Shown: one piece after another, positions 1-64,000 of the stretch
Layout of the letters: each line of letters opens with the position of its first letter
Numbering within the stretch: the first letter of the stretch is position 1
NCBI GenBank assembly: GCA_964187785.1
Contig: OZ076409.1
Span: 72,108,001-72,172,000, forward strand
Origin: Amphiscolops sp. MND2022
Lineage: Eukaryota
DNA length: 64,000 bases
Reading direction: 5' to 3'
Position numbers and translations under genes: made by a program
The notes under the pieces: model-generated
What the model was told of the DNA's origin: nothing
What the model saw: only the letters and a program-made list of their open reading frames with translations
Databases searched by the model: none

Positions 1-885
1 ATTAAACCCTCCAAAAATGGGCCAAAATTACACGAAAAAATTGACCTTAAATTTTTAAAATGTCAAAAAATCATCAAAACCACAGCTTCTTGGGGTTCTA
101 TCAACTCCACGTGGTCCACAGAGTATGCTAAAACAGGTTTTACCTGTTTCTGAGCTATATGTGAAAAAACCGACATTTTGGGGAAGAAAAACATACCATT
201 TCCTAAAAAATTTCAAATGCACGCCATTTGCCGTATGAGAATAGCACAGAAAACTATCACATACCGATCAACTCTACTTCTATTGTAGATTATCAGATTT
301 TTGTTTAGAACAAATTTTTATGGATATAAAAAATTTTTAAACCCTCCAAAAATGAGCCAAAATAACACGAAAAAATGGACCCTAAATTTTTAAAATGTCA
401 AAAAATTATCCAAACCACAGCTTCTTGGGGTTCTATCAGCTCCACGTGGTCCACAGAGTATGCTAAAACAGGTTTTGCCCGTTTTTGAGCAGTATATGAA
501 AAAGCCGACATTTTTGGGGAAGAAAAACATACCATTTCCTAAATAATTTCAAATGCAGGCAATTTGCCGTATGAGAGTAGCACAGAAAACTATCACACAC
601 CGATCAACTCTACTTCTTTTGTAGATTATCAGAATTATGTTTAGAGTAAAGTTTTATGGATATGAAAAATTTTTATACCCTCCAAAAATGGGCCAAAATG
701 ACACGAAAAAATTGACCTCAAATTTTTAAAATGTCAAAAAATTATCCAAACCACAGCGTCTTGGCGTTCTATCAACTCCAAATGACCTTCAGAGTATACC
801 AAACCAGGTATTGCCAATCTTTTGAGCAATATTTAAAAACACCGACTATTTGGCAAGAACCCCATAATATGTTCCATAAAAGAAG
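1..885 (+). repeat. ~335-bp tandem repeat inside L module (partial)
   Basis: Recurrent AAACCCTCCAAAAATG / CCACGTGGTCCACAGAG / CATACCATTTCC motifs at ~335-bp period. Confidence 0.9.
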
Positions 886-1081
886 TGAATCATTCCACAT
901 ATATACCCGGTCTAATATTTCCAAATTAGCGATAACATTTATACATGATGGTTTTTGAAAGTGAGCTTCATAAGAGGTTGAGATGTAATAATACGTAAAT
1001 GGACCCTAAGTTTCATTGAAATCTCAATGGAATACGTCCAATCAACTTCAATCCTAACTATTATATAACAAAAAACACTTG

Positions 1082-1122
1082 AGTACATTCCATCTCCCCA
1101 TCGGGGGAGATGAGAATGTACT
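1082..1122. other. Long internal inverted repeat of L modules (also in Z at 52565-52607)
   Basis: AGTACATTC-CATCTCCCC-ATCG-GGGGAGATG-A-GAATGTACT: 18-bp stem with a 1-nt bulge. Confidence 0.85.
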
Positions 1123-1936
1123 TTTCAAAAGCCAAAAACTTCGAATTTTAAATCTTTTGTAACATTGTATGTAACTGTTGAAACGATGAACGAATAAAAA
1201 TGCTTCTAGTACCTTCATCAATTTTTGCTTCAGCTCCTATTTCTGCAGAACAAAACCAAAAGACACACTTACAGCAGTTAAGTTCGATTGTATAACTCAG
1301 TGAATAAAGGTATGACTGAGGAAGTTCACAAGTTGTTTCAAAAGTTTCCGGCCTTCCAAAATCATGAAACGTCCACACAACCAAGATAGCAAGTGAAAGA
1401 ATGCTGAATGCACCTTATTAGATGAGATAAATAATGTGTGGAACTTGCCATTATCTCAAGATGACGTTGATTTATGATCTTTTAAGGATAGTTCGATATG
1501 TGACCACAATAGTGGAAAACTTATTACTATTTGAAGAACACCGTGGAAAGCGTTCAGAAAGGACAGTATATTTGTTTCGAGCATGCATGCGTGTGTTCCT
1601 TTGGTGACGTTAGCTTAGTGTACATGACGGAGGTATTCGAGAGATTATGATAGAGTTTACTCACAAGTCTTTGTTTTTTTAAACTTTCTATGCCGTTGAG
1701 TACATTCGTAAGGTACATCCATCCCCTTCTCTGGGAATGTACGTTTGCCAAATGACTGTCATCCAAAATTCGTAATCCGGACGAGTTTAACTACATAAAC
1801 ATGTGATGAGCGTTTTCAATTCACAACCGAATAACATTTTTTTTCTCGAAAATGATGATGGTTTTGATTTTGATGTCTTCTACTTTTATCATCATGCAAA
1901 CGACCTTACCATGTCTCTCTTCTGTCGTGATTTGTA

Positions 1937-2048
1937 CAACGCCACATAGCGTTCCGACGCCCACCGTCTGTGGGCATGCCGAGGCATGCCCTTCGACGAC
2001 GTATGCCAAATGAGCCATACCCGCACTCTGGAGTGCGGTAGCGGCTAG
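1937..2048 (+). other. Conserved module 3'-terminal cassette (representative copy; present before all 21 junctions)
   Basis: CAACGCCACATAG..GACGCCCACCGTCTGT-GGGCATGCC GA GGCATGCCC (1972-1991)-TTCGACGACGTATGCC, then a family-specific tail with hairpin (2021-2038), then CTAG. Confidence 0.9.
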
Positions 2049-2104
2049 GTGGGCGGGGGTAATTCCCCTTCAAAAAATTCGGCCGGCGGGTTGGGTCCTG
2101 CCGG
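2049..2104 (+). other. Module 5'-terminal hairpin pair (representative copy)
   Basis: GGGG-TAATT-CCCC (2056-2068) and CCGGCGGG-TTGGGT-CCTGCCGG (2083-2104, one G-T pair). Confidence 0.75.
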
Positions 2105-3585
2105 ACGTCAAATAGTGTGAAACATCCAGTAGGAAACGGCGACATTTATCAGCGATTTTAAAATTGAACCGTTAGAATTTGGACTTGGAGTGCATGCGGG
2201 CCCAAAATGCCCATACGAATCGAAGTTCCTGCTGACGTTAAGCGATAAAAACACTTTATAAAAAGTTATGGCCCATTTTACGTTCACTTAGAGAGGTAAA
2301 ATGAGGAAAATTTTAACAAAGTTGCTGATAACTCAAAATACATTAATTTTTGGACTTTGACTGTGAAACAAGCTTGGAACCTTCATTTCGTGGCTGTGGC
2401 ATTGCACTGAACACAAAAGATGTAAAGTTTTCACATTTTTTGAAAATTCGACATTTTTGAATTTTTTTCACTACTATCAGTACACTATATGTCAAAAACA
2501 CCTCAGAAAAAAATTTTTATTTGCTTAAATTTAGAAACCTCGGTATCCATGGTTTCCGTCAGTACCTACTCGCAGCCAAACACTCAACAAATTGCATCCA
2601 ATGTGAAAATAAAATTTTTTTCGGGGTCATAAGCGTTTCACAAGGATTTCTCAACTTAGTATTAATTTACAAAATGGTCATTTTGAACACAATATTTTCA
2701 TCGAGGCTTGTCGGCTATAGCCTTAATGTTCTAGAACGGTCCCACTGGCAACGTAGGAACCATTTATAGTAATAGAAAGTTTTAAAAAAATTTTTTCATC
2801 CGGTCTTCAGTCATTTTTCAGTCATTCGGAACTTAACTTAGAAAAATTTCGACCAAAATACCCATTTTTTGTCAGGTCGAAAATTCAAATTCAGATTTTT
2901 AAGCAAAATTATTAACTCTGACGTAACCCATGGGGCCCATGATACTCAAAACAACAATTGACACTGGTATCAATGGCTCCAATAACATATGAGTCGCGAT
3001 AAGACGTTATTTTGAGCATTACGTCTCAATTGAGGTAAAGATCTCGCAAGCCAGCGATCACTGTGAAATGTGATTTCATCAAAAATTTACTCATTTTTGT
3101 CAATCACTATGTGCACAGAATGCGTAGGGTGCGTTTCAGCACTATAATGAGGTATTTGAAAGCATCGAGTTGCTCAAGGGGTGGTATGAGACCTTTTTGT
3201 CCCATATACTTCTGTATTTTCCAAAATTTTTAGCCCAATATCTGGAAATACAAACATGACAAAATACTTTCAACTACTTTATTCAAAGGTTACAATATAG
3301 ATGAACACTGTGGTTGATCAGAAACTTTCATCTCTTTCGTTTTCCGAAATATTTCCCTTCGCATGTGTTACATTTGTAGCAGAAAAAAATCGATACAGAA
3401 AAATACGCTATTTTGCTAATATAGAATCGCAATGATTGTGCCTAAAAACTCTTTAAACACTTCTAACGCGACCTTACGCACCCAAAAAGATCGAAAAGGC
3501 TATTCACAATGGTGACTTGTGCTCTTTCAACGATCCTGACTGAACAATTTTCGCAAATTATTCAAGTACCTGTTAACTGAATCTC

Positions 3586-3633
3586 GTGATAGCCTTTTAA
3601 GTTGGCCTTGTGTCAACTTGGGAAGGCTATCAC
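3586..3633. other. Long internal inverted repeat of S modules (also in Y at 49012-49054)
   Basis: GTGATAGCCTTTTAAGTTGGC-CTTGT-GTCAACTTGGGAAGGCTATCAC: ~20-bp stem with G-T pairs. Confidence 0.85.
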
Positions 3634-4842
3634 ATCAAAAAATTTTCAACAAAAATACTTTTTGTTTATTGAAAATGACAGTCGATATATAATTTCGTGA
3701 TTCTATGCTACCGTTAGTACCTTCCATTAAGTCACCTGACGATTGCATTCAGTCTTTGATAAATACCTATGAACTCGAAGTCATATTTATAACTTTTTTG
3801 CTAAAAATAAACATCAAAATTATCCAAATTTATTAAAATTGAGTCTTTATTGTTTTTGTTTTTCTTTTTCTACTGTTATTAGGCCCATCAACTTCCTACA
3901 GCCACGCTCTCTGTCATACTGTACAACGCCACATAGTGTTGCGACGTGCACGGTCTGTGGGCATGCCGAGGCATGCCCTTCGACGACGTATGCCGAATAC
4001 CGCGGGCCTACGCCCGCGCTCCCCGGCTAGGTGGGCGGGGGTAATTCCCCAACTAAAAAATCGGCCGGCGGGTAGGGTCCTGCCGGCCGTCCAAAATCAA
4101 AAATATACTAGTAGAAAACGGCCGGTCAAACGAGCTATTTTTTTATTTAACCGTTAGAATTTGGGTTTAGATTGCATGCGGCCATGAAATGGCCATACGA
4201 ATCGAAGTTCCTGCTGACGTTTTGCGATTGAAACACTTTATAAAAAGTTATGGCCAATTTGTCAGTCACCTAGAAGGGCAAAATGAGGAAAATTTTAACA
4301 AAGTCGCTGATAACTCAAAATGTGTTATTTTTTGGACTTTGACTGTGAAACAAGCTTGGAACCTTCATTTCGTGGCTGTGGCATTGCACTGAACGCAAAA
4401 GATGTAAAGTTTTTACATTTTTTGAAAATTTGACATTTTTGAAATTTTTTTCACTACTATCAGTACCATATATGTCAAAAACACCTCAGAAAAAAAATTT
4501 TATTTGCTTTAACTTGGAAACCTTGGTATCCATGGTTTCTGTCGGAACCTACTCGCAACCAAACAACCAACAGTTTGCATCCAATGTGAAAATAAAAAAT
4601 TTTTCTGGGTCATAAGCGTTTCACAAGGATTTCTCAACTTAGTATTACTTTACAAAATGGTCATTTTGAACACAATATTTTCATCGAGGCTTGTCGGCTA
4701 TAGCCTTAATGTTCTAGAACGGTCCCACTGGCAACGTAGGAACCATTTATAGTAATAGAAAGTTTTTAAAAAATATTTTCACCCTGTTTTCAGTCATTTT
4801 TCAGTCATTCGGAACTTAACTTAGAAAAATTTCGACCAAAAT

Positions 4843-5960
4843 ACCCATTTTTTGACAGATCGAAAATTCAAATTCAACTTTTTAAGCAAAATTATTAACT
4901 CTGACGTAACCAGTGGGGCTCATGATACTCAAAAACACGATTGGGACTGGTACCAATGGCTCCAATATCATATGAGCCGCGATAAGACGTTATTTTGAGC
5001 AATACGTCTCAATTGAGGGAAACATCTCGCAAGCCTGGGATCACAGTTAAAAGTGATTTCGTCAAAAATTTACTCTTTTTCGTCAATCACTATGTACACA
5101 GAGTGCGTAGGGTGAGTTTCAGCACTATAATGCGGTTTTTGAAGGAATCGGTCTGCTCAAGGGGTGGTATGAGACATTTTTTTGCATGTAGTACTATATT
5201 TCTCAAAACTTTTAGCCCATTATCTCGAAAAGCTCACTTCGCAAATTACTTTCAGTTACTCTATTCGAAGCTTAGAATATATATGAACACTGTGGTTGAT
5301 CAGAAACTCTTGACTATTTTGTTTTTGGAAAAAAACTGCCTTGCATGTGTTACATTAGTGGCAGGAAAAATACCAGTAGCTCCAAAAATCACAATTTTGG
5401 ACGGACAGACCTGCAATGATGCAAAGCAAAAACGTTTCAACAACTTCTGGCGCCACTTTTTTTACCCAAGAGGTTCGAAAACACCATTAACAATGCTGAC
5501 ATTCGCAATAAATAAGATCGAGGTCTATTTACTAACACTTAGAATTTAAATTTTTTTCTCGGAAACCCATTATTGTCAGGTCGCAAATTCAAATTTGGTT
5601 TTGGAAGCAATACTTTTCACTCTGAAGCAAACCGTTGGGCCCAAAATACTCAACAACAACAAAAAGACTATCACCATATGCTCTAATAACATATGAGATG
5701 CGACTGTATGTTTTTAACACAATAACTCTCATTCTGAAGTAAACATGTTGAAAGCCTTGAATCACCGTGAGACGTGATTTCATCAAAAAACATTTCTTTT
5801 TCGTCAATCTTTATCTACACAGAACACGTTGTGTCATTTTCAGCCGTGAAATGAGCTTCTACCGTAATATGGGTTGCTCAAGGTGTTGTATAAGACAAAA
5901 ACTTCCTCTTTTCTACTATCTTCTTCAAATATTTCAACCCTTTGTCACAAGAAGTTAATA
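4843..5960 (+). repeat. Old internal duplication in L modules (~720-bp offset; representative copy)
   Basis: 4843-5180 (ACCCATTTTTTGACAGATCG...TGCTCAAGGGGTGGTATGAGAC) aligns by eye with 5564-5897 (ACCCATTATTGTCAGGTCG...TGCTCAAGGTGTTGTATAAGAC). Confidence 0.8.
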
Positions 5961-6264
5961 TTCAAAATCTCTTTGAAATGTTTCTTTAGGTTGGGGTGAA
6001 GTGTTAGAACAATAATTATGATCGAAGAATGATAGTATTGGTGTTTGGACCATGTCCGGATGAACAAATTGCAAAATCATGAAAAATTTCTTACCATTTT
6101 TGGTCATTTTGTCAGTACTAAAAATGTTAGCTGAAAAAGAATTTTTTGATGGCACCATTCGATTCCTCTCAAAAAGTTAGCTATATGAACTGTGTAATAA
6201 CCCCGTATCTTTTCAATTTAAATAATTTTAAAAAGCAAACTTTTTTGACTAAAATCCTAAAAAT

Positions 6265-7608
6265 CATACCATTTCCTAAAAAATTTCAAATGCCCCCCAT
6301 TTGACGTATAAGAATAGCACAGAAAACTATCACATACCGATCGACTCTACTTCCATTGTAGATTACCAGAATTTTGTTTAGAACAATTTTTGACGGATGC
6401 AAAAAAAAATTAAACCCTCCAAAAAAGGGCCAAAATTACACGAAAAAATTGACCTTAAAATTTTAAAATGTCGAAAAATCATCAAAACCACAGCTTCTTG
6501 GGGTTCTATCAACTCCACGTGGTCCACAGAGTATGTTAAAACAAGTTTTACCCGTATTTGAGCAATATGTGAAAAAGCCGACTTTTTTGGGAATGAAAAA
6601 CATACCATTTCCTAAAAAATTTCAGACGCACCCCATTTGACGTATAAGAATAGCACAGAAAACTATCACATACCGATCGACTCTACTTCCATTGTAGGTT
6701 ACCAGAATCTTGTTTAGAACAATTGTTGACGGATGCAAAAAAAATTAAACCCTCCAAAAATGGGCCAAAATTACACGAAAAAATTGACCTTAAATTTTTA
6801 AAATGTCAAAAAATCATCAAAACCACAGCTTCTTGGGGTTCTATCAATTCCACGTGGTCCACAGAGTATGCTAAAACAGGTTTTACCTGTTTCTGAGCTA
6901 TATGTGAAAAAACCGACATTTTGGGGAAGAAAAACATACCATTTCCTAAAAAACTTCAAATGCACGCCATTTGCCGTATGAGAATAGCACAGAAAACTAT
7001 CACATACCGATCAACTCTACTTCTATTGTAGATTATCAGATTTTTGTTTAGAACAAATTTTTATGGATATAAAAAATTTTTAAACCCTCCAAAAATGAGC
7101 CAAAATAACACCAAAAAATGGACCCTAAATTTTTAAAATGTCAAAAAATTATCCAAACCACAGCTTCTTGGGGTTCTATCAGCTCCACGTGGTCCACAGA
7201 GTATGCTAAAACAGGTTTTGCCCGTTTTTGAGCAGTATATGAAAAAGCCGACATTTTTGGGGAAGAAAAACATACCATTTCCTAAATAATTTCAAATGCA
7301 GGCAATTTGCCGTATGAGAGTAGCACAGAAAACTATCACACACCGATCAACTCTACTTCTTTTGTAGATTATCAGAATTATGTTTAGAGTAAAGTTTTAT
7401 GGATATGAAAAATTTTTATACCCTCCAAAAATGGGCCAAAATGACACGAAAAAATTGACCTCAAACTTTTAAAATGTCAAAAAATTATCCAAACCACAGC
7501 GTCTTGGCGTTCTATCAACTCCAAATGACCTTCAGAGTATACCAAACCAGGTATTGCCAATCTTTTGAGCAATATTTAAAAACACCGACTATTTGGCAAG
7601 AACACCAT
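6265..7608 (+). repeat. ~335-bp tandem repeat, ~4 copies
   Basis: CATACCATTTCCTAAA at 6265, 6601, 6935 and 7271 (periods 336, 334, 336). Confidence 0.92.
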
Positions 7609-8791
7609 AATATGTTCCATATAAGAAGTGAATCATTCCACATATATACCCGGTCTAATATTTCCAAATTAGCGATAACATTTATACATGATGGTTTTTG
7701 AAAGTGAGCTTCATAAGAGGTTGAGATGTAATAATACGTAAATGGACCCTAAGTTTCATTGAAATCTCAATGGAATACGTCCAATCAACTTCAATCCTAA
7801 CTATTATATAACAAAAAACACTTGAGTACATTCCATCTCCCCATCGGGGGAGATGAGAATGTACTTTTCAAAAGCCAAAAACTTCGAATTTTAAATCTTT
7901 TGTAACATTGTATGTAACTGTTGAAACGATGAACGAATAAAAATGCTTCTAGTACCTTCATCAATTTTTGCTTCAGCTCCTATTTCTGCAGAACAAAACC
8001 AAAAGACACACTTACAGCAGTTAAATTCGATTGTATAACTCAGTGAATAAAGGTATGACTGAGGAAGTTCACAAGTTGTTTCAAAAGTTTCCGGCCTTCC
8101 AAAATCATGAAACGTCCACACAACCAAGATAGCAAGTGAAAGAATGCTGAATGCACCTTATTAGATGAGATAAATAATGTGTGGAACTTGCCATTATCTC
8201 AAGATGACGTTGATTTATGATCTTTTAAGGATAGTTCGATATGTGACCACAATAGTGGAAAACTTATTACTATTTGAAGAACACCGTGGAAAGCGTTCAG
8301 AAAGGACAGTATATTTGTTTCGAGCATGCATGCGTGTGTTCCTTTGGTGACGTTAGCTTAGTGTACATGACGGAGGTATTCGAGAGATTATGATAGAGTT
8401 TACTCACAAGTCTTTGTTTTTTTAAACTTTCTATGCCGTTGAGTACATTCGTAAGGTACATCCATCCCCTTCTCTGGGAATGTACGTTTGCCAAATGACT
8501 GTCATCCAAAATTCGTAATCCGGACGAGTTTAACTACATAAACATGTGATGAGCGTTTTCAATTCACAACCGAATAACATTTTTTTTCTCGAAAATGATG
8601 ATGGTTTTGATTTTGATGTCTTCTACTTTTATCATCATGCAAACGACCTTACCATGTCTCTCTTCTGTCGTCATTTGTACAACGCCACATAGCGTTCCGA
8701 CGCCCACCGTCTGTGGGCATGCCGAGGCATGCCCTTCGACGACGTATGCCAAATGAGCCATACCCGCACTCTGGAGTGCGGTAGCGGCTAG

Positions 8792-11700
8792 GTGGGCGGG
8801 GGTAATTCCCCAACAAAAAAATCGGCCGGCGGGTCGGGTCCTGCCGGCCGTCCAAAATCAAAATTATACTAGTAGAAAACGGCCGGTCAAACGAGCTATT
8901 TTTTTATTTAACCGTTAGAATTTGGGTTTAGATTGCATGCGGCCATGAAATGGCCATACGAATCGAAGTTCCTGCTGACGTTTTGCGATTGAAACACTTT
9001 ATAAAAAGTTATGGCCAATTTGTCAGTCACCTAGAAGGGCAAAATGAGGAAAATTTCAACAAAGTCGCTGATAACTCAAAATGTGTTAATTTTTGGACTT
9101 TGACTGTGAAACAAGCTTGGAACCTTCATTTCGTGGCTGTGGCATTGCACTAAACACAAAAGATGTAAAGTTTTTACATTTTTTGAAAATTCGAAATATT
9201 TGAAATTTTTTTCACTACTATCAGTACCCCATATGTCAAAAACACCTCAGAAAAAAATTTTTATTTGCTTTAAATTGAATACCTTGGTATCCATGGTTTC
9301 TGTCGGAACCTACTCGCAGCCAAACACCCAACAGTTTGCATCCAATGTGAAAATAATTTTTTTTTCGAGGTTATAGGTGTATCACAAGGATTTCACAACT
9401 TAGTATTAATTTACAAAATGGTCATTTTCAACATCATATTTTCATCGAGGCATGTCGGATATAGTCTTAATGCTCACGACCGGTCCTACTGGCAACGTAA
9501 TACCCATTTATAGAAATATAAAGTTTAAAAAAAATATTTTCACCCGATCTTCAGTCATTTTTCAGTCATTCGGAACTTAACTTAGAAAAATTTCGACCAA
9601 AATACCCATTTTTGTCAGGTCGAAAATTCAAATTCAGCTTTTTAAGCTAAATTATTAAATCTGACGTAACCAGTGGGGCCAATGAAACTCAAAACTGCAA
9701 TAGACACTGGTATCAATGGCTCCAATAACATATGAGTCGCGATAAGGCGTTATTTTGAGCATTACGTCTCAATTGAGGTAAACATCTCGCAAGCCAGAGA
9801 TCACTGTGAAAAGTGATTTCATCAAAAATTTACTCATTTTCGTCAATCACCATGTGCACAGAATGCGTAGGGTGAGTTTCAGCACTATAATGCGGTTTTT
9901 GAAGGAATCGGTCTGCTCAAGGGGTGGTATGAGACATTTTTTTTCATGTAGTACTATATTTCTCAAAACTTTTAGCCCATTATCTCGAAAAGCTCACTTC
10001 GCAAATTACTTTCAGTTACTCTATTCGAAGCTTAGAATATATATGAACACTGTGGTTGATCAGAAACTCTTGACTATTTTGTTTTTGGAAAAAAACTGCC
10101 TTGCATGTGTTACATTAGTGGCAGGAAAAATACCAGTAGCTCCAAAAATCACAATTTTGGACGGACAGACCTGCAATGATGCAAAGCAAAAACGTTTCAA
10201 CAACTTCTGGCGCCACTTTTTTTACCCAAGAGGTTCGAAATTACTATTAACAATGCTGACATTCGCTATAAATAAGATCGAGGTCAATTTACTAACACTT
10301 AGGTTATACATTTATATCTGAGAAACCATTCTTTGTCAGGTCGCAATTTTAAATTTAGTTTGGGAAACAATACTTTTCACTCTGAAGCAAACCGTTGGGC
10401 CCAAATTACTCAAAAACTACAAAAAGACTGTCACCATATGCCCTAATAGCATATGAGATTCGACCGTTCGTTTTTAACACAAAAACTCTCATCCGAAGTA
10501 AACATGTTGAAAGCCTTGAATCACCGTGAGAAATGATTTCATCAAAAAATATTCCTTTTTCGTCAATCTTCATCTACACAGAACACGTTGTGTCATTTTC
10601 AGCCGTGAAATGAGCTTCTACCGTAATATGGGTTGCTCAAGGTGTTGTATAAGACAAAAACTTCCTCTTTTCTACTATCTTCTTCAAATATTTCAACCCT
10701 TTGTCACAAGAAGTTAATATTCAAAATCTCTTTGAAATGTTTCTTTAGGTTGGGGTGAAGTGTTAGAACAATAATTATGATCGAAGAATGATAGTATTGG
10801 TGTTTGGACCATGTCCGGATGAACAAATTGCAAAATCATGAAAAATTTCTTACCATTTTTGGTCATTTTGTCAGTACTAAAAATGTTAGCTGAAAAAGAA
10901 TTTTTTTGATGGCACCATTGGATTCCTCTCAAAAAGTTAGCTATATGAACTGTGTAATAACCCCGTATCTTTTCAATTTAAATAATTTTAAAAAGCAAAC
11001 TTTTTTGACTAAAATCCTAAAAATCATACCATTTCCTAAAAAATTTCAAATGCCCCCCATTTGACGTATAAGAATAGCACAGAAAACTATCACATACCGA
11101 TCGACTCTACTTCCATTGTAGATTACCAGAATTTTGTTTAGAACAATTTTTGACGGATGCAAAAAAAATTTAAACCCTCCAAAAAAGGGCCAAAATTACA
11201 CGAAAAAATTGACCTTAAAATTTTAAAATGTCGAAAAATCATCAAAACCACAGCTTCTTGGGGTTCTATCAACTCCACGTGGTCCACAGAGTATGTTAAA
11301 ACAAGTTTTACCCGTATTTGAGCAATATGTGAAAAAGCCGACTTTTTTGGGAATGAAAAACATACCATTTCCTAAAAAATTTCAAACGCACCCCATTTGA
11401 CGTATAAGAATAGCACAGAAAACTATCACATACCGATCGACTCTACTTCCATTGTAGGTTACCAGAATCTTGTTTAGAACAATTGTTGACGGATGCAAAA
11501 AAAAATTAAACCCTCCAAAAATGGGCCAAAATTACACGAAAAAATTGACCTTAAATTTTTAAAATGTCAAAAAATCATCAAAACCACAGCTTCTTGGGGT
11601 TCTATCAACTCCACGTGGTCCACAGAGTATGCTAAAACAGGTTTTACCTGTTTCTGAGCTATATGTGAAAAAACCGACATTTTGGGGAAGAAAAACATAC

Positions 11701-13552
11701 CATTTCTTAAAAAATTTCAAATGCACGCCATTTGCCGTATGAGAATAGCACAGAAAACTATCACATACCGATCAACTCTACTTCTATTGTAGATTATCAG
11801 ATTTTTGTTTAGAACAAATTTTTATGGATATAAAAAATTTTTAAACCCTCCAAAAATGAGCCAAAATAACACGAAAAAATGGACCCTAAATTTTTAAAAT
11901 GTCAAAAAATTATCCAAACCACAGCTTCTTGGGGTTCTATCAGCTCCACGTGGTCCACAGAGTATGCTAAAACAGGTTTTGCCCGTTTTTGAGCAGTATA
12001 TGAAAAAGCCGACATTTTTGGGGAAGAAAAACATACCATTTCCTAAATAATTTCAAATGCAGGCAATTTGCCGTATGAGAGTAGCACAGAAAACTATCAC
12101 ACACCGATCAACTCTACTTCTTTTGTAGATTATCAGAATTATGTTTAGAGTAAAGTTTTATGGATATGAAAAATTTTTATACCCTCCAAAAATGGGCCAA
12201 AATGACACAAAAAAATTGACCTCAAATTTTTAAAATGTCAAAAAATTATCCAAACCACAGCGTCTTGGCGTTCTATCAACTCCAAATGACCTTCAGAGTA
12301 TACCAAACCAGGTATTGCCAATCTTTTGAGCAATATTTAAAAACACCGACTATTTGGCAAGAACACGATAATATGTTCCATATAAGAAGTGAATCATTCC
12401 ACATATATACCCGGTCTAATATTTCCAAATTAGCGATAACATTTATACATGATGGTTTTTGAAAGTGAGCTTCATAAGAGGTTGAGATGTAATAATACGT
12501 AAATGGACCCTAAGTTTCATTGAAATCTCAATGGAATACGTCCAATCAACTTCAATCCTAACTATTATATAACAAAAAACACTTGAGTACATTCCATCTC
12601 CCCATCGGGGGAGATGAGAATGTACTTTTCAAAAGCCAAAAACTTCGAATTTTAAATCTTTTGTAACATTGTATGTAACTGTTGAAACGATGAACGAATA
12701 AAAATGCTTCTAGTACCTTCATCAATTTTTGCTTCAGCTCCTATTTCTGCAGAACAAAACCAAAAGACACACTTACAGCAGTTAAGTTCGATTGTATAAC
12801 TCAGTGAATAAAGGTATGACTGAGGAAGTTCACAAGTTGTTTCAAAAGTTTCCGGCCTTCCAAAATCATGAAACGTCCACACAACCAAGATAGCAAGTGA
12901 AAGAATGCTGAATGCACCTTATTAGATGAGATAAATAATGTGTGGAACTTGCCATTATCTCAAGATGACGTTGATTTATGATCTTTTAAGGATAGTTCGA
13001 TATGTGACCACAATAGTGGAAAACTTATTACTATTTGAAGAACACCGTGGAAAGCGTTCAGAAAGGACAGTATATTTGTTTCGAGCATGCATGCGTGTGT
13101 TCCTTTGGTGACGTTAGCTTAGTGTACATGACGGAGGTATTCGAGAGATTATGATAGAGTTTACTCACAAGTCTTTGTTTTTTTAAACTTTCTATGCCGT
13201 TGAGTACATTCGTAAGGTACATCCATCCCCTTCTCTGGGAATGTACGTTTGCCAAATGACTGTCATCCAAAATTCGTAATCCGGACGAGTTTAACTACAT
13301 AAACATGTGATGAGCGTTTTCAATTCACAACCGAATAACATTTTTTTTCTCGAAAATGATGATGGTTTTGATTTTGATGTCTTCTACTTTTATCATCATG
13401 CAAACGACCTTACCATGTCTCTCTTCTGTCGTCATTTGTACAACGCCACATAGCGTTCCGACGCCCACCGTCTGTGGGCATGCCGAGGCATGCCCTTCGA
13501 CGACGTATGCCAAATGAGCCATACCCGCACTCTGGAGTGCGGTAGCGGCTAG
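8792..13552 (+). mobile_element. L-class module (4761 bp), variant 5' part
   Basis: Same termini and layout as 4031-8791. The 5' ~1 kb carries different variants. Confidence 0.65.
11025..12369 (+). repeat. ~335-bp tandem repeat, ~4 copies
   Basis: Same block as 6265-7608. Confidence 0.9.
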
Positions 13553-16500
13553 GTGGGCGGGGGTAATTCCCCAACTAAAAAATCGGCCGGCGGGTAGGGT
13601 CCTGCCGGCCGTCCAAAATCAAAAATATACTAGTAGAAAACGGCCGGTCAAACGAGCTATTTTTTATTTAACCGTTAGAATTTGGGTTTAGATTGCATGC
13701 GGCCATGAAATGGCCATACGAATCGAAGTTCCTGCTGACGTTTTGCGATTGAAACACTTTATAAAAAGTTATGGCCAATTTGTCAGTCACCTAGAAGGGC
13801 AAAATGAGGAAAATTTTAACAAAGTCGCTAATAACTCAAAATGTGTTATTTTTTGGACTTTGACTGTGAAACAAGCTTGGAACCTTCATTTCGTGGCTGT
13901 GGCATTGCACTGAACCCAAAAGATGTAAAGTTTTTACATTTTTTGAAAATTTGACATTTTTGAAATTTTTTTCACTACTATCAGTACCATATATGTCAAA
14001 AACACCTCAGAAAAAAAATTTTATTTGCTTTAACTTGGAAACCTTGGTATCCATGGTTTCTGTCGGAACCTACTCGCAACCAAACAACCAACAGTTTGCA
14101 TCCAATGTGAAAATAAAAAATTTTTCTGGGTCATAAGCGTTTCACAAGGATTTCTCAACTTAGTATTAATTTACAAAATGGTCATTTTGAACACAATATT
14201 TTCATCGAGGCTTGTCGGCTATAGCCTTAATGTTCTAGAACGGTCCCACTGGCAACGTAGGAACCATTTATAGTAATAGAAAGTTTAAAAAAAATATTTT
14301 CACCCTGTCTTCAGTCATTTTTCAGTCATTCGGAACTTAACTTAGAAAAATTTCGACCAAAATACCCATTTTTTGACAGATCGAAAATTCAAATTCAACT
14401 TTTTAAGCAAAATTAGTAACTCTGACGTAACCAGTGGGGCTCATGATACTCAAAAACACGATTGGGACTGGTACCAATGGCTCCAATATCATATGAGCCG
14501 CGATAAGACGTTATTTTGAGCAATACGTCTCAATTGAGGGAAACATCTCGCAAGCCTGGGATCACAGTTAAAAGTGATTTCGTCAAAAATTTACTCTTTT
14601 TCGTCAATCACTATGTACACAGAGTGCGTAGGGTGAGTTTCAGCACTATAATGCGGTTTTTGAAGGAATCGGTCTGCTCAAGGGGTGGTATGAGACATTT
14701 TTTTTGCATGTAGTACTATATTTCTCAAAACTTTTAGCCCAATATCTCGAAAAGCTCACTTCGCAAATTACTTTCAGTTACTCTATTCGAAGCTTAGAAT
14801 TTATATGAACACTGTGGTTGATCAGAAACTCTTGACTATTTTGTTTTTGGAAAAAAACTGCCTTGCATGTGTTACATTAGTGGCAGGAAAAATACCAGTA
14901 GCTCCAAAAATCACAATTTTGGACGGACAGACCTGCAATGATGCAAAGCAAAAACGTTTCAACAACTTCTGGCGCCACTTTTTTTACCCAAGAGGTTCGA
15001 AATTACTATTAACAATGCTGACATTCGCTATAAATAAGATCGAGGTCAATTTACTAACACTTAGGTTATACATTTATATCTGAGAAACCATTCTTTGTCA
15101 GGTCGCAATTTTAAATTTAGTTTGGGAAGCAATACTTTTCACTCTGAAGCAAACCGTTGGGCCCAAATTACTCAAAAACTACAAAAAGACTGTCACCATA
15201 TGCCCTAATAGCATATGAGATTCGACCGTATGTTTTTAACACAAAAACTCTCATCCGAAGTAAACATGTTGAAAGCCTTGAATCACCGTGAGAAATGATT
15301 TCATCAAAAAATATTCCTTTTTCGTCAATCTTTATCTACACAGAACACGTTGTGTCATTTTCAGCCGTGAAATGAGCTTCTACCGTAATATGGGTTGCTC
15401 AAGGTGTTGTATAAGACAAAAACTTCCTCTTTTCTACTATCTTCTTCAAATATTTCAACCCTTTGTCACAAGAAGTTAATATTCAAAATCTCTTTGAAAT
15501 GTTTCTTTAGGTTGGGGTGAAGTGTTAGAACAATAATTATGATCGAAGAATGATAGTATTGGTGTTTGGACCATGTCCGGATGAACAAATTGCAAAATCA
15601 TGAAAAATTTCTTACCATTTTTGGTCATTTTGTCAGTACTAAAAATGTTAGCTGAAAAAGAATTTTTTGATGGCACCATTGGATTCCTCTCAAAAAGTTA
15701 GCTATATGAACTGTGTAATAACCCCGTATCTTTTCAATTTAAATAATTTTAAAAAGCAAACTTTTTTGACTAAAATCCTAAAAATGATACCATTTCCTAA
15801 AAAATTTCAAATGCCCCCCATTTGACGTATAAGAATAGCACAGAAAACTATCACATACCGATCGACTCTACTTCCATTGTAGATTACCAGAATTTTGTTT
15901 AGAACAATTTTTGACGGATGCAAAAAAAATTTAAACCCTCCAAAAAAGGGCCAAAATTACACGAAAAAATTGACCTTAAAATTTTAAAATGTCGAAAAAT
16001 CATCAAAACCACAGCTTCTTGGGGTTCTATCAACTACACGTGGTCCACAGAGTATGTTAAAACAAGTTTTACCCGTATTTGAGCAATATGTGAAAAAGCC
16101 GACTTTTTTGGGAATGAAAAACATACCATTTCCTAAAAAATTTCAAACGCACCCCATTTGACGTATAAGAATAGCACAGAAAACTATCACATACCGATCG
16201 ACTCTACTTCCATTGTAGGTTACCAGAATCTTGTTTAGAACAATTGTTGACGGATGCAAAAAAAAATTAAACCCTCCAAAAATGGGCCAAAATTACACGA
16301 AAAAATTGACCTTAAAATTTTAAAATGTCAAAAAATCATCAAAACCACAGCTTCTTGGGGTTCTATCAACTCCACGTGGTCCACAGAGTATGCTAAAACA
16401 GGTTTTACATGTTTCTGAGCTATATGTGAAAAAACCGACATTTTGGGGAAGAAAAACATACCATTTCTTAAAAAATTTCAAATGCACGCCATTTGCCGTA

Positions 16501-18312
16501 TGAGAATAGCACAGAAAACTATCACATACCGATCAACTCTACTTCTATTGTAGATTATCAGATTTTTGTTTAGAACAAATTTTTATGGATATAAAAAATT
16601 TTTAAACCCTCCAAAAATGAGCCAAAATAACACGAAAAAATGGACCCTAAATTTTTAAAATGTCAAAAAATTATCCAAACCACAGCTTCTTGGGGTTCTA
16701 TCAGCTCCACGTGGTCCACAGAGTATGCTAAAACAGGTTTTGCCCGTTTTTGAGCAGTATATGAAAAAGCCGACATTTTTGGGGAAGAAAAACATACCAT
16801 TTCCTAAATAATTTCAAATGCAGGCAATTTGCCATATGAGAGTAGCACAGAAAACTATCACACACCGATCAACTCTACTTCTTTTGTAGATTATCAGAAT
16901 TATGTTTAGAGTAAAGTTTTATGGATATGAAAAATTTTTATACCCTCCAAAAATGGGCCAAAATGACACGAAAAAATTGACCTCAAATTTTTAAAATGTC
17001 AAAAAATTATCCAAACCACAGCGTCTTGGCGTTCTATCAACTCCAAATGACCTTCAGAGTATACCAAACCAGGTATTGCCAATCTTTTGAGCAATATTTA
17101 AAAACACCGACTATTTGGCAAGAACACCATAATATGTTCCATATAAGAAGTGAATCATTCCACATATATACCCGGTCTAATATTTCCAAATTAGCGATAA
17201 CATTTATACATGATGGTTTTTGAAAGTGAGCTTCATAAGAGGTTGAGATGTAATAATACGTAAATGGACCCTAAGTTTCATTGAAATCTCAATGGAATAC
17301 GTCCAATCAACTTCAATCCTAACTATTATATAACAAAAAACACTTGAGTACATTCCATCTCCCCATCGGGGGAGATGAGAATGTACTTTTCAAAAGCCAA
17401 AAACTTCGAATTTTAAGTCTTTTGTAACATTGTATGTAACTGTTGAAACGATGAACGAATGAAAATGCTTCTAGTACCTTCATCAATTTTTGCTTCAGCT
17501 CCTATTTCTGCAGAACAAAACCAAAAGACACACTTACAGCAGTTAAGTTCGATTGTATAACTCAGTGAGTAAAGGTATGACTGAGGAAGTTCACAAGTTG
17601 TTTCAAAAGTTTCCGGCCTTCCAAAATCATGAAACGTCCACACAACCAAGATAGCAAGTGAAAGAATGCTGAATGCACCTTATTAGATGAGATAAATAAT
17701 GTGTGGAACTTGCCATTATCTCAAGATGACGTTGATTTATGATCTTTTAAGGATAGTTCGATATGTGACCACAATAGTGGAAAACTTATTACTATTTGAA
17801 GAACACCGTGGAAAGCGTTCAGAAAGGACAGTATATTTGTTTCGAGCATGCATGCGTGTGTTCCTTTGGTGACGTTAGCTTAGTGTACATGACGGAGGTA
17901 TTCGAGAGATTATGATAGAGTTTACTCACAAGTCTTTGTTTTTTTAAACTTTCTATGCCGTTGAGTACATTCGTAAGGTACATCCATCCCCTTCTCTGGG
18001 AATGTACGTTTGCCAAATGACTGTCATCCAAAATTCGTAATCCGGACGAGTTTAACTACATAAACATGTGATGAGCGTTTTCAATTCACAACCGAATAAC
18101 ATTTTTTTCTCGAAAATGATGATGGTTTTGATTTTGATGTCTTCTACTTTTATCATCATGCAAACGACCTTACCATGTCTCTCTTCTGTCGTCATTTGTA
18201 CAACGCCACATAGCGTTCCGACGCCCACCGTCTGTGGGCATGCCGAGGCATGCCCTTCGACGACGTATGCCAAATGAGCCATACCCGCACTCTGGAGTGC
18301 GGTAGCGGCTAG
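13553..18312 (+). mobile_element. L-class module (4760 bp)
   Basis: Same termini and layout. Near-identical to the module starting at 59646. Confidence 0.65.
15786..17130 (+). repeat. ~335-bp tandem repeat, ~4 copies
   Basis: Same block as 6265-7608. Confidence 0.9.
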
Positions 18313-20304
18313 GTGGGCGGGGGTAATTCCCCAACAAAAATTACGGCCGGCGGGTTGGGTCCTGCCGGACGTTCAAATAGCGCGAAGCATCTAGTAGAAA
18401 ACAAGGAGTCCTGAAACAGCGATTTTAAAATTGAACCGTTAGAATTTGGTTTTAGATTGCATGCGGCCCTAAAATCCCCATACGAATGGAAGTTCCTGCT
18501 GGCGTTAAGCGATTGAAATAATATATAAAAAGTTATGGCCCATTTTTGGGTCACCGAGAAGGTCAAAATGAAGAAAATTTTAACTAAGTTGCTGATAACT
18601 CAAAATGTGGTAATTTTTGGACTTTGACTGTGAAACAAGCTTGGAACCTTCATTTCGTGGCTGTGGCATTGCACTGAACACAAAAGATGTAAAGTTTTCA
18701 CATTTTTTGAAAATTCGACATTTTTGAATTTTTTTTCACTACTATCAGTACACTATATGTCAAAAACACCTCTGAAAAATTTTTTTATTTGCTTAAATTT
18801 AGAAACCTCGGTATCCATGGTTTCCGTCAGTACCTACTCGCTGCCAAACACTCAACAGTTTGCATCCAATGTGAAAATAAAATTTTTTTCGAGGTCTTAG
18901 GTGTTTCACAAGGATTTCTCAACTTAGTATCAATTTACAAATTGGTCATTTTGAACACATTATTTTCATCGAAGCGTGTCATATACCGCCCTAATGCTCA
19001 CGAACGGGCCTACTGGCAACGTTGGAACCATTTATAGTAATAAAAAGTTTTAAAAAATTTTTTTCACCCCGTCTTCAGTCATTTTACACACTTTCGGAAC
19101 TTAACTTAGAAAAATTTCAACCAAAAACCCATTTTTTGTCAAGTCGAAAATTCAAATTCAGCTTTTTAAGCAAAATAAATAAATCTGACATAACCAGTGG
19201 GGCCCATGAAACTCAAAACCACGATTGAGACTGGTATCAATGGCTCCAATAACATATGAGTCGCGATAAGACGCTATTTTGAGCAAAACATCTCAATTGA
19301 GGTAAAGATCTCGCAAGCCAGCGATCACTGTGAAATGTGATTTCATCAAAAATTTACTCTTTTTTGTCAATCACTATGTGCACAGAATGCGTAGGGTGCG
19401 TTTCAGCACTATAATGAGGTTTTTGAAGGCATCGAGTTGCTCAAGGGGTGGTATGAGACATTTTTGTCCCATATACTACTGTAGTTTCCAAAATTTTTAC
19501 CCCAATATCTGGAAATACAAACTTGACAAAATACTTTCAACTACTTTATTCAAAGGTTACAATATAGATGAACACTGTGGTTGATAAGAAACTTTCATCT
19601 CTTTCGTTTTCGGAAATATTTCCGTTCGCATGTGTTACATTCATAGCAGAAAAAAAAATCGAAACTGAAAAATACGCTATTTTGCTGATATAGAATCGCA
19701 ATGATTGTGCCTAAAAACTCTTTAAACACTTCTAACGCAACCACCTTACGCACCCAAAATGATCGAAAATGCTATTCACAATGGTGACATGTGCTCTTTC
19801 TACGATCCTGGCTGGACAAGGTTTGCATATTTTTCAAGTACCTGTCAGCTAAATCTTGTGATAGCCTTTTCAGTTGGCCTTGTGTCAACTTGGGAAGGCT
19901 ATCACATCAAAAAACCATCAACAAAAATAATTTTTGTTTATTGGATCTTACAGTCGATACTTTTTTTCGTGATTCTATACTACCGTTAGTATATTTCATC
20001 AGGTCACCTTACGATTGCATTCAGTCTTTGATAAAAACCTATGAACTCAAAGTCACATTTATATATTTTTTTGCCAAAAAATAATATCAAAAATATCTAA
20101 AATACATAAAATAGAGTCTTTAACATTTTTACGTTTCAAGTTTTTGCCGTTATCAGGCCAATCAACGTCCTAGAGCCACATCCTGCCACATACTGTACAA
20201 CGCCACATAGTGTTGCGACGTGCACAGTCTGTGGGCATGCCGAGGCATGCCCTTCGACGACGTATGCCGAATACCGCGGGCCTACGCCCGCGCTCCCCGG
20301 CTAG
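18313..20304 (+). mobile_element. S-class module (1992 bp)
   Basis: GTGG start, S-type tail + CTAG. Near-identical to 25066-27053 and 44811-46799. Confidence 0.65.
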
Positions 20305-23300
20305 GTGGGCGGGGGTAATTCCCCAACTAAAAAATCGGCCGGCGGGTAGGGTCCTGCCGGCCGTCCAAAATCAAAATTATACTAGTAGAAAACGGCCGGT
20401 CAAACGAGCTATTTTTTTATTTAACCGTTAGAATTTGGGTTTAGATTGCATGCGGCCATGAAATGGCCATACGAATCGAAGTTCCTGCTGACGATTTGCG
20501 ATTGAAACACTTTATAAAAAGTTATGGCCAATTTGTCATTCACCTAGAAGGGCAAAATGAGGAAAATTTTAACAAAGTCGCTGATAACTCAAAATGTAAT
20601 AATTTTTGGACTTTGACAGTGAAACAAGCTTGGAACTGTCATTTCGTGGCTGTGGCATTGCACTGAACACAAAAGATGTAAAGTTTTCACATTTTTTGAA
20701 AATTCGACATTTTTGAATTTTTTTCACTACTATCAGTACACTATATGTCAAAAACGCCTCTGAAAAAAATTTTTATTTGCTTAAAATTAGAAACCTTGGT
20801 ATCCATGGTTTCCGTCAGTACCTAATCGCTGCCAAACGCTCAACAGTTTGCATCCAATGTGAAAATATAATTTTTTTCGAGGTCATAGGTGTTTCACAAG
20901 GATTTCTCAACTTAGTATCTATTTACAAATTGGTCATTTTGAACACATTATTTTCATCGAAGCGTGTCAGATACCACCCTAATGCTCACAAATGGGCCTA
21001 CTGGCAACGTTGGAACCATTTTTAGTAATAGAAAGTATTAAAAAAATATTTTCACCCGGTCTTCAGTCATTTTTCAGACATTCGGTACTTAACTTAGAAA
21101 AATTTCGCATCAAAAACCCATATTTGGTAGGGTCGAAAATTGAAATTCAGTTTTTTATGCAAAATGATTAACTCTGACGTAACCAGTGGAGCCCATGATA
21201 CTCAAAAACACGATTGGGACTGGTATCAGTGGCTCCAATAACATATGAGCCGCGATAAGACGTTATTCAGAGCAAACGCTCTAAATCGAAGTAAACATCT
21301 CTGAAGCCTGGGATCACAGTGAAATGTGATATCACCAAAAGTTTACTCTTTTTTGTCAATCACTATGTACACAGAGTGCGTAGGGTGAGTTTCAGGACTA
21401 TAATGAGGTTTTTGAAGTAATCGCGCTGCTCAAGGGGTGGTATGAGACTATTCTTTCCCATATACTACTACATTTCCATAAATTTGCAGTCCATTGTCTT
21501 GGAAAGATAACTTCACAAAAACAATTTTTCTACTCTATTCAGTTATTAGAATAAAGTTGAACACTGTGGTTGATCAGAAATGCTCAATTCTTTTGGTTTT
21601 TAAAAAAATTCCTTCGCATTCGTTACATTTGTGGAAGGAAGGTTATCAGTAGCTCCAAAAAAAAACGAAATTTAGCACGAACAGACATGCAACGATGCAA
21701 AGCAAAAACGTTTTTACAACTTCCGACGTCATTATTTTACCCAAGAAGTTCGAAAATATCATTCGCAATGCTGTCATTCGCTATATATACGATCGCGGTC
21801 AATTTACAAACATTTAGATTTCATTGTTCTGCTTGAAAACCAATTTTTGTCAGGTCGAAATTTTAAATTTTGCCTGGGTAGCAATACCCTTCACGCTGAA
21901 GTAAACAGTGGGGCCCAAGTTACTCAAAAACAAGAAAGAGACTGCTACAATATGTCCTAATAACATATGGACCACGATAGTACGTTTTTCACACAAAAAA
22001 CTCTCATCCGAAGTAAATATGTTGAAAGCTTTTAATCACCGTGAGAAGTGATTTCATCAAAAAATAACTCTTTTTTGTCAATCACTGTTTACACAGAATT
22101 TGTAAAGTTAGTTTGAGTCATGAAATGAGGCTTTACCGTAATATGGGTTGCTCAAGGTGTTATATAAGACAAAAACTTCCTCTTTACTACTAGCTTCTTC
22201 AAATATTTCAACCCTTTGTCACAATAAGTTAATATTCAAAATCTCTTTGAAATGTATCTTTATGTTGGGGTGAAGTCTAAGAACAATAACTATGATCGAA
22301 GAATGATAGTACTGGTGTTTGAACCATGTCCGGATGAACAAATCACAAAATCATCAAAAAATTGTTCCCTTTTTTGGTTATTTTGGCAGTACTAAAAATG
22401 TTAGCTGATAAATAATTTTTTCGATGGCACCATTGGATTCCTCTCAAAAAGTTGGTTATATGACCTGTGTAATAACCCCGTATCTTTTCAATTTAAATAT
22501 ATTTAAAAAGCCAACTATTTTGACCAAAATCCTAAAAATCATACCATTTCCTAAAAATTTTCAAATGCACCCCATTTGACGTATAAGATAAGCACAGAAA
22601 ACTATCATATACCGATCAACTCTACTCCCATTGTAGATTATTATAATTTTGTTTAGAATGAATTTTGATGGATATTAAAAAAATTTTGAACCCTCCAAAA
22701 ATGGGCCAAAATTACACGAAAAAATTGACCTTAAAATACCAAAATGTCAAAAAATCATCAAAACCACGGCTTCTTGGGGTTCTATTAACTCCGCGTGGTC
22801 CACAGAGTATGCTAAAACAGGATTTACCCGTTTTTGAGCAATATGTGAAAAAGCCGACATTTTTGGGAAAGAAAAACATACCATTTCCTAAAAAAATTCA
22901 AATGCACGTCATTTGCCGTATTAGAATAGCACAGAAAACTATCACATACCAATCAACTCTACTTTCATTGCAGATGAACAGAATTTTGTTTAGAATAAAT
23001 TTTACCGGATAATAAAAAAAGTTGAATCCTTCAAAAATGGGCCAAAATTACACGAAAAAATGGACATTAAAAATTTAAAATGTCAAAAAATCATCAAAAC
23101 AACAGCTTCTTGGGCTTCTATCAACTCCACGAGGTCCACAGAGTATGCTAAAACAGGTTTTACCCGTTTTTGAGCAATATCTGAAAAAGCCGACATTTTT
23201 GGGAAAGAAAAACATACCATTTCCTAAAAAAATTCAAATGCACGCCATTTGCCGTATGAAAATAGCACAGAAAACTATCACATACCAATCAACTCTACTT

Positions 23301-25065
23301 TCATTGCAGATGAACAGAATTTTGTTTAGAATAAATTTTACCGGATAATAAAAAAATTTGATTCCTTCTAAAATGGGCCAAAATTACACGAAAAAATGGA
23401 CCTTAAAATTTTAAAATGTCAAAAAATCATCAAAACCACGGCTTCTTGTGGTTCTATCAACTCCACGTGGTCCACAGAGTATGCTTAACCCGGTTTTACC
23501 CATCTTTGAGCAAAATGTGAAAATACCGACATTTTTGGAAAAGAAAAACATGCCATTTTCTAATAAATTTCAAATGCACGCCATTTGCTGTATGAGAATA
23601 ACACAGAAAGCTGTCACATACCGATCAACTCTACTTCCATTGTAGATTATCAGAAGTTTGTTTAGAATAAATTTTGATGGATAATAAAAAAAATTGAATC
23701 CATCAAAAATGGGCCAAAATTACACGAAAAAATTGACCTTAAAATATCAAAATGTCAAAAAATCATCAAAACCACAGTTTCTTGGCGTTCTATCAACTCC
23801 ATATGATACCAAACCAGGTACTGCCAATCGTTTGAGTTATAATAAAAAAACATCTTTTTTGGCAAGAATTCCATACCATAAATAATAATCATGTTCCATA
23901 TAAGAAGCGAATCATTTCAGATATATACCCTGTTCATTTTTTTAATATTACCGATTATTAATTTAATAGATGTTTTGAATGTGAGCTTCCTAAAAGGTTC
24001 AGGTGTGATGATACGTAAATAGAACCTTAGTTTCATCGAAATCTCAATTGAATATGTCCAATCTTAACCATCAGATAACAAGAAACACTTAAGTACATTC
24101 CATCTCCCCATCGGGGGAGATGAGAATGTACTTTCGAGAAGCCAAATACGTCCAACATTCAAACTTTTGTAACTTTGTATGTAACTCCTGAAACGAAGAA
24201 GGAATAAAATTGTTTCTGGTACATACATGAGTCTTTACTTCAGCTTCTATTTCTGCTGAACAAAACCATTCGACTCTTTTGCCGGAGTTAAGATCGATTG
24301 TATTACCCAGTGAACAAAGGCATGACTGAAAACGTTTACTAATTTGTTCATAATTTTCCGGCCTTCCGAAATGATGAAACGTCCACATAACTAAGATAGC
24401 AAGTGAATGACTGCGAAATGCACCTTATTAGATGAGGTAAATAACGTGTAAAACTCTCCTTTATCCTAACATGAGGTTGAGTAATGATCATTTGAGAATA
24501 GTTTGATATGTGAATACAATAGTATAAAACCAGTACATTTTATATGAATAACGCCGTGGAAAGCGTTCAGAAAGGACAGTAGGCTTGTTTGGAACATGTA
24601 TGTGTGGTGTCCCTTGGTGGCGTTCGCTTAGTGTATATGTCGAGGGGTATTCGAGTTGTTATGATAGAATTTACACACAAGTGTTTTGTTTTTTGGTTTT
24701 TTTAAAATGTCGTTAAGTACCTGCATTCTATCCCCTTCTCAGAGATGACGTGAAGTTACGTTTGCTAAATAAATGTCATCGAAAGATCACACTCCCGACG
24801 AAATTAACTATCTTAACACGTGTTTAGAATTTTGAATAAACAACCGTATAAGATTTTTATATTTCATTGAGTTTGATGGAGTCTTTTGTTCTTCTCACTA
24901 CTATTTCAACCAATACACATATCCGTTACCATATCACATGTCTTCATTAGTACAACGCCACATAGCGTTCCGACGCCCACAGTCTGTGGGCATGCCGAGG
25001 CATGCCCTTCGACGACGTATGGCAAATGGAGCCATGCCCGCCGTCTTTACGGCGGTAGCGGCTAG
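20305..25065 (+). mobile_element. Diverged L-class module (4761 bp)
   Basis: Collinear with L but with many substitutions. Has its own tail hairpin, CCGCCGT-CTTT-ACGGCGG (25038-25055), then CTAG. Confidence 0.65.
22540..23880 (+). repeat. ~335-bp tandem repeat, ~4 copies (diverged)
   Basis: Same monomer motifs with different variants. Confidence 0.9.
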
Positions 25066-27053
25066 GTGGGCGGGGGTAATTCCCCAACAAAAATTACGGC
25101 CGGCGGGTTGGGTCCTGCCGGACGTTCAAATAGCGCGAAGCATCTAGTAGAAAACAAGGAGTCCTGAAACAGCGATTTTAAAATTGAACCGTTAGAATTT
25201 GGTTTTAGAGTGCATGCGGCCCTAAAATCCCCATACGAATGGAAGTTCCTGCTGACGTTAAGCGATTGAAATAATATATAAAAAGTTATGGCCCATTTTT
25301 GGGTCACCGAGAAGGTCAAAATGAAGAAAATTTTAACTAAGTTGCTGATAACTCAAAATGTGTTAATTTTTGGACTTTGACTGTGAAACAAGCTTGGAAT
25401 CTTCATTTCGTGGCTGTGGCATTGCACTGAACACAAAAGATGTAAAGTTTTCACATTTTTTGAAAATTCGACATTTTTGAATTTTTTTTCACTACTATCA
25501 GTACACTATATGTCAAAAACACCTCAGAAAAATTTTTTTATTTGCTTAAATTTAGAAACCTCGGTATCCATGGTTTCCGTCAGTACCTACTCCCTGCCAA
25601 ACACTCAACAGTTTGCATCCAATGTGAAAATAAATTTTTTTTCGAGGTCTTAGGTGTTTCACAAGGATTTCTCAACTTAGTATCAATTTACAAATTGGTC
25701 ATTTTGAACACATTATTTTCATCGAAGCGTGTCATATACCGCCCTAATGCTCACGAACGGGCCTACTGGCAACGCTGGAACCATTTATAGTAATAAAAAG
25801 TTTTAAAAAATTTTTTTCACCCCGTCTTCAGTCATTTTACACACTTTCGGAACTTAACTTAGAAAAATTTCAACCAAAAACCCATTTTTTGTCAAGTCGA
25901 AAATTCAAATTCAGCTTTTTAAGCAAAATAAATAAATCTGACATAACCAGTGGGGCCCATGAAACTCAAAACCACGATTGAGACTGGTATCAATGGCTCC
26001 AATAACATATGAGTCGCGATAAGACGCTATTTTGAGCAAAACATCTCAATTGAGGTAAAGATCTCGCAAGCCAGCGATCACTGTGAAATGTGATTTCATC
26101 AAAAATTTACTCTTTTTTGTCAATCACTATGTGCACAGAATGCGTAGGGTGCGTTTCAGCACTATAATGAGGTTTTTGAAGGCATCGAGTTGCTCAAGGG
26201 GTGGTATGAGACATTTTTGTTCCATATACTACTGTAGTTTCCAAAATTTTTACCCCAATATCTGGAAATACAAACTTGACAAAATACTTTCAACTACTTT
26301 ATTCAAAGGTTACAATATAGATGAACACTGTGGTTGATAAGAAACTTTCATCTCTTTCGTTTTCGGAAATATTTCCGTTCGCATGTGTTACATTCATAGC
26401 AGAAAAAAAATCGAAACTGAAAAATACGCTATTTTGCTGATATAGAATCGCAATGATTGTGCCTAAAAACTCTTTAAACACTTCTAACGCAACCTTACGC
26501 ACCCAAAATGATCGAAAATGCTATTCACAATGGTGACATGTGCTCTTTCTACGATCCTGGCTGGACAAGGTTTGCATGTTTTTCAAGTACCTGTCAGCTA
26601 AATCTTGTGATAGCCTTTTCAGTTGGCCTTGTGTCAACTTGGGAAGGCTATCACATCAAAAAACCATCAACACAAATAATTTTTGTTTATTGGATCTTAC
26701 AGTCGATACTTTTTTTCGTGATTCTATACTACCGTTAGTATATTTCATCAGGTCACCTTACGATTGCATTCAGTCTTTGATAAAAACCTATGAACTCAAA
26801 GTCACATTTATATATTTTTTTGTCAGAAAATAACATCAAAAATATCTAAAATATATAAAATAGAGTCTTTAACATTTTTACGTTTCAAGTTTTTGCCGTT
26901 ATTAGGCCAATCAACGTCCTAGAGCCACATCCTGCCACATACTGTACAACGCCACATAGTGTTGCGACGTGCACAGTCTGTGGGCATGCCGAGGCATGCC
27001 CTTCGACGACGTATGCCGAATACCGCGGGCCTACGCCCGCGCTCCCCGGCTAG
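25066..27053 (+). mobile_element. S-class module (1988 bp)
   Basis: GTGG start, S-type tail + CTAG. Confidence 0.65.
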
Positions 27054-29038
27054 GTGGGCGGGGGTAATTCCCCAACAAAAATTACGGCCGGCGGGTTGGG
27101 TCCTGCCGGACGTCAAATAGCAAAGAATATCTAGTAGGAAACGGCGACACAGAATCGCGATTTTTAAATCTAACCACAATTTTTTGGACTTGGAGTGCAT
27201 GCGGCCCTGAAATGCCTATACGAATCGAAGTTCCTGCTGACGTTAAGCGATTGAAATAATATATAAAAAGTTATGGCCCATTTTTCACTCACATAGAAGG
27301 GCAAAATGAGGAAAATTTTTACAAAGTCGCTGATAACTCAAAATGTGGTAATTTTTGGACTTTGACTGTGAAACAAGCTTGGAACCTTCATTTCGTGGCT
27401 GTGGCATTGCATTGAACACAAAAGATGTAAAGTTTTTACATTTTTTGAAAATTTGACATTTTTGAAATTTTTTCCACTACTATCAGTACCCCATATGTCA
27501 AAAACGCCTCAGAAAAAAATTTTTATTTGCTTTAAATTGGAAACCTTGGTTTCCATGGTTTCTGTCGGAACCTACTCGCAGCCAAACACTCAACAGTTTG
27601 CATCCAATTTGAAAATAAAATTTTTTTTCGGGGTCATAAGCGTTTCACAAGGATTTCTCAACTTAGTATTAATTTACAAAATGGTCATTTTGAACACAAT
27701 ATTTTCATCGAGGCTTGTCGGCTATAGCCCTAATATTCTAGAACGGTCCCACTGGCAACGTAGGAACCATTTATAGTAATAGAAAGTATTTAAAAAATAT
27801 TTTCACCCGGTCTTCAGTCATTTTTCAGTCATTCGGAACTTAACTTAGAAAAATTTCGACCAAAATACCCATTTTTTGTCAGGTCGAAAATTCAAAATCA
27901 GATTTTTAAGCAAAATTATTAACTCTGACGTAACCCATGTGGCCCATGATACTCAAAACAACGATTGACACTGGTATCAATGGCTCCAATAACATATGAG
28001 TCGCGATAAGACGTTATTTTGAGCAATACGTCTCAATTGAGGTAAAGATCTCGCAAGCCAGTGATCACTGTGAAATGTGATTTCATAAAAAATTCACTCA
28101 TTTTTGTCAATCACTATGTGCACAGAGTGCGTAGGGTGCGTTTCAGCACTATAATGAGGTTTTTGAAGGCATCGAGTTGCTCAAAGGATGGTATGAGGCA
28201 TTTTTGTCCCATATACTACTGTATTTTCCAAAATTTTTAGCCCAATATCTGGAAATACAAACTTGACAAAATACTTTCAACTACTTTATTCAAAGGTTAC
28301 AATATAGATGAACACTGTGGTTGATCAGAAACTTTCATCTCTTTCGTTTTCCGAAATATTTCCCTTCGCATGTGTTACATTTGTAGCAGAAAAAAAATCG
28401 AAACTAAAAAATACGCTATTTTGCTAATATGGAATCGCAATGATTGTGCCTAAAAACTTTTTAAATACTTCTAACGCAACTGTACAGACCCAAAATGATT
28501 GAAAATGCCATTCACAATGCTGACATGTGCTCTTTCTACGATCCTAACTGGACAAGTTTTGCATATTTTTCAAGTACCTGTTAACTGAATCTCGTGATAG
28601 CCTTTTAAGTTGGCCTTGTGTCAACTTGGGAAGGCTATCACATCAAAAAATTTTCAACAAAAATACCTTTTGTTTATTGGAAATGACAGTCGATATATAA
28701 TTTCGTGATTCTATACTACCGTTAGTACCTTCCATTAAGTCACCTGACGATTGCATTCAGTCTTTGATAAATACCTATGAACTCGAAGTCATATTTATAA
28801 TTTTTGTGCTAAAAATAAACATCAAAATTATCCAATTTATTTAAAATTGAGTCTTTACCGTTTTTGTTTTACTTTTTCTACTGTTATTAGGCCCATCAAC
28901 TTCCTACAGCCACGCTCTCTGTCATACCGTACAACGCCACATAGTGTTGCGACGTGCACGGTCTGTGGGCATGCCGAGGCATGCCCTTCGACGACGTATG
29001 CCGAATACCGCGGGCCTACGCCCGCGCTCCCCGGCTAG
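27054..29038 (+). mobile_element. S-class module (1985 bp)
   Basis: GTGG start, S-type tail + CTAG. Confidence 0.65.
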
Positions 29039-32000
29039 GTGGTCAGTGCTGTTGCGTTCATTTTTTTCCGGCCGTGGGGGAGGGCCCCTCTGAGGCCGGT
29101 CATTTTTCAGGTAACAGCTTTCTTATACAAAAAAGCGGGAAAAAACCTCAGTGCTCAAATCCCAACCGTCAGAATGAGCTGAAATTTGGCATGTAGCTAG
29201 TGCATTGCAAATGATTAGGATGGGTTATAACGCTATGTTTGGCAAAATTGGTTTTGTTGCATTTTTTTTGTCATATAGGGCCAAAAATGGCCTTTTTTGC
29301 GTAATTTTTGCTTGACTAGCTAATAACTCGCGTTCGGTTGGTACTAGCGATACGGGTGTGGGGTATGGAATTGTAAGAATACCAAGTACCTTGCTGATCA
29401 CGTTATTTGATTTCCGCCCACATCACCCCCCACGCCGGAAATGCCCAATTTGTCACTTCCGGTCGCAATTTTTGACATTTTTGGATGGAGTCAAAACCCA
29501 TTTCCGGTGTGAAGGAGTGGGTTGAGCGCTTCGACCCCAATATACTAAAAGTAGGTTTAGACAAAGTCCTATTAGGAAAAAAGTAATGTAAGCCCGTACC
29601 TATCACCCCCTCACCGGAAATAGGGGTCACGCCTCCTTTTTCTGTGTTGCAAAAGTGACATGTGCACATTTGTCCAACTCCGAAGCCCCGGAGCACTGTG
29701 GGACCCTTATACTTTCTAAGCACCTATCCCACACGCTACCGGAAGTGACCGGAAGTTTCACCGGAAATGACATCCTTGGACCGGAAATGGTCAAAAAAGG
29801 ACTTTTTCAATAAAAAATAGACACTTTTGGTGCAATTTTTAGGCAAAAAGCATAATTCGTGGTACGCTTGTTGCAGTTGAAAGGGCCATTGTTCAGCAAG
29901 AATGCATACAGCATTACGTAGCACATCAAGTGGTTGATAATTTTTCGTCCATAATATCCATAGGACCGGAAATGGCCATTTTTGAATCGGAAATTTCTTC
30001 AGCTTGATTTTTAACAAGTTTTTCCACAATATTAGTGTAGGAATTGCTCGTCGGATGCTTTAGGTCTATTTCAAAACTAGCTGACTGCTCCCTAGAAATG
30101 TATTTCAGAAATCCCAACCAATTCCAGATTACCGGAAATGGGAGTAATTGCCTCCTTTATGACCTTTGAATGATAAATTGTTAAAATCCGCAAATTATTT
30201 TATTCCACAACTGTTGCTCAGGTTATATCTAAGCAATAACATCTGCTTGTTTTGAAATGCTGTATTGTGGGAGATACAAATATTGCTTTTTAATAGTAAT
30301 ACATACGTGATATTCGCCGCAATAAAGATTTTTCAAATCAACCATTTTGAAGTCCTACTGGTGTTCCGCACACCCGAAATAATTTAAGTTTCTAGTTTCA
30401 ATTTTCAGGCTTCCGCGACTATTGAGTTGAGATGATAGTTTTCACGTTCTCTGCAAAACGGGCATTTCATTGTGTATGTGACATTTATTGGGTTGTTTCA
30501 CATGGTAATTCAAAACTAATTGATCATACAATTTAGAACAATTGAAAATTTTCAATTGAACAATAAATGTTTTAATAATTTCTCTTTCGTTAAAGATACT
30601 CTTTTGTGGCCATTAGAACAGGTTGAATTGGTTGAATAAGTAACCAGTGCGATACATCGTTTAATACATAGCGTTTGACATCGTTTTCTTGCGAACAAAG
30701 ACAAGCATGATTTGTTGGAAGTTTTTACCATATCGCTTCAAATCGGTCGTGACAAACAATGAATTTCTCGTTTTAATTGCTACTTCGAAAGCAGCCTGAA
30801 AACGCAAATCGATCTATTGAGTTATGGAGATGCAACTAAGCATTTCAAGTCTGGGTTTCAATTTAATTCTATCACTCCGGACTATTTTTATGTCGCAAAA
30901 GTGATAAAGGGTGTTAGCAAGGTTAAAAACATCGAACAATTTTAAAAATAATGCCTCCGGAAAGGGAAGAAAAATGAGTTTTCCTGTCAAAACAATGATA
31001 ACCACGTACGAAACATCAAGTATTTGTATTGTTCAATAGTCCAAAACATGAATGAAGTTTTTAAATATCCAAGAGTTTCTAATCAAGCATGCGTTTCAAA
31101 TGTCTCACAGGGCAGCATCGTTTTCAAAAAACAGTGCTTTCAATGTGGTTTCATACCAGCAAAACGAACGCAGGCACAACCACATTCTCAAAATTCTTGC
31201 ACAACAACCAATTTCTTCGAAAATCCTATTTGATTCCTCAAGATATATGGTGAGAACCCTGTTGGGTTCCAAAGTTGATGTGCTGTTTTCTTGGGTTTGC
31301 GAGATAAGTTACAACGGAAATCTGAAAGCAGGTCGTCTCAATAAAATACCTGTTGCTCTTTAAACTATTGGACTTAAGTAGTCGAAATTTATTCTCAGAC
31401 ACTTTCGATCAGAAAATGTTTGAGTCCTAACGTTCGAATCAGGTTGGTTTCAGGTGGCTCGAAGTGCCAGCTGAACCAACCTTTCAAATAAAGAAAAACC
31501 CCACACCTCCCTTCATGCCACGCTACCCCGTATAGCGTTTCAACTTGACAGAAATTGGAACGTTTGATTTTGGCGTCGCTTGGGATTGACACACCAGTGT
31601 TGATACTAAATTTGGCAAAGAGAAATCGCAGAAATGATTGTTTCTGTTTTTCCCTTTGATTTAGTGTGTCGAGCGTACAAAGCAGTTTGGGAAACTAACT
31701 GGCATTTCCACTGAACGAAAAGCAAAAGTATTAACATTGAAAACTTCCGGAAGAAATTTATTCAGGTTTCCGTATTTGTGAGATCAGCTGCCACTCAGTT
31801 ATCAGTTACATCTTTCAAATTTTTAAGAACAACTAATCTAACTTTGCTCGACTCTCTTGGATAAAGCAACAATAGTTTACTAATCTGTACTCGTGGAAAA
31901 AAGTCAACTGCCGGGTCAAAAACAATCTGTATGTAACTTTTCTCTCGTGCAAAGTTAATTTTTACCCCCTCTGACTCAACTATAGCATGTACGTAATGAA

Positions 32001-32110
32001 ACCAATAACACCTTCAACTGTTAATCAACGCCCACCGTCCGTAGGCATGCCGAGGCATGCCTTTCGACGACGCGCGCCAAAAACAATATAACGGCGCCAC
32101 CCGCTTCTGG
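29039..32110 (+). mobile_element. Singleton module X (3072 bp)
   Basis: Starts GTGGTCAG directly after CTAG. The body is not alignable by eye to L or S. Ends with the variant box AGGCATGCC-GA-GGCATGCCT (32043-32062) and CTGG. Confidence 0.65.
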
Positions 32111-34095
32111 GTGGGCGGGGGTAATTCCCCTTCAAAAAATTCGGCCGGCGGGTTGGGTCCTGCCGGACGTCAAATAGTGTGAAACATCCAGTAGGAAACG
32201 GCGACATAAATCAGCGATTTTAAAATTTAACCGTTAGAATTCGGACTTGGAGTGCATGCGGCCCCAAAATGCCCATACGAATTGAAGTTCCTGCTGACGT
32301 TAAGCGATAAAAACATTTTATAAAAAGTTATGGCCCATTTTACGTTCACCTATAAGGGTAAAATGAGGAAAATTTTTACAAAGTCGCTGATAACTCAAAA
32401 GACATTATTTTTTGGACTTTGACTGTGAAACAAGCTTAGAACCTTCATTTCGTGGCTGTGGCATTGCACTGAACACAAAAGATGTAAAGTTTTTACATTT
32501 TTCGAAAATTCGACATTTTTGATTTTTTTTCACTACTATCAGTACACTATATGTCAAAAACACCTCTGAAAAAAATTATTATTTGCTTAAAACTGGAAAC
32601 CTTGGTATCCATGGTTTCTGTCGGAACCTACTCGCTGCCAAACACCCAACAGTTTGCATCCAATGTGAATTTAAAAATTTTTTCGAGGTCATAAGGGTTT
32701 CACAAGGTTTTCATAACTTAGTATTAAACTACAAACTGGTCATTTTCAACATAATATCTTTGTCGAGGAATGTCGGATATAGTCCTATTGCTCACGAACG
32801 GTCCTACTGGCAACGTAATAACCATTTATAGAAATGTAAAGTTATAAAAAAAATTTTCACCCGGTCTTCAGTCATTTTTCAGTCATTCGGAACTTAACTT
32901 AGAAAAATTTCGACCAAAATATCCATTTTTTGTCAGGTCGAAAAATCAAATTCAGATTTTTAAGCAAAATTATTAACTCTGACGTAACCCATCGGGCCCA
33001 TGATACTCAAAACAACGATTGACACTGGTATCAATGGCTCCAATAACATATGAGTCGCGATAAGACGTTATTTTGAGCATTACGTCTCAATTGAGGTAAA
33101 GATCTCGCAAGCCAGCGATCACTGTGAAATGTGATTTCATCAAAAATTTACTCTTTTTTGTCAATCACTATGTGCACAGAATGCGTAGGGTGCGTTTCAG
33201 CACTATAATGAGGTTTTTGAAGGCATCGAGTTGCTCAAGGGGTGGTATGAGACATTTTTGTCCCATATACTACTGTATTTTCCAAAACTTTTAGCCTCTT
33301 ATCTGGAAATACAAATTTGACAAAATACTTTCAACTACTTTATTCAGAGGTTACAATATAGATGAAAACTGTGGTTGATCAGAAACTTTCATCTCTTTCG
33401 TTTTCCGAAATATTTCCCTTCGCATGTGTTACATTTGTAGCAGAAAAAAAAATCGAAACTGAAAAATACGCAATTTTGCTAAGATAGAATCGCAATGATT
33501 GTGCCTAAAAACTCTTTAAACACTTCTAATGCAACCTTACGCACCCAAAATGATCGAAAATGCTATTCACAATGGTGACATGTGCTCTTTCAACGATCCT
33601 GACTGAAAAATTTTCGCAAATTATTCAAGTACCTGTTAACTGAATCTCGTGATAGCCTTTTAAGTTGGCCTTGTGTCAACTTGGGAAGGCTATCACATCA
33701 AAAAATTTTCAACAAAAATACTTTTTGTTTATTGGATCTTACAGTCGATACTTTTTTTCGTGATTCTATACTACCGTTAGTATATTTCATCAGGTCACCT
33801 TACGATTGCATTCAGTCTTTGATAAAAACCTATGAACTCAAAGTCACATTTATATATTTTTTTGCCAAAAAAAAACATCAAAAATATCTAAAATATATAA
33901 AATAGAGTCTTTAACTTTTTTACGTTTCAAGTTTCTGCCGTTATTAAGCCAATCAACTTCCTACAGCCACGCTCTCTGTCATACTGTACAACGCCACATA
34001 GTGTTGCGACGTGCACCGTCTGTGGGCATGCCGAGGCATGCCCTTCGACGACGTATGCCGAATACCGCGGGCCTACGCCCGCGCTCCCCGGCTAG
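32111..34095 (+). mobile_element. S-class module (1985 bp)
   Basis: GTGG start (same 5' variant as 2049), S-type tail + CTAG. Confidence 0.65.
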
Positions 34096-36079
34096 GTGGG
34101 CGGGGGTAATTCCCCAACAAAAATTACGGCCGGCGGGTTGGGTCCTGCCGGACGTCAAATAGCAAAGAATATCTAGTAGGAAACGGCGACACAGAATCGC
34201 GATTTTTAAATCTAACCACAATTTTTTGGACTTGGAGTGCATGCGGCCCTGAAATGCCCATACGAATCGAAGTTCCTGCTGACGTTAAGCGATTGAAATA
34301 ATATATAAAAAGTTATGGCCCATTTTTCACTCACATAGAAGGGTAAAATGAGGAAATTTTTAACAAAGTCGTTGATAACTCAAAATGTGTTAATTTTTGG
34401 ACATTGACTGTGAAACAAGCTTGGAACCTTCATTTCGTGGCTGTGGCATTGCACTGAACACAAAACATGTAAAGTTTTTACATTTTTTGAAAATTCGACA
34501 TTTTTGAAATTTTTTTCACTACTATCAGTACCCCATATGTCAAAAACGCCTCAGAAAATAATTTTTATTTGCTTTAAATTGGAAACCTTGGTATCCATGG
34601 TTTCTGTCGGAACCTACTCGCAGCCAAACACCCAACAGTTTGCATCCAATGTGAAAATAAAAATTTTTTCGGGGTCATAAGCGTTTCACAAGGATTTCTC
34701 AACTTAGTATTAATTTACAAAATGGTCATTTTGAACACAATATTTTCATCGAGGCTTGTCGGCTATAGCCTTAATGTTCTAGAACGGTCCCACTGGCAAC
34801 GTAGGAACCATTTATAGTAATAGCAAGTTTTAAAAAAATATTTTCACCCGGTCTTCAGTCATTTTTCAGTCATTCGGAACTTAACTTAGAAAAATTTCGA
34901 CCAAAATACCCATTTTTTGTCAGGTCGAAAAATCAAATTCACATTTTTAAGCAAAATTATTAACTCTGACGTAACCCATGGGGCCCATAATACTCAAAAC
35001 AACGATTGACACTGGTATCAATGGCTCCAATAACATATGAGTCGCGATAAGACGTTATTTTGAGCAATACGTCTCAATTGAGGTAAAGATCTCGCAAGCC
35101 AGCGATCACTGCGAAATGTGATTTCATCAAAAATTTACTCATTTTTGTCAATCACTATGTGCAGAGAATAAGTAGGGTGCGTTTCAGCACTATAATGAGG
35201 TTTTTGAAGGCATCGAGTTGCTCAAGGGGTGGTATGAGACATTTTTGTCCCATATACTACTGTATTTTCCAAAATTTTTAGCCCTATATCTGGAAATACA
35301 AACTTGACAAAAAACTTTCAAATACTTTATTCAAAGGTTACAATATAGATGAACACTGTGGTTGATCAGAAACTTTCATCTCTTTCGTTTTCCGAAATAT
35401 TTCCCTTCGCATGTGTTACATTTGTAGCAGAAAAAAAATCGATACTGAAAAATACGCTATTTTGCTAATATAGAATCGCAATGATTGTGCCTAAAAACTA
35501 TTTAAACACTTCTAACGCAACCTTACGCACCCAAAATGATCGAAAATGCTATTCACAATGGTGACATGTGCTCTTTCAACGATCCTGGTTGAACAATTTT
35601 CGCAAATTATTCAAGTACCTGTTAACAGAATCTCGTGATAGCCTTTTAAGTTGGCCTTGTGTCAACTTGGGAAGGCTATCACATCAAAAAATTTGCAACA
35701 AAAATACATTTTGTTTATTGGAAATGACAGTCGATGTATAATTTTGTGATTCTATACTACCGTTAGTACCTTCCATTAAGTCACCTGACGATTGCATTCA
35801 GTCTTTGATAAATACCTATGAACTCGAAGTCATATTTATAAATTTTGTGCTAAAAATAAACATAAAAATTATCCAAATTATTTAAAATTGAGTCTTTACC
35901 GTTTTTGTTTTTCTTTTTCTACTGTTATTAGGCCCATCAACTTCCTACAGCCACGCTCTCAGTCATACCGTACAACGCCACATAGTGTTGCGACGTGCAC
36001 AGTCTGTGGGCATGCCGAGGCATGCCCTTCGACGACGTATGCCGAATACCGCGGGCCTACGCCCGCGCTCCCCGGCTAG
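34096..36079 (+). mobile_element. S-class module (1984 bp)
   Basis: GTGG start, S-type tail + CTAG. Confidence 0.65.
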
Positions 36080-38065
36080 GTGGGCGGGGGTAATTCCCCA
36101 ACAAAAATTACGGCCGGCGGGTTGGGTCCTGCCGGACGTTCAAATAGCGCGAAGCATCTAGTAGAAAACAAGGAGTCCTGAAACAGCGATTTTAAAATTG
36201 AACCGTTAGAATTTGGTTTTAGATTGCATGCGGCCCTAAAATCCCCATACGAATGGAAGTTCCTGCTGGCGTTAAGCGATTGAAATAATATATAAAAAGT
36301 TATGGCCCATTTTTGGGTCATCGAGAAGGGCAAAATGAGGAAAATTTTAACTAAGTTGCTGATAACTCAAAATGTGTTAATTTTTGGACTTTGACTGTGA
36401 AACAAGCTCGGAACCTTCATTTCGTGGCTGTGGCATTGCACTGAACACAAAAGATGTAAAGTCTGTACATTTTTCGAAAATTCGACATTTTTGAATTTTT
36501 TTTCACTAGTATCAGTACCCCAAATGTCAAAAACGCCTCAGAAAATTGTTTTTAGTTGCTTTAAATTGGAAACCTTGGTATCCATGGTTTCTGTCGGAAC
36601 CTACTCGCAGCCAAACACCCAACAGTTTGCATCCAATGTGAAAATAAAAATTTTTTCTGGGTCATAAGCGTTTCACAAGGATTTCTCAACTTAGTATTAA
36701 TTTACAAAATGGTCATTTTGAACACAAAATTTTCATCGAGGCTTGTCGGCTATAGCCTTAATGTTCTAGAACGGTCCCACTGGCAACGTAGGAACCATTT
36801 ATAGTGATAGAAAGTTTTAAAAAAATATTTTCACCCGGTCTTCAGTCATTTTTCAGTCATTCGGAACTTAACTTAGAAAAATTTCGACCAAAATATCCAT
36901 TTTTTGTCAGGTCGAAAAATCAAATTCAGATTTTTAAGCAAAATTATTAACTCTGACGTAACCCATGGGGCCCATGATACTCAAAACAACGATTGACACT
37001 GGTATCAATGGCTCCAATAACATATGAGTCGCGATAAGACGTTATTTTGAGCATTACGTCTCAATTGAGGTAAAGATCTCGCAAGACAGTGATCACTGTG
37101 AAATGTGATTTCATCAAAAATTTACTCTTTTTTGTCAATCACTATGTGTACAGAATGCGTAGGGTGCGTTTCAGCACTATAATGAGGTTTTTGAAGGCAT
37201 CGAGTTGCTCAAGGGGTGGTATGAGACATTTTTGTCCCATATACTACTGTATTTTCCAAAATTTTAGCCCAATATCTGGAAATACAAACTTGACAAAATA
37301 CTTTCAACTACTTTATTCAAAGGTTACAATATAGATGAACACTGTGGTTGATCAGAAACTTTCATCTCTTTCGTTTTCCGAAATATTTCCCTTCGCATGT
37401 GTTACATTCGTAGCAGAAAAAAAAATCGAAACTGAAAAATACGCTTTTTTGCTAATATAGAATCGCAATGATTGTGTCTAAAAACTCTTTAAACACTTCT
37501 AACGCAACCTTACGCACCCAAAATGATCGAAAATGCTATTCACAATGGTGACATGTGCTCTTTCTACGATCCTGGCTGGGCAAGGTTTGCATATTTTTCA
37601 AGTACCTGTCAGCTAAATCTTGTGATAGCCTTTTCAGTTGGCCTTGTGTCAACTTGGGAAGGCTATCACATCAAAAAACCATCAACATAAATAATTTTTG
37701 TTTATTGGATCTTACAGTCGATACTTTTTTCGTGATTCTATACTACCGTTAGTATATTTCATCAGGTCACCTTACGATTGCATTCAGTCTTTGATAAAAA
37801 CCTATGAACTCAAAGTCACATTTATATATTTTTTTGCCAGGAAAAAATCACAAAAAGATCTAAAATATATAAAATAGAGTCTTTAACATTTTTACGTTTC
37901 AAGTTTCTGCCGTTATTAGGCCAATCAACGTCCTAGAGCCACATCCTGTCATACTGTACAACGCCACATAGTGTTGCGACGTGCACAGTCTGTGGGCATG
38001 CCGAGGCATGCCCTTCGACGACGTATGCCGAATACCGCGGGCCTACGCCCGCGCTCCCCGGCTAG
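36080..38065 (+). mobile_element. S-class module (1986 bp), mosaic
   Basis: The 5' ~250 bp is like 18313, while the middle is like 34096/38066. S-type tail + CTAG. Confidence 0.65.
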
Positions 38066-40048
38066 GTGGGCGGGGGTAATTCCCCAACAAAAATTACGGC
38101 CGGCGGGTTGGGTCCTGCCGGACGTCAAATAGCAAAGAATATCTAGTAGGAAACGGCGACACAGAATCGCGATTTTTAAATCTAACCACAATTTTTTGGA
38201 CTTGGAGTGCATGCGGCCCTGAAATGCCCATACGAATCGAAGTTCCTGCTGACGTTAAGCGATTGAAATAATATATAAAAAGTTATGGCCCATTTTTCAC
38301 TCACATAGAAGGGTAAAATGAGGAAATTTTTAACAAAGTCGCTGATATCTCAAAATGTGTTAATTTTTGGACATTGACTGTGAAACAAGCTCGGAACCTT
38401 CATTTCGTGGCTGTGGCATTGCACTGAACACAAAAGATGTAAAGTTTTTACATTTTTTGAAAATTCGAAATTTTTGAAATTTTTTTCACTACTATCAGTA
38501 CCCCATATGTCAAAAACGCCTCAGAAAAAATTTTTTATTTGCTTTAAATTGGAAACCTTGGCATCCATGGTTTCTGTCGGAACCTACTCGCAGCCAAACA
38601 CCCAACAGTTTGCATCCAATGTGAAAATAAAATTTTTTTCTGGGTCATAAGCGTTTCACAAGGATTTCTCAACTTAGTATTAATTTACAAAATGGTCATT
38701 TTGAACACAAAATTTTCATCGAGGCTTGTCGGCTATAGCCTTAATGTTCTAGAACGGTCCCACTGGCAACGTAGGAACCATTTATAGTAATAGAAAGTAT
38801 TAAAAAAAATTTTTCACCCGGTCTTCAGTCATTTTTCAGTCATTCGGAACTTAACTTAGAAAAATTTCGACCAAATACCCATTTTTTGTCAGGTCGAAAA
38901 TTCAAATTCAGATTTTTGAGCAAAATTATTAACTCTGACGTAACCCATGGGGCCCATGATACTCAAAACAACGATTGACACTGGTATCAATGGCTCCAAT
39001 AACATATGAGTCGCGATAAGACGTTATTTTGAGCAATACGTCTCAATTGAGGTAAAGATCTCGCAAGCCAGCGATCACTGTGAAATGTGATTTCATTAAA
39101 AATTTACTCATTTTTGTCAATCACTATGTGCACAGAATGCGTAGGGTGCGTTTCAGCACTATAATGAGGTTTTTGAAGGCATCGAGTTGCTCAAGGGGTG
39201 GTATGAGACATTTTTGTCCCATATACTACTGTATTTTCCAAATTTTTTAGCCCAATATCTGGAAATACAAACTTGACAAAATACTTTCAACTACTTTATT
39301 CAAAGGTTACAATATTAATGAACACTGTGGTTGATCAGAAACTTTCATCTCTTTCGTTTTCCGAAATATTTCCCTTCGCATGTGTTACAATTGTAGGAGA
39401 AAAAAAATCGAAACTGAAAAATACGCTATTTTGCTAATATAGAATCGCAATGATTGTGCCTAAAAACTCTTTAAATACTTCTAACGCAACTTTACGGACC
39501 CAAAATGATTGAAAATGCTATTCACAATGGTGACATGTGCTCTTTCTACGATCCTGGCTGGACAAGGTTTGCATATTTTTCAAGTACCTGTCAGCTGAAT
39601 CTTGTGATAGCCTTTTAAGTTGGCCTTGTGTCAACTTGGGAAGGCTATCACATCAAACAACCATCAACAAAAATAATTTTTGTTTATTGGATATTACAGT
39701 TGATACCTTTTTTCGTGATTCTATACTACCGTTAGTATATTCCATGAGGTCACCTTACGATTGCATTCAGACTTTGATATAAACCTATGAACTCAAAGTC
39801 ACATTTATATATTTTTGCCCAAAAAAATCATCAAAAACATCTAAAATATATAAAATAGAGTCTTTAACTTTTTTACGTTTCAAGTTTCTGCCGTTATTAA
39901 GCCAATCAACTTCCTACAGCCACGCTCTCTGTCATACCGTACAACGCCACATAGTGTTGCGACGTGCACGGTCTGTGGGCATGCCGAGGCATGCCCTTCG
40001 ACGACGTATGCCGAATACCGCGGGCCTACGCCCGCGCTCCCCGGCTAG
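38066..40048 (+). mobile_element. S-class module (1983 bp)
   Basis: GTGG start, S-type tail + CTAG. Confidence 0.65.
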
Positions 40049-43000
40049 GTGGGCGGGGGTAATTCCCCAACTAAAAAATCGGCCGGCGGGTAGGGTCCTG
40101 CCGGCCGTCCAAAATCAAAAATATACTAGTAGAAAACGGCCGGTCAAACGAGCTATTTTTTTATTTAACCGTTAGAATTTGGGTTTAGATTGCATGCGGC
40201 CATGAAATGGCCATACGAATCGAAGTTCCTGCTGACGTTTTGCGATTGAAACACTTTATAAAAAGTTATGGCCAATTTGTCAGTCACCTAGAAGGGCAAA
40301 ATGAGGAAAATTTTAACAAAGTCGCTGATAACTCAAAATGTGTTATTTTTTGGACTTTGACTGTGAAACAAGCTTGGAACCTTCATTTCGTGGCTGTGGC
40401 ATTGCACTGAACGCAAAAGATGTAAAGTTTTTACATTTTTTGAAAATTTGACATTTTTGAAATTTTTTTCACTACTATCAGTACCATATATGTCAAAAAC
40501 ACCTCAGAAAAAAAATTTTATTTGCTTTAACTTGGAAACCTTGGTATCCATGGTTTCTGTCGGAACCTACTCGCAACCAAACAACCAACAGTTTGCATCC
40601 AATGTGAAAATAAAAAATTTTTCTGGGTCATAAGCGTTTCACAAGGATTTCTCAACTTAGTATTACTTTACAAAATGGTCATTTTGAACACAATATTTTC
40701 ATCGAGGCTTGTCGGCTATAGCCTTAATGTTCTAGAACGGTCCCACTGGCAACGTAGGAACCATTTATAGTAATAGAAAGTTTTTAAAAAATATTTTCAC
40801 CCTGTTTTCAGTCATTTTTCAGTCATTCGGAACTTAACTTAGAAAAATTTCGACCAAAATACCCATTTTTTGACAGATCGAAAATTCAAATTCAACTTTT
40901 TAAGCAAAATTATTAACTCTGACGTAACCAGTGGGGCTCATGATACTCAAAAACACGATTGGGACTGGTACCAATGGCTCCAATATCATATGAGCCGCGA
41001 TAAGACGTTATTTTGAGCAATACGTCTCAATTGAGGGAAACATCTCGCAAGCCTGGGATCACAGTTAAAAGTGATTTCGTCAAAAATTTACTCTTTTTCG
41101 TCAATCACTATGTACACAGAGTGCGTAGGGTGAGTTTCAGCACTATAATGCGGTTTTTGAAGGAATCGGTCTGCTCAAGGGGTGGTATGAGACATTTTTT
41201 TGCATGTAGTACTATATTTCTCAAAACTTTTAGCCCATTATCTCGAAAAGCTCACTTCGCAAATTACTTTCAGTTACTCTATTCGAAGCTTAGAATATAT
41301 ATGAACACTGTGGTTGATCAGAAACTCTTGACTATTTTGTTTTTGGAAAAAAACTGCCTTGCATGTGTTACATTAGTGGCAGGAAAAATACCAGTAGTTC
41401 CAAAAATCACAATTTTGGACGGACAGACCTGCAATGATGCAAAGCAAAAACGTTTCAACAACTTCTGGCGCCACTTTTTTTACCCAAGAGGTTCGAAAAC
41501 ACCATTAACAATGCTGACATTCGCAATAAATAAGATCGAGGTCTATTTACTAACACTTAGAATTTAAATTTTTTTCTCGGAAACCCATTATTGTCAGGTC
41601 GCAAATTCAAATTTGGTTTTGGAAGCAATACTTTTCACTCTGAAGCAAACCGTTGGGCCCAAAATACTCAACAACAACAAAAAGACTATCACCATATGCT
41701 CTAATAACATATGAGATGCGACTGTATGTTTTTAACACAATAACTCTCATTCTGAAGTAAACATGTTGAAAGCCTTGAATCACCGTGAGACGTGATTTCA
41801 TCAAAAAACATTTCTTTTTCGTCAATCTTTATCTACACAGAACACGTTGTGTCATTTTCAGCCGTGAAATGAGCTTCTACCGTAATATGGGTTGCTCAAG
41901 GTGTTGTATAAGACAAAAACTTCCTCTTTTCTACTATCTTCTTCAAATATTTCAACCCTTTGTCACAAGAAGTTAATATTCAAAATCTCTTTGAAATGTT
42001 TCTTTAGGTTGGGGTGAAGTGTTAGAACAATAATTATGATCGAAGAATGATAGTATTGGTGTTTGGACCATGTCCGGATGAACAAATTGCAAAATCATGA
42101 AAAATTTCTTACCATTTTTGGTCATTTTGTCAGTACTAAAAATGTTAGCTGAAAAAGAATTTTTTGATGGCACCATTCGATTCCTCTCAAAAAGTTAGCT
42201 ATATGAACTGTGTAATAACCCCGTATCTTTTCAATTTAAATAATTTTAAAAAGCAAACTTTTTTGACTAAAATCCTAAAAATCATACCATTTCCTAAAAA
42301 ATTTCAAATGCCCCCCATTTGACGTATAAGAATAGCACAGAAAACTATCACATACCGATCGACTCTACTTCCATTGTAGATTACCAGAATTTTGTTTAGA
42401 ACAATTTTTGACGGATGCAAAAAAAAATTAAACCCTCCAAAAAAGGGCCAAAATTACACGAAAAAATTGACCTTAAAATTTTAAAATGTCGAAAAATCAT
42501 CAAAACCACAGCTTCTTGGGGTTCTATCAACTCCACGTGGTCCACAGAGTATGTTAAAACAAGTTTTACCCGTATTTGAGCAATATGTGAAAAAGCCGAC
42601 TTTTTTGGGAATGAAAAACATACCATTTCCTAAAAAATTTCAAACGCACCCCATTTGACGTATAAGAATAGCACAGAAAACTATCACATACCGATCGACT
42701 CTACTTCCATTGTAGGTTACCAGAATCTTGTTTAGAACAATTGTTGACGGATGCAAAAAAAATTAAACCCTCCAAAAATGGGCCAAAATTACACGAAAAA
42801 ATTGACCTTAAATTTTTAAAATGTCAAAAAATCATCAAAACCACAGCTTCTTGGGGTTCTATCAATTCCACGTGGTCCACAGAGTATGCTAAAACAGGTT
42901 TTACCTGTTTCTGAGCTATATGTGAAAAAACCGACATTTTGGGGAAGAAAAACATACCATTTCCTAAAAAACTTCAAATGCACGCCATTTGCCGTATGAG

Positions 43001-44810
43001 AATAGCACAGAAAACTATCACATACCGATCAACTCTACTTCTATTGTAGATTATCAGATTTTTGTTTAGAACAAATTTTTATGGATATAAAAAATTTTTA
43101 AACCCTCCAAAAATGAGCCAAAATAACACCAAAAAATGGACCCTAAATTTTTAAAATGTCAAAAAATTATCCAAACCACAGCTTCTTGGGGTTCTATCAG
43201 CTCCACGTGGTCCACAGAGTATGCTAAAACAGGTTTTGCCCGTTTTTGAGCAGTATATGAAAAAGCCGACATTTTTGGGGAAGAAAAACATACCATTTCC
43301 TAAATAATTTCAAATGCAGGCAATTTGCCGTATGAGAGTAGCACAGAAAACTATCACACACCGATCAACTCTACTTCTTTTGTAGATTATCAGAATTATG
43401 TTTAGAGTAAAGTTTTATGGATATGAAAAATTTTTATACCCTCCAAAAATGGGCCAAAATGACACGAAAAAATTGACCTCAAACTTTTAAAATGTCAAAA
43501 AATTATCCAAACCACAGCGTCTTGGCGTTCTATCAACTCCAAATGACCTTCAGAGTATACCAAACCAGGTATTGCCAATCTTTTGAGCAATATTTAAAAA
43601 CACCGACTATTTGGCAAGAACACCATAATATGTTCCATATAAGAAGTGAATCATTCCACATATATACCCGGTCTAATATTTCCAAATTAGCGATAACATT
43701 TATACATGATGGTTTTTGAAAGTGAGCTTCATAAGAGGTTGAGATGTAATAATACGTAAATGGACCCTAAGTTTCATTGAAATCTCAATGGAATACGTCC
43801 AATCAACTTCAATCCTAACTATTATATAACAAAAAACACTTGAGTACATTCCATCTCCCCATCGGGGGAGATGAGAATGTACTTTTCAAAAGCCAAAAAC
43901 TTCGAATTTTAAATCTTTTGTAACATTGTATGTAACTGTTGAAACGATGAACGAATAAAAATGCTTCTAGTACCTTCATCAATTTTTGCTTCAGCTCCTA
44001 TTTCTGCAGAACAAAACCAAAAGACACACTTACAGCAGTTAAATTCGATTGTATAACTCAGTGAATAAAGGTATGACTGAGGAAGTTCACAAGTTGTTTC
44101 AAAAGTTTCCGGCCTTCCAAAATCATGAAACGTCCACACAACCAAGATAGCAAGTGAAAGAATGCTGAATGCACCTTATTAGATGAGATAAATAATGTGT
44201 GGAACTTGCCATTATCTCAAGATGACGTTGATTTATGATCTTTTAAGGATAGTTCGATATGTGACCACAATAGTGGAAAACTTATTACTATTTGAAGAAC
44301 ACCGTGGAAAGCGTTCAGAAAGGACAGTATATTTGTTTCGAGCATGCATGCGTGTGTTCCTTTGGTGACGTTAGCTTAGTGTACATGACGGAGGTATTCG
44401 AGAGATTATGATAGAGTTTACTCACAAGTCTTTGTTTTTTTAAACTTTCTATGCCGTTGAGTACATTCGTAAGGTACATCCATCCCCTTCTCTGGGAATG
44501 TACGTTTGCCAAATGACTGTCATCCAAAATTCGTAATCCGGACGAGTTTAACTACATAAACATGTGATGAGCGTTTTCAATTCACAACCGAATAACATTT
44601 TTTTTTCTCGAAAATGATGATGGTTTTGATTTTGATGTCTTCTACTTTTATCATCATGCAAACGACCTTACCATGTCTCTCTTCTGTCGTCATTTGTACA
44701 ACGCCACATAGCGTTCCGACGCCCACCGTCTGTGGGCATGCCGAGGCATGCCCTTCGACGACGTATGCCAAATGAGCCATACCCGCACTCTGGAGTGCGG
44801 TAGCGGCTAG
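40049..44810 (+). mobile_element. L-class module (4762 bp)
   Basis: Near-identical to 4031-8791, with the same ORF set at offset 36018. Confidence 0.65.
42283..43627 (+). repeat. ~335-bp tandem repeat, ~4 copies
   Basis: Same block as 6265-7608. Confidence 0.9.
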
Positions 44811-46799
44811 GTGGGCGGGGGTAATTCCCCAACAAAAATTACGGCCGGCGGGTTGGGTCCTGCCGGACGTTCAAATAGCGCGAAGCATCTAGTAGAAAAC
44901 AAGGAGTCCTGAAACAGCGATTTTAAAATTGAACCGTTAGAATTTGGTTTTAGATTGCATGCGGCCCTAAAATCCCCATACGAATGGAAGTTCCTGCTGG
45001 CGTTAAGCGATTGAAATAATATATAAAAAGTTATGGCCCATTTTTGGGTCACCGAGAAGGTCAAAATGAAGAAAATTTTAACTAAGTTGCTGATAACTCA
45101 AAATGTGTTAATTTTTGGACTTTGACTGTGAAACAAGCTTGGAACCTTCATTTCGTGGCTGTGGCATTGCACTGAACACAAAAGATGTAAAGTTTTCACA
45201 TTTTTTGAAAATTCGACATTTTTGAATTTTTTTTCACTACTATCAGTACACTATATGTCAAAAACACCTCTGAAAAATTTTTTTATTTGCTTAAATTTAG
45301 AAACCTCGGTATCCATGGTTTCCGTCAGTACCTACTTGCTGCCAAACACTCAACAGTTTGCATCCAATGTGAAAATAAAATTTTTTTCGAGGTCTTAGGT
45401 GTTTCACAAGGATTTCTCAACTTAGTACCAATTTACAAATTGGTCATTTTGAACACATTATTTTCATCGAAGCGTGTCATATACCGCCCTAATGCTCACG
45501 AACGGGCCTACTGGCAACGTTGGAACCATTTATAGTAATAAAAAGTTTTAAAAAAATTTTTTCACCCCGTCTTCAGTCATTTTACACACTTTCGGAACTT
45601 AACTTAGAAAAATTTCAACCAAAAACCCATTTTTTGTCAAGTCGAAAATTCAAATTCAGCTTTTTAAGCAAAATAAATAAATCTGACATAACCAGTGGGG
45701 CCCATGAAACTCAAAACCACGATTGAGACTGGTATCAATGGCTCCAATAACATATGAGTCGCGATAAGACGCTATTTTGAGCAAAACATCTCAATTGAGG
45801 TAAAGATCTCGTAAGCCAGCGATCACTGTGAAATGTGATTTCATCAAAAATTTACTCTTTTTTGTCAATCACTATGTGCACAGAATGCGTAGGGTGCGTT
45901 TCAGCACTATAATGAGGTTTTTGAAGGCATCGAGTTGCTCAAGGGGTGGTATGAGACATTTTTGTCCCATATACTACTGTAGTTTCCAAAATTTTTACCC
46001 CAATTTCTGGAAATACAAACTTGACAAAATACTTTCAACTACTTTATTCAAAGGTTACAATATAGATGAACACTGTGGTTGATAAGAAAATTTCATCTCT
46101 TTCGTTTTCGGAAATATTTCCGTTCGCATGTGTTACATTCATAGCAGAAAAAAAAATCGAAACTGAATAATACGCTATTTTGCTGATATAGAATCGCAAT
46201 GATTGTGCCTAAAAACTCTTTAAACACTTCTAACGCAACCTTACGCACCCAAAATGATCGAAAATGCTATTCACAATGGTGACATGTGCTCTTTCTACGA
46301 TCCTGGCTGGACAAGGTTTGCATATTTTCCAAGTACCTGTCAGCTAAATCTTGTGATAGCCTTTTCAGTTGGCCTTGTGTCAACTTGGGAAGGCTATCAC
46401 ATCAAAAAACCATCAACAAAAATAATTTTTGTTTATTGGATCTTACAGTCGATACTTTTTTTCGTGATTCTATACTACCGTTAGTATATTTCATCAGGTC
46501 ACCTTACGATTGCATTCAGTCTTTGATAAAAACCTATGAACTCAAAGTCACATTTATATATTTTTTTGCCAGAAAATAACATCAAAAATATCTAAAATAT
46601 ATAAAATAGAGTCTTTAACATTTTTACGTTTCAAGTTTTTGCCGTTATTAGGCCAATCAACGTCCTAGAGCCACATCCTGCCACATACTGTACAACGCCA
46701 CATAGTGTTGCGACGTGCACAGTCTGTGGGCATGCCGAGGCATGCCCTTCGACGACGTATGCCGAATACCGCGGGCCTACGCCCGCGCTCCCCGGCTAG
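44811..46799 (+). mobile_element. S-class module (1989 bp)
   Basis: Near-identical to 18313-20304. Confidence 0.65.
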
Positions 46800-49590
46800 G
46801 TGGCGGGGGGCTGTCCCCAATAGAATATAGTGAGGTAGGGTAGGGTTCCCTACCGAACATTCAGTACTGAAAGACTCTTGTAGTATGAAAATTTTTCGAT
46901 GTTTTGAGACCGATTTCGGATTCCACCCGTCAGAAGTTTATGATTTTTTGGCCCCCACCCAGATTTTGGGCACTGATCGCCCCCCACCAGGTTCCATACC
47001 CGTGGTTTCGTTGTGACGGGTACACGAGCGACCGTTAGGGGTCAATCAGGGGGTAAAATTTATAAAAGTGTGAATAACTTTTCCCCCCGTCGTTTTAGCA
47101 GGTCCGGTCACTAGTAAAGGTTTGTTGGGCATCATGCAGTGGGTACGGGGGGCCAAACAAAAATTTTCTATCTTGCACCGTTACGGACTTGGCCCCCCGC
47201 CCAAACCGCTATTTTACCGGAAATTGCACTTTTTGACCGGGAAGGAGTCGTCTGAGCGCGGAGTCATTTGGTAATGTTTTGTAGAGCATCTGGAGACGTG
47301 GTGGGGGACATGTAGTTTGCCGACCCCAGTTTACCCCTCGGACGGGAAATGACCGTTATGTGAGTTTCAAAAATGCCCCCCTCCAATTTTCCCCGCAATT
47401 TCCGGTGTGAAGGAGTCGGAATAGCGTGTCGAGTGCTATATATCAAAAGTAGCTTTAAACAAGGACCTATCAGAAACATGTGGTTTGGGACCCTTTGAAC
47501 GGACCCGTTAGCCGGAAATAGGGTGACCGCCTCCTTTTTTTGGTGGTAAAACCGTAAAACGGGCATTAAAGTGTAATTATCTCGTGAACGCGTGGAGCAA
47601 TCGTGTCCATCACTCCTACAAGGTTTCATACCCATGACATGGTGCCTTCAGGGGGGCAAACAGATCAGCGCTATCTATCACCGTTACGGACTTTGCCCCC
47701 CAGCCTAACCGCTATATTACCGGAAATTGCCCTTTTTGACCGGGAAGGAGTCGTCTGAGAGTGGAGTCGTTAAGTAATGTTTTGTAGAGCATCTAGAGAC
47801 GTGTTGGGGGACATGTAGTTTGCCGACCCCGGTTTACCCCTCGGACGGGAAATTACCGTTATGTGAGTTTTAAAATTGACCCCCTTCAACTTTCCCCGTT
47901 ATTTCCGATGTGAAGGAGTGAGGGTAGCGCGTCGGGTGTCATATATCAAAAGTAGGTTAAGACAAGGACCAACCGGGAACATGTTGTTTGGGACCCTCTG
48001 GCCCAACCCGTTAGCCGTTATAAGGGTGATCGCCTCCTTTTTTTACTGCTAAAACCGGAAAACGGGCATTGAGGGGTAAATATCTCGTGAACGCGTGGAG
48101 CAATCGTGTCCATCACTACTACAAGGTTTCATACCCATGATACGGTGCCTTCAGGGGGGAAAACAGATTACCGCTATATATCACCGTTACGGACTTGGCC
48201 CCCCAGCCTAACCGCTATGTGACCGGAAATGTCATTTTTTGAGCCAAAAGGGTTGGTCCCAGCGTAGGAACGTCAGGTAACTTTATGTAGAACTCAATGA
48301 GACGAGTTGGGGGATATAGTTTTAGTCACCCCCCGTTGACCCGTTGGACCGGAAACGACCGTTATGTAGTGAAAAATGTTATTTTTATACTTTTTGAAGG
48401 CCATTTAGGGCAGGAAGTATCGGTAATATGTCTTTGGACAGTATACAATGAAAGTTTTGGTGTGAAACGAGCAATCTGAAATAACCGTTATTATGATTCG
48501 GAAGACACACTAACAGCGAAAATGACCGTTATGTAGTGAAAATTTTTTTCACAATTTTTTTTATTTTCGATAGGTCCTTCAAGCCAGGAAGTAGCTGTAT
48601 TAGGTCTTTGGTCACTTTATGATGATTGTGGTGTTGTGAGATGACCGTACGAACTTGACCGTTATAATGCCCCTGAAGTTGCGGCGGCACGAGAAATTTC
48701 AGAAAGTTTGTCTTTTCTGTGTTTTGTTGTAATAAACATGTAATTTCATCAAACCAAAGTGCATTCAGGGTGTCAGAAAGCTTCAAGAAAAGAATTTGAC
48801 AGGAAACATGAGGTGAGAAATAGGAAAATGCCACGGAAATCCAACCCGTTGGGAAGTAAAGATAATAAATTGGTTTGGAAGTGCCAATCGACGTGTAATT
48901 GCGGATCATAGCTACGATATTGTCTCTTTTGTTTCTTTTTGAAGACTTTGAACATTTTCACTTTATCAGCTTGAAGTTTCGACTCCATTAACTCAATAAC
49001 CGTTACAATATGATAGCCCTCAAGTTGACCTTGAGTCAACTTGAAAGGGCTATCCTTTCACAACTGCGCAGCGACAGTGTGATTGAGTGTTTTTGTTATT
49101 ATCCATAGCCAATTTGAACTTCAACAAAAGTTTAACCATAGTTAAAAAATTTCATATGATTCTTTTAAAAGGATAAGTAAGAAACAAATGTTTGACAAAA
49201 AACTTTCAACCTTTAATTTGTGGACTGAATATCAGGAAAACCATGTCTCCTAACGTTGTTGGATGAAATTCAACATGATTCTTTTAATAGGATAACAAAG
49301 TTTGACAACATATTTTTTTATATTCTTTCGTTGGTGCTCTACATTTTAGGAAAACGAATTTTCCAACAAATATTGTTGGCTGATGCCTGTTCATAGTGGC
49401 TTGAAAATTTCACCAACTGTAATGCTTTTTATCAAAGGTGAAACCGCTCCTTACCGTCGCATAATGTAATTCAAGCCGACGCCCACATGCCAACATCAAC
49501 GCCCACCGTCCGTAGGCATGCCGAGGCATGCCTTTCGACGACGTATGCCAAATCACGCCCCTGCGAGGTCACTAAAGCGGTAGCGGCTAG
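46800..49590 (+). mobile_element. Singleton module Y (2791 bp)
   Basis: Starts GTGGCGGGGGG after CTAG and has a ~503-bp internal tandem repeat. Ends with the variant box (49514-49533) and GCGGTAGCGGCTAG. Confidence 0.65.
47176..48370 (+). repeat. ~503-bp tandem repeat, ~2.4 copies, inside module Y
   Basis: CACCGTTACGGACTT at 47176, 47679 and 48182, with collinear sequence following each. Confidence 0.9.
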
Positions 49591-51578
49591 GTGGGCGGGG
49601 GTAATTCCCCAACAAAAATTACGGCCGGCGGGTTGGGTCCTGCCGGACGTTCAAATAGCGCGAAGCATCTAGTAGAAAACAAGGAGTCCTGAAACAGCGA
49701 TTTTAAAATTGAACCGTTAGAATTTGGTTTTAGATTGCATGCGGCCCTAAAATCCCCATACGAATGGAAGTTCCTGCTGGCGTTAAGCGATTGAAATAGT
49801 ATATAAAAAGTTATGGCCCATTTTTGGGTCACCGAGAAGGTCAAAATGAGGAAATTTTTAACAAAGTCGCTGATAACTCAAAATGTGTTAATTTTTGGAC
49901 ATTGACTGTGAAACAAGCTTGGAACCTTCATTTCGTGGCTGTGGCATTGCACTAAACACAAAAGATGTAAAGTTTTTACATTTTTTAAAAATTCGACATT
50001 TTTGAAATTTTTTTCACTACTATCAGTACCCCATATGTCAAAAACGCCTCAGAAAAAAATTTTTATTTTCTTCAAATTGGAAACCTTGGTATCCATGGTT
50101 TCTGTCGGAACCAACTCGCAGCCAAACACCCAACAGTTTGCATCCAATGTGGAAATAAAAAATTTTTCGGGGTCATAAGCGTTTCACAAGGATTTCTCAA
50201 CTTAGTATTAATTTACAAAATGGTCATTTTGAACACAATATTTTCATCGAGGCTTGTCGGCTATAGCCCTAATGTTCTAGAACGGTCCCACTGGCAACGT
50301 AGGAACCATTTATAGTAATAGAAAGTTTTAAAAAAATTTTTTTCACCCGGTCTTCAGTCATTTTTCAGTCATTCGGAACTTAACTTAGAAAAATTTCGAC
50401 CAAAATAACCATTTTTTGTCAAGTCGAAATTTCAAATTCAGATTTTTAAACAAAATTATTAACTCTGACGTAACCCATGGGGCCTATGATACTCAAAACA
50501 ACAATTGACACTGGTATCAATGGCTCCAATAACATATGAGTCGCGATAGGACGTTTTTTTGAGCAATACGTCTCAATTGAGGTAAAGATCTCGCAAGCCA
50601 GCGATCACTGTGAAATGCGATTTCATCAAAAATTTACTCATTTTTGTCAATCACGATGTGCACAGAATGCGTAGGGTGCGTTTCAGCACTATAATGAGGT
50701 TTTTGAAGGCATCGAGTTGCTCAAGGGGTGGTATGAGACATTTTTGTCCCATATACTAATGTATTTTCCAAAAATTTTAGCCCAATATCTGGAAATACAA
50801 ACTTGACAAAATACTTTCAACTACTTTATTCAAAGTTTACAATATAGATGAACACTGTGGTTGATCAGAAACTTTCATCTCTTTCGTTTTCCGAAATATT
50901 TTCCTTCGCATGTGTTACATTCGTAGCAGAAAAAAAAATCGAAACTGAAAAATACGCTATTTTGCTAATATAGAATCGCAATGATTGTGCCTAAAAACTC
51001 TTTAAACACTTCTAACGCAACCTTACGCACCCAAAATGATCGAAAATGCTATTCACAATGGTGACATGTGCTCTTTCTACGATCCTGGCTGGACAAGGTT
51101 TGCATATTTTTCAAGTACCTGTCAGCTAAATCTTGTGATAGCCTTTTCAGTTGGCCTTGTGTCAACTTGGGAAGGCTATCACATCAAAAAACCATCAACA
51201 AAAATAATTTTTAATTATTGGATCTTACAGTCGATACTTTTTTTCGTGATTCTATACTACCGTTAGTATATTTCATCAGGTCACCTTACGATTGCATTCA
51301 GTCTTTGATAAAAACCTATGAACTCAAAGTCACATTTATATATTTTTTGCCAGAAAAAAACCACAAAAATATCTAAAATATATAAAATAGAGTCTTTAAC
51401 ATTTTTACGTTTCAAGTTTCTGCCGTTATTAGGCCAATCAACGTCCTAGAGCCACATCCTGTCATACTGTACAACGCCACATAGTGTTGCGACGTGCACA
51501 GTCTGTGGGCATGCCGAGGCATGCCCTTCGACGACGTATGCCGAATACCGCGGGCCTACGCCCGCGCTCCCCGGCTAG
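49591..51578 (+). mobile_element. S-class module (1988 bp), mosaic
   Basis: The 5' end is like 18313, switching near 49850 to the 34096-like variant. S-type tail + CTAG. Confidence 0.65.
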
Positions 51579-52882
51579 GTGGCCACGACCATGGTTTCTT
51601 GCGTATCTTGTCGAATCCTTTGTCGTTGCCGGCCGGGGAGGGACCCGTTTGCCGGCGTGTGTAGTGTGGGGCCCCCATACCCAAAAAGTGGTATTTTTTT
51701 CAGAGATCTCAAAATCGGCCCATCAGAATTGCCTGAAATTTGGCATGAGGCTCCCAATTGGGGAAAAAATAAGAAGTGTAGGAGGCGACTTGTTCGGGTA
51801 AATATTGTATGTTGACTTTTGGCCAAAATAGTGTTCCCCCCCAACATGGGCAAAATCACATGAGGTGTAAAAATATGATCACAACTTTTGAACCTTTGGA
51901 TTTAGGGGTACGGTCGTGGACCACATTAAGCAAGAGCTTTGGTGAGCGGGTAGGATAGATGGGTTTTGATCCCAGTACCTTCAACCACTTTTGAGAAATT
52001 AACGTTTCAAACAAACATCCGGGAGGTATCTGTTGCCCCTGAAGGCAGGTTTTTCGCCATTTTCAATGTGAAGGAGTGGGTTTAGCGCAACGTGTGTGGG
52101 GTGCTTTTTTGTTGCCCGTGTGCGGAGCGTTGTATAGAGGTGCTGGTTGTTGAAATTGGAAAAGTTGGTAAAAAGTTATACCTATACCCCCCCTACTGTC
52201 TCTGCCATTCAATTTTTTTTTCAACTTCAGGCCTCCCAAAGGTGAGAAACTTCCACACAACTAGTATTGCAAGTGAATGCATGTGGAAAGTACTCGGATA
52301 GACGAGAAAAATGAGCTATAGAACGACTCTGTAGCTTAACTTGACGTTGACTTATGACATTTTGAGTGTGAGCTTGCTATGTGAGAGAAAAATTCAAAAT
52401 TGAAAATCGAAGCTAAGTCTCATCCAAAACTCATCGAAATACGTTCAATCCATCCCAAAGCGGATTAATTCCAGATATATAGTGCAGCAACACTATTCAA
52501 GACCATTTGACACAATTTTACTAGTTTTGACATTGTATTATTCATCCGAGAGCACAAAACAGTTGGGTACATTCCATCTCCCTTTCGGGGGAGATGAGAA
52601 TGTACCCGCTAAATGACACGCACCATGGCCTAATTTTTACCTTTATGCGACGTTTTCTAGGCCTTCGCGCAAGCCCACTAATATTTAGACTGGTTTCTTT
52701 CTCTTTCACTCCAAACATTCCGTCCGTACTAACCACCTTACACACCACCAGCAGCTCAACGACACATCTGTAACGTCAACGCCACATACTCGCATCAACG
52801 GCCACCGTCCGTGGGCATGCCGAGGCATGCCCTTCGACGACGTATGCCCGTTGTCACAACAGGGCGCCCCCATTCCCGCTAG
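51579..52882 (+). mobile_element. Singleton module Z (1304 bp)
   Basis: Starts GTGGCCACG after CTAG. Ends with the box (52813-52832), its own tail hairpin and CTAG. Confidence 0.65.
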
Positions 52883-54874
52883 GTGGGCGGGGGTAATTCC
52901 CCAACAAAAAAATCGGCCGGCGGGTCGGGTCCTGCCGGCCGTCCAAAATCAAAATCCTCCTAGTAGAAAACGGCATGTCAAACGAGCTATTTTTTTATTT
53001 AACCATACGAATTTCACCATTTTTTGCATGCGGCCCTGAAATGGCCATACGAGACGAAGTTCCTGCTGACGTTTTGCGATGTAAATGTTTTATATAAAGT
53101 TATGGCCGATTTGTCATTCACCTAGAAGGGTAAAATGAGGAAAATTTTAACAAAGTCGCTGATAACTCAAAATGTGTTAAATTTTGGACTTTGACTGTGA
53201 AACAAGCTTGGAACCTTCATTTCGTGGCTGTGGCATTGCATTGAACACAAAAGATGTAAGGTTTTTACATTTTTTGAAAATTCGACATTTTTGAAAATTT
53301 TTTCACTACTATCAGTACCCCATATGTCAAAAACACCTCAGAAGAAAATTTTTATTTGCTTTAAATTGAAAACCTTGGTAGCCATGGTTTCTGTCGGAAC
53401 ATACTCGCTGCCAAACACCCAACAGTTTGCATCCAGTGTGAATTTAAAAATTTTTTCGAGGTCTTAGGTGTTTCACAAGGATTTCTCAACTTAGTATCAA
53501 ATTACAAATTGGTCATTTTAAACACATTATTTTCATCGAAGCGTGTCAGATACCGCCCTAATGCTCACGAACGGGCCTACTGGCAACGTTGGAACAATTT
53601 ATCGTAATAGAAAGTTTTAAAAAAAATTTTTCGCCCGGTCTTCAGTCATTTTTCACACATTCGGAACTTAACTTAGAAAAATTTCAACCGAAAAACCCAT
53701 TTTTTGTCAGGTCGAAAATTCAAAGTCAGCTTTTTAAGCAAAATTATCAACTCTGACGTAACCAGTGGGGCCCATGATACTCAAAACAACGATTGGGGTT
53801 GGTACCAATGGCTCCAATAACATATGAGTCGCGATAAGACGTTATTTTGAGCAATATGTCTCAATTGAGTTAAAGATCTCGCCAACCAGTGATCACTGTG
53901 AAATGTAAATTCAATAAAAATTTACTCATTTTCGTCAATCACCATGTGCACAGAGTGCGTAGGGTGAGTTCCAGCACTATAATGAGGTTTTTGAAGGCAT
54001 CGGGTTGCTCAAGGGGTGGTATGAGACATTTTTTTCCTATATACTACTGTATTTTCCAAAAGTTTTAGCCCATTATCTGGAAAAACTAACTTGACAAAAT
54101 ACTTTCAACAACTTTTTTCAAAGGTTACAATGTAGATGAACCCAGTGGTTGATCAAAAATTTTCATCTCTTTCGGTTTCCGAAATAATTCCCTTCGAATG
54201 TGTTACATTTGTAGCAGGAAAAAAACCGAAACTAAAAAATACGCGATTTTGCTGAGATAGAATCGCAATGGTTGCCCCTAAAATCTCTTTAAATACTTCT
54301 AACGCGACCTTATGGACCCAAAAAGATTGAAAATGCCATTCACAATGCTGACATGTGCTCTTTCGACGATCCTGGCTAGACAAGTTTTGCATATTTTTCA
54401 AGTACCTGTTAACTGAATTTTGTGATAGCCTTTTAAGTTGGCCTTGTGTCAACTTGGGAAGGCTATCACATCAAAAAACTTTCATCAAAAATACTTTTTG
54501 TTTATACAATAATGTAGTCGATAGTTATTTTCGTGATTTTACACTACCGTTAGTACCTTCCGCCAGGTCAGCTGACGATTGCATGCTGTCTTTGATAAAA
54601 ACGTATGAACACCAAGAAAATTTTGTTGTATTTTTGTTGAAGAAAAGTATTAATAAATAATAAAAATATAATTCTAACCTTAAACAACTATAAATTTGCT
54701 TAACCGTTATTAGTCCTACCACCTATCATCAGCCTATGCCATGGCCCGGTGATTAGTAGTACAACGCCACATAAAGTAGCGACGCCCACAGTCTGTGGGC
54801 ATGCCGAGGCATGCCCTTCGACGACGTATGGCAATTTTAGCGTAGCCCGCGGTCACTACCGCGGTAGCAGCTAG
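52883..54874 (+). mobile_element. Diverged S-class module (1992 bp)
   Basis: Collinear with S but diverged. Has its own tail hairpin, CCGCGGT-CACT-ACCGCGG (54847-54864), then TAGCAGCTAG. Confidence 0.65.
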
Positions 54875-57800
54875 GTGGGGGGGATATATCTCCACTTTTT
54901 TTGCGACCGCGGGTAGGGTCCTGTCGGGAGCTTCTATTTACCAAGCTTACGGCGCTATATACTAGAGAAAATTTTTCCGGCACCGAACTTTTTTTTGAAC
55001 CATAGGATTTGTACCATTTTTTGCATGCGGCCCTAATTTGGGCATACAAGACGAAGTTCCTGCTGACGTTAAGCGATGGTTTCATTGTGTAACGAGATAT
55101 AGCCACTTTTTGGTGCGAATTTTGAGGTATTTTTGAGAAAAATTTTACAAACAGCTCGAATGCAAAAAATTGAAAAACTTGTGACAATCGACCTATCACT
55201 GGTTTAAACCTTCGATTCTTTGCCCTAGCAATGCACTAGACCCAAAAGATCTAAAACTTTTACATTTTCCAAAAATTTGACCAAATTGACTCGGGTTTCA
55301 CTACTATATGTAACCAATGTGACAAAAACACCTCAGAAAAAAATTTTTATTTGCTTAAATTTAGAAACCTTGGTATCCATGGTTTCTGTCGAAACCTACT
55401 CGCAGCCAAACACTCAACAGTTTGCATCCAATGTGAATTTAAATTTTTTTTCGAGGTCATAGGTGTTTCACAAGGATTTCACAACTTAGTTTCATATTAC
55501 AAATTGGTCATTTTCAACATCATATTTCCATCGAGGCATGTCGGATAGAGTCTTATTGCTTACGAACGGTCCTACTGGCAACGTGTTAACCATTTATAGA
55601 AATACAAAGTTATAAAAAAATTTTTTCACCCGTTCTTCCATCATTTTTCAGACATTCGGAACTTATCTTAGAAAAATTTCGTCTCAAAAACCCATTTTTT
55701 GTCAGGTCGAAAACTCAAATTCAGCTTTTTAAGCACAATTATTAACTCTGACGTAACCAGTGGGGCCCATGATACTCAAAACAACGATTGGGGTTGGTAC
55801 CATTGGCTTAAATAACATATGAGTCGCGATAAGACGTTATTTTTAGCCATACGTCTCAATTGAGGTAAACATCTCGCAAGCCAGGGATCTCTGTGAAATG
55901 TGATTTCATCAAAAAGTTACCCATTTTCGCCAATTACTATGTGCACAGAGTGCGTAGGGTGAGTTTCAGCACTATAATGAGGTTTTTGAAGGATTCGGGT
56001 TGCTCAAAGTGTGGTATGAGACATTTTTTTCCCATATACTACTGTATTTTCCAAAAATTTTAGCCCATTATCTGGAAAAACTAACTTGACAAAATACTTT
56101 CAGTTACTCTATTCGAAGCTTAGAATATAGATGAACACTGTGGCTGATCAGAAACTATTAACTATTTTGTTTTTAGAAAAAAACTGCCTTGCATGTGTTA
56201 CATTAGTGGCAGGAAAAATACCAGTAGCTCCAAAAATCAAAAATTTGGACGGACAGACTTCCAATGATGCAAAACAAAAACGTTTCAACAACTTCTGACG
56301 CCACTTTTTTTACCCAAGAGGTTCGAAAACACCATTAACAATGCTGACATTCGCAATAAATAAGATCGAGGTCTATTTACTAACACTTAGGTTTTAAATT
56401 TTTTTCTCGGAAACCCATTATTGTCAGGTCGCAAATTCAAATTTGGTTTTGGAAGCAATACTTTTCACTCTGAAGCAAACCGTTGGGCCCAAAATACTCA
56501 ACAACAACAAAAAGACTATCACCATATGCTCTAATAACATATGAGATGCGACTGTATGTTTTTAACACAATAACTCTCATTCTGAAGTAAACATGTTGAA
56601 AGCCTTGAATCACCGTGAGAAGTGATTTCATCAAAAAATATTTCTTTTTCGTCAATCACTAAATACACAGAACCCGTTGTGTTAGTTTCAGTCGTGAAAT
56701 GAGGTTCTACCGTAATATCGGTTGCTCAAGGTGTTGTATAAGGCAAAAACTTCCTCTTTTCTACTAACTTCTTCAAATATTTCAACCCTTTGTCACACGA
56801 AGTTAATATTCAAAATCTCTTTGAATTGTTTCTTAAGGTTGTGGTGAATTGTTAGAACAATTACTATGATCGAAGAATGCTAGTATTGGTGTTTGGACCA
56901 TGTCCGGATGAACAAATCGCAAAATCAAGAAAAAATTGTTACCTTTTTTGGTTATTTTGGCAGTACTAAAAATGTTAGCTGATAAATAATTTTTTCGAAG
57001 GCACCATTGGATTCCGCTCAAAAAGTTGATTATAAGACATGTGTAATAACCCCGTATCTTTTCGATTTAAATAAATTTAAAAAGCAAACTTTTTTGACGA
57101 AAATCCTAAAAAATCATACCATTTCCTAAAAAATTTCAAATGCACTCCATTTGACGTATAAGAATAGCACAGAAAACTATCATATACCGATCAACTCTAC
57201 TCCCATTGTAGACTATTAGAATTTTGATTTGATTGAATTTTGAAGAATATTAAAAAATTTTGAACCCTCCAAAAATGGACCAAAATTACACGAAAAAATT
57301 GACCTTAAAATTTTAAAATGTCAAAAAATCATCAAAACCACAGCTTCTTGGGGTTCTATCAACTCCACGTGGTCCACAGAGTACGCTAAAACAGGTTTTA
57401 CCCGTTTTTGAGCAATATGTGAAAAAGCCGACATTTTTGGGAAAGAAAAACATACCATTTCCTAAAATATTTCAAATGCACGCCATTTGCCGTATGAGAA
57501 TAGCACAGAAAACTATCACATACCGATCAACTCTACTTTCATTGTAGATGATTAGAAGTTAGTTTAAATGAAAATTAGACGGATAATAAAAAAATATAAA
57601 TCCTCCAAAAGTGGGCAAAAATTACACGAAAAAATTGTCCTTAAAATATTAAAATGTCGAAAAATCATCAAAACCACAGCTTCTTGGGGTTCTATCAACT
57701 CCACATGGTCCACAGAGTACGCTAAAACAGGTTTTACCCGTTTTTGAGCAATATGTGGAAAAGCCGACATTTTTGGGAAAGAAAAACATAACATTTCCAA

Positions 57801-59645
57801 AAAAAATTCACATGCACGCCATTTGGCGTATAAGAATAGCACAGAAAACTATCATATACCTATCAACTCTACTCCTATTGTAGATTATCAGAACTTTATT
57901 TTGAATGAATTTTGATGGATAATAAAAAACATTTGAACCCTCCGAAAATGGGCTAAAATTACACGAAAAAATTGACCCTAAAATTTTAAAATGTCTAAAA
58001 ATCATCAAAACCACAGCTTCTTGAGGTTCTATCAACTCCACATGGCCCACAGAGTATGCCAAACCAGGTTTTGCGCGTTTTTGAGCAAAATTTAGGAAAG
58101 CCGATTTTTTTGAGGAAGAAAAACATATCATTTCCTAAAAAACTTCAAATGCACGCCATTTGGCGTATAACAATAGCACAGAAAACTATCACATACCAAT
58201 CAACTCTACTCTTTTTGTAGATTACCAGAAGTTTGCTTAGAATAACTTTTGATGAATATTTATAAATTTTAAACCCTCCAAATATGGGCCAAAATCACAC
58301 GGAAAAATTGACCCTAAGTATTAAAATGTCAGATATTCATCAAAACCCCAGCTTCTTGGGGTTCTATCATTTCCATATGACTTTCAGAGTATACCAAACA
58401 AGTTATTAACATTGGGCGATAATTAAAAAGACCAATTTTATCCCGAAGAAAACCATAATATGTTCAATATAAGAAGTGAATCATTCCACATATATACCCT
58501 GTCTAATATTCTAAATTAGCAAAAAAATATATACTTGATGTTTTTTGAATGTGAGCTTCATAAAAGGTTGAGACGTGATAATACGTAAATGGATTCCAAG
58601 TTTCATCGAGAAGTCAATGGAATACGTCCAATCAACTTCAATCTTAACAATTCGATAACAAAAAACACTTAAGTACATTCCATCTCCCTATCGGGGAGAT
58701 GAGAATGTACTTTTCAAAAACTAAAAACTTAGATCTTTCTATCTTTTGTAACACTTACTGTAACAGCTGAAATGATGAAAGAATAATTATTCTTCTAATA
58801 ACTTCAAGATTTTTTGCTTCACCTTTTATTTCTGCAGAACAAAACCATAAGACATACATATTTTTCGCATTTAAGTTCGACTGTATTACCCAGTGAACAA
58901 AGGTATGACAGGAAGATTACAAGTTGTCTCAAAACTTTCCCGCCTTCCAAAATCATGAAACGTCTACACAACCAAGATAGTAAAGGAATGAATGTGGAAT
59001 GCATCATTTTAGTTAAAATAAATAACGTGTAGAACTTACCTTTATCTGAAGATGACGTTGATTTATGATCTTTAGAGGATAGTTCAATTTTTGACCATAA
59101 TAGTGCGAAACTAAATATTATATGAATAATGGCGTGGAAAGCGTTCAGAAATTGCAGTATTTTCGATTCGAGCATGTATGCGTGGGTTCCTTTGGTGGCA
59201 TTAGCTTAGTGTACATGATGGAAGTTTTCGATCTATTATGATAAAATTTACTCACAAGTCTTTGTTTTTCCTATTTTTTTATGCCATTAAGTACATTCAT
59301 TCTATCCCCTTCTCTGGGAATGTACGTTTGCCAAATGACTGTCATCCAAATTTTGCATTAGCGAAGAGTTTAAATACATAAACACGTCTTTAGCGTTTCC
59401 AAATCACAACCGATTAACATTTTTTAAATTTTTTTTTATGAAAATTGATAATTTGTTTTGATTTTGGTATCTTCTACTTTTATCATCCATCATAACAAGC
59501 ACCTTACCATGTCTCTCGCTTGTCTTCATTTTACAACGCCACATAGCGTTCCGACTCCCACCGTCTGTGGGCATGCCGAGGCATGCCCTTCGACGACGTA
59601 TGCCAACTACTTTTTATATCTACACCCGATTGCGGTAGCGGCTAG
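54875..59645 (+). mobile_element. Diverged L-class module (4771 bp) with distinct 5' end
   Basis: Starts GTGGGGGGATATATCTCCAC, and the first ~450 bp are strongly diverged. L layout thereafter, ending in box + own tail + CTAG. Confidence 0.65.
57115..58458 (+). repeat. ~335-bp tandem repeat, ~4 copies (diverged)
   Basis: Same monomer motifs with different variants. Confidence 0.9.
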
Positions 59646-62600
59646 GTGGGCGGGGGTAATTCCCCAACTAAAAAATCGGCCGGCGGGTTGGGTCCTGCCG
59701 GCCGTCCAAAATCAAAAATATACTAGTAGAAAACGGCCGGTCAAACGAGCTATTTTTTTATTTAACCGTTAGAATTTGGGTTTAGATTGCATGCGGCCAT
59801 GAAATGGCCATACGAATCGAAGTTCCTGCTGACGTTTTGCGATTGAAACACTTTATAAAAAGTTATGGCCAATTTGTCAGTCACCTAGAAGGGCAAAATG
59901 AGGAAAATTTTAACAAAGTCGCTAATAACTCAAAATGTGTTATTTTTTGGACTTTGACTGTGAAACAAGCTTGGAACCTTCATTTCGTGGCTGTGGCATT
60001 GCACTGAACGCAAAAGATGTAAAGTTTTTACATTTTTTGAAAATTTGACATTTTTGAAATTTTTTTCACTACTATCAGTACCATATATGTCAAAAACACC
60101 TCAGAAAAAAAATTTTATTTGCTTTAACTTGGAAACCTTGGTATCCATGGTTTCTGTCGGAACCTACTCGCAACCAAACAACCAACAGTTTGCATCCAAT
60201 GTGAAAATAAAAAATTTTTCTGGGTCATAAGCGTTTCACAAGGATTTCTCAACTTAGTATTAATTTACAAAATGGTCATTTTGAACACAATATTTTCATC
60301 GAGGCTTGTCGGCTATAGCCTTAATGTTCTAGAACGGTCCCACTGGCAACGTAGGAACCATTTATAGTAATAGAAAGTTTAAAAAATATATTTTCACCCT
60401 GTCTTCAGTCATTTTTCAGTCATTCGGAACTTAACTTAGAAAAATTTCGACCAAAATACCCATTTTTTGACAGATCGAAAATTCAAATTCAACTTTTTAA
60501 GCAAAATTAGTAACTCTGACGTAACCAGTGGGGCTCATGATACTCAAAAACACGATTGGGACTGGTACCAATGGCTCCAATATCATATGAGCCGCGATAA
60601 GACGTTATTTTGAGCAATACGTCTCAATTGAGGGAAACATCTCGCAAGCCTGGGATCACAGTTAAAAGTGATTTCGTCAAAAATTTACTCTTTTTCGTCA
60701 ATCACTATGTACACAGAGTGCGTAGGGTGAGTTTCAGCACTATAATGCGGTTTTTGAAGGAATCGGTCTGCTCAAGGGGTGGTATGAGACATTTTTTTTG
60801 CATGTAGTACTATATTTCTCAAAACTTTTAGCCCAATATCTCGAAAAGCTCACTTCGCAAATTACTTTCAGTTACTCTATTCGAAGCTTAGAATATATAT
60901 GAACACTGTGGTTGATCAGAAACTCTTGACTATTTTGTTTTTGGAAAAAAACTGCCTTGCATGTGTTACATTAGTGGCAGGAAAAATACCAGTAGCTCCA
61001 AAAATCACAATTTTGGACGGACAGACCTGCAATGATGCAAAGCAAAAACGTTTCAACAACTTCTGGCGCCACTTTTTTTACCCAAGAGGTTCGAAATTAC
61101 TGTTAACAATGCTGACATTCGCTATAAATAAGATCGAGGTCAATTTACTAACACTTAGGTTATACATTTATATCTGAGAAACCATTCTTTGTCAGGTCGC
61201 AATTTTAAATTTAGTTTGGGAAGCAATACTTTTCACTCTGAAGCAAACCGTTGGGCCCAAATTACTCAAAAACTACAAAAAGACTGTCACCATATGCCCT
61301 AATAGCATATGAGATTCGACCGTATGTTTTTAACACAAAAACTCTCATCCGAAGTAAACATGTTGAAAGCCTTGAATCACCGTGAGAAATGATTTCATCA
61401 AAAAATATTCCTTTTTCGTCAATCTTTATCTACACAGAACACGTTGTGTCATTTTCAGCCGTGAAATGAGCTTCTACCGTAATATGGGTTGCTCAAGGTG
61501 TTGTATAAGACAAAAACTTCCTCTTTTCTACTATCTTCTTCAAATATTTCAACCCTTTGTCACAAGAAGTTAATATTCAAAATCTCTTTGAAATGTTTCT
61601 TTAGGTTGGGGTGAAGTGTTAGAACAATAATTATGATCGAAGAATGATAGTATTGGTGTTTGGACCATGTCCGGATGAACAAATTGCAAAATCATGAAAA
61701 ATTTCTTACCATTTTTGGTCAGTTTGTCAGTACTAAAAATGTTAGCTGAAAAAGAATTTTTTTGATGGCACCATTGGATTCCTCTCAAAAAGTTAGCTAT
61801 ATGAACTGTGTAATAACCCCGTATCTTTTCAATTTAAATAATTTTAAAAAGCAAACTTTTTTGACTAAAATCCTAAAAATCATACCATTTCCTAAAAAAT
61901 TTCAAATGCCCCCCATTTGACGTATAAGAATAGCACAGAAAACTATCACATACCGATCGACTCTACTTCCATTGTAGATTACCAGAATTTTGTTTAGAAC
62001 AATTTTTGACGGATGCAAAAAAAATTTAAACCCTCCAAAAAAGGGCAAAAATTACACGAAAAAATTGACCTTAAAATTTTAAAATGTCGAAAAATCATCA
62101 AAACCACAGCTTCTTGGGGTTCTATCAACTCCACGTGGTCCACAGAGTTTGTTAAAACAAGTTTTACCCGTATTTGAGCAATATGTGAAAAAGCCGACTT
62201 TTTTGGGAATGAAAAACATACCATTTCCTAAAAAATTTCAAACGCACCCCATTTGACGTATAAGAATAGCACAGAAAACTATCACATACCGATCGACTCT
62301 ACTTCCATTGTAGGTTACCAGAATCTTGTTTAGAACAATTGTTGACGGATGCAAAAAAAAAATTAAACCCTCCAAAAATGGGCCAAAATTACACGAAAAA
62401 ATTGACCTTAAATTTTTAAAATGTCAAAAAATCATCAAAACCACAGCTTCTTGGGGTTCTATCAACTCCACGTGGTCCACAGAGTATGCTAAAACAGGTT
62501 TTACATGTTTCTGAGCTATATGTGAAAAAACCGACATTTTGGGGAAGAAAAACATACCATTTCTTAAAAAATTTCAAATGCACGCCATTTGCCGTATGAG

Positions 62601-64000
62601 AATAGCACAGAAAACTATCACATACCGATCAACTCTACTTCTATTGTAGATTATCAGATTTTTGTTTAGAACAAATTTTTATGGATATAAAAAATTTTTA
62701 AACCCTCCAAAAATGAGCCAAAATAACACGAAAAAATGGACCCTAAGTTTTTAAAATGTCAAAAAATTATCCAAACCACAGCTTCTTGGGGTTCTATCAG
62801 CTCCACGTGGTCCACAGAGTATGCTAAAACAGGTTTTGCCCGTTTTTGAGCAGTATATGAAAAAGCCGACATTTTTGGGGAAGAAAAACATACCATTTCC
62901 TAAATAATTTCAAATGCAGGCAATTTGCCGTATGAGAGTAGCACAGAAAACTATCACACACCGATCAACTCTACTTCTTTTGTAGATTATCAGAATTATG
63001 TTTAGAGTAAAGTTTTATGGATATGAAAAATTTTTATACCCTCCAAAAATGGGCCAAAATGACACGAAAAAATTGACCTCAAATTTTTAAAATGTCAAAA
63101 AATTATCCAAACCACAGCGTCTTGGCGTTCTATCAACTCCAAATGACCTTCAGAGTATACCAAACCACGTATTGCCAATCTTTTGAGCAATATTTAAAAA
63201 CACCGACTATTTGGCAAGAACACCATAATATGTTCCATATAAGAAGTGAATCATTCCACATATATACCCGGTCTAATATTTCCAAATTAGCGATAACATT
63301 TATACATGATGGTTTTTGAAAGTGAGCTTCATAAGAGGTTGAGATGTAATAATACGTAAATGGACCCTAAGTTTCATTGAAATCTCAATGGAATACGTCC
63401 AATCAACTTCAATCCTAACTATTATATAACAAAAAACACTTGAGTACATTCCATCTCCCCATCGGGGGAGATGAGAATGTACTTTTCAAAAGCCAAAAAC
63501 TTCGAATTTTAAATCTTTTGTAACATTGTATGTAACTGTTGAAACGATGAACGAATGAAAATGCTTCTAGTACCTTCATCAATTTTTGCTTCAGCTCCTA
63601 TTTCTGCAGAACAAAACCAAAAGACACACTTACAGCAGTTAAGTTCGATTGTATAACTCAGTGAGTAAAGGTATGACTGAGGAAGTTCACAAGTTGTTTC
63701 AAAAGTTTCCGGCCTTCCAAAATCATGAAACGTCCACACAACCAAGATAGCAAGTGAAAGAATGCTGAATGCACCTTATTAGATGAGATAAATAATGTGT
63801 GGAACTTGCCATTATCTCAAGATGACGTTGATTTATGATCTTTTAAGGATAGTTCGATATGTGACCACAATAGTGGAAAACTTATTACTATTTGAAGAAC
63901 ACCGTGGAAAGCGTTCAGAAAGGACAGTATATTTGTTTCGAGCATGCATGCGTGTGTTCCTTTGGTGACGTTAGCTTAGTGTACATGACGGAGGTATTCG
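59646..64000 (+). mobile_element. L-class module, 3'-truncated by window edge
   Basis: Near-identical to 13553 onward (shared variants such as the split 65 aa + 92 aa ORF pair). Confidence 0.6.
61881..63227 (+). repeat. ~335-bp tandem repeat, ~4 copies
   Basis: Same block as 6265-7608. Confidence 0.9.

Follow-up and report, generated by a model that had tools for sequence, protein, structure and literature searches.

A conserved double palindrome, and candidate p53-family element, before every joint of a spacer-free array of putatively mobile non-coding units

A 20-bp palindrome recurs along a contig of Amphiscolops sp. MND2022, each time shortly before the point at which one non-coding unit gives way to the next, and this raises the question of what reads the box and whether it is read as double-stranded DNA or as a folded hairpin. 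We analyzed 64,000 nucleotides of this contig (the window; 37% GC, no N) and found the 18-nt core of the box at 21 places with 0 mismatches; shuffled sequence yields 0.01 core matches even allowing 3 mismatches. Each joint between units has one box (21/21), the 20-mer ending 48-58 nt before it, in agreement with a sequence-only reading of this DNA that had placed a palindrome about 50-60 bp before each joint. The copy at 1972..1991 (+ strand) consists of two copies of the 8-bp palindrome GGCATGCC at a 10-bp period, or one turn of the helix; this palindrome within each box arm had been overlooked in the sequence-only reading, as had the fit to p53-family response elements. The outer base pair of the box is G...C in 19/21 window copies, the others of this kind starting at 3959, 8715, 13476, 18236, 20233, 24988, 26982, 28967, 34024, 36008, 37994, 39977, 44734, 46728, 51507, 52813, 54797, and 59569. 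It is A...T in 2/21 copies, those of unit X (32043..32062, + strand) and unit Y (49514..49533, + strand), where both outer bases had indeed been reported to change together.

By self-comparison, the window (1..64000, + strand) consists of non-coding units, 20 complete and 2 cut, that follow one another head to tail without spacers. We delimited them by cutting at GTGG after every box, which left nothing between units. The 21 joints lie at 2049, 4031, 8792, 13553, 18313, 20305, 25066, 27054, 29039, 32111, 34096, 36080, 38066, 40049, 44811, 46800, 49591, 51579, 52883, 54875, and 59646. There are 11 A units of ~1.98 kb each, B units of ~4.76 kb (6 complete and 2 cut), and the single-copy units X (3072 nt, 29039..32110), Y (2791 nt, 46800..49590), and Z (1304 nt, 51579..52882), all on the + strand. 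B units contain a 336-bp internal tandem repeat in about 4 copies (for example 6260..7594, + strand). No minus-strand self matches of the window were found among 753 BLAST rows. The longest ORFs are short (15 ORFs of 100-184 aa), and a Pfam scan of 24 read-through frames (B, X, Y, Z+A1) gave nothing above cut-off and no coding relic; the lone match, to an influenza PB2 domain (E 3.5e-4), was below cut-off and considered chance. CpG observed/expected is 0.96 over the whole window; CpG is thus not depleted, and the repeats bear no mark of long-term decay through CpG methylation.

The sequence-only reading also held that the box persists where unit bodies share nothing. This is not literally so: the first ~1340 nt of A and B are alike at 85-89%, and X, Y, and Z are mutually alike in patches of 28-80 nt; with the other units they have in common the ends and a few patches only. 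X, Y, and Z (29039, 46800, 51579) each lie between two A-type units, an arrangement that was spotted post hoc and is matched by 2698/200,000 unit-order shuffles. Two B units 36 kb apart (4031-8791 and 40049-44810) are 99.94% identical with different neighbors, suggesting a very recent copy or conversion.

We found the same joint anatomy outside the window. Metagenome contigs gave 3 box matches, of which 1 is a true relative (L002, 1172 nt); the two others (L001, L003) were rejected as GC-rich chance palindromes. L002 is another joint, formed by different units: its upstream unit has an A...T box and its downstream unit has the same head type, and the anatomy is thus not an assembly artefact of the window. 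The 18-mer occurs at 58 loci in prokaryote genomes, and among the 60 matches examined (these loci plus L001 and L003) none had both flanks. Viral contigs gave 0 matches to the box pattern and 4 and 2 matches to two other motifs, none in matching context, and there was no match in phages and plasmids. The lack of genes in the window and of any match in context in the prokaryote, phage, and plasmid collections would suit a eukaryotic host. Two sequencing runs (shares 0.12 and 0.10; no RNA set among those listed) were compared with 27000-36200. They yielded 5 and 34 short contigs, of which none covers the whole interval, and one of these, an X2 contig, ends at the joint, at 32110.

How the units came to be neighbors can be read from the joints. 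The core GGTGG (2048..2052, + strand, at the first joint) is present at 21/21 window joints and as GGTG in L002, the joints reading RGGTG, and neighbors switch within it. All 21 heads are full length and start GTGG after CTRR, and we saw no host DNA between units at the joints and no target duplication. Joints with the same downstream unit agree leftward for as little as 1 nt (J0 vs J9), and joints with the same upstream unit (A) agree over just 4 nt to the right where X, Y, or Z comes next, which puts the exchange inside GGTGG (GGTG counting L002). The box itself is not the exchange point, because the tail from box to joint always accompanies the upstream body, which also led us to reject a 13-6-13 recombinase crossover site at the box. 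These units are very probably mobile and joined via a site-specific process.

Ordinary homologous exchange acts too, because the A units are, over their length, patchworks of one another. Three of them (M5, M7, and M15) are 99.0-99.3% identical, yet their neighbors differ. Units M2 and M14 agree at 99.9% and have homologous flanks. Mosaicism and the M2/M14 pair would suit a complex satellite produced by unequal crossing over and gene conversion, in which the box is a homogenized, functionless relic made symmetric via template switching. Correction of a palindrome by template switching gives one symmetric double change, as seen here. Homologous exchange is, however, unable to place X, Y, and Z at the same base, because they have only 4-5 nt in common with other heads. 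Conservation also falls sharply outside the block around the box, the head stems covary across unrelated bodies, and L002 has the same joint anatomy, and we consider a pure satellite origin quite improbable.

The conserved block is asymmetric, extending from about -12 to +14 around the box. Its upstream part (1958..1968, + strand) comprises CGCCCACC and an invariant GTC (1966-1968); CGCCCACC gives an inverted match to the B unit's own tip, and its invariant part is CAC only. To the right of the box, outside the p53 consensus, lies the 10-mer TTCGACGACG (1992..2001, + strand), which is as fixed as the box: none of its bases differs in any of 13 pairwise comparisons (10/10 identical in each). 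A looser second upstream motif, ACAACGCCACATA (1936..1948, + strand), is kept in A, B, and Z and decayed in X, Y, and L002. In 100-nt windows upstream of the block, identity goes down to 41-78%, and in the tail it is about 40-80%. Box and following 10 nt together (30 nt) show 0 changes versus 13.5 expected from B/B1/B2 and A/A1 body divergence, meaning that the block is constrained, or homogenized, in sequence; homologous exchange among A units could be the homogenizer. The longest invariant run among B, B1, and B2 is 40 nt and falls in the block (18 such runs). The proposal that the box is the recognition site of the mobilizing machinery therefore fares well in one half, since a conserved cis-acting site of mobile units is supported, and poorly in its hairpin version.

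The hairpin version drew on the paired outer-base change, taken as compensatory, and on a flanking GTC...GAC, taken as an extension of the stem. Among nine aligned ends, 8/9 inner stem pairs never vary, and neither do the three GTC/GAC pairs, so that GTC/GAC is silent on pairing; the next pair out is broken in 3/9 aligned ends and 11/22 copies. The box stem has no wobble pair and its 2-nt centre is invariant. Both bases of the outer pair do change, but this is the lone double change (1/13 pairs), a result reached by 365/500 shuffles. Because X, Y, and L002 have 48 identical bases in common around the box, the double change is probably one event and so weak evidence of folding. Cell-based covariation measures were reached by 6/500 shuffles, a level that kinship alone can give. 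Given that 8/9 pairs are invariant and the ten downstream bases equally fixed, sequence recognition is indicated. The box is probably a double-stranded sequence site, and a double-stranded protein site would be more likely than a hairpin.

As a single-stranded hairpin, the box would be the 3' stop or recognition signal of a Helitron2/Helentron-like element, with CGCCCACC as its 3' asymmetric inverted repeat. The folding energy of the box is about -11 to -14 kcal/mol on both strands, which suits this idea in stability but shows no strand preference. In Helitron2, as described in PMC3627910, the 3' repeat is placed immediately upstream of the hairpin, as CGCCCACC is here. The inverted match between tip and subterminal motif spans 7-8 nt in B, B2, and Z and 5 nt in X and Y, and in Z and B2 the tip and subterminal motif are each altered together, which is suggestive. 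A partner test of tip against subterminal motif gave 36/42 pairs, equalled by 120/720 permutations and thus not significant, and the head hairpin excludes the tip repeat. The box also lies 76-85 nt from the end, versus palindromes at 20-30 nt in Helitron2 and 38-60 nt in mite HINEs (PMC3627910, PMC4067079). With the near-absence of double changes, the missing wobble pairs, the invariant centre, and the broken outer pair, these points make a hairpin improbable.

If the box is a double-stranded site, its sequence suggests a candidate reader. The classical p53-family response element is RRRCWWGYYY x2 (PMC3485254), with a spacer of 0-13. The box resembles it in its 20 bp, two palindromic half-sites, CATG cores, and spacer of 0, and matches it at 19/20 positions in both alleles; the mismatch is at position 10, G against the classical Y. 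With a wider cut-off, the zebrafish p53 consensus is VRRCATGYCB (PMC2807882, Table 1), and the box matches two copies of it at 20/20 with all four half-sites fitting. Full VRRCATGYCB x2 sites number 21 in the window and are exclusively the boxes. The box varies at positions 1 and 20 only, and changes at half-site positions 1, 2, 9, and 10 matter little for zebrafish p53 (PMC2807882), so that variation is limited to tolerant outer positions. A full-site oligonucleotide for p73 binding (PMC3794606) is identical to the box except at positions 10 and 11.

We counted how often such a fit arises by layout, in a comparison limited to p53 consensuses and with p53 picked after the sequence was seen: of 4,194,304 dyads of the 9+2+9 layout, 108 fit the zebrafish consensus and 1536 are within one mismatch of the classical one, as are 2/2520 arm permutations. 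Together, the double palindrome and the p53 fit point to a tetramer, possibly a host protein and not necessarily the mobilizing enzyme. Tolerant positions 2, 9, 10, 11, 12, and 19 are all fixed, as is the 10-mer after the box, which p53 alone leaves unexplained, and the fixed flanks lie outside any such element. G-to-A and C-to-T are common changes anyway, which counts against a p53 reading of the variation. The box may be called a striking but unproven candidate p53-family element, and p53-family binding is tentatively, at somewhat under even odds, one reason for its conservation.

A close rival to the p53-type reading is that the transposase or recombinase of the element itself binds box and flanks as double-stranded DNA, with two dimers on the two GGCATGCC repeats. 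This would keep the right end in place or flag joints already present as targets, and the likeness to p53 sites would be coincidental. Such a site would account for the entire fixed block from -12 to +14, beyond the positions that p53 reads, and non-autonomous units might be expected to keep only what mobilization needs. Coincidence is also less demanding once double symmetry is granted: of 16,384 doubly symmetric dyads, 54 fit the zebrafish consensus and 192 the classical one (about 1%). Set against this are the complete fit to a measured consensus, variation at p53-tolerant positions only, and a box-to-joint distance of 48-58 nt without helical phasing. We regard the own-enzyme site as possible, though on the unlikely side.

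A folded signal does exist in these units, at their heads. In the head that follows the first joint, a hairpin with a variable paired stem and a purine-rich loop lies at 2083..2104 (+ strand). The motif GGG-NNGGGN-CCY was found at +36 to +56 in 21/21 heads and nowhere else in the window, and a stricter head pattern was found 20 times versus 0.02 expected. The stems of A/B, X, Y, Z, B2, and L002 have different sequences but all pair, G-T pairs included, and the hairpin is stabler on the + strand in 9/9 heads, with z below -2.3 in 8/9. The covarying folded signal is the head hairpin, unlike the box. A further small G-run/C-run hairpin at ~+8 to +20 (e.g. 2056-2068) occurs in the A, B, Y, B2, and L002 heads and is unclear in X and Z.

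G-T pairs in the head hairpin, together with a box at promoter-like distance upstream of each start, would also suit RNA-based units (retroelement partners or structured RNA) in which the transcript starts at the joint and the box serves as a promoter element or as a stem in the RNA. Rfam gave 0 gathering-score matches in 65,172 bases (window and L002) and nothing better than E 0.7 in bases 1-10000, a tRNA scan found none, and no poly(A) or simple-repeat tails were seen at joints in the window. As 21/21 heads are moreover full length, an RNA-based origin is very improbable. A hammerhead-like pattern gave 8 loose matches, every one in B.

At the opposite end, the example tail (2021..2048, + strand) has a hairpin at 2021-2038 and then CTAG at 2045-2048. 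Tail hairpins of 7-8 bp, in four different sequences and 10-12 nt before CTAG, are present in 4/9 distinct tails; a good tail hairpin is absent in X, Y, Z, B2, and L002 (z -0.7 to 0.5). Eight of the nine distinct tails end in CTRR, and L002 ends CGAG; a Helitron1 would have a 3' CTRR and, about 11 nt before it, a hairpin of 16-20 nt. The hairpin before CTAG in A and B tails is a likeness to Helitron1, where Helraiser has a tail hairpin before CTAG (PMC4778049), and head-to-tail junctions are likewise known there from circles and tandem arrays (PMC5876387); the accessible text of the latter did not mention a promoter needed in cis by Helraiser or Helitron ends. Unlike Helitron1 as described in these sources, our units have no 5' TC and no AT target, the tail hairpin is missing in 5/9, and unrelated families are mixed.

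Comparison with Helitron2/Helentron elements (HINE, DINE-1, and Cg_HINE; PMC3627910, PMC4067079, and PMC7492417) shows kilobase non-coding units with internal tandem repeats and no target duplication in both; internal satellites are known in oyster HINEs, which are Helentron-derived (PMC7492417). Both also have hairpins at both ends (here the head in 21/21 and the box palindrome in 21/21 tails) and possibly an asymmetric inverted repeat just upstream of the palindrome. The differences are that ends here are G-rich GGTGG versus T termini inserted in TT or T-rich targets, that the repeat here is 5-8 nt and not significant, that there is no microsatellite, and that families are chained without host DNA. 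More generally, Helitrons as described in PMC4067079 and PMC5148889 start with TC or T and target AT or TT, and Paramecium Helitrons are site-restricted (10.1101/2025.11.06.686955). We do not assign the units to Helitron1 or Helentron, whose termini they lack, nor to Crypton or Replitron, whose autonomous partners would encode a tyrosine recombinase and a Y1 Rep without helicase, respectively; a Helitron partner would encode RepHel.

On the choice of enzyme, the single-strand head hairpin, the tail hairpin with CTAG in 4/9 tails, the CTRR end in 8/9 tails, the internal satellites, and the Helitron2-like position of the inverted match favor an HUH enzyme. Against it stand the lack of a TC or T start and of an AT or TT target, the five tails without a hairpin, and the non-significant inverted match. 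We lean slightly towards an HUH enzyme, a tyrosine recombinase being the less probable choice. The latter would make the units Crypton-like: excised as double-stranded circles, with recombination at GGTG(G), a direct repeat of 4-5 bp, and with the box as an accessory site of the arm type, which concerns the enzyme and is compatible with either a p53-type or a transposase-type box. A direct-repeat GGTGG flanks each complete unit, exchange is confined there, and there is one orientation with no target duplication. No conserved dyad or inverted 11-13 bp arms were found around the joint across 9 joint types, whereas this enzyme would lead one to look for two such arms about a 6-8 bp exchange region, and the G-T pairs in the head hairpin favor a single strand. 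In Cryptons, terminal direct repeats measure 4-6 bp (mostly TATGG in CryptonS) and circles have been proposed (PMC3212892), and some CryptonV elements are target-specific (PMC8869645); in these accounts the likeness extends to the short direct repeat at both unit ends and the lack of inverted termini and of target duplication. The animal Cryptons in PMC3212892 are without terminal repeats, however, GGTGG is absent from 6 supplementary files of that paper, no recombinase gene was seen in the window, and its accessible text describes no mixed chains. A Crypton-like origin is thus doubtful.

Replitrons, as presented in the accessible text of PMC10288648, share with these units short terminal direct repeats, orientation-specific insertion, a subterminal palindrome, and non-autonomous partners, but are described from plants, algae, and protists and without such arrays, and no Rep gene was found in the window. 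SaTar arrays of guayule and rice (PMC5907723) are likewise linear, non-nested chains of unrelated non-autonomous elements for which a circle model was proposed; they are Mutator-like and joined via microsatellites, in contrast to the direct abutment at a 5-nt core seen here.

Our best full reading, to which we assign a probability of roughly 0.38, is that the box is a p53-type double-stranded site in non-autonomous rolling-circle units joined at GGTGG. A transposase encoded elsewhere would peel one strand off from the head (hairpin at +38), peeling would stop at the next GGTGG, and the circle would close. Insertion of the circle's joint at an existing joint would then produce chains of mixed families with neither host DNA nor target duplication; this step, inferred here, explains the chain under either enzyme. 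A p53-type tetramer would recognize the box in double-stranded form. In a circle or chain, the box would lie shortly before a start, and a p53-family protein bound there might gate or repress mobilization. The fixed flanks of the box may serve a second factor, probably the transposase. A bolder and unlikely extension is that the units are an integron-like eukaryotic cassette chain with host p53/p63 as mobilization switch or targeting factor; if true, transposition would be tied directly to the DNA-damage or germ-line response.

The component parts are familiar: subterminal palindromes in non-autonomous elements, Helitrons in tandem arrays (PMC5876387), and chained unrelated elements. Judged by the papers covered, the ends differ from those described for Helitrons, Cryptons, and Replitrons. 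In the literature covered, which leaves out most subscription papers and repeat catalogues, we found no description of these ends or of spacer-free GGTGG-joined mixed chains, and no p53 site kept across transposon families. To our knowledge, p53 sites in repeats are mostly confined to single families and are not necessarily relevant to the element. The zebrafish EnSpm-N6_DR (PMC3485254) is a non-autonomous DNA transposon with p53 response elements that are functional in reporter assays; its sites are peculiar to one family, whereas the box occupies a fixed subterminal place across unrelated bodies. The array would indicate an unrecognized self-targeting transposon group, and the box bears on whether the p53 family acts directly on transposons, in restraint or in service. 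Because the same near-optimal site recurs at one subterminal position in otherwise unrelated bodies, a direct test is simple (one 20-mer, two natural alleles). Should the box be just a transposase site of a repeat that is already in the catalogues, the result would be a modest one.

Finally, we noted several smaller features. Phage contigs L066 and L067 carry, at about 2950-3090 (minus strand), almost the same non-coding sequence, which includes short hairpins and a motif like a ribosome-binding site; it has no relation to the box. Y has an imperfect internal repeat of ~500 nt (47100-48300), partly resembling X and Z, and GTGAAGGAGT occurs once in X, twice in Y, and once in Z. An internal hairpin of 38-39 nt with a variable loop is common to B, Z, and L002 at varying distance from the end (window 1083-1121, 52567-52605, and 58673-58710; L002 567-605; -13.7 to -16.2 kcal/mol), with a decayed second copy in B near 1700. 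A second internal hairpin, of 43-44 nt between GATAGCC and GGCTATC, is found in all 11 A-type units and in Y (for example 3588-3631, 19860-19903, and 49012-49054).

Follow-up and report, generated by a model that had tools for sequence, protein, structure and literature searches.

The 64-kb window (the whole stretch of DNA analysed, 64,000 nucleotides) is occupied by a single head-to-tail array of 20 complete modules and two further modules clipped by the window ends, and no DNA outside modules was found within it (Table 1). Non-coding modules of several distinct families follow each other in mixed order. All 21 junctions lie on the + strand and share one layout, in which the core palindrome comes first, the tail and CT(A/G)G follow, and the next head starts with GTGG, as the first-pass annotation had noted for the heads (21 of 21). 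The complete modules span 1.3-4.8 kb. The S family (~1.99 kb) comprises 10 copies and the divergent S', the L family (4.76 kb) is characterized by four internal repeats of 336 bp and includes the variants L' and L'', and the modules X, Y and Z are each present as a single copy. S and L have ~1470 nt of their 5' side in common (~85%), and the parts that X, Y and Z share with other modules are limited to short patches and the 3' core. All 20 complete modules are full length, and truncated or nested module ends were not found within the window (0 of 246 terminal BLAST hits off a junction). The GC content per 2 kb ranges from 32 to 45%, and the observed/expected CpG ratio is 0.96, that is, without depletion.

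Table 1. Positions of the array, of its junction elements and of representative modules in the 64-kb window.
Feature	Position	Strand	Description
Continuous array	1..64000	+	Module order L S L L L S L' S S X S S S S L S Y S Z S' L'' L
3' subterminal core, 45 nt	1957..2001	+	Present at all 21 junctions and in L002; two CRACG-type repeats before it
Core palindrome, 20 bp	1972..1991		Ends 49-59 nt before the junction
L tail (5 copies)	2008..2048	+	Hairpin 2021-2038; CTAG 2045-2048
Exchange window G-GTGG	2048..2052	+	Letters common to all 21 junctions at the joint
Head hairpin 1, GGGG-TAATT-CCCC	2056..2068	+	In the main heads; altered forms in Y, L'' and L002, none evident in X or Z
Head hairpin 2	2080..2107	+	Family-specific stem; conserved GGG-K(A/T/C)GGG-W-CC top; 37-57 nt past the junction
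S tail (10 copies)	3995..4030	+	Hairpin 4001-4018
L module example, 4761 nt	4031..8791	+	Four 336-bp repeats at 6260-7594; 3 differences from 40049-44810
L' tail	25024..25065	+	Hairpin 25038-25055
X module, 3072 nt	29039..32110	+	Tail without significant hairpin; CTGG end
Y module, 2791 nt	46800..49590	+	Internal repeat of ~503 bp; tail without significant hairpin
Z module, 1304 nt	51579..52882	+	Bulged tail hairpin 52846-52865
S' module	52883..54874	+	Tail hairpin 54847-54864
L'' module	54875..59645	+	Head divergent; no significant hairpin in the tail

The divergent single-copy modules Y, Z, S' and L'' are grouped in the right third of the window (46800-59645), and near-identical L and S copies predominate on its left side. 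Judged from only 21 junctions, the array may have grown with a polarity. A single sequencing run matched (share 0.10), with no RNA data set listed, and one of its contigs joins the S' tail (54883) to a Y-like body (47230) across a gap, with 36 letters on the short side and 80% likeness; this is a weak hint of another module order and carries no weight as evidence.

Pfam searches with 74 ORFs (at least 62 aa) from seven representative modules gave no match for 73 of them. The remaining ORF, a frame present in a single copy, matched the influenza PB2 domain with 23.5 of the required 25 bits, which is below the cut-off and was taken as chance. As far as these 74 ORFs of seven representatives go, the modules are non-coding. 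The lack of genes and the kind of repeat suggest a eukaryotic host. A stop-free frame of 187 codons in L (4986-5549, + strand) also occurs in other L copies, is broken in S and has no Pfam match; it is probably a chance frame. Rfam searches of the whole window at gathering thresholds and a tRNA search of the window gave no matches, and at E ≤ 5 the region 46500-55200 produced one Rfam match (E 2.8), which was judged to be chance. Poly(A) or simple-repeat tails were absent from all 21 junctions, and no Pol III A box or B box was found near them with the usual box patterns.

The most telling property of the array, missed by the first-pass annotation, is that whole modules have been shuffled, with exact ends, at a site of 5-9 nt. 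The type of tail at a junction is independent of the head that follows it (8 × 8 types; 15 different pairings among the 21 junctions; permutation p = 0.60), and the head of a module is linked to its own tail (0 of 20,000 permutations). Copies that are 99-100% alike are never adjacent: these are M02 and M14 (3 differences in 4762 positions), M04 and M21 (18 differences in 4355 positions), and M05, M07 and M15 (16-20 differences in ~1990 positions). The nearest relative is the neighbour for only one of 20 modules, and the similarity of neighbours is at the random level (p = 0.67). In the 300 nt upstream of near-identical pairs, 34-76 positions differ in four of the five cases, the fifth pair (M05 and M15) following two L copies, and the downstream flanks are different in all four comparable cases. 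At the narrowest, the identity runs of related copies end 1 nt upstream and 4 nt downstream of the joint, which places the exchange point within G-GTGG, or within 9 nt if the CTGG of X arose later; the common letters become GGTG when L002, a related junction from a metagenome described below, is included. Homologous recombination requires longer stretches than 5-9 nt. The separation of close relatives together with the free order of tails and heads is not the pattern that tandem duplication or a rolling-circle concatemer of one copy would produce.

Two S modules (36080-38065 and 49591-51578) and two L modules (8792-13552 and 20305-25065) have mosaic bodies, the first 200 nt being identical to one sub-type and the remainder nearest to others, which points to recombination or template switching inside modules. 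Recombination inside the bodies cannot reshuffle pairs of tail and head. This bears on the proposal that ordinary Helitron concatemers, or a higher-order-repeat satellite, were mixed later by unequal crossing-over or gene conversion through the shared core or the bodies. Plant Helitron concatemers were reportedly described by Xiong et al. in 2016, and the available parts of other accounts place Helitron tandem arrays in plants, bats, frogs and cnidarians (PMC11934779, PMC12001565, PMC5876387). The S and L bodies are mutual mosaics, so recombination inside modules does occur. However, crossing-over in the core would unlink tail and body, and in all 15 copies of S and L the body still carries its own tail; crossing-over in the bodies would fix the tail-head pairs, which are independent. 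Moreover, four of the heads have only 4 nt in common with the rest, and concatemers predict identical neighbours, which the array does not have. These points already disfavour later mixing of concatemers or of a satellite, and we regard it as improbable.

The core and the head hairpin are present at all 21 junctions and are thus more constant than the tail. Between families the core is 87-100% identical, and the 250 nt upstream of it align at 48-77%, mostly ~50%. The core palindrome matches the p53-family element (two RRRCWWGYYY decamers, here without spacer; consensus from PMC3485254) at 19 of 20 positions in all 21 modules and in both of its variants, and no other p53-like palindrome was found in the 64-kb window. 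Random palindromes of the same shape reach 19 of 20 positions in 0.02-0.04% of cases, a figure to be read with the fact that the likeness was spotted post hoc and not predicted. The sole paired change in the palindrome, G..C to A..T, is compatible with a hairpin and with the p53 consensus alike. Judged from its letters, the palindrome could be a genuine p53-family site, although we hold the contrary to be rather more probable. The same p53-like palindrome occurs in L002 (812-831). Descriptions of p53 elements in Helitrons were not found in the literature outside Repbase and subscription papers. The palindrome is preceded, at distances of 12 and 31 nt, by one or two CCAC words complementary to the GTGG of the head (1940-1965 and in other modules); by analogy with IS200/IS605 elements, these words may have a role in guide pairing.

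Head hairpin 1 resembles an NF-kB/Dorsal-type site (GGG-W5-CCC), both at the example in Table 1 and in the other main heads. Head hairpin 2 folds better than shuffled sequences in seven of the eight head types, and four of its seven pairs are changed on both sides. Its covariation score (0.459) was reached by none of 500 shuffles and exceeds all six slid controls; the alignment consisted of eight rows anchored on the loop, three of them close kin, and the shuffle control overstates the support because the structure was derived from these same rows. One pair is G-T in five of the eight rows and G-C in three, which suggests that folding takes place on the + strand. A model built from the head hairpin strongly matched all 21 heads and L002, and elsewhere only the opposite strands of heads and one weak site, a specificity that is partly by construction.

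Tandem repeats of a small non-coding RNA gene, each copy with its upstream promoter and the spacers variable, would likewise show a conserved block that precedes a structured segment starting with G. Against this, the heads of different families diverge after 4 nt, the only Rfam match is the chance one mentioned above, and the exact shuffling of whole bodies is left unexplained, which makes a small RNA gene very improbable. A spread of the modules through RNA would give the core with its p53-like site the role of promoter for the next module and the structured head that of the RNA 5' end, comparable to the head-to-tail arrays of telomeric retroelements. The position of the core 49-59 nt upstream of every head, the rarity of 19 of 20 matches among random palindromes and the G-U/G-C pairs kept by the head hairpin on the + strand all agree with such a route. 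The array itself does not: its 20 complete modules are full length, none being truncated at the 5' side, the junctions have neither poly(A) nor an A or B box nearby, and no Rfam family or tRNA was detected in the window. We give the RNA route little credence.

The first-pass annotation had centred on the tails, proposing that they differ between families and keep a GC-rich hairpin before CTRG. Eight distinct tails are indeed present at the 21 junctions, with lengths of 32-42 nt by our cut (30-41 nt in the annotation). The four 18-nt hairpins that it listed, those of the L, S, L' and S' tails, lie at the annotated positions and fold as described, at distances of 6, 8, 6 and 6 nt, respectively, from the CTAG that follows; the hairpin of Z, also where annotated, is bulged and stops 13 nt before CTAG. 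When the tails of the window were folded against shuffled controls, a check that the annotation had suggested (500 dinucleotide shuffles per tail), five of the eight types (L, S, L', Z and S') beat chance with p values of 0.006-0.024. The X, Y and 59645 tails, already described as weakly folding, did not (p = 0.30, 0.79 and 0.66, respectively). With a narrower cut of the tails, four of eight types were above chance, the 5' arm of the Z hairpin then being cut off, and p ≤ 0.02 was also obtained for nine of 150 segments of 42 nt taken at random. Hairpins located 6-13 nt before CTRG are found at 18 of the 21 junctions, and the claim that the tails keep one holds for these and not for X, Y, the 59645 tail or L002. 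Similarly, CTRG precedes the head at every junction of the window (20 CTAG and one CTGG, the latter at the end of X, as annotated), but it is not a fixed feature, L002 having CGAG at this position.

The L, L' and S' tails are relatives: their last 14 nt are the same, and two of the stem pairs show compensatory changes, which argues for selection on that hairpin. The same 14-nt end is found in the Y and L'' (59645) tails, where the hairpin is absent and the junctions are nonetheless exact. Counting L002, the hairpin is present in five of nine tail types; it is real and yet dispensable, given its absence from X, Y, the 59645 tail and L002. Together, the tail hairpin and CTRG represent the least constant signal at the module ends. 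The finding of the annotation was thus correct in its particulars, but its title generalised too far.

A search of metagenomes with the core pattern identified two loci. One of them, L001, is an intergenic hairpin in a bacterial contig with 63% GC and was rejected as a chance match. The other, L002 (1172 nt), is a true junction, whose upstream module is 59% like the 3' half of Z over 640 nt and whose downstream module is 63% like the Y head from its first base. This order, Z-like followed by Y-like, is absent from the window. L002 keeps the core and both head hairpins. At its junction CGAG is followed by a head starting with GTGC, and a tail hairpin is lacking (p = 0.72). Its existence indicates that the architecture is old and not an assembly artefact, and that CTRR and the tail hairpin are not a fixed part of it. 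The core pattern had no matches in viral contigs or in prokaryote genomes, and a phage collection gave no match. An internal palindrome retrieved seven loci from viral contigs, which were alike only in the searched word and were dropped.

Several internal motifs are shared between otherwise different modules. An inverted repeat of ~39 nt (GTACATTC-CATCTCCC ... GGGAGATG-AGAATGTAC) is present in L (1083-1121), Z (52567-52606) and L002 (567-605) with 82-91% identity, though the surrounding bodies barely align; L has a weaker second copy near 1700-1741, and S, X and Y have none. S (~1540-1590 nt into the module) and Y (region of 49038-49045) share a palindromic motif, GATAGCC...AAGTTG...CAACTT...GGCTATC, with 78% identity over 54 nt. 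X (29039-32110) contains 11 and Y (46800-49590) five copies of CCGGAA(A/G)T, a word that resembles ETS sites and that was absent from the other modules tested.

We compared the module ends with those of known element classes. According to the available parts of the literature, elements of the HLE1 class have a 5' TC, a 3' CTRR preceded by a hairpin and insert between A and T, and HLE2 elements have terminal inverted repeats of 11-18 nt and insert between T and T (PMC4067079, PMC11417382, PMC5148889). The array has CTRR at the 3' side of all 21 junctions in the window, with CGAG in L002 and the exact cut not fixed, and a hairpin of 16-20 nt ~11 nt from the 3' end in five of nine tail types and at 18 of 21 window junctions. 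All 21 heads start with GTGG, no cut within the exchange window yields TC, and no AT step occurs at positions -6 to +8 in the seven distinct junction sequences, the ends of the array lying beyond the window. The annotation was right to doubt both the 5' end and the additional palindrome. Reading the modules on the minus strand gave no TC or CTRR either. Among the HLE2 features, hairpins near both ends are present, as the head hairpin and the core palindrome of all 21 junctions. Asymmetric terminal inverted repeats in 10 modules were at the shuffle level (longest perfect 5-8 nt, with one mismatch 7-10 nt), the best being an 8-mer in L (p = 0.05), and no step from T to T or from T to C exists within the exchange window. 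A candidate asymmetric repeat between GGTGGGCG in the head and CGCCCACC in the core was rejected, as it is found in L only. Since TC, the A-T and T-T targets and the inverted repeats are all lacking, the modules are filed under neither HLE1 nor HLE2; they likely work like Helitrons.

Judging by the accessible text on HLE1 elements such as Helraiser and Helibat1, the modules share with them a 3' end that resembles CTRR and in most tails has a hairpin of 16-20 nt ~10 nt before it, a 3' end more conserved than the 5' end, the lack of a target duplication, and exact head-to-tail junctions, which the HLE1 transposase forms and cleaves. They differ in having no 5' TC or A-T target, a hairpin and CTRR that are not fixed, and an additional core and head hairpin, and in forming mixed, shuffled arrays where the HLE1 tandem arrays described in those texts are concatemers of one copy. 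With HLE2 elements (Helitron2, Helentron/HINE and FoHeli), as far as excerpts describe them, they share hairpins at both ends, internal tandem repeats and a conserved subterminal 3' block ~40-60 nt from the end, FoHeli3-5 being reported with a TG start and a 5' hairpin only. Unlike HLE2 elements, they have no asymmetric inverted repeat of 11-18 nt, no T-T target and no T-rich ends.

Partial accounts of Helitrons concentrated in one chromosomal compartment offer a further parallel. They include the chromosome-end Helitrons of Paramecium, inserted into telomeric repeats in fixed orientation (PMC13085455), subtelomeric Helitron-like arrays of Hydractinia (PMC11934779), centromeric Helitron units of Meloidogyne (PMC13404089) and frog Helitron arrays (PMC12001565). 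The Paramecium, Hydractinia and Meloidogyne elements are, like the modules, of the Helitron type, in many cases non-autonomous and satellite-bearing, and confined to one compartment, and those of Paramecium also have a fixed orientation and a specific target. However, the consulted portions of these three accounts do not mention that different families are joined exactly end to end at the element's own junction. Mixed, junction-targeted arrays were likewise not found described in our literature search, which covered sources other than Repbase and subscription papers.

Replitrons are eukaryotic HUH elements that, in the portions of the source available, move by copy-and-paste, insert beside RG in a specific orientation and have short terminal direct repeats and a right-end palindrome (PMC10288648). 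RG precedes the head at all 22 junctions including L002, in agreement with the RG rule, and a direct repeat is one way to read the block that the junctions have in common, with the limit that an array cannot separate element from target. Replitrons have been described from plants, algae and protists and have fuzzy right ends and duplications in Chlamydomonas, with no mixed arrays in the text seen; the modules, unlike them, show no Rep among the 74 ORFs tested.

The short common crossover block fits a site-specific recombinase equally well. An enzyme of the Crypton tyrosine type or similar could excise modules as circles and re-insert them at a junction, the hairpins and the palindrome serving as its binding sites, and the result would be an integron-like eukaryotic cassette array. 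Exchange limited to 5-9 common nucleotides, without duplication or truncation and in free order, is what such an enzyme would leave. Cryptons have direct repeats of 4-6 bp at both ends and a proposed circular intermediate (PMC3212892, consulted in part), to be compared with the block of 4-9 nt common to all junctions. The free order is cassette-like, and family-specific hairpins of conserved shape recall attC sites, both by comparison with bacterial integrons. On the other side, tyrosine recombinase sites have inverted repeats of 11-13 bp around a core of 6-8 bp (excerpts of PMC3212892), which the crossover block lacks across families, its flanks varying independently when the alignment is inspected by eye. 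In addition, dispersed copies that are 99-100% alike point to copying, CTRG with a hairpin ~10 nt upstream is a Helitron pattern, and no recombinase was found among the 74 ORFs tested. The modules also differ from Cryptons and integron cassettes in being gene-less. We consider a recombinase unlikely, though it is the main rival explanation.

The explanation that we favour, with somewhat more confidence than doubt, is that the modules are non-autonomous rolling-circle (Helitron-like) elements, moved in trans by a putative HUH enzyme and inserted at existing junctions. It retains the rolling-circle element with atypical ends of the first-pass annotation as the best reading and shifts the weight from the tail hairpin and CTRG to the 3' core and the head hairpin. 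The single orientation, unit-length modules, the fixed junction and the lack of terminal inverted repeats above the shuffle level count in its favour. The available text on the Helraiser transposase shows that it joins ends precisely into circles and cleaves head-to-tail junctions precisely on the top strand, with the 3' hairpin as a dispensable stop signal (PMC4778049, PMC5876387). Internal tandem repeats, as carried by L and Y, are frequent in non-autonomous Helitron-type elements according to the parts seen of two further sources (PMC4067079, PMC12001565). Against the rolling-circle explanation stand the lack of an enzyme among the 74 ORFs tested, the missing 5' TC, A-T or T-T target and terminal inverted repeats, the loss of CTRR in L002 and of the tail hairpin in four of nine types, and the Helitron literature, whose available parts report A-T or T-T targets and describe tandem arrays as concatemers, not as junction targeting.

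Under the rolling-circle explanation, each junction would be a complete origin, with the core as the binding site and a nick within G-GTGG. The enzyme would nick one junction and peel off one module on the + strand, and a unit circle would be closed where the next junction is reached, with the tail hairpin as a stop signal that is optional. Exchange of the circle junction with a chromosomal junction would then add a module without target duplication and leave two junctions. A chromosomal junction that stayed a good substrate would act as donor origin and target alike, and repeated rounds would generate a mixed array. The mosaic sub-types would come from recombination inside module bodies.

A more far-reaching idea is that the modules belong to a new eukaryotic class of mobile cassettes, in which many families use one recombination or nicking site and integrate only at mutual junctions, forming integron-like arrays of free order, and in which DNA damage or germline stress, through the conserved 3' p53-family element, activates the neighbouring cassette or its mobilisation. 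We think this distinctly unlikely as a whole. A p53-like site kept constant across families that are otherwise ~50% alike would link mobilisation to host stress signalling.

The interest of the locus lies in the precisely shuffled multi-family array with its conserved core and head hairpin, more than in the tail hairpins. In the usual view, as given in the available parts of the literature, Helitron tandem arrays are concatemers of one element and insertion is nearly unspecific, between A and T or between T and T. Lacking a 5' TC and terminal inverted repeats, the modules would be missed by structure-based Helitron scanners. Families joined with base precision in free order need an enzyme that targets the element's own junction, and insertion at the junctions of other elements, if true, would be an unusual targeting rule. 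If the partner is a recombinase, the locus would represent a eukaryotic cassette array. If it is an HUH enzyme, it would be a sequence-specific single-strand integrase in a eukaryote and a lead for targeted, stackable gene insertion, and the array would exemplify a safe-haven strategy for a transposon and a route to the growth of large heterochromatic arrays.
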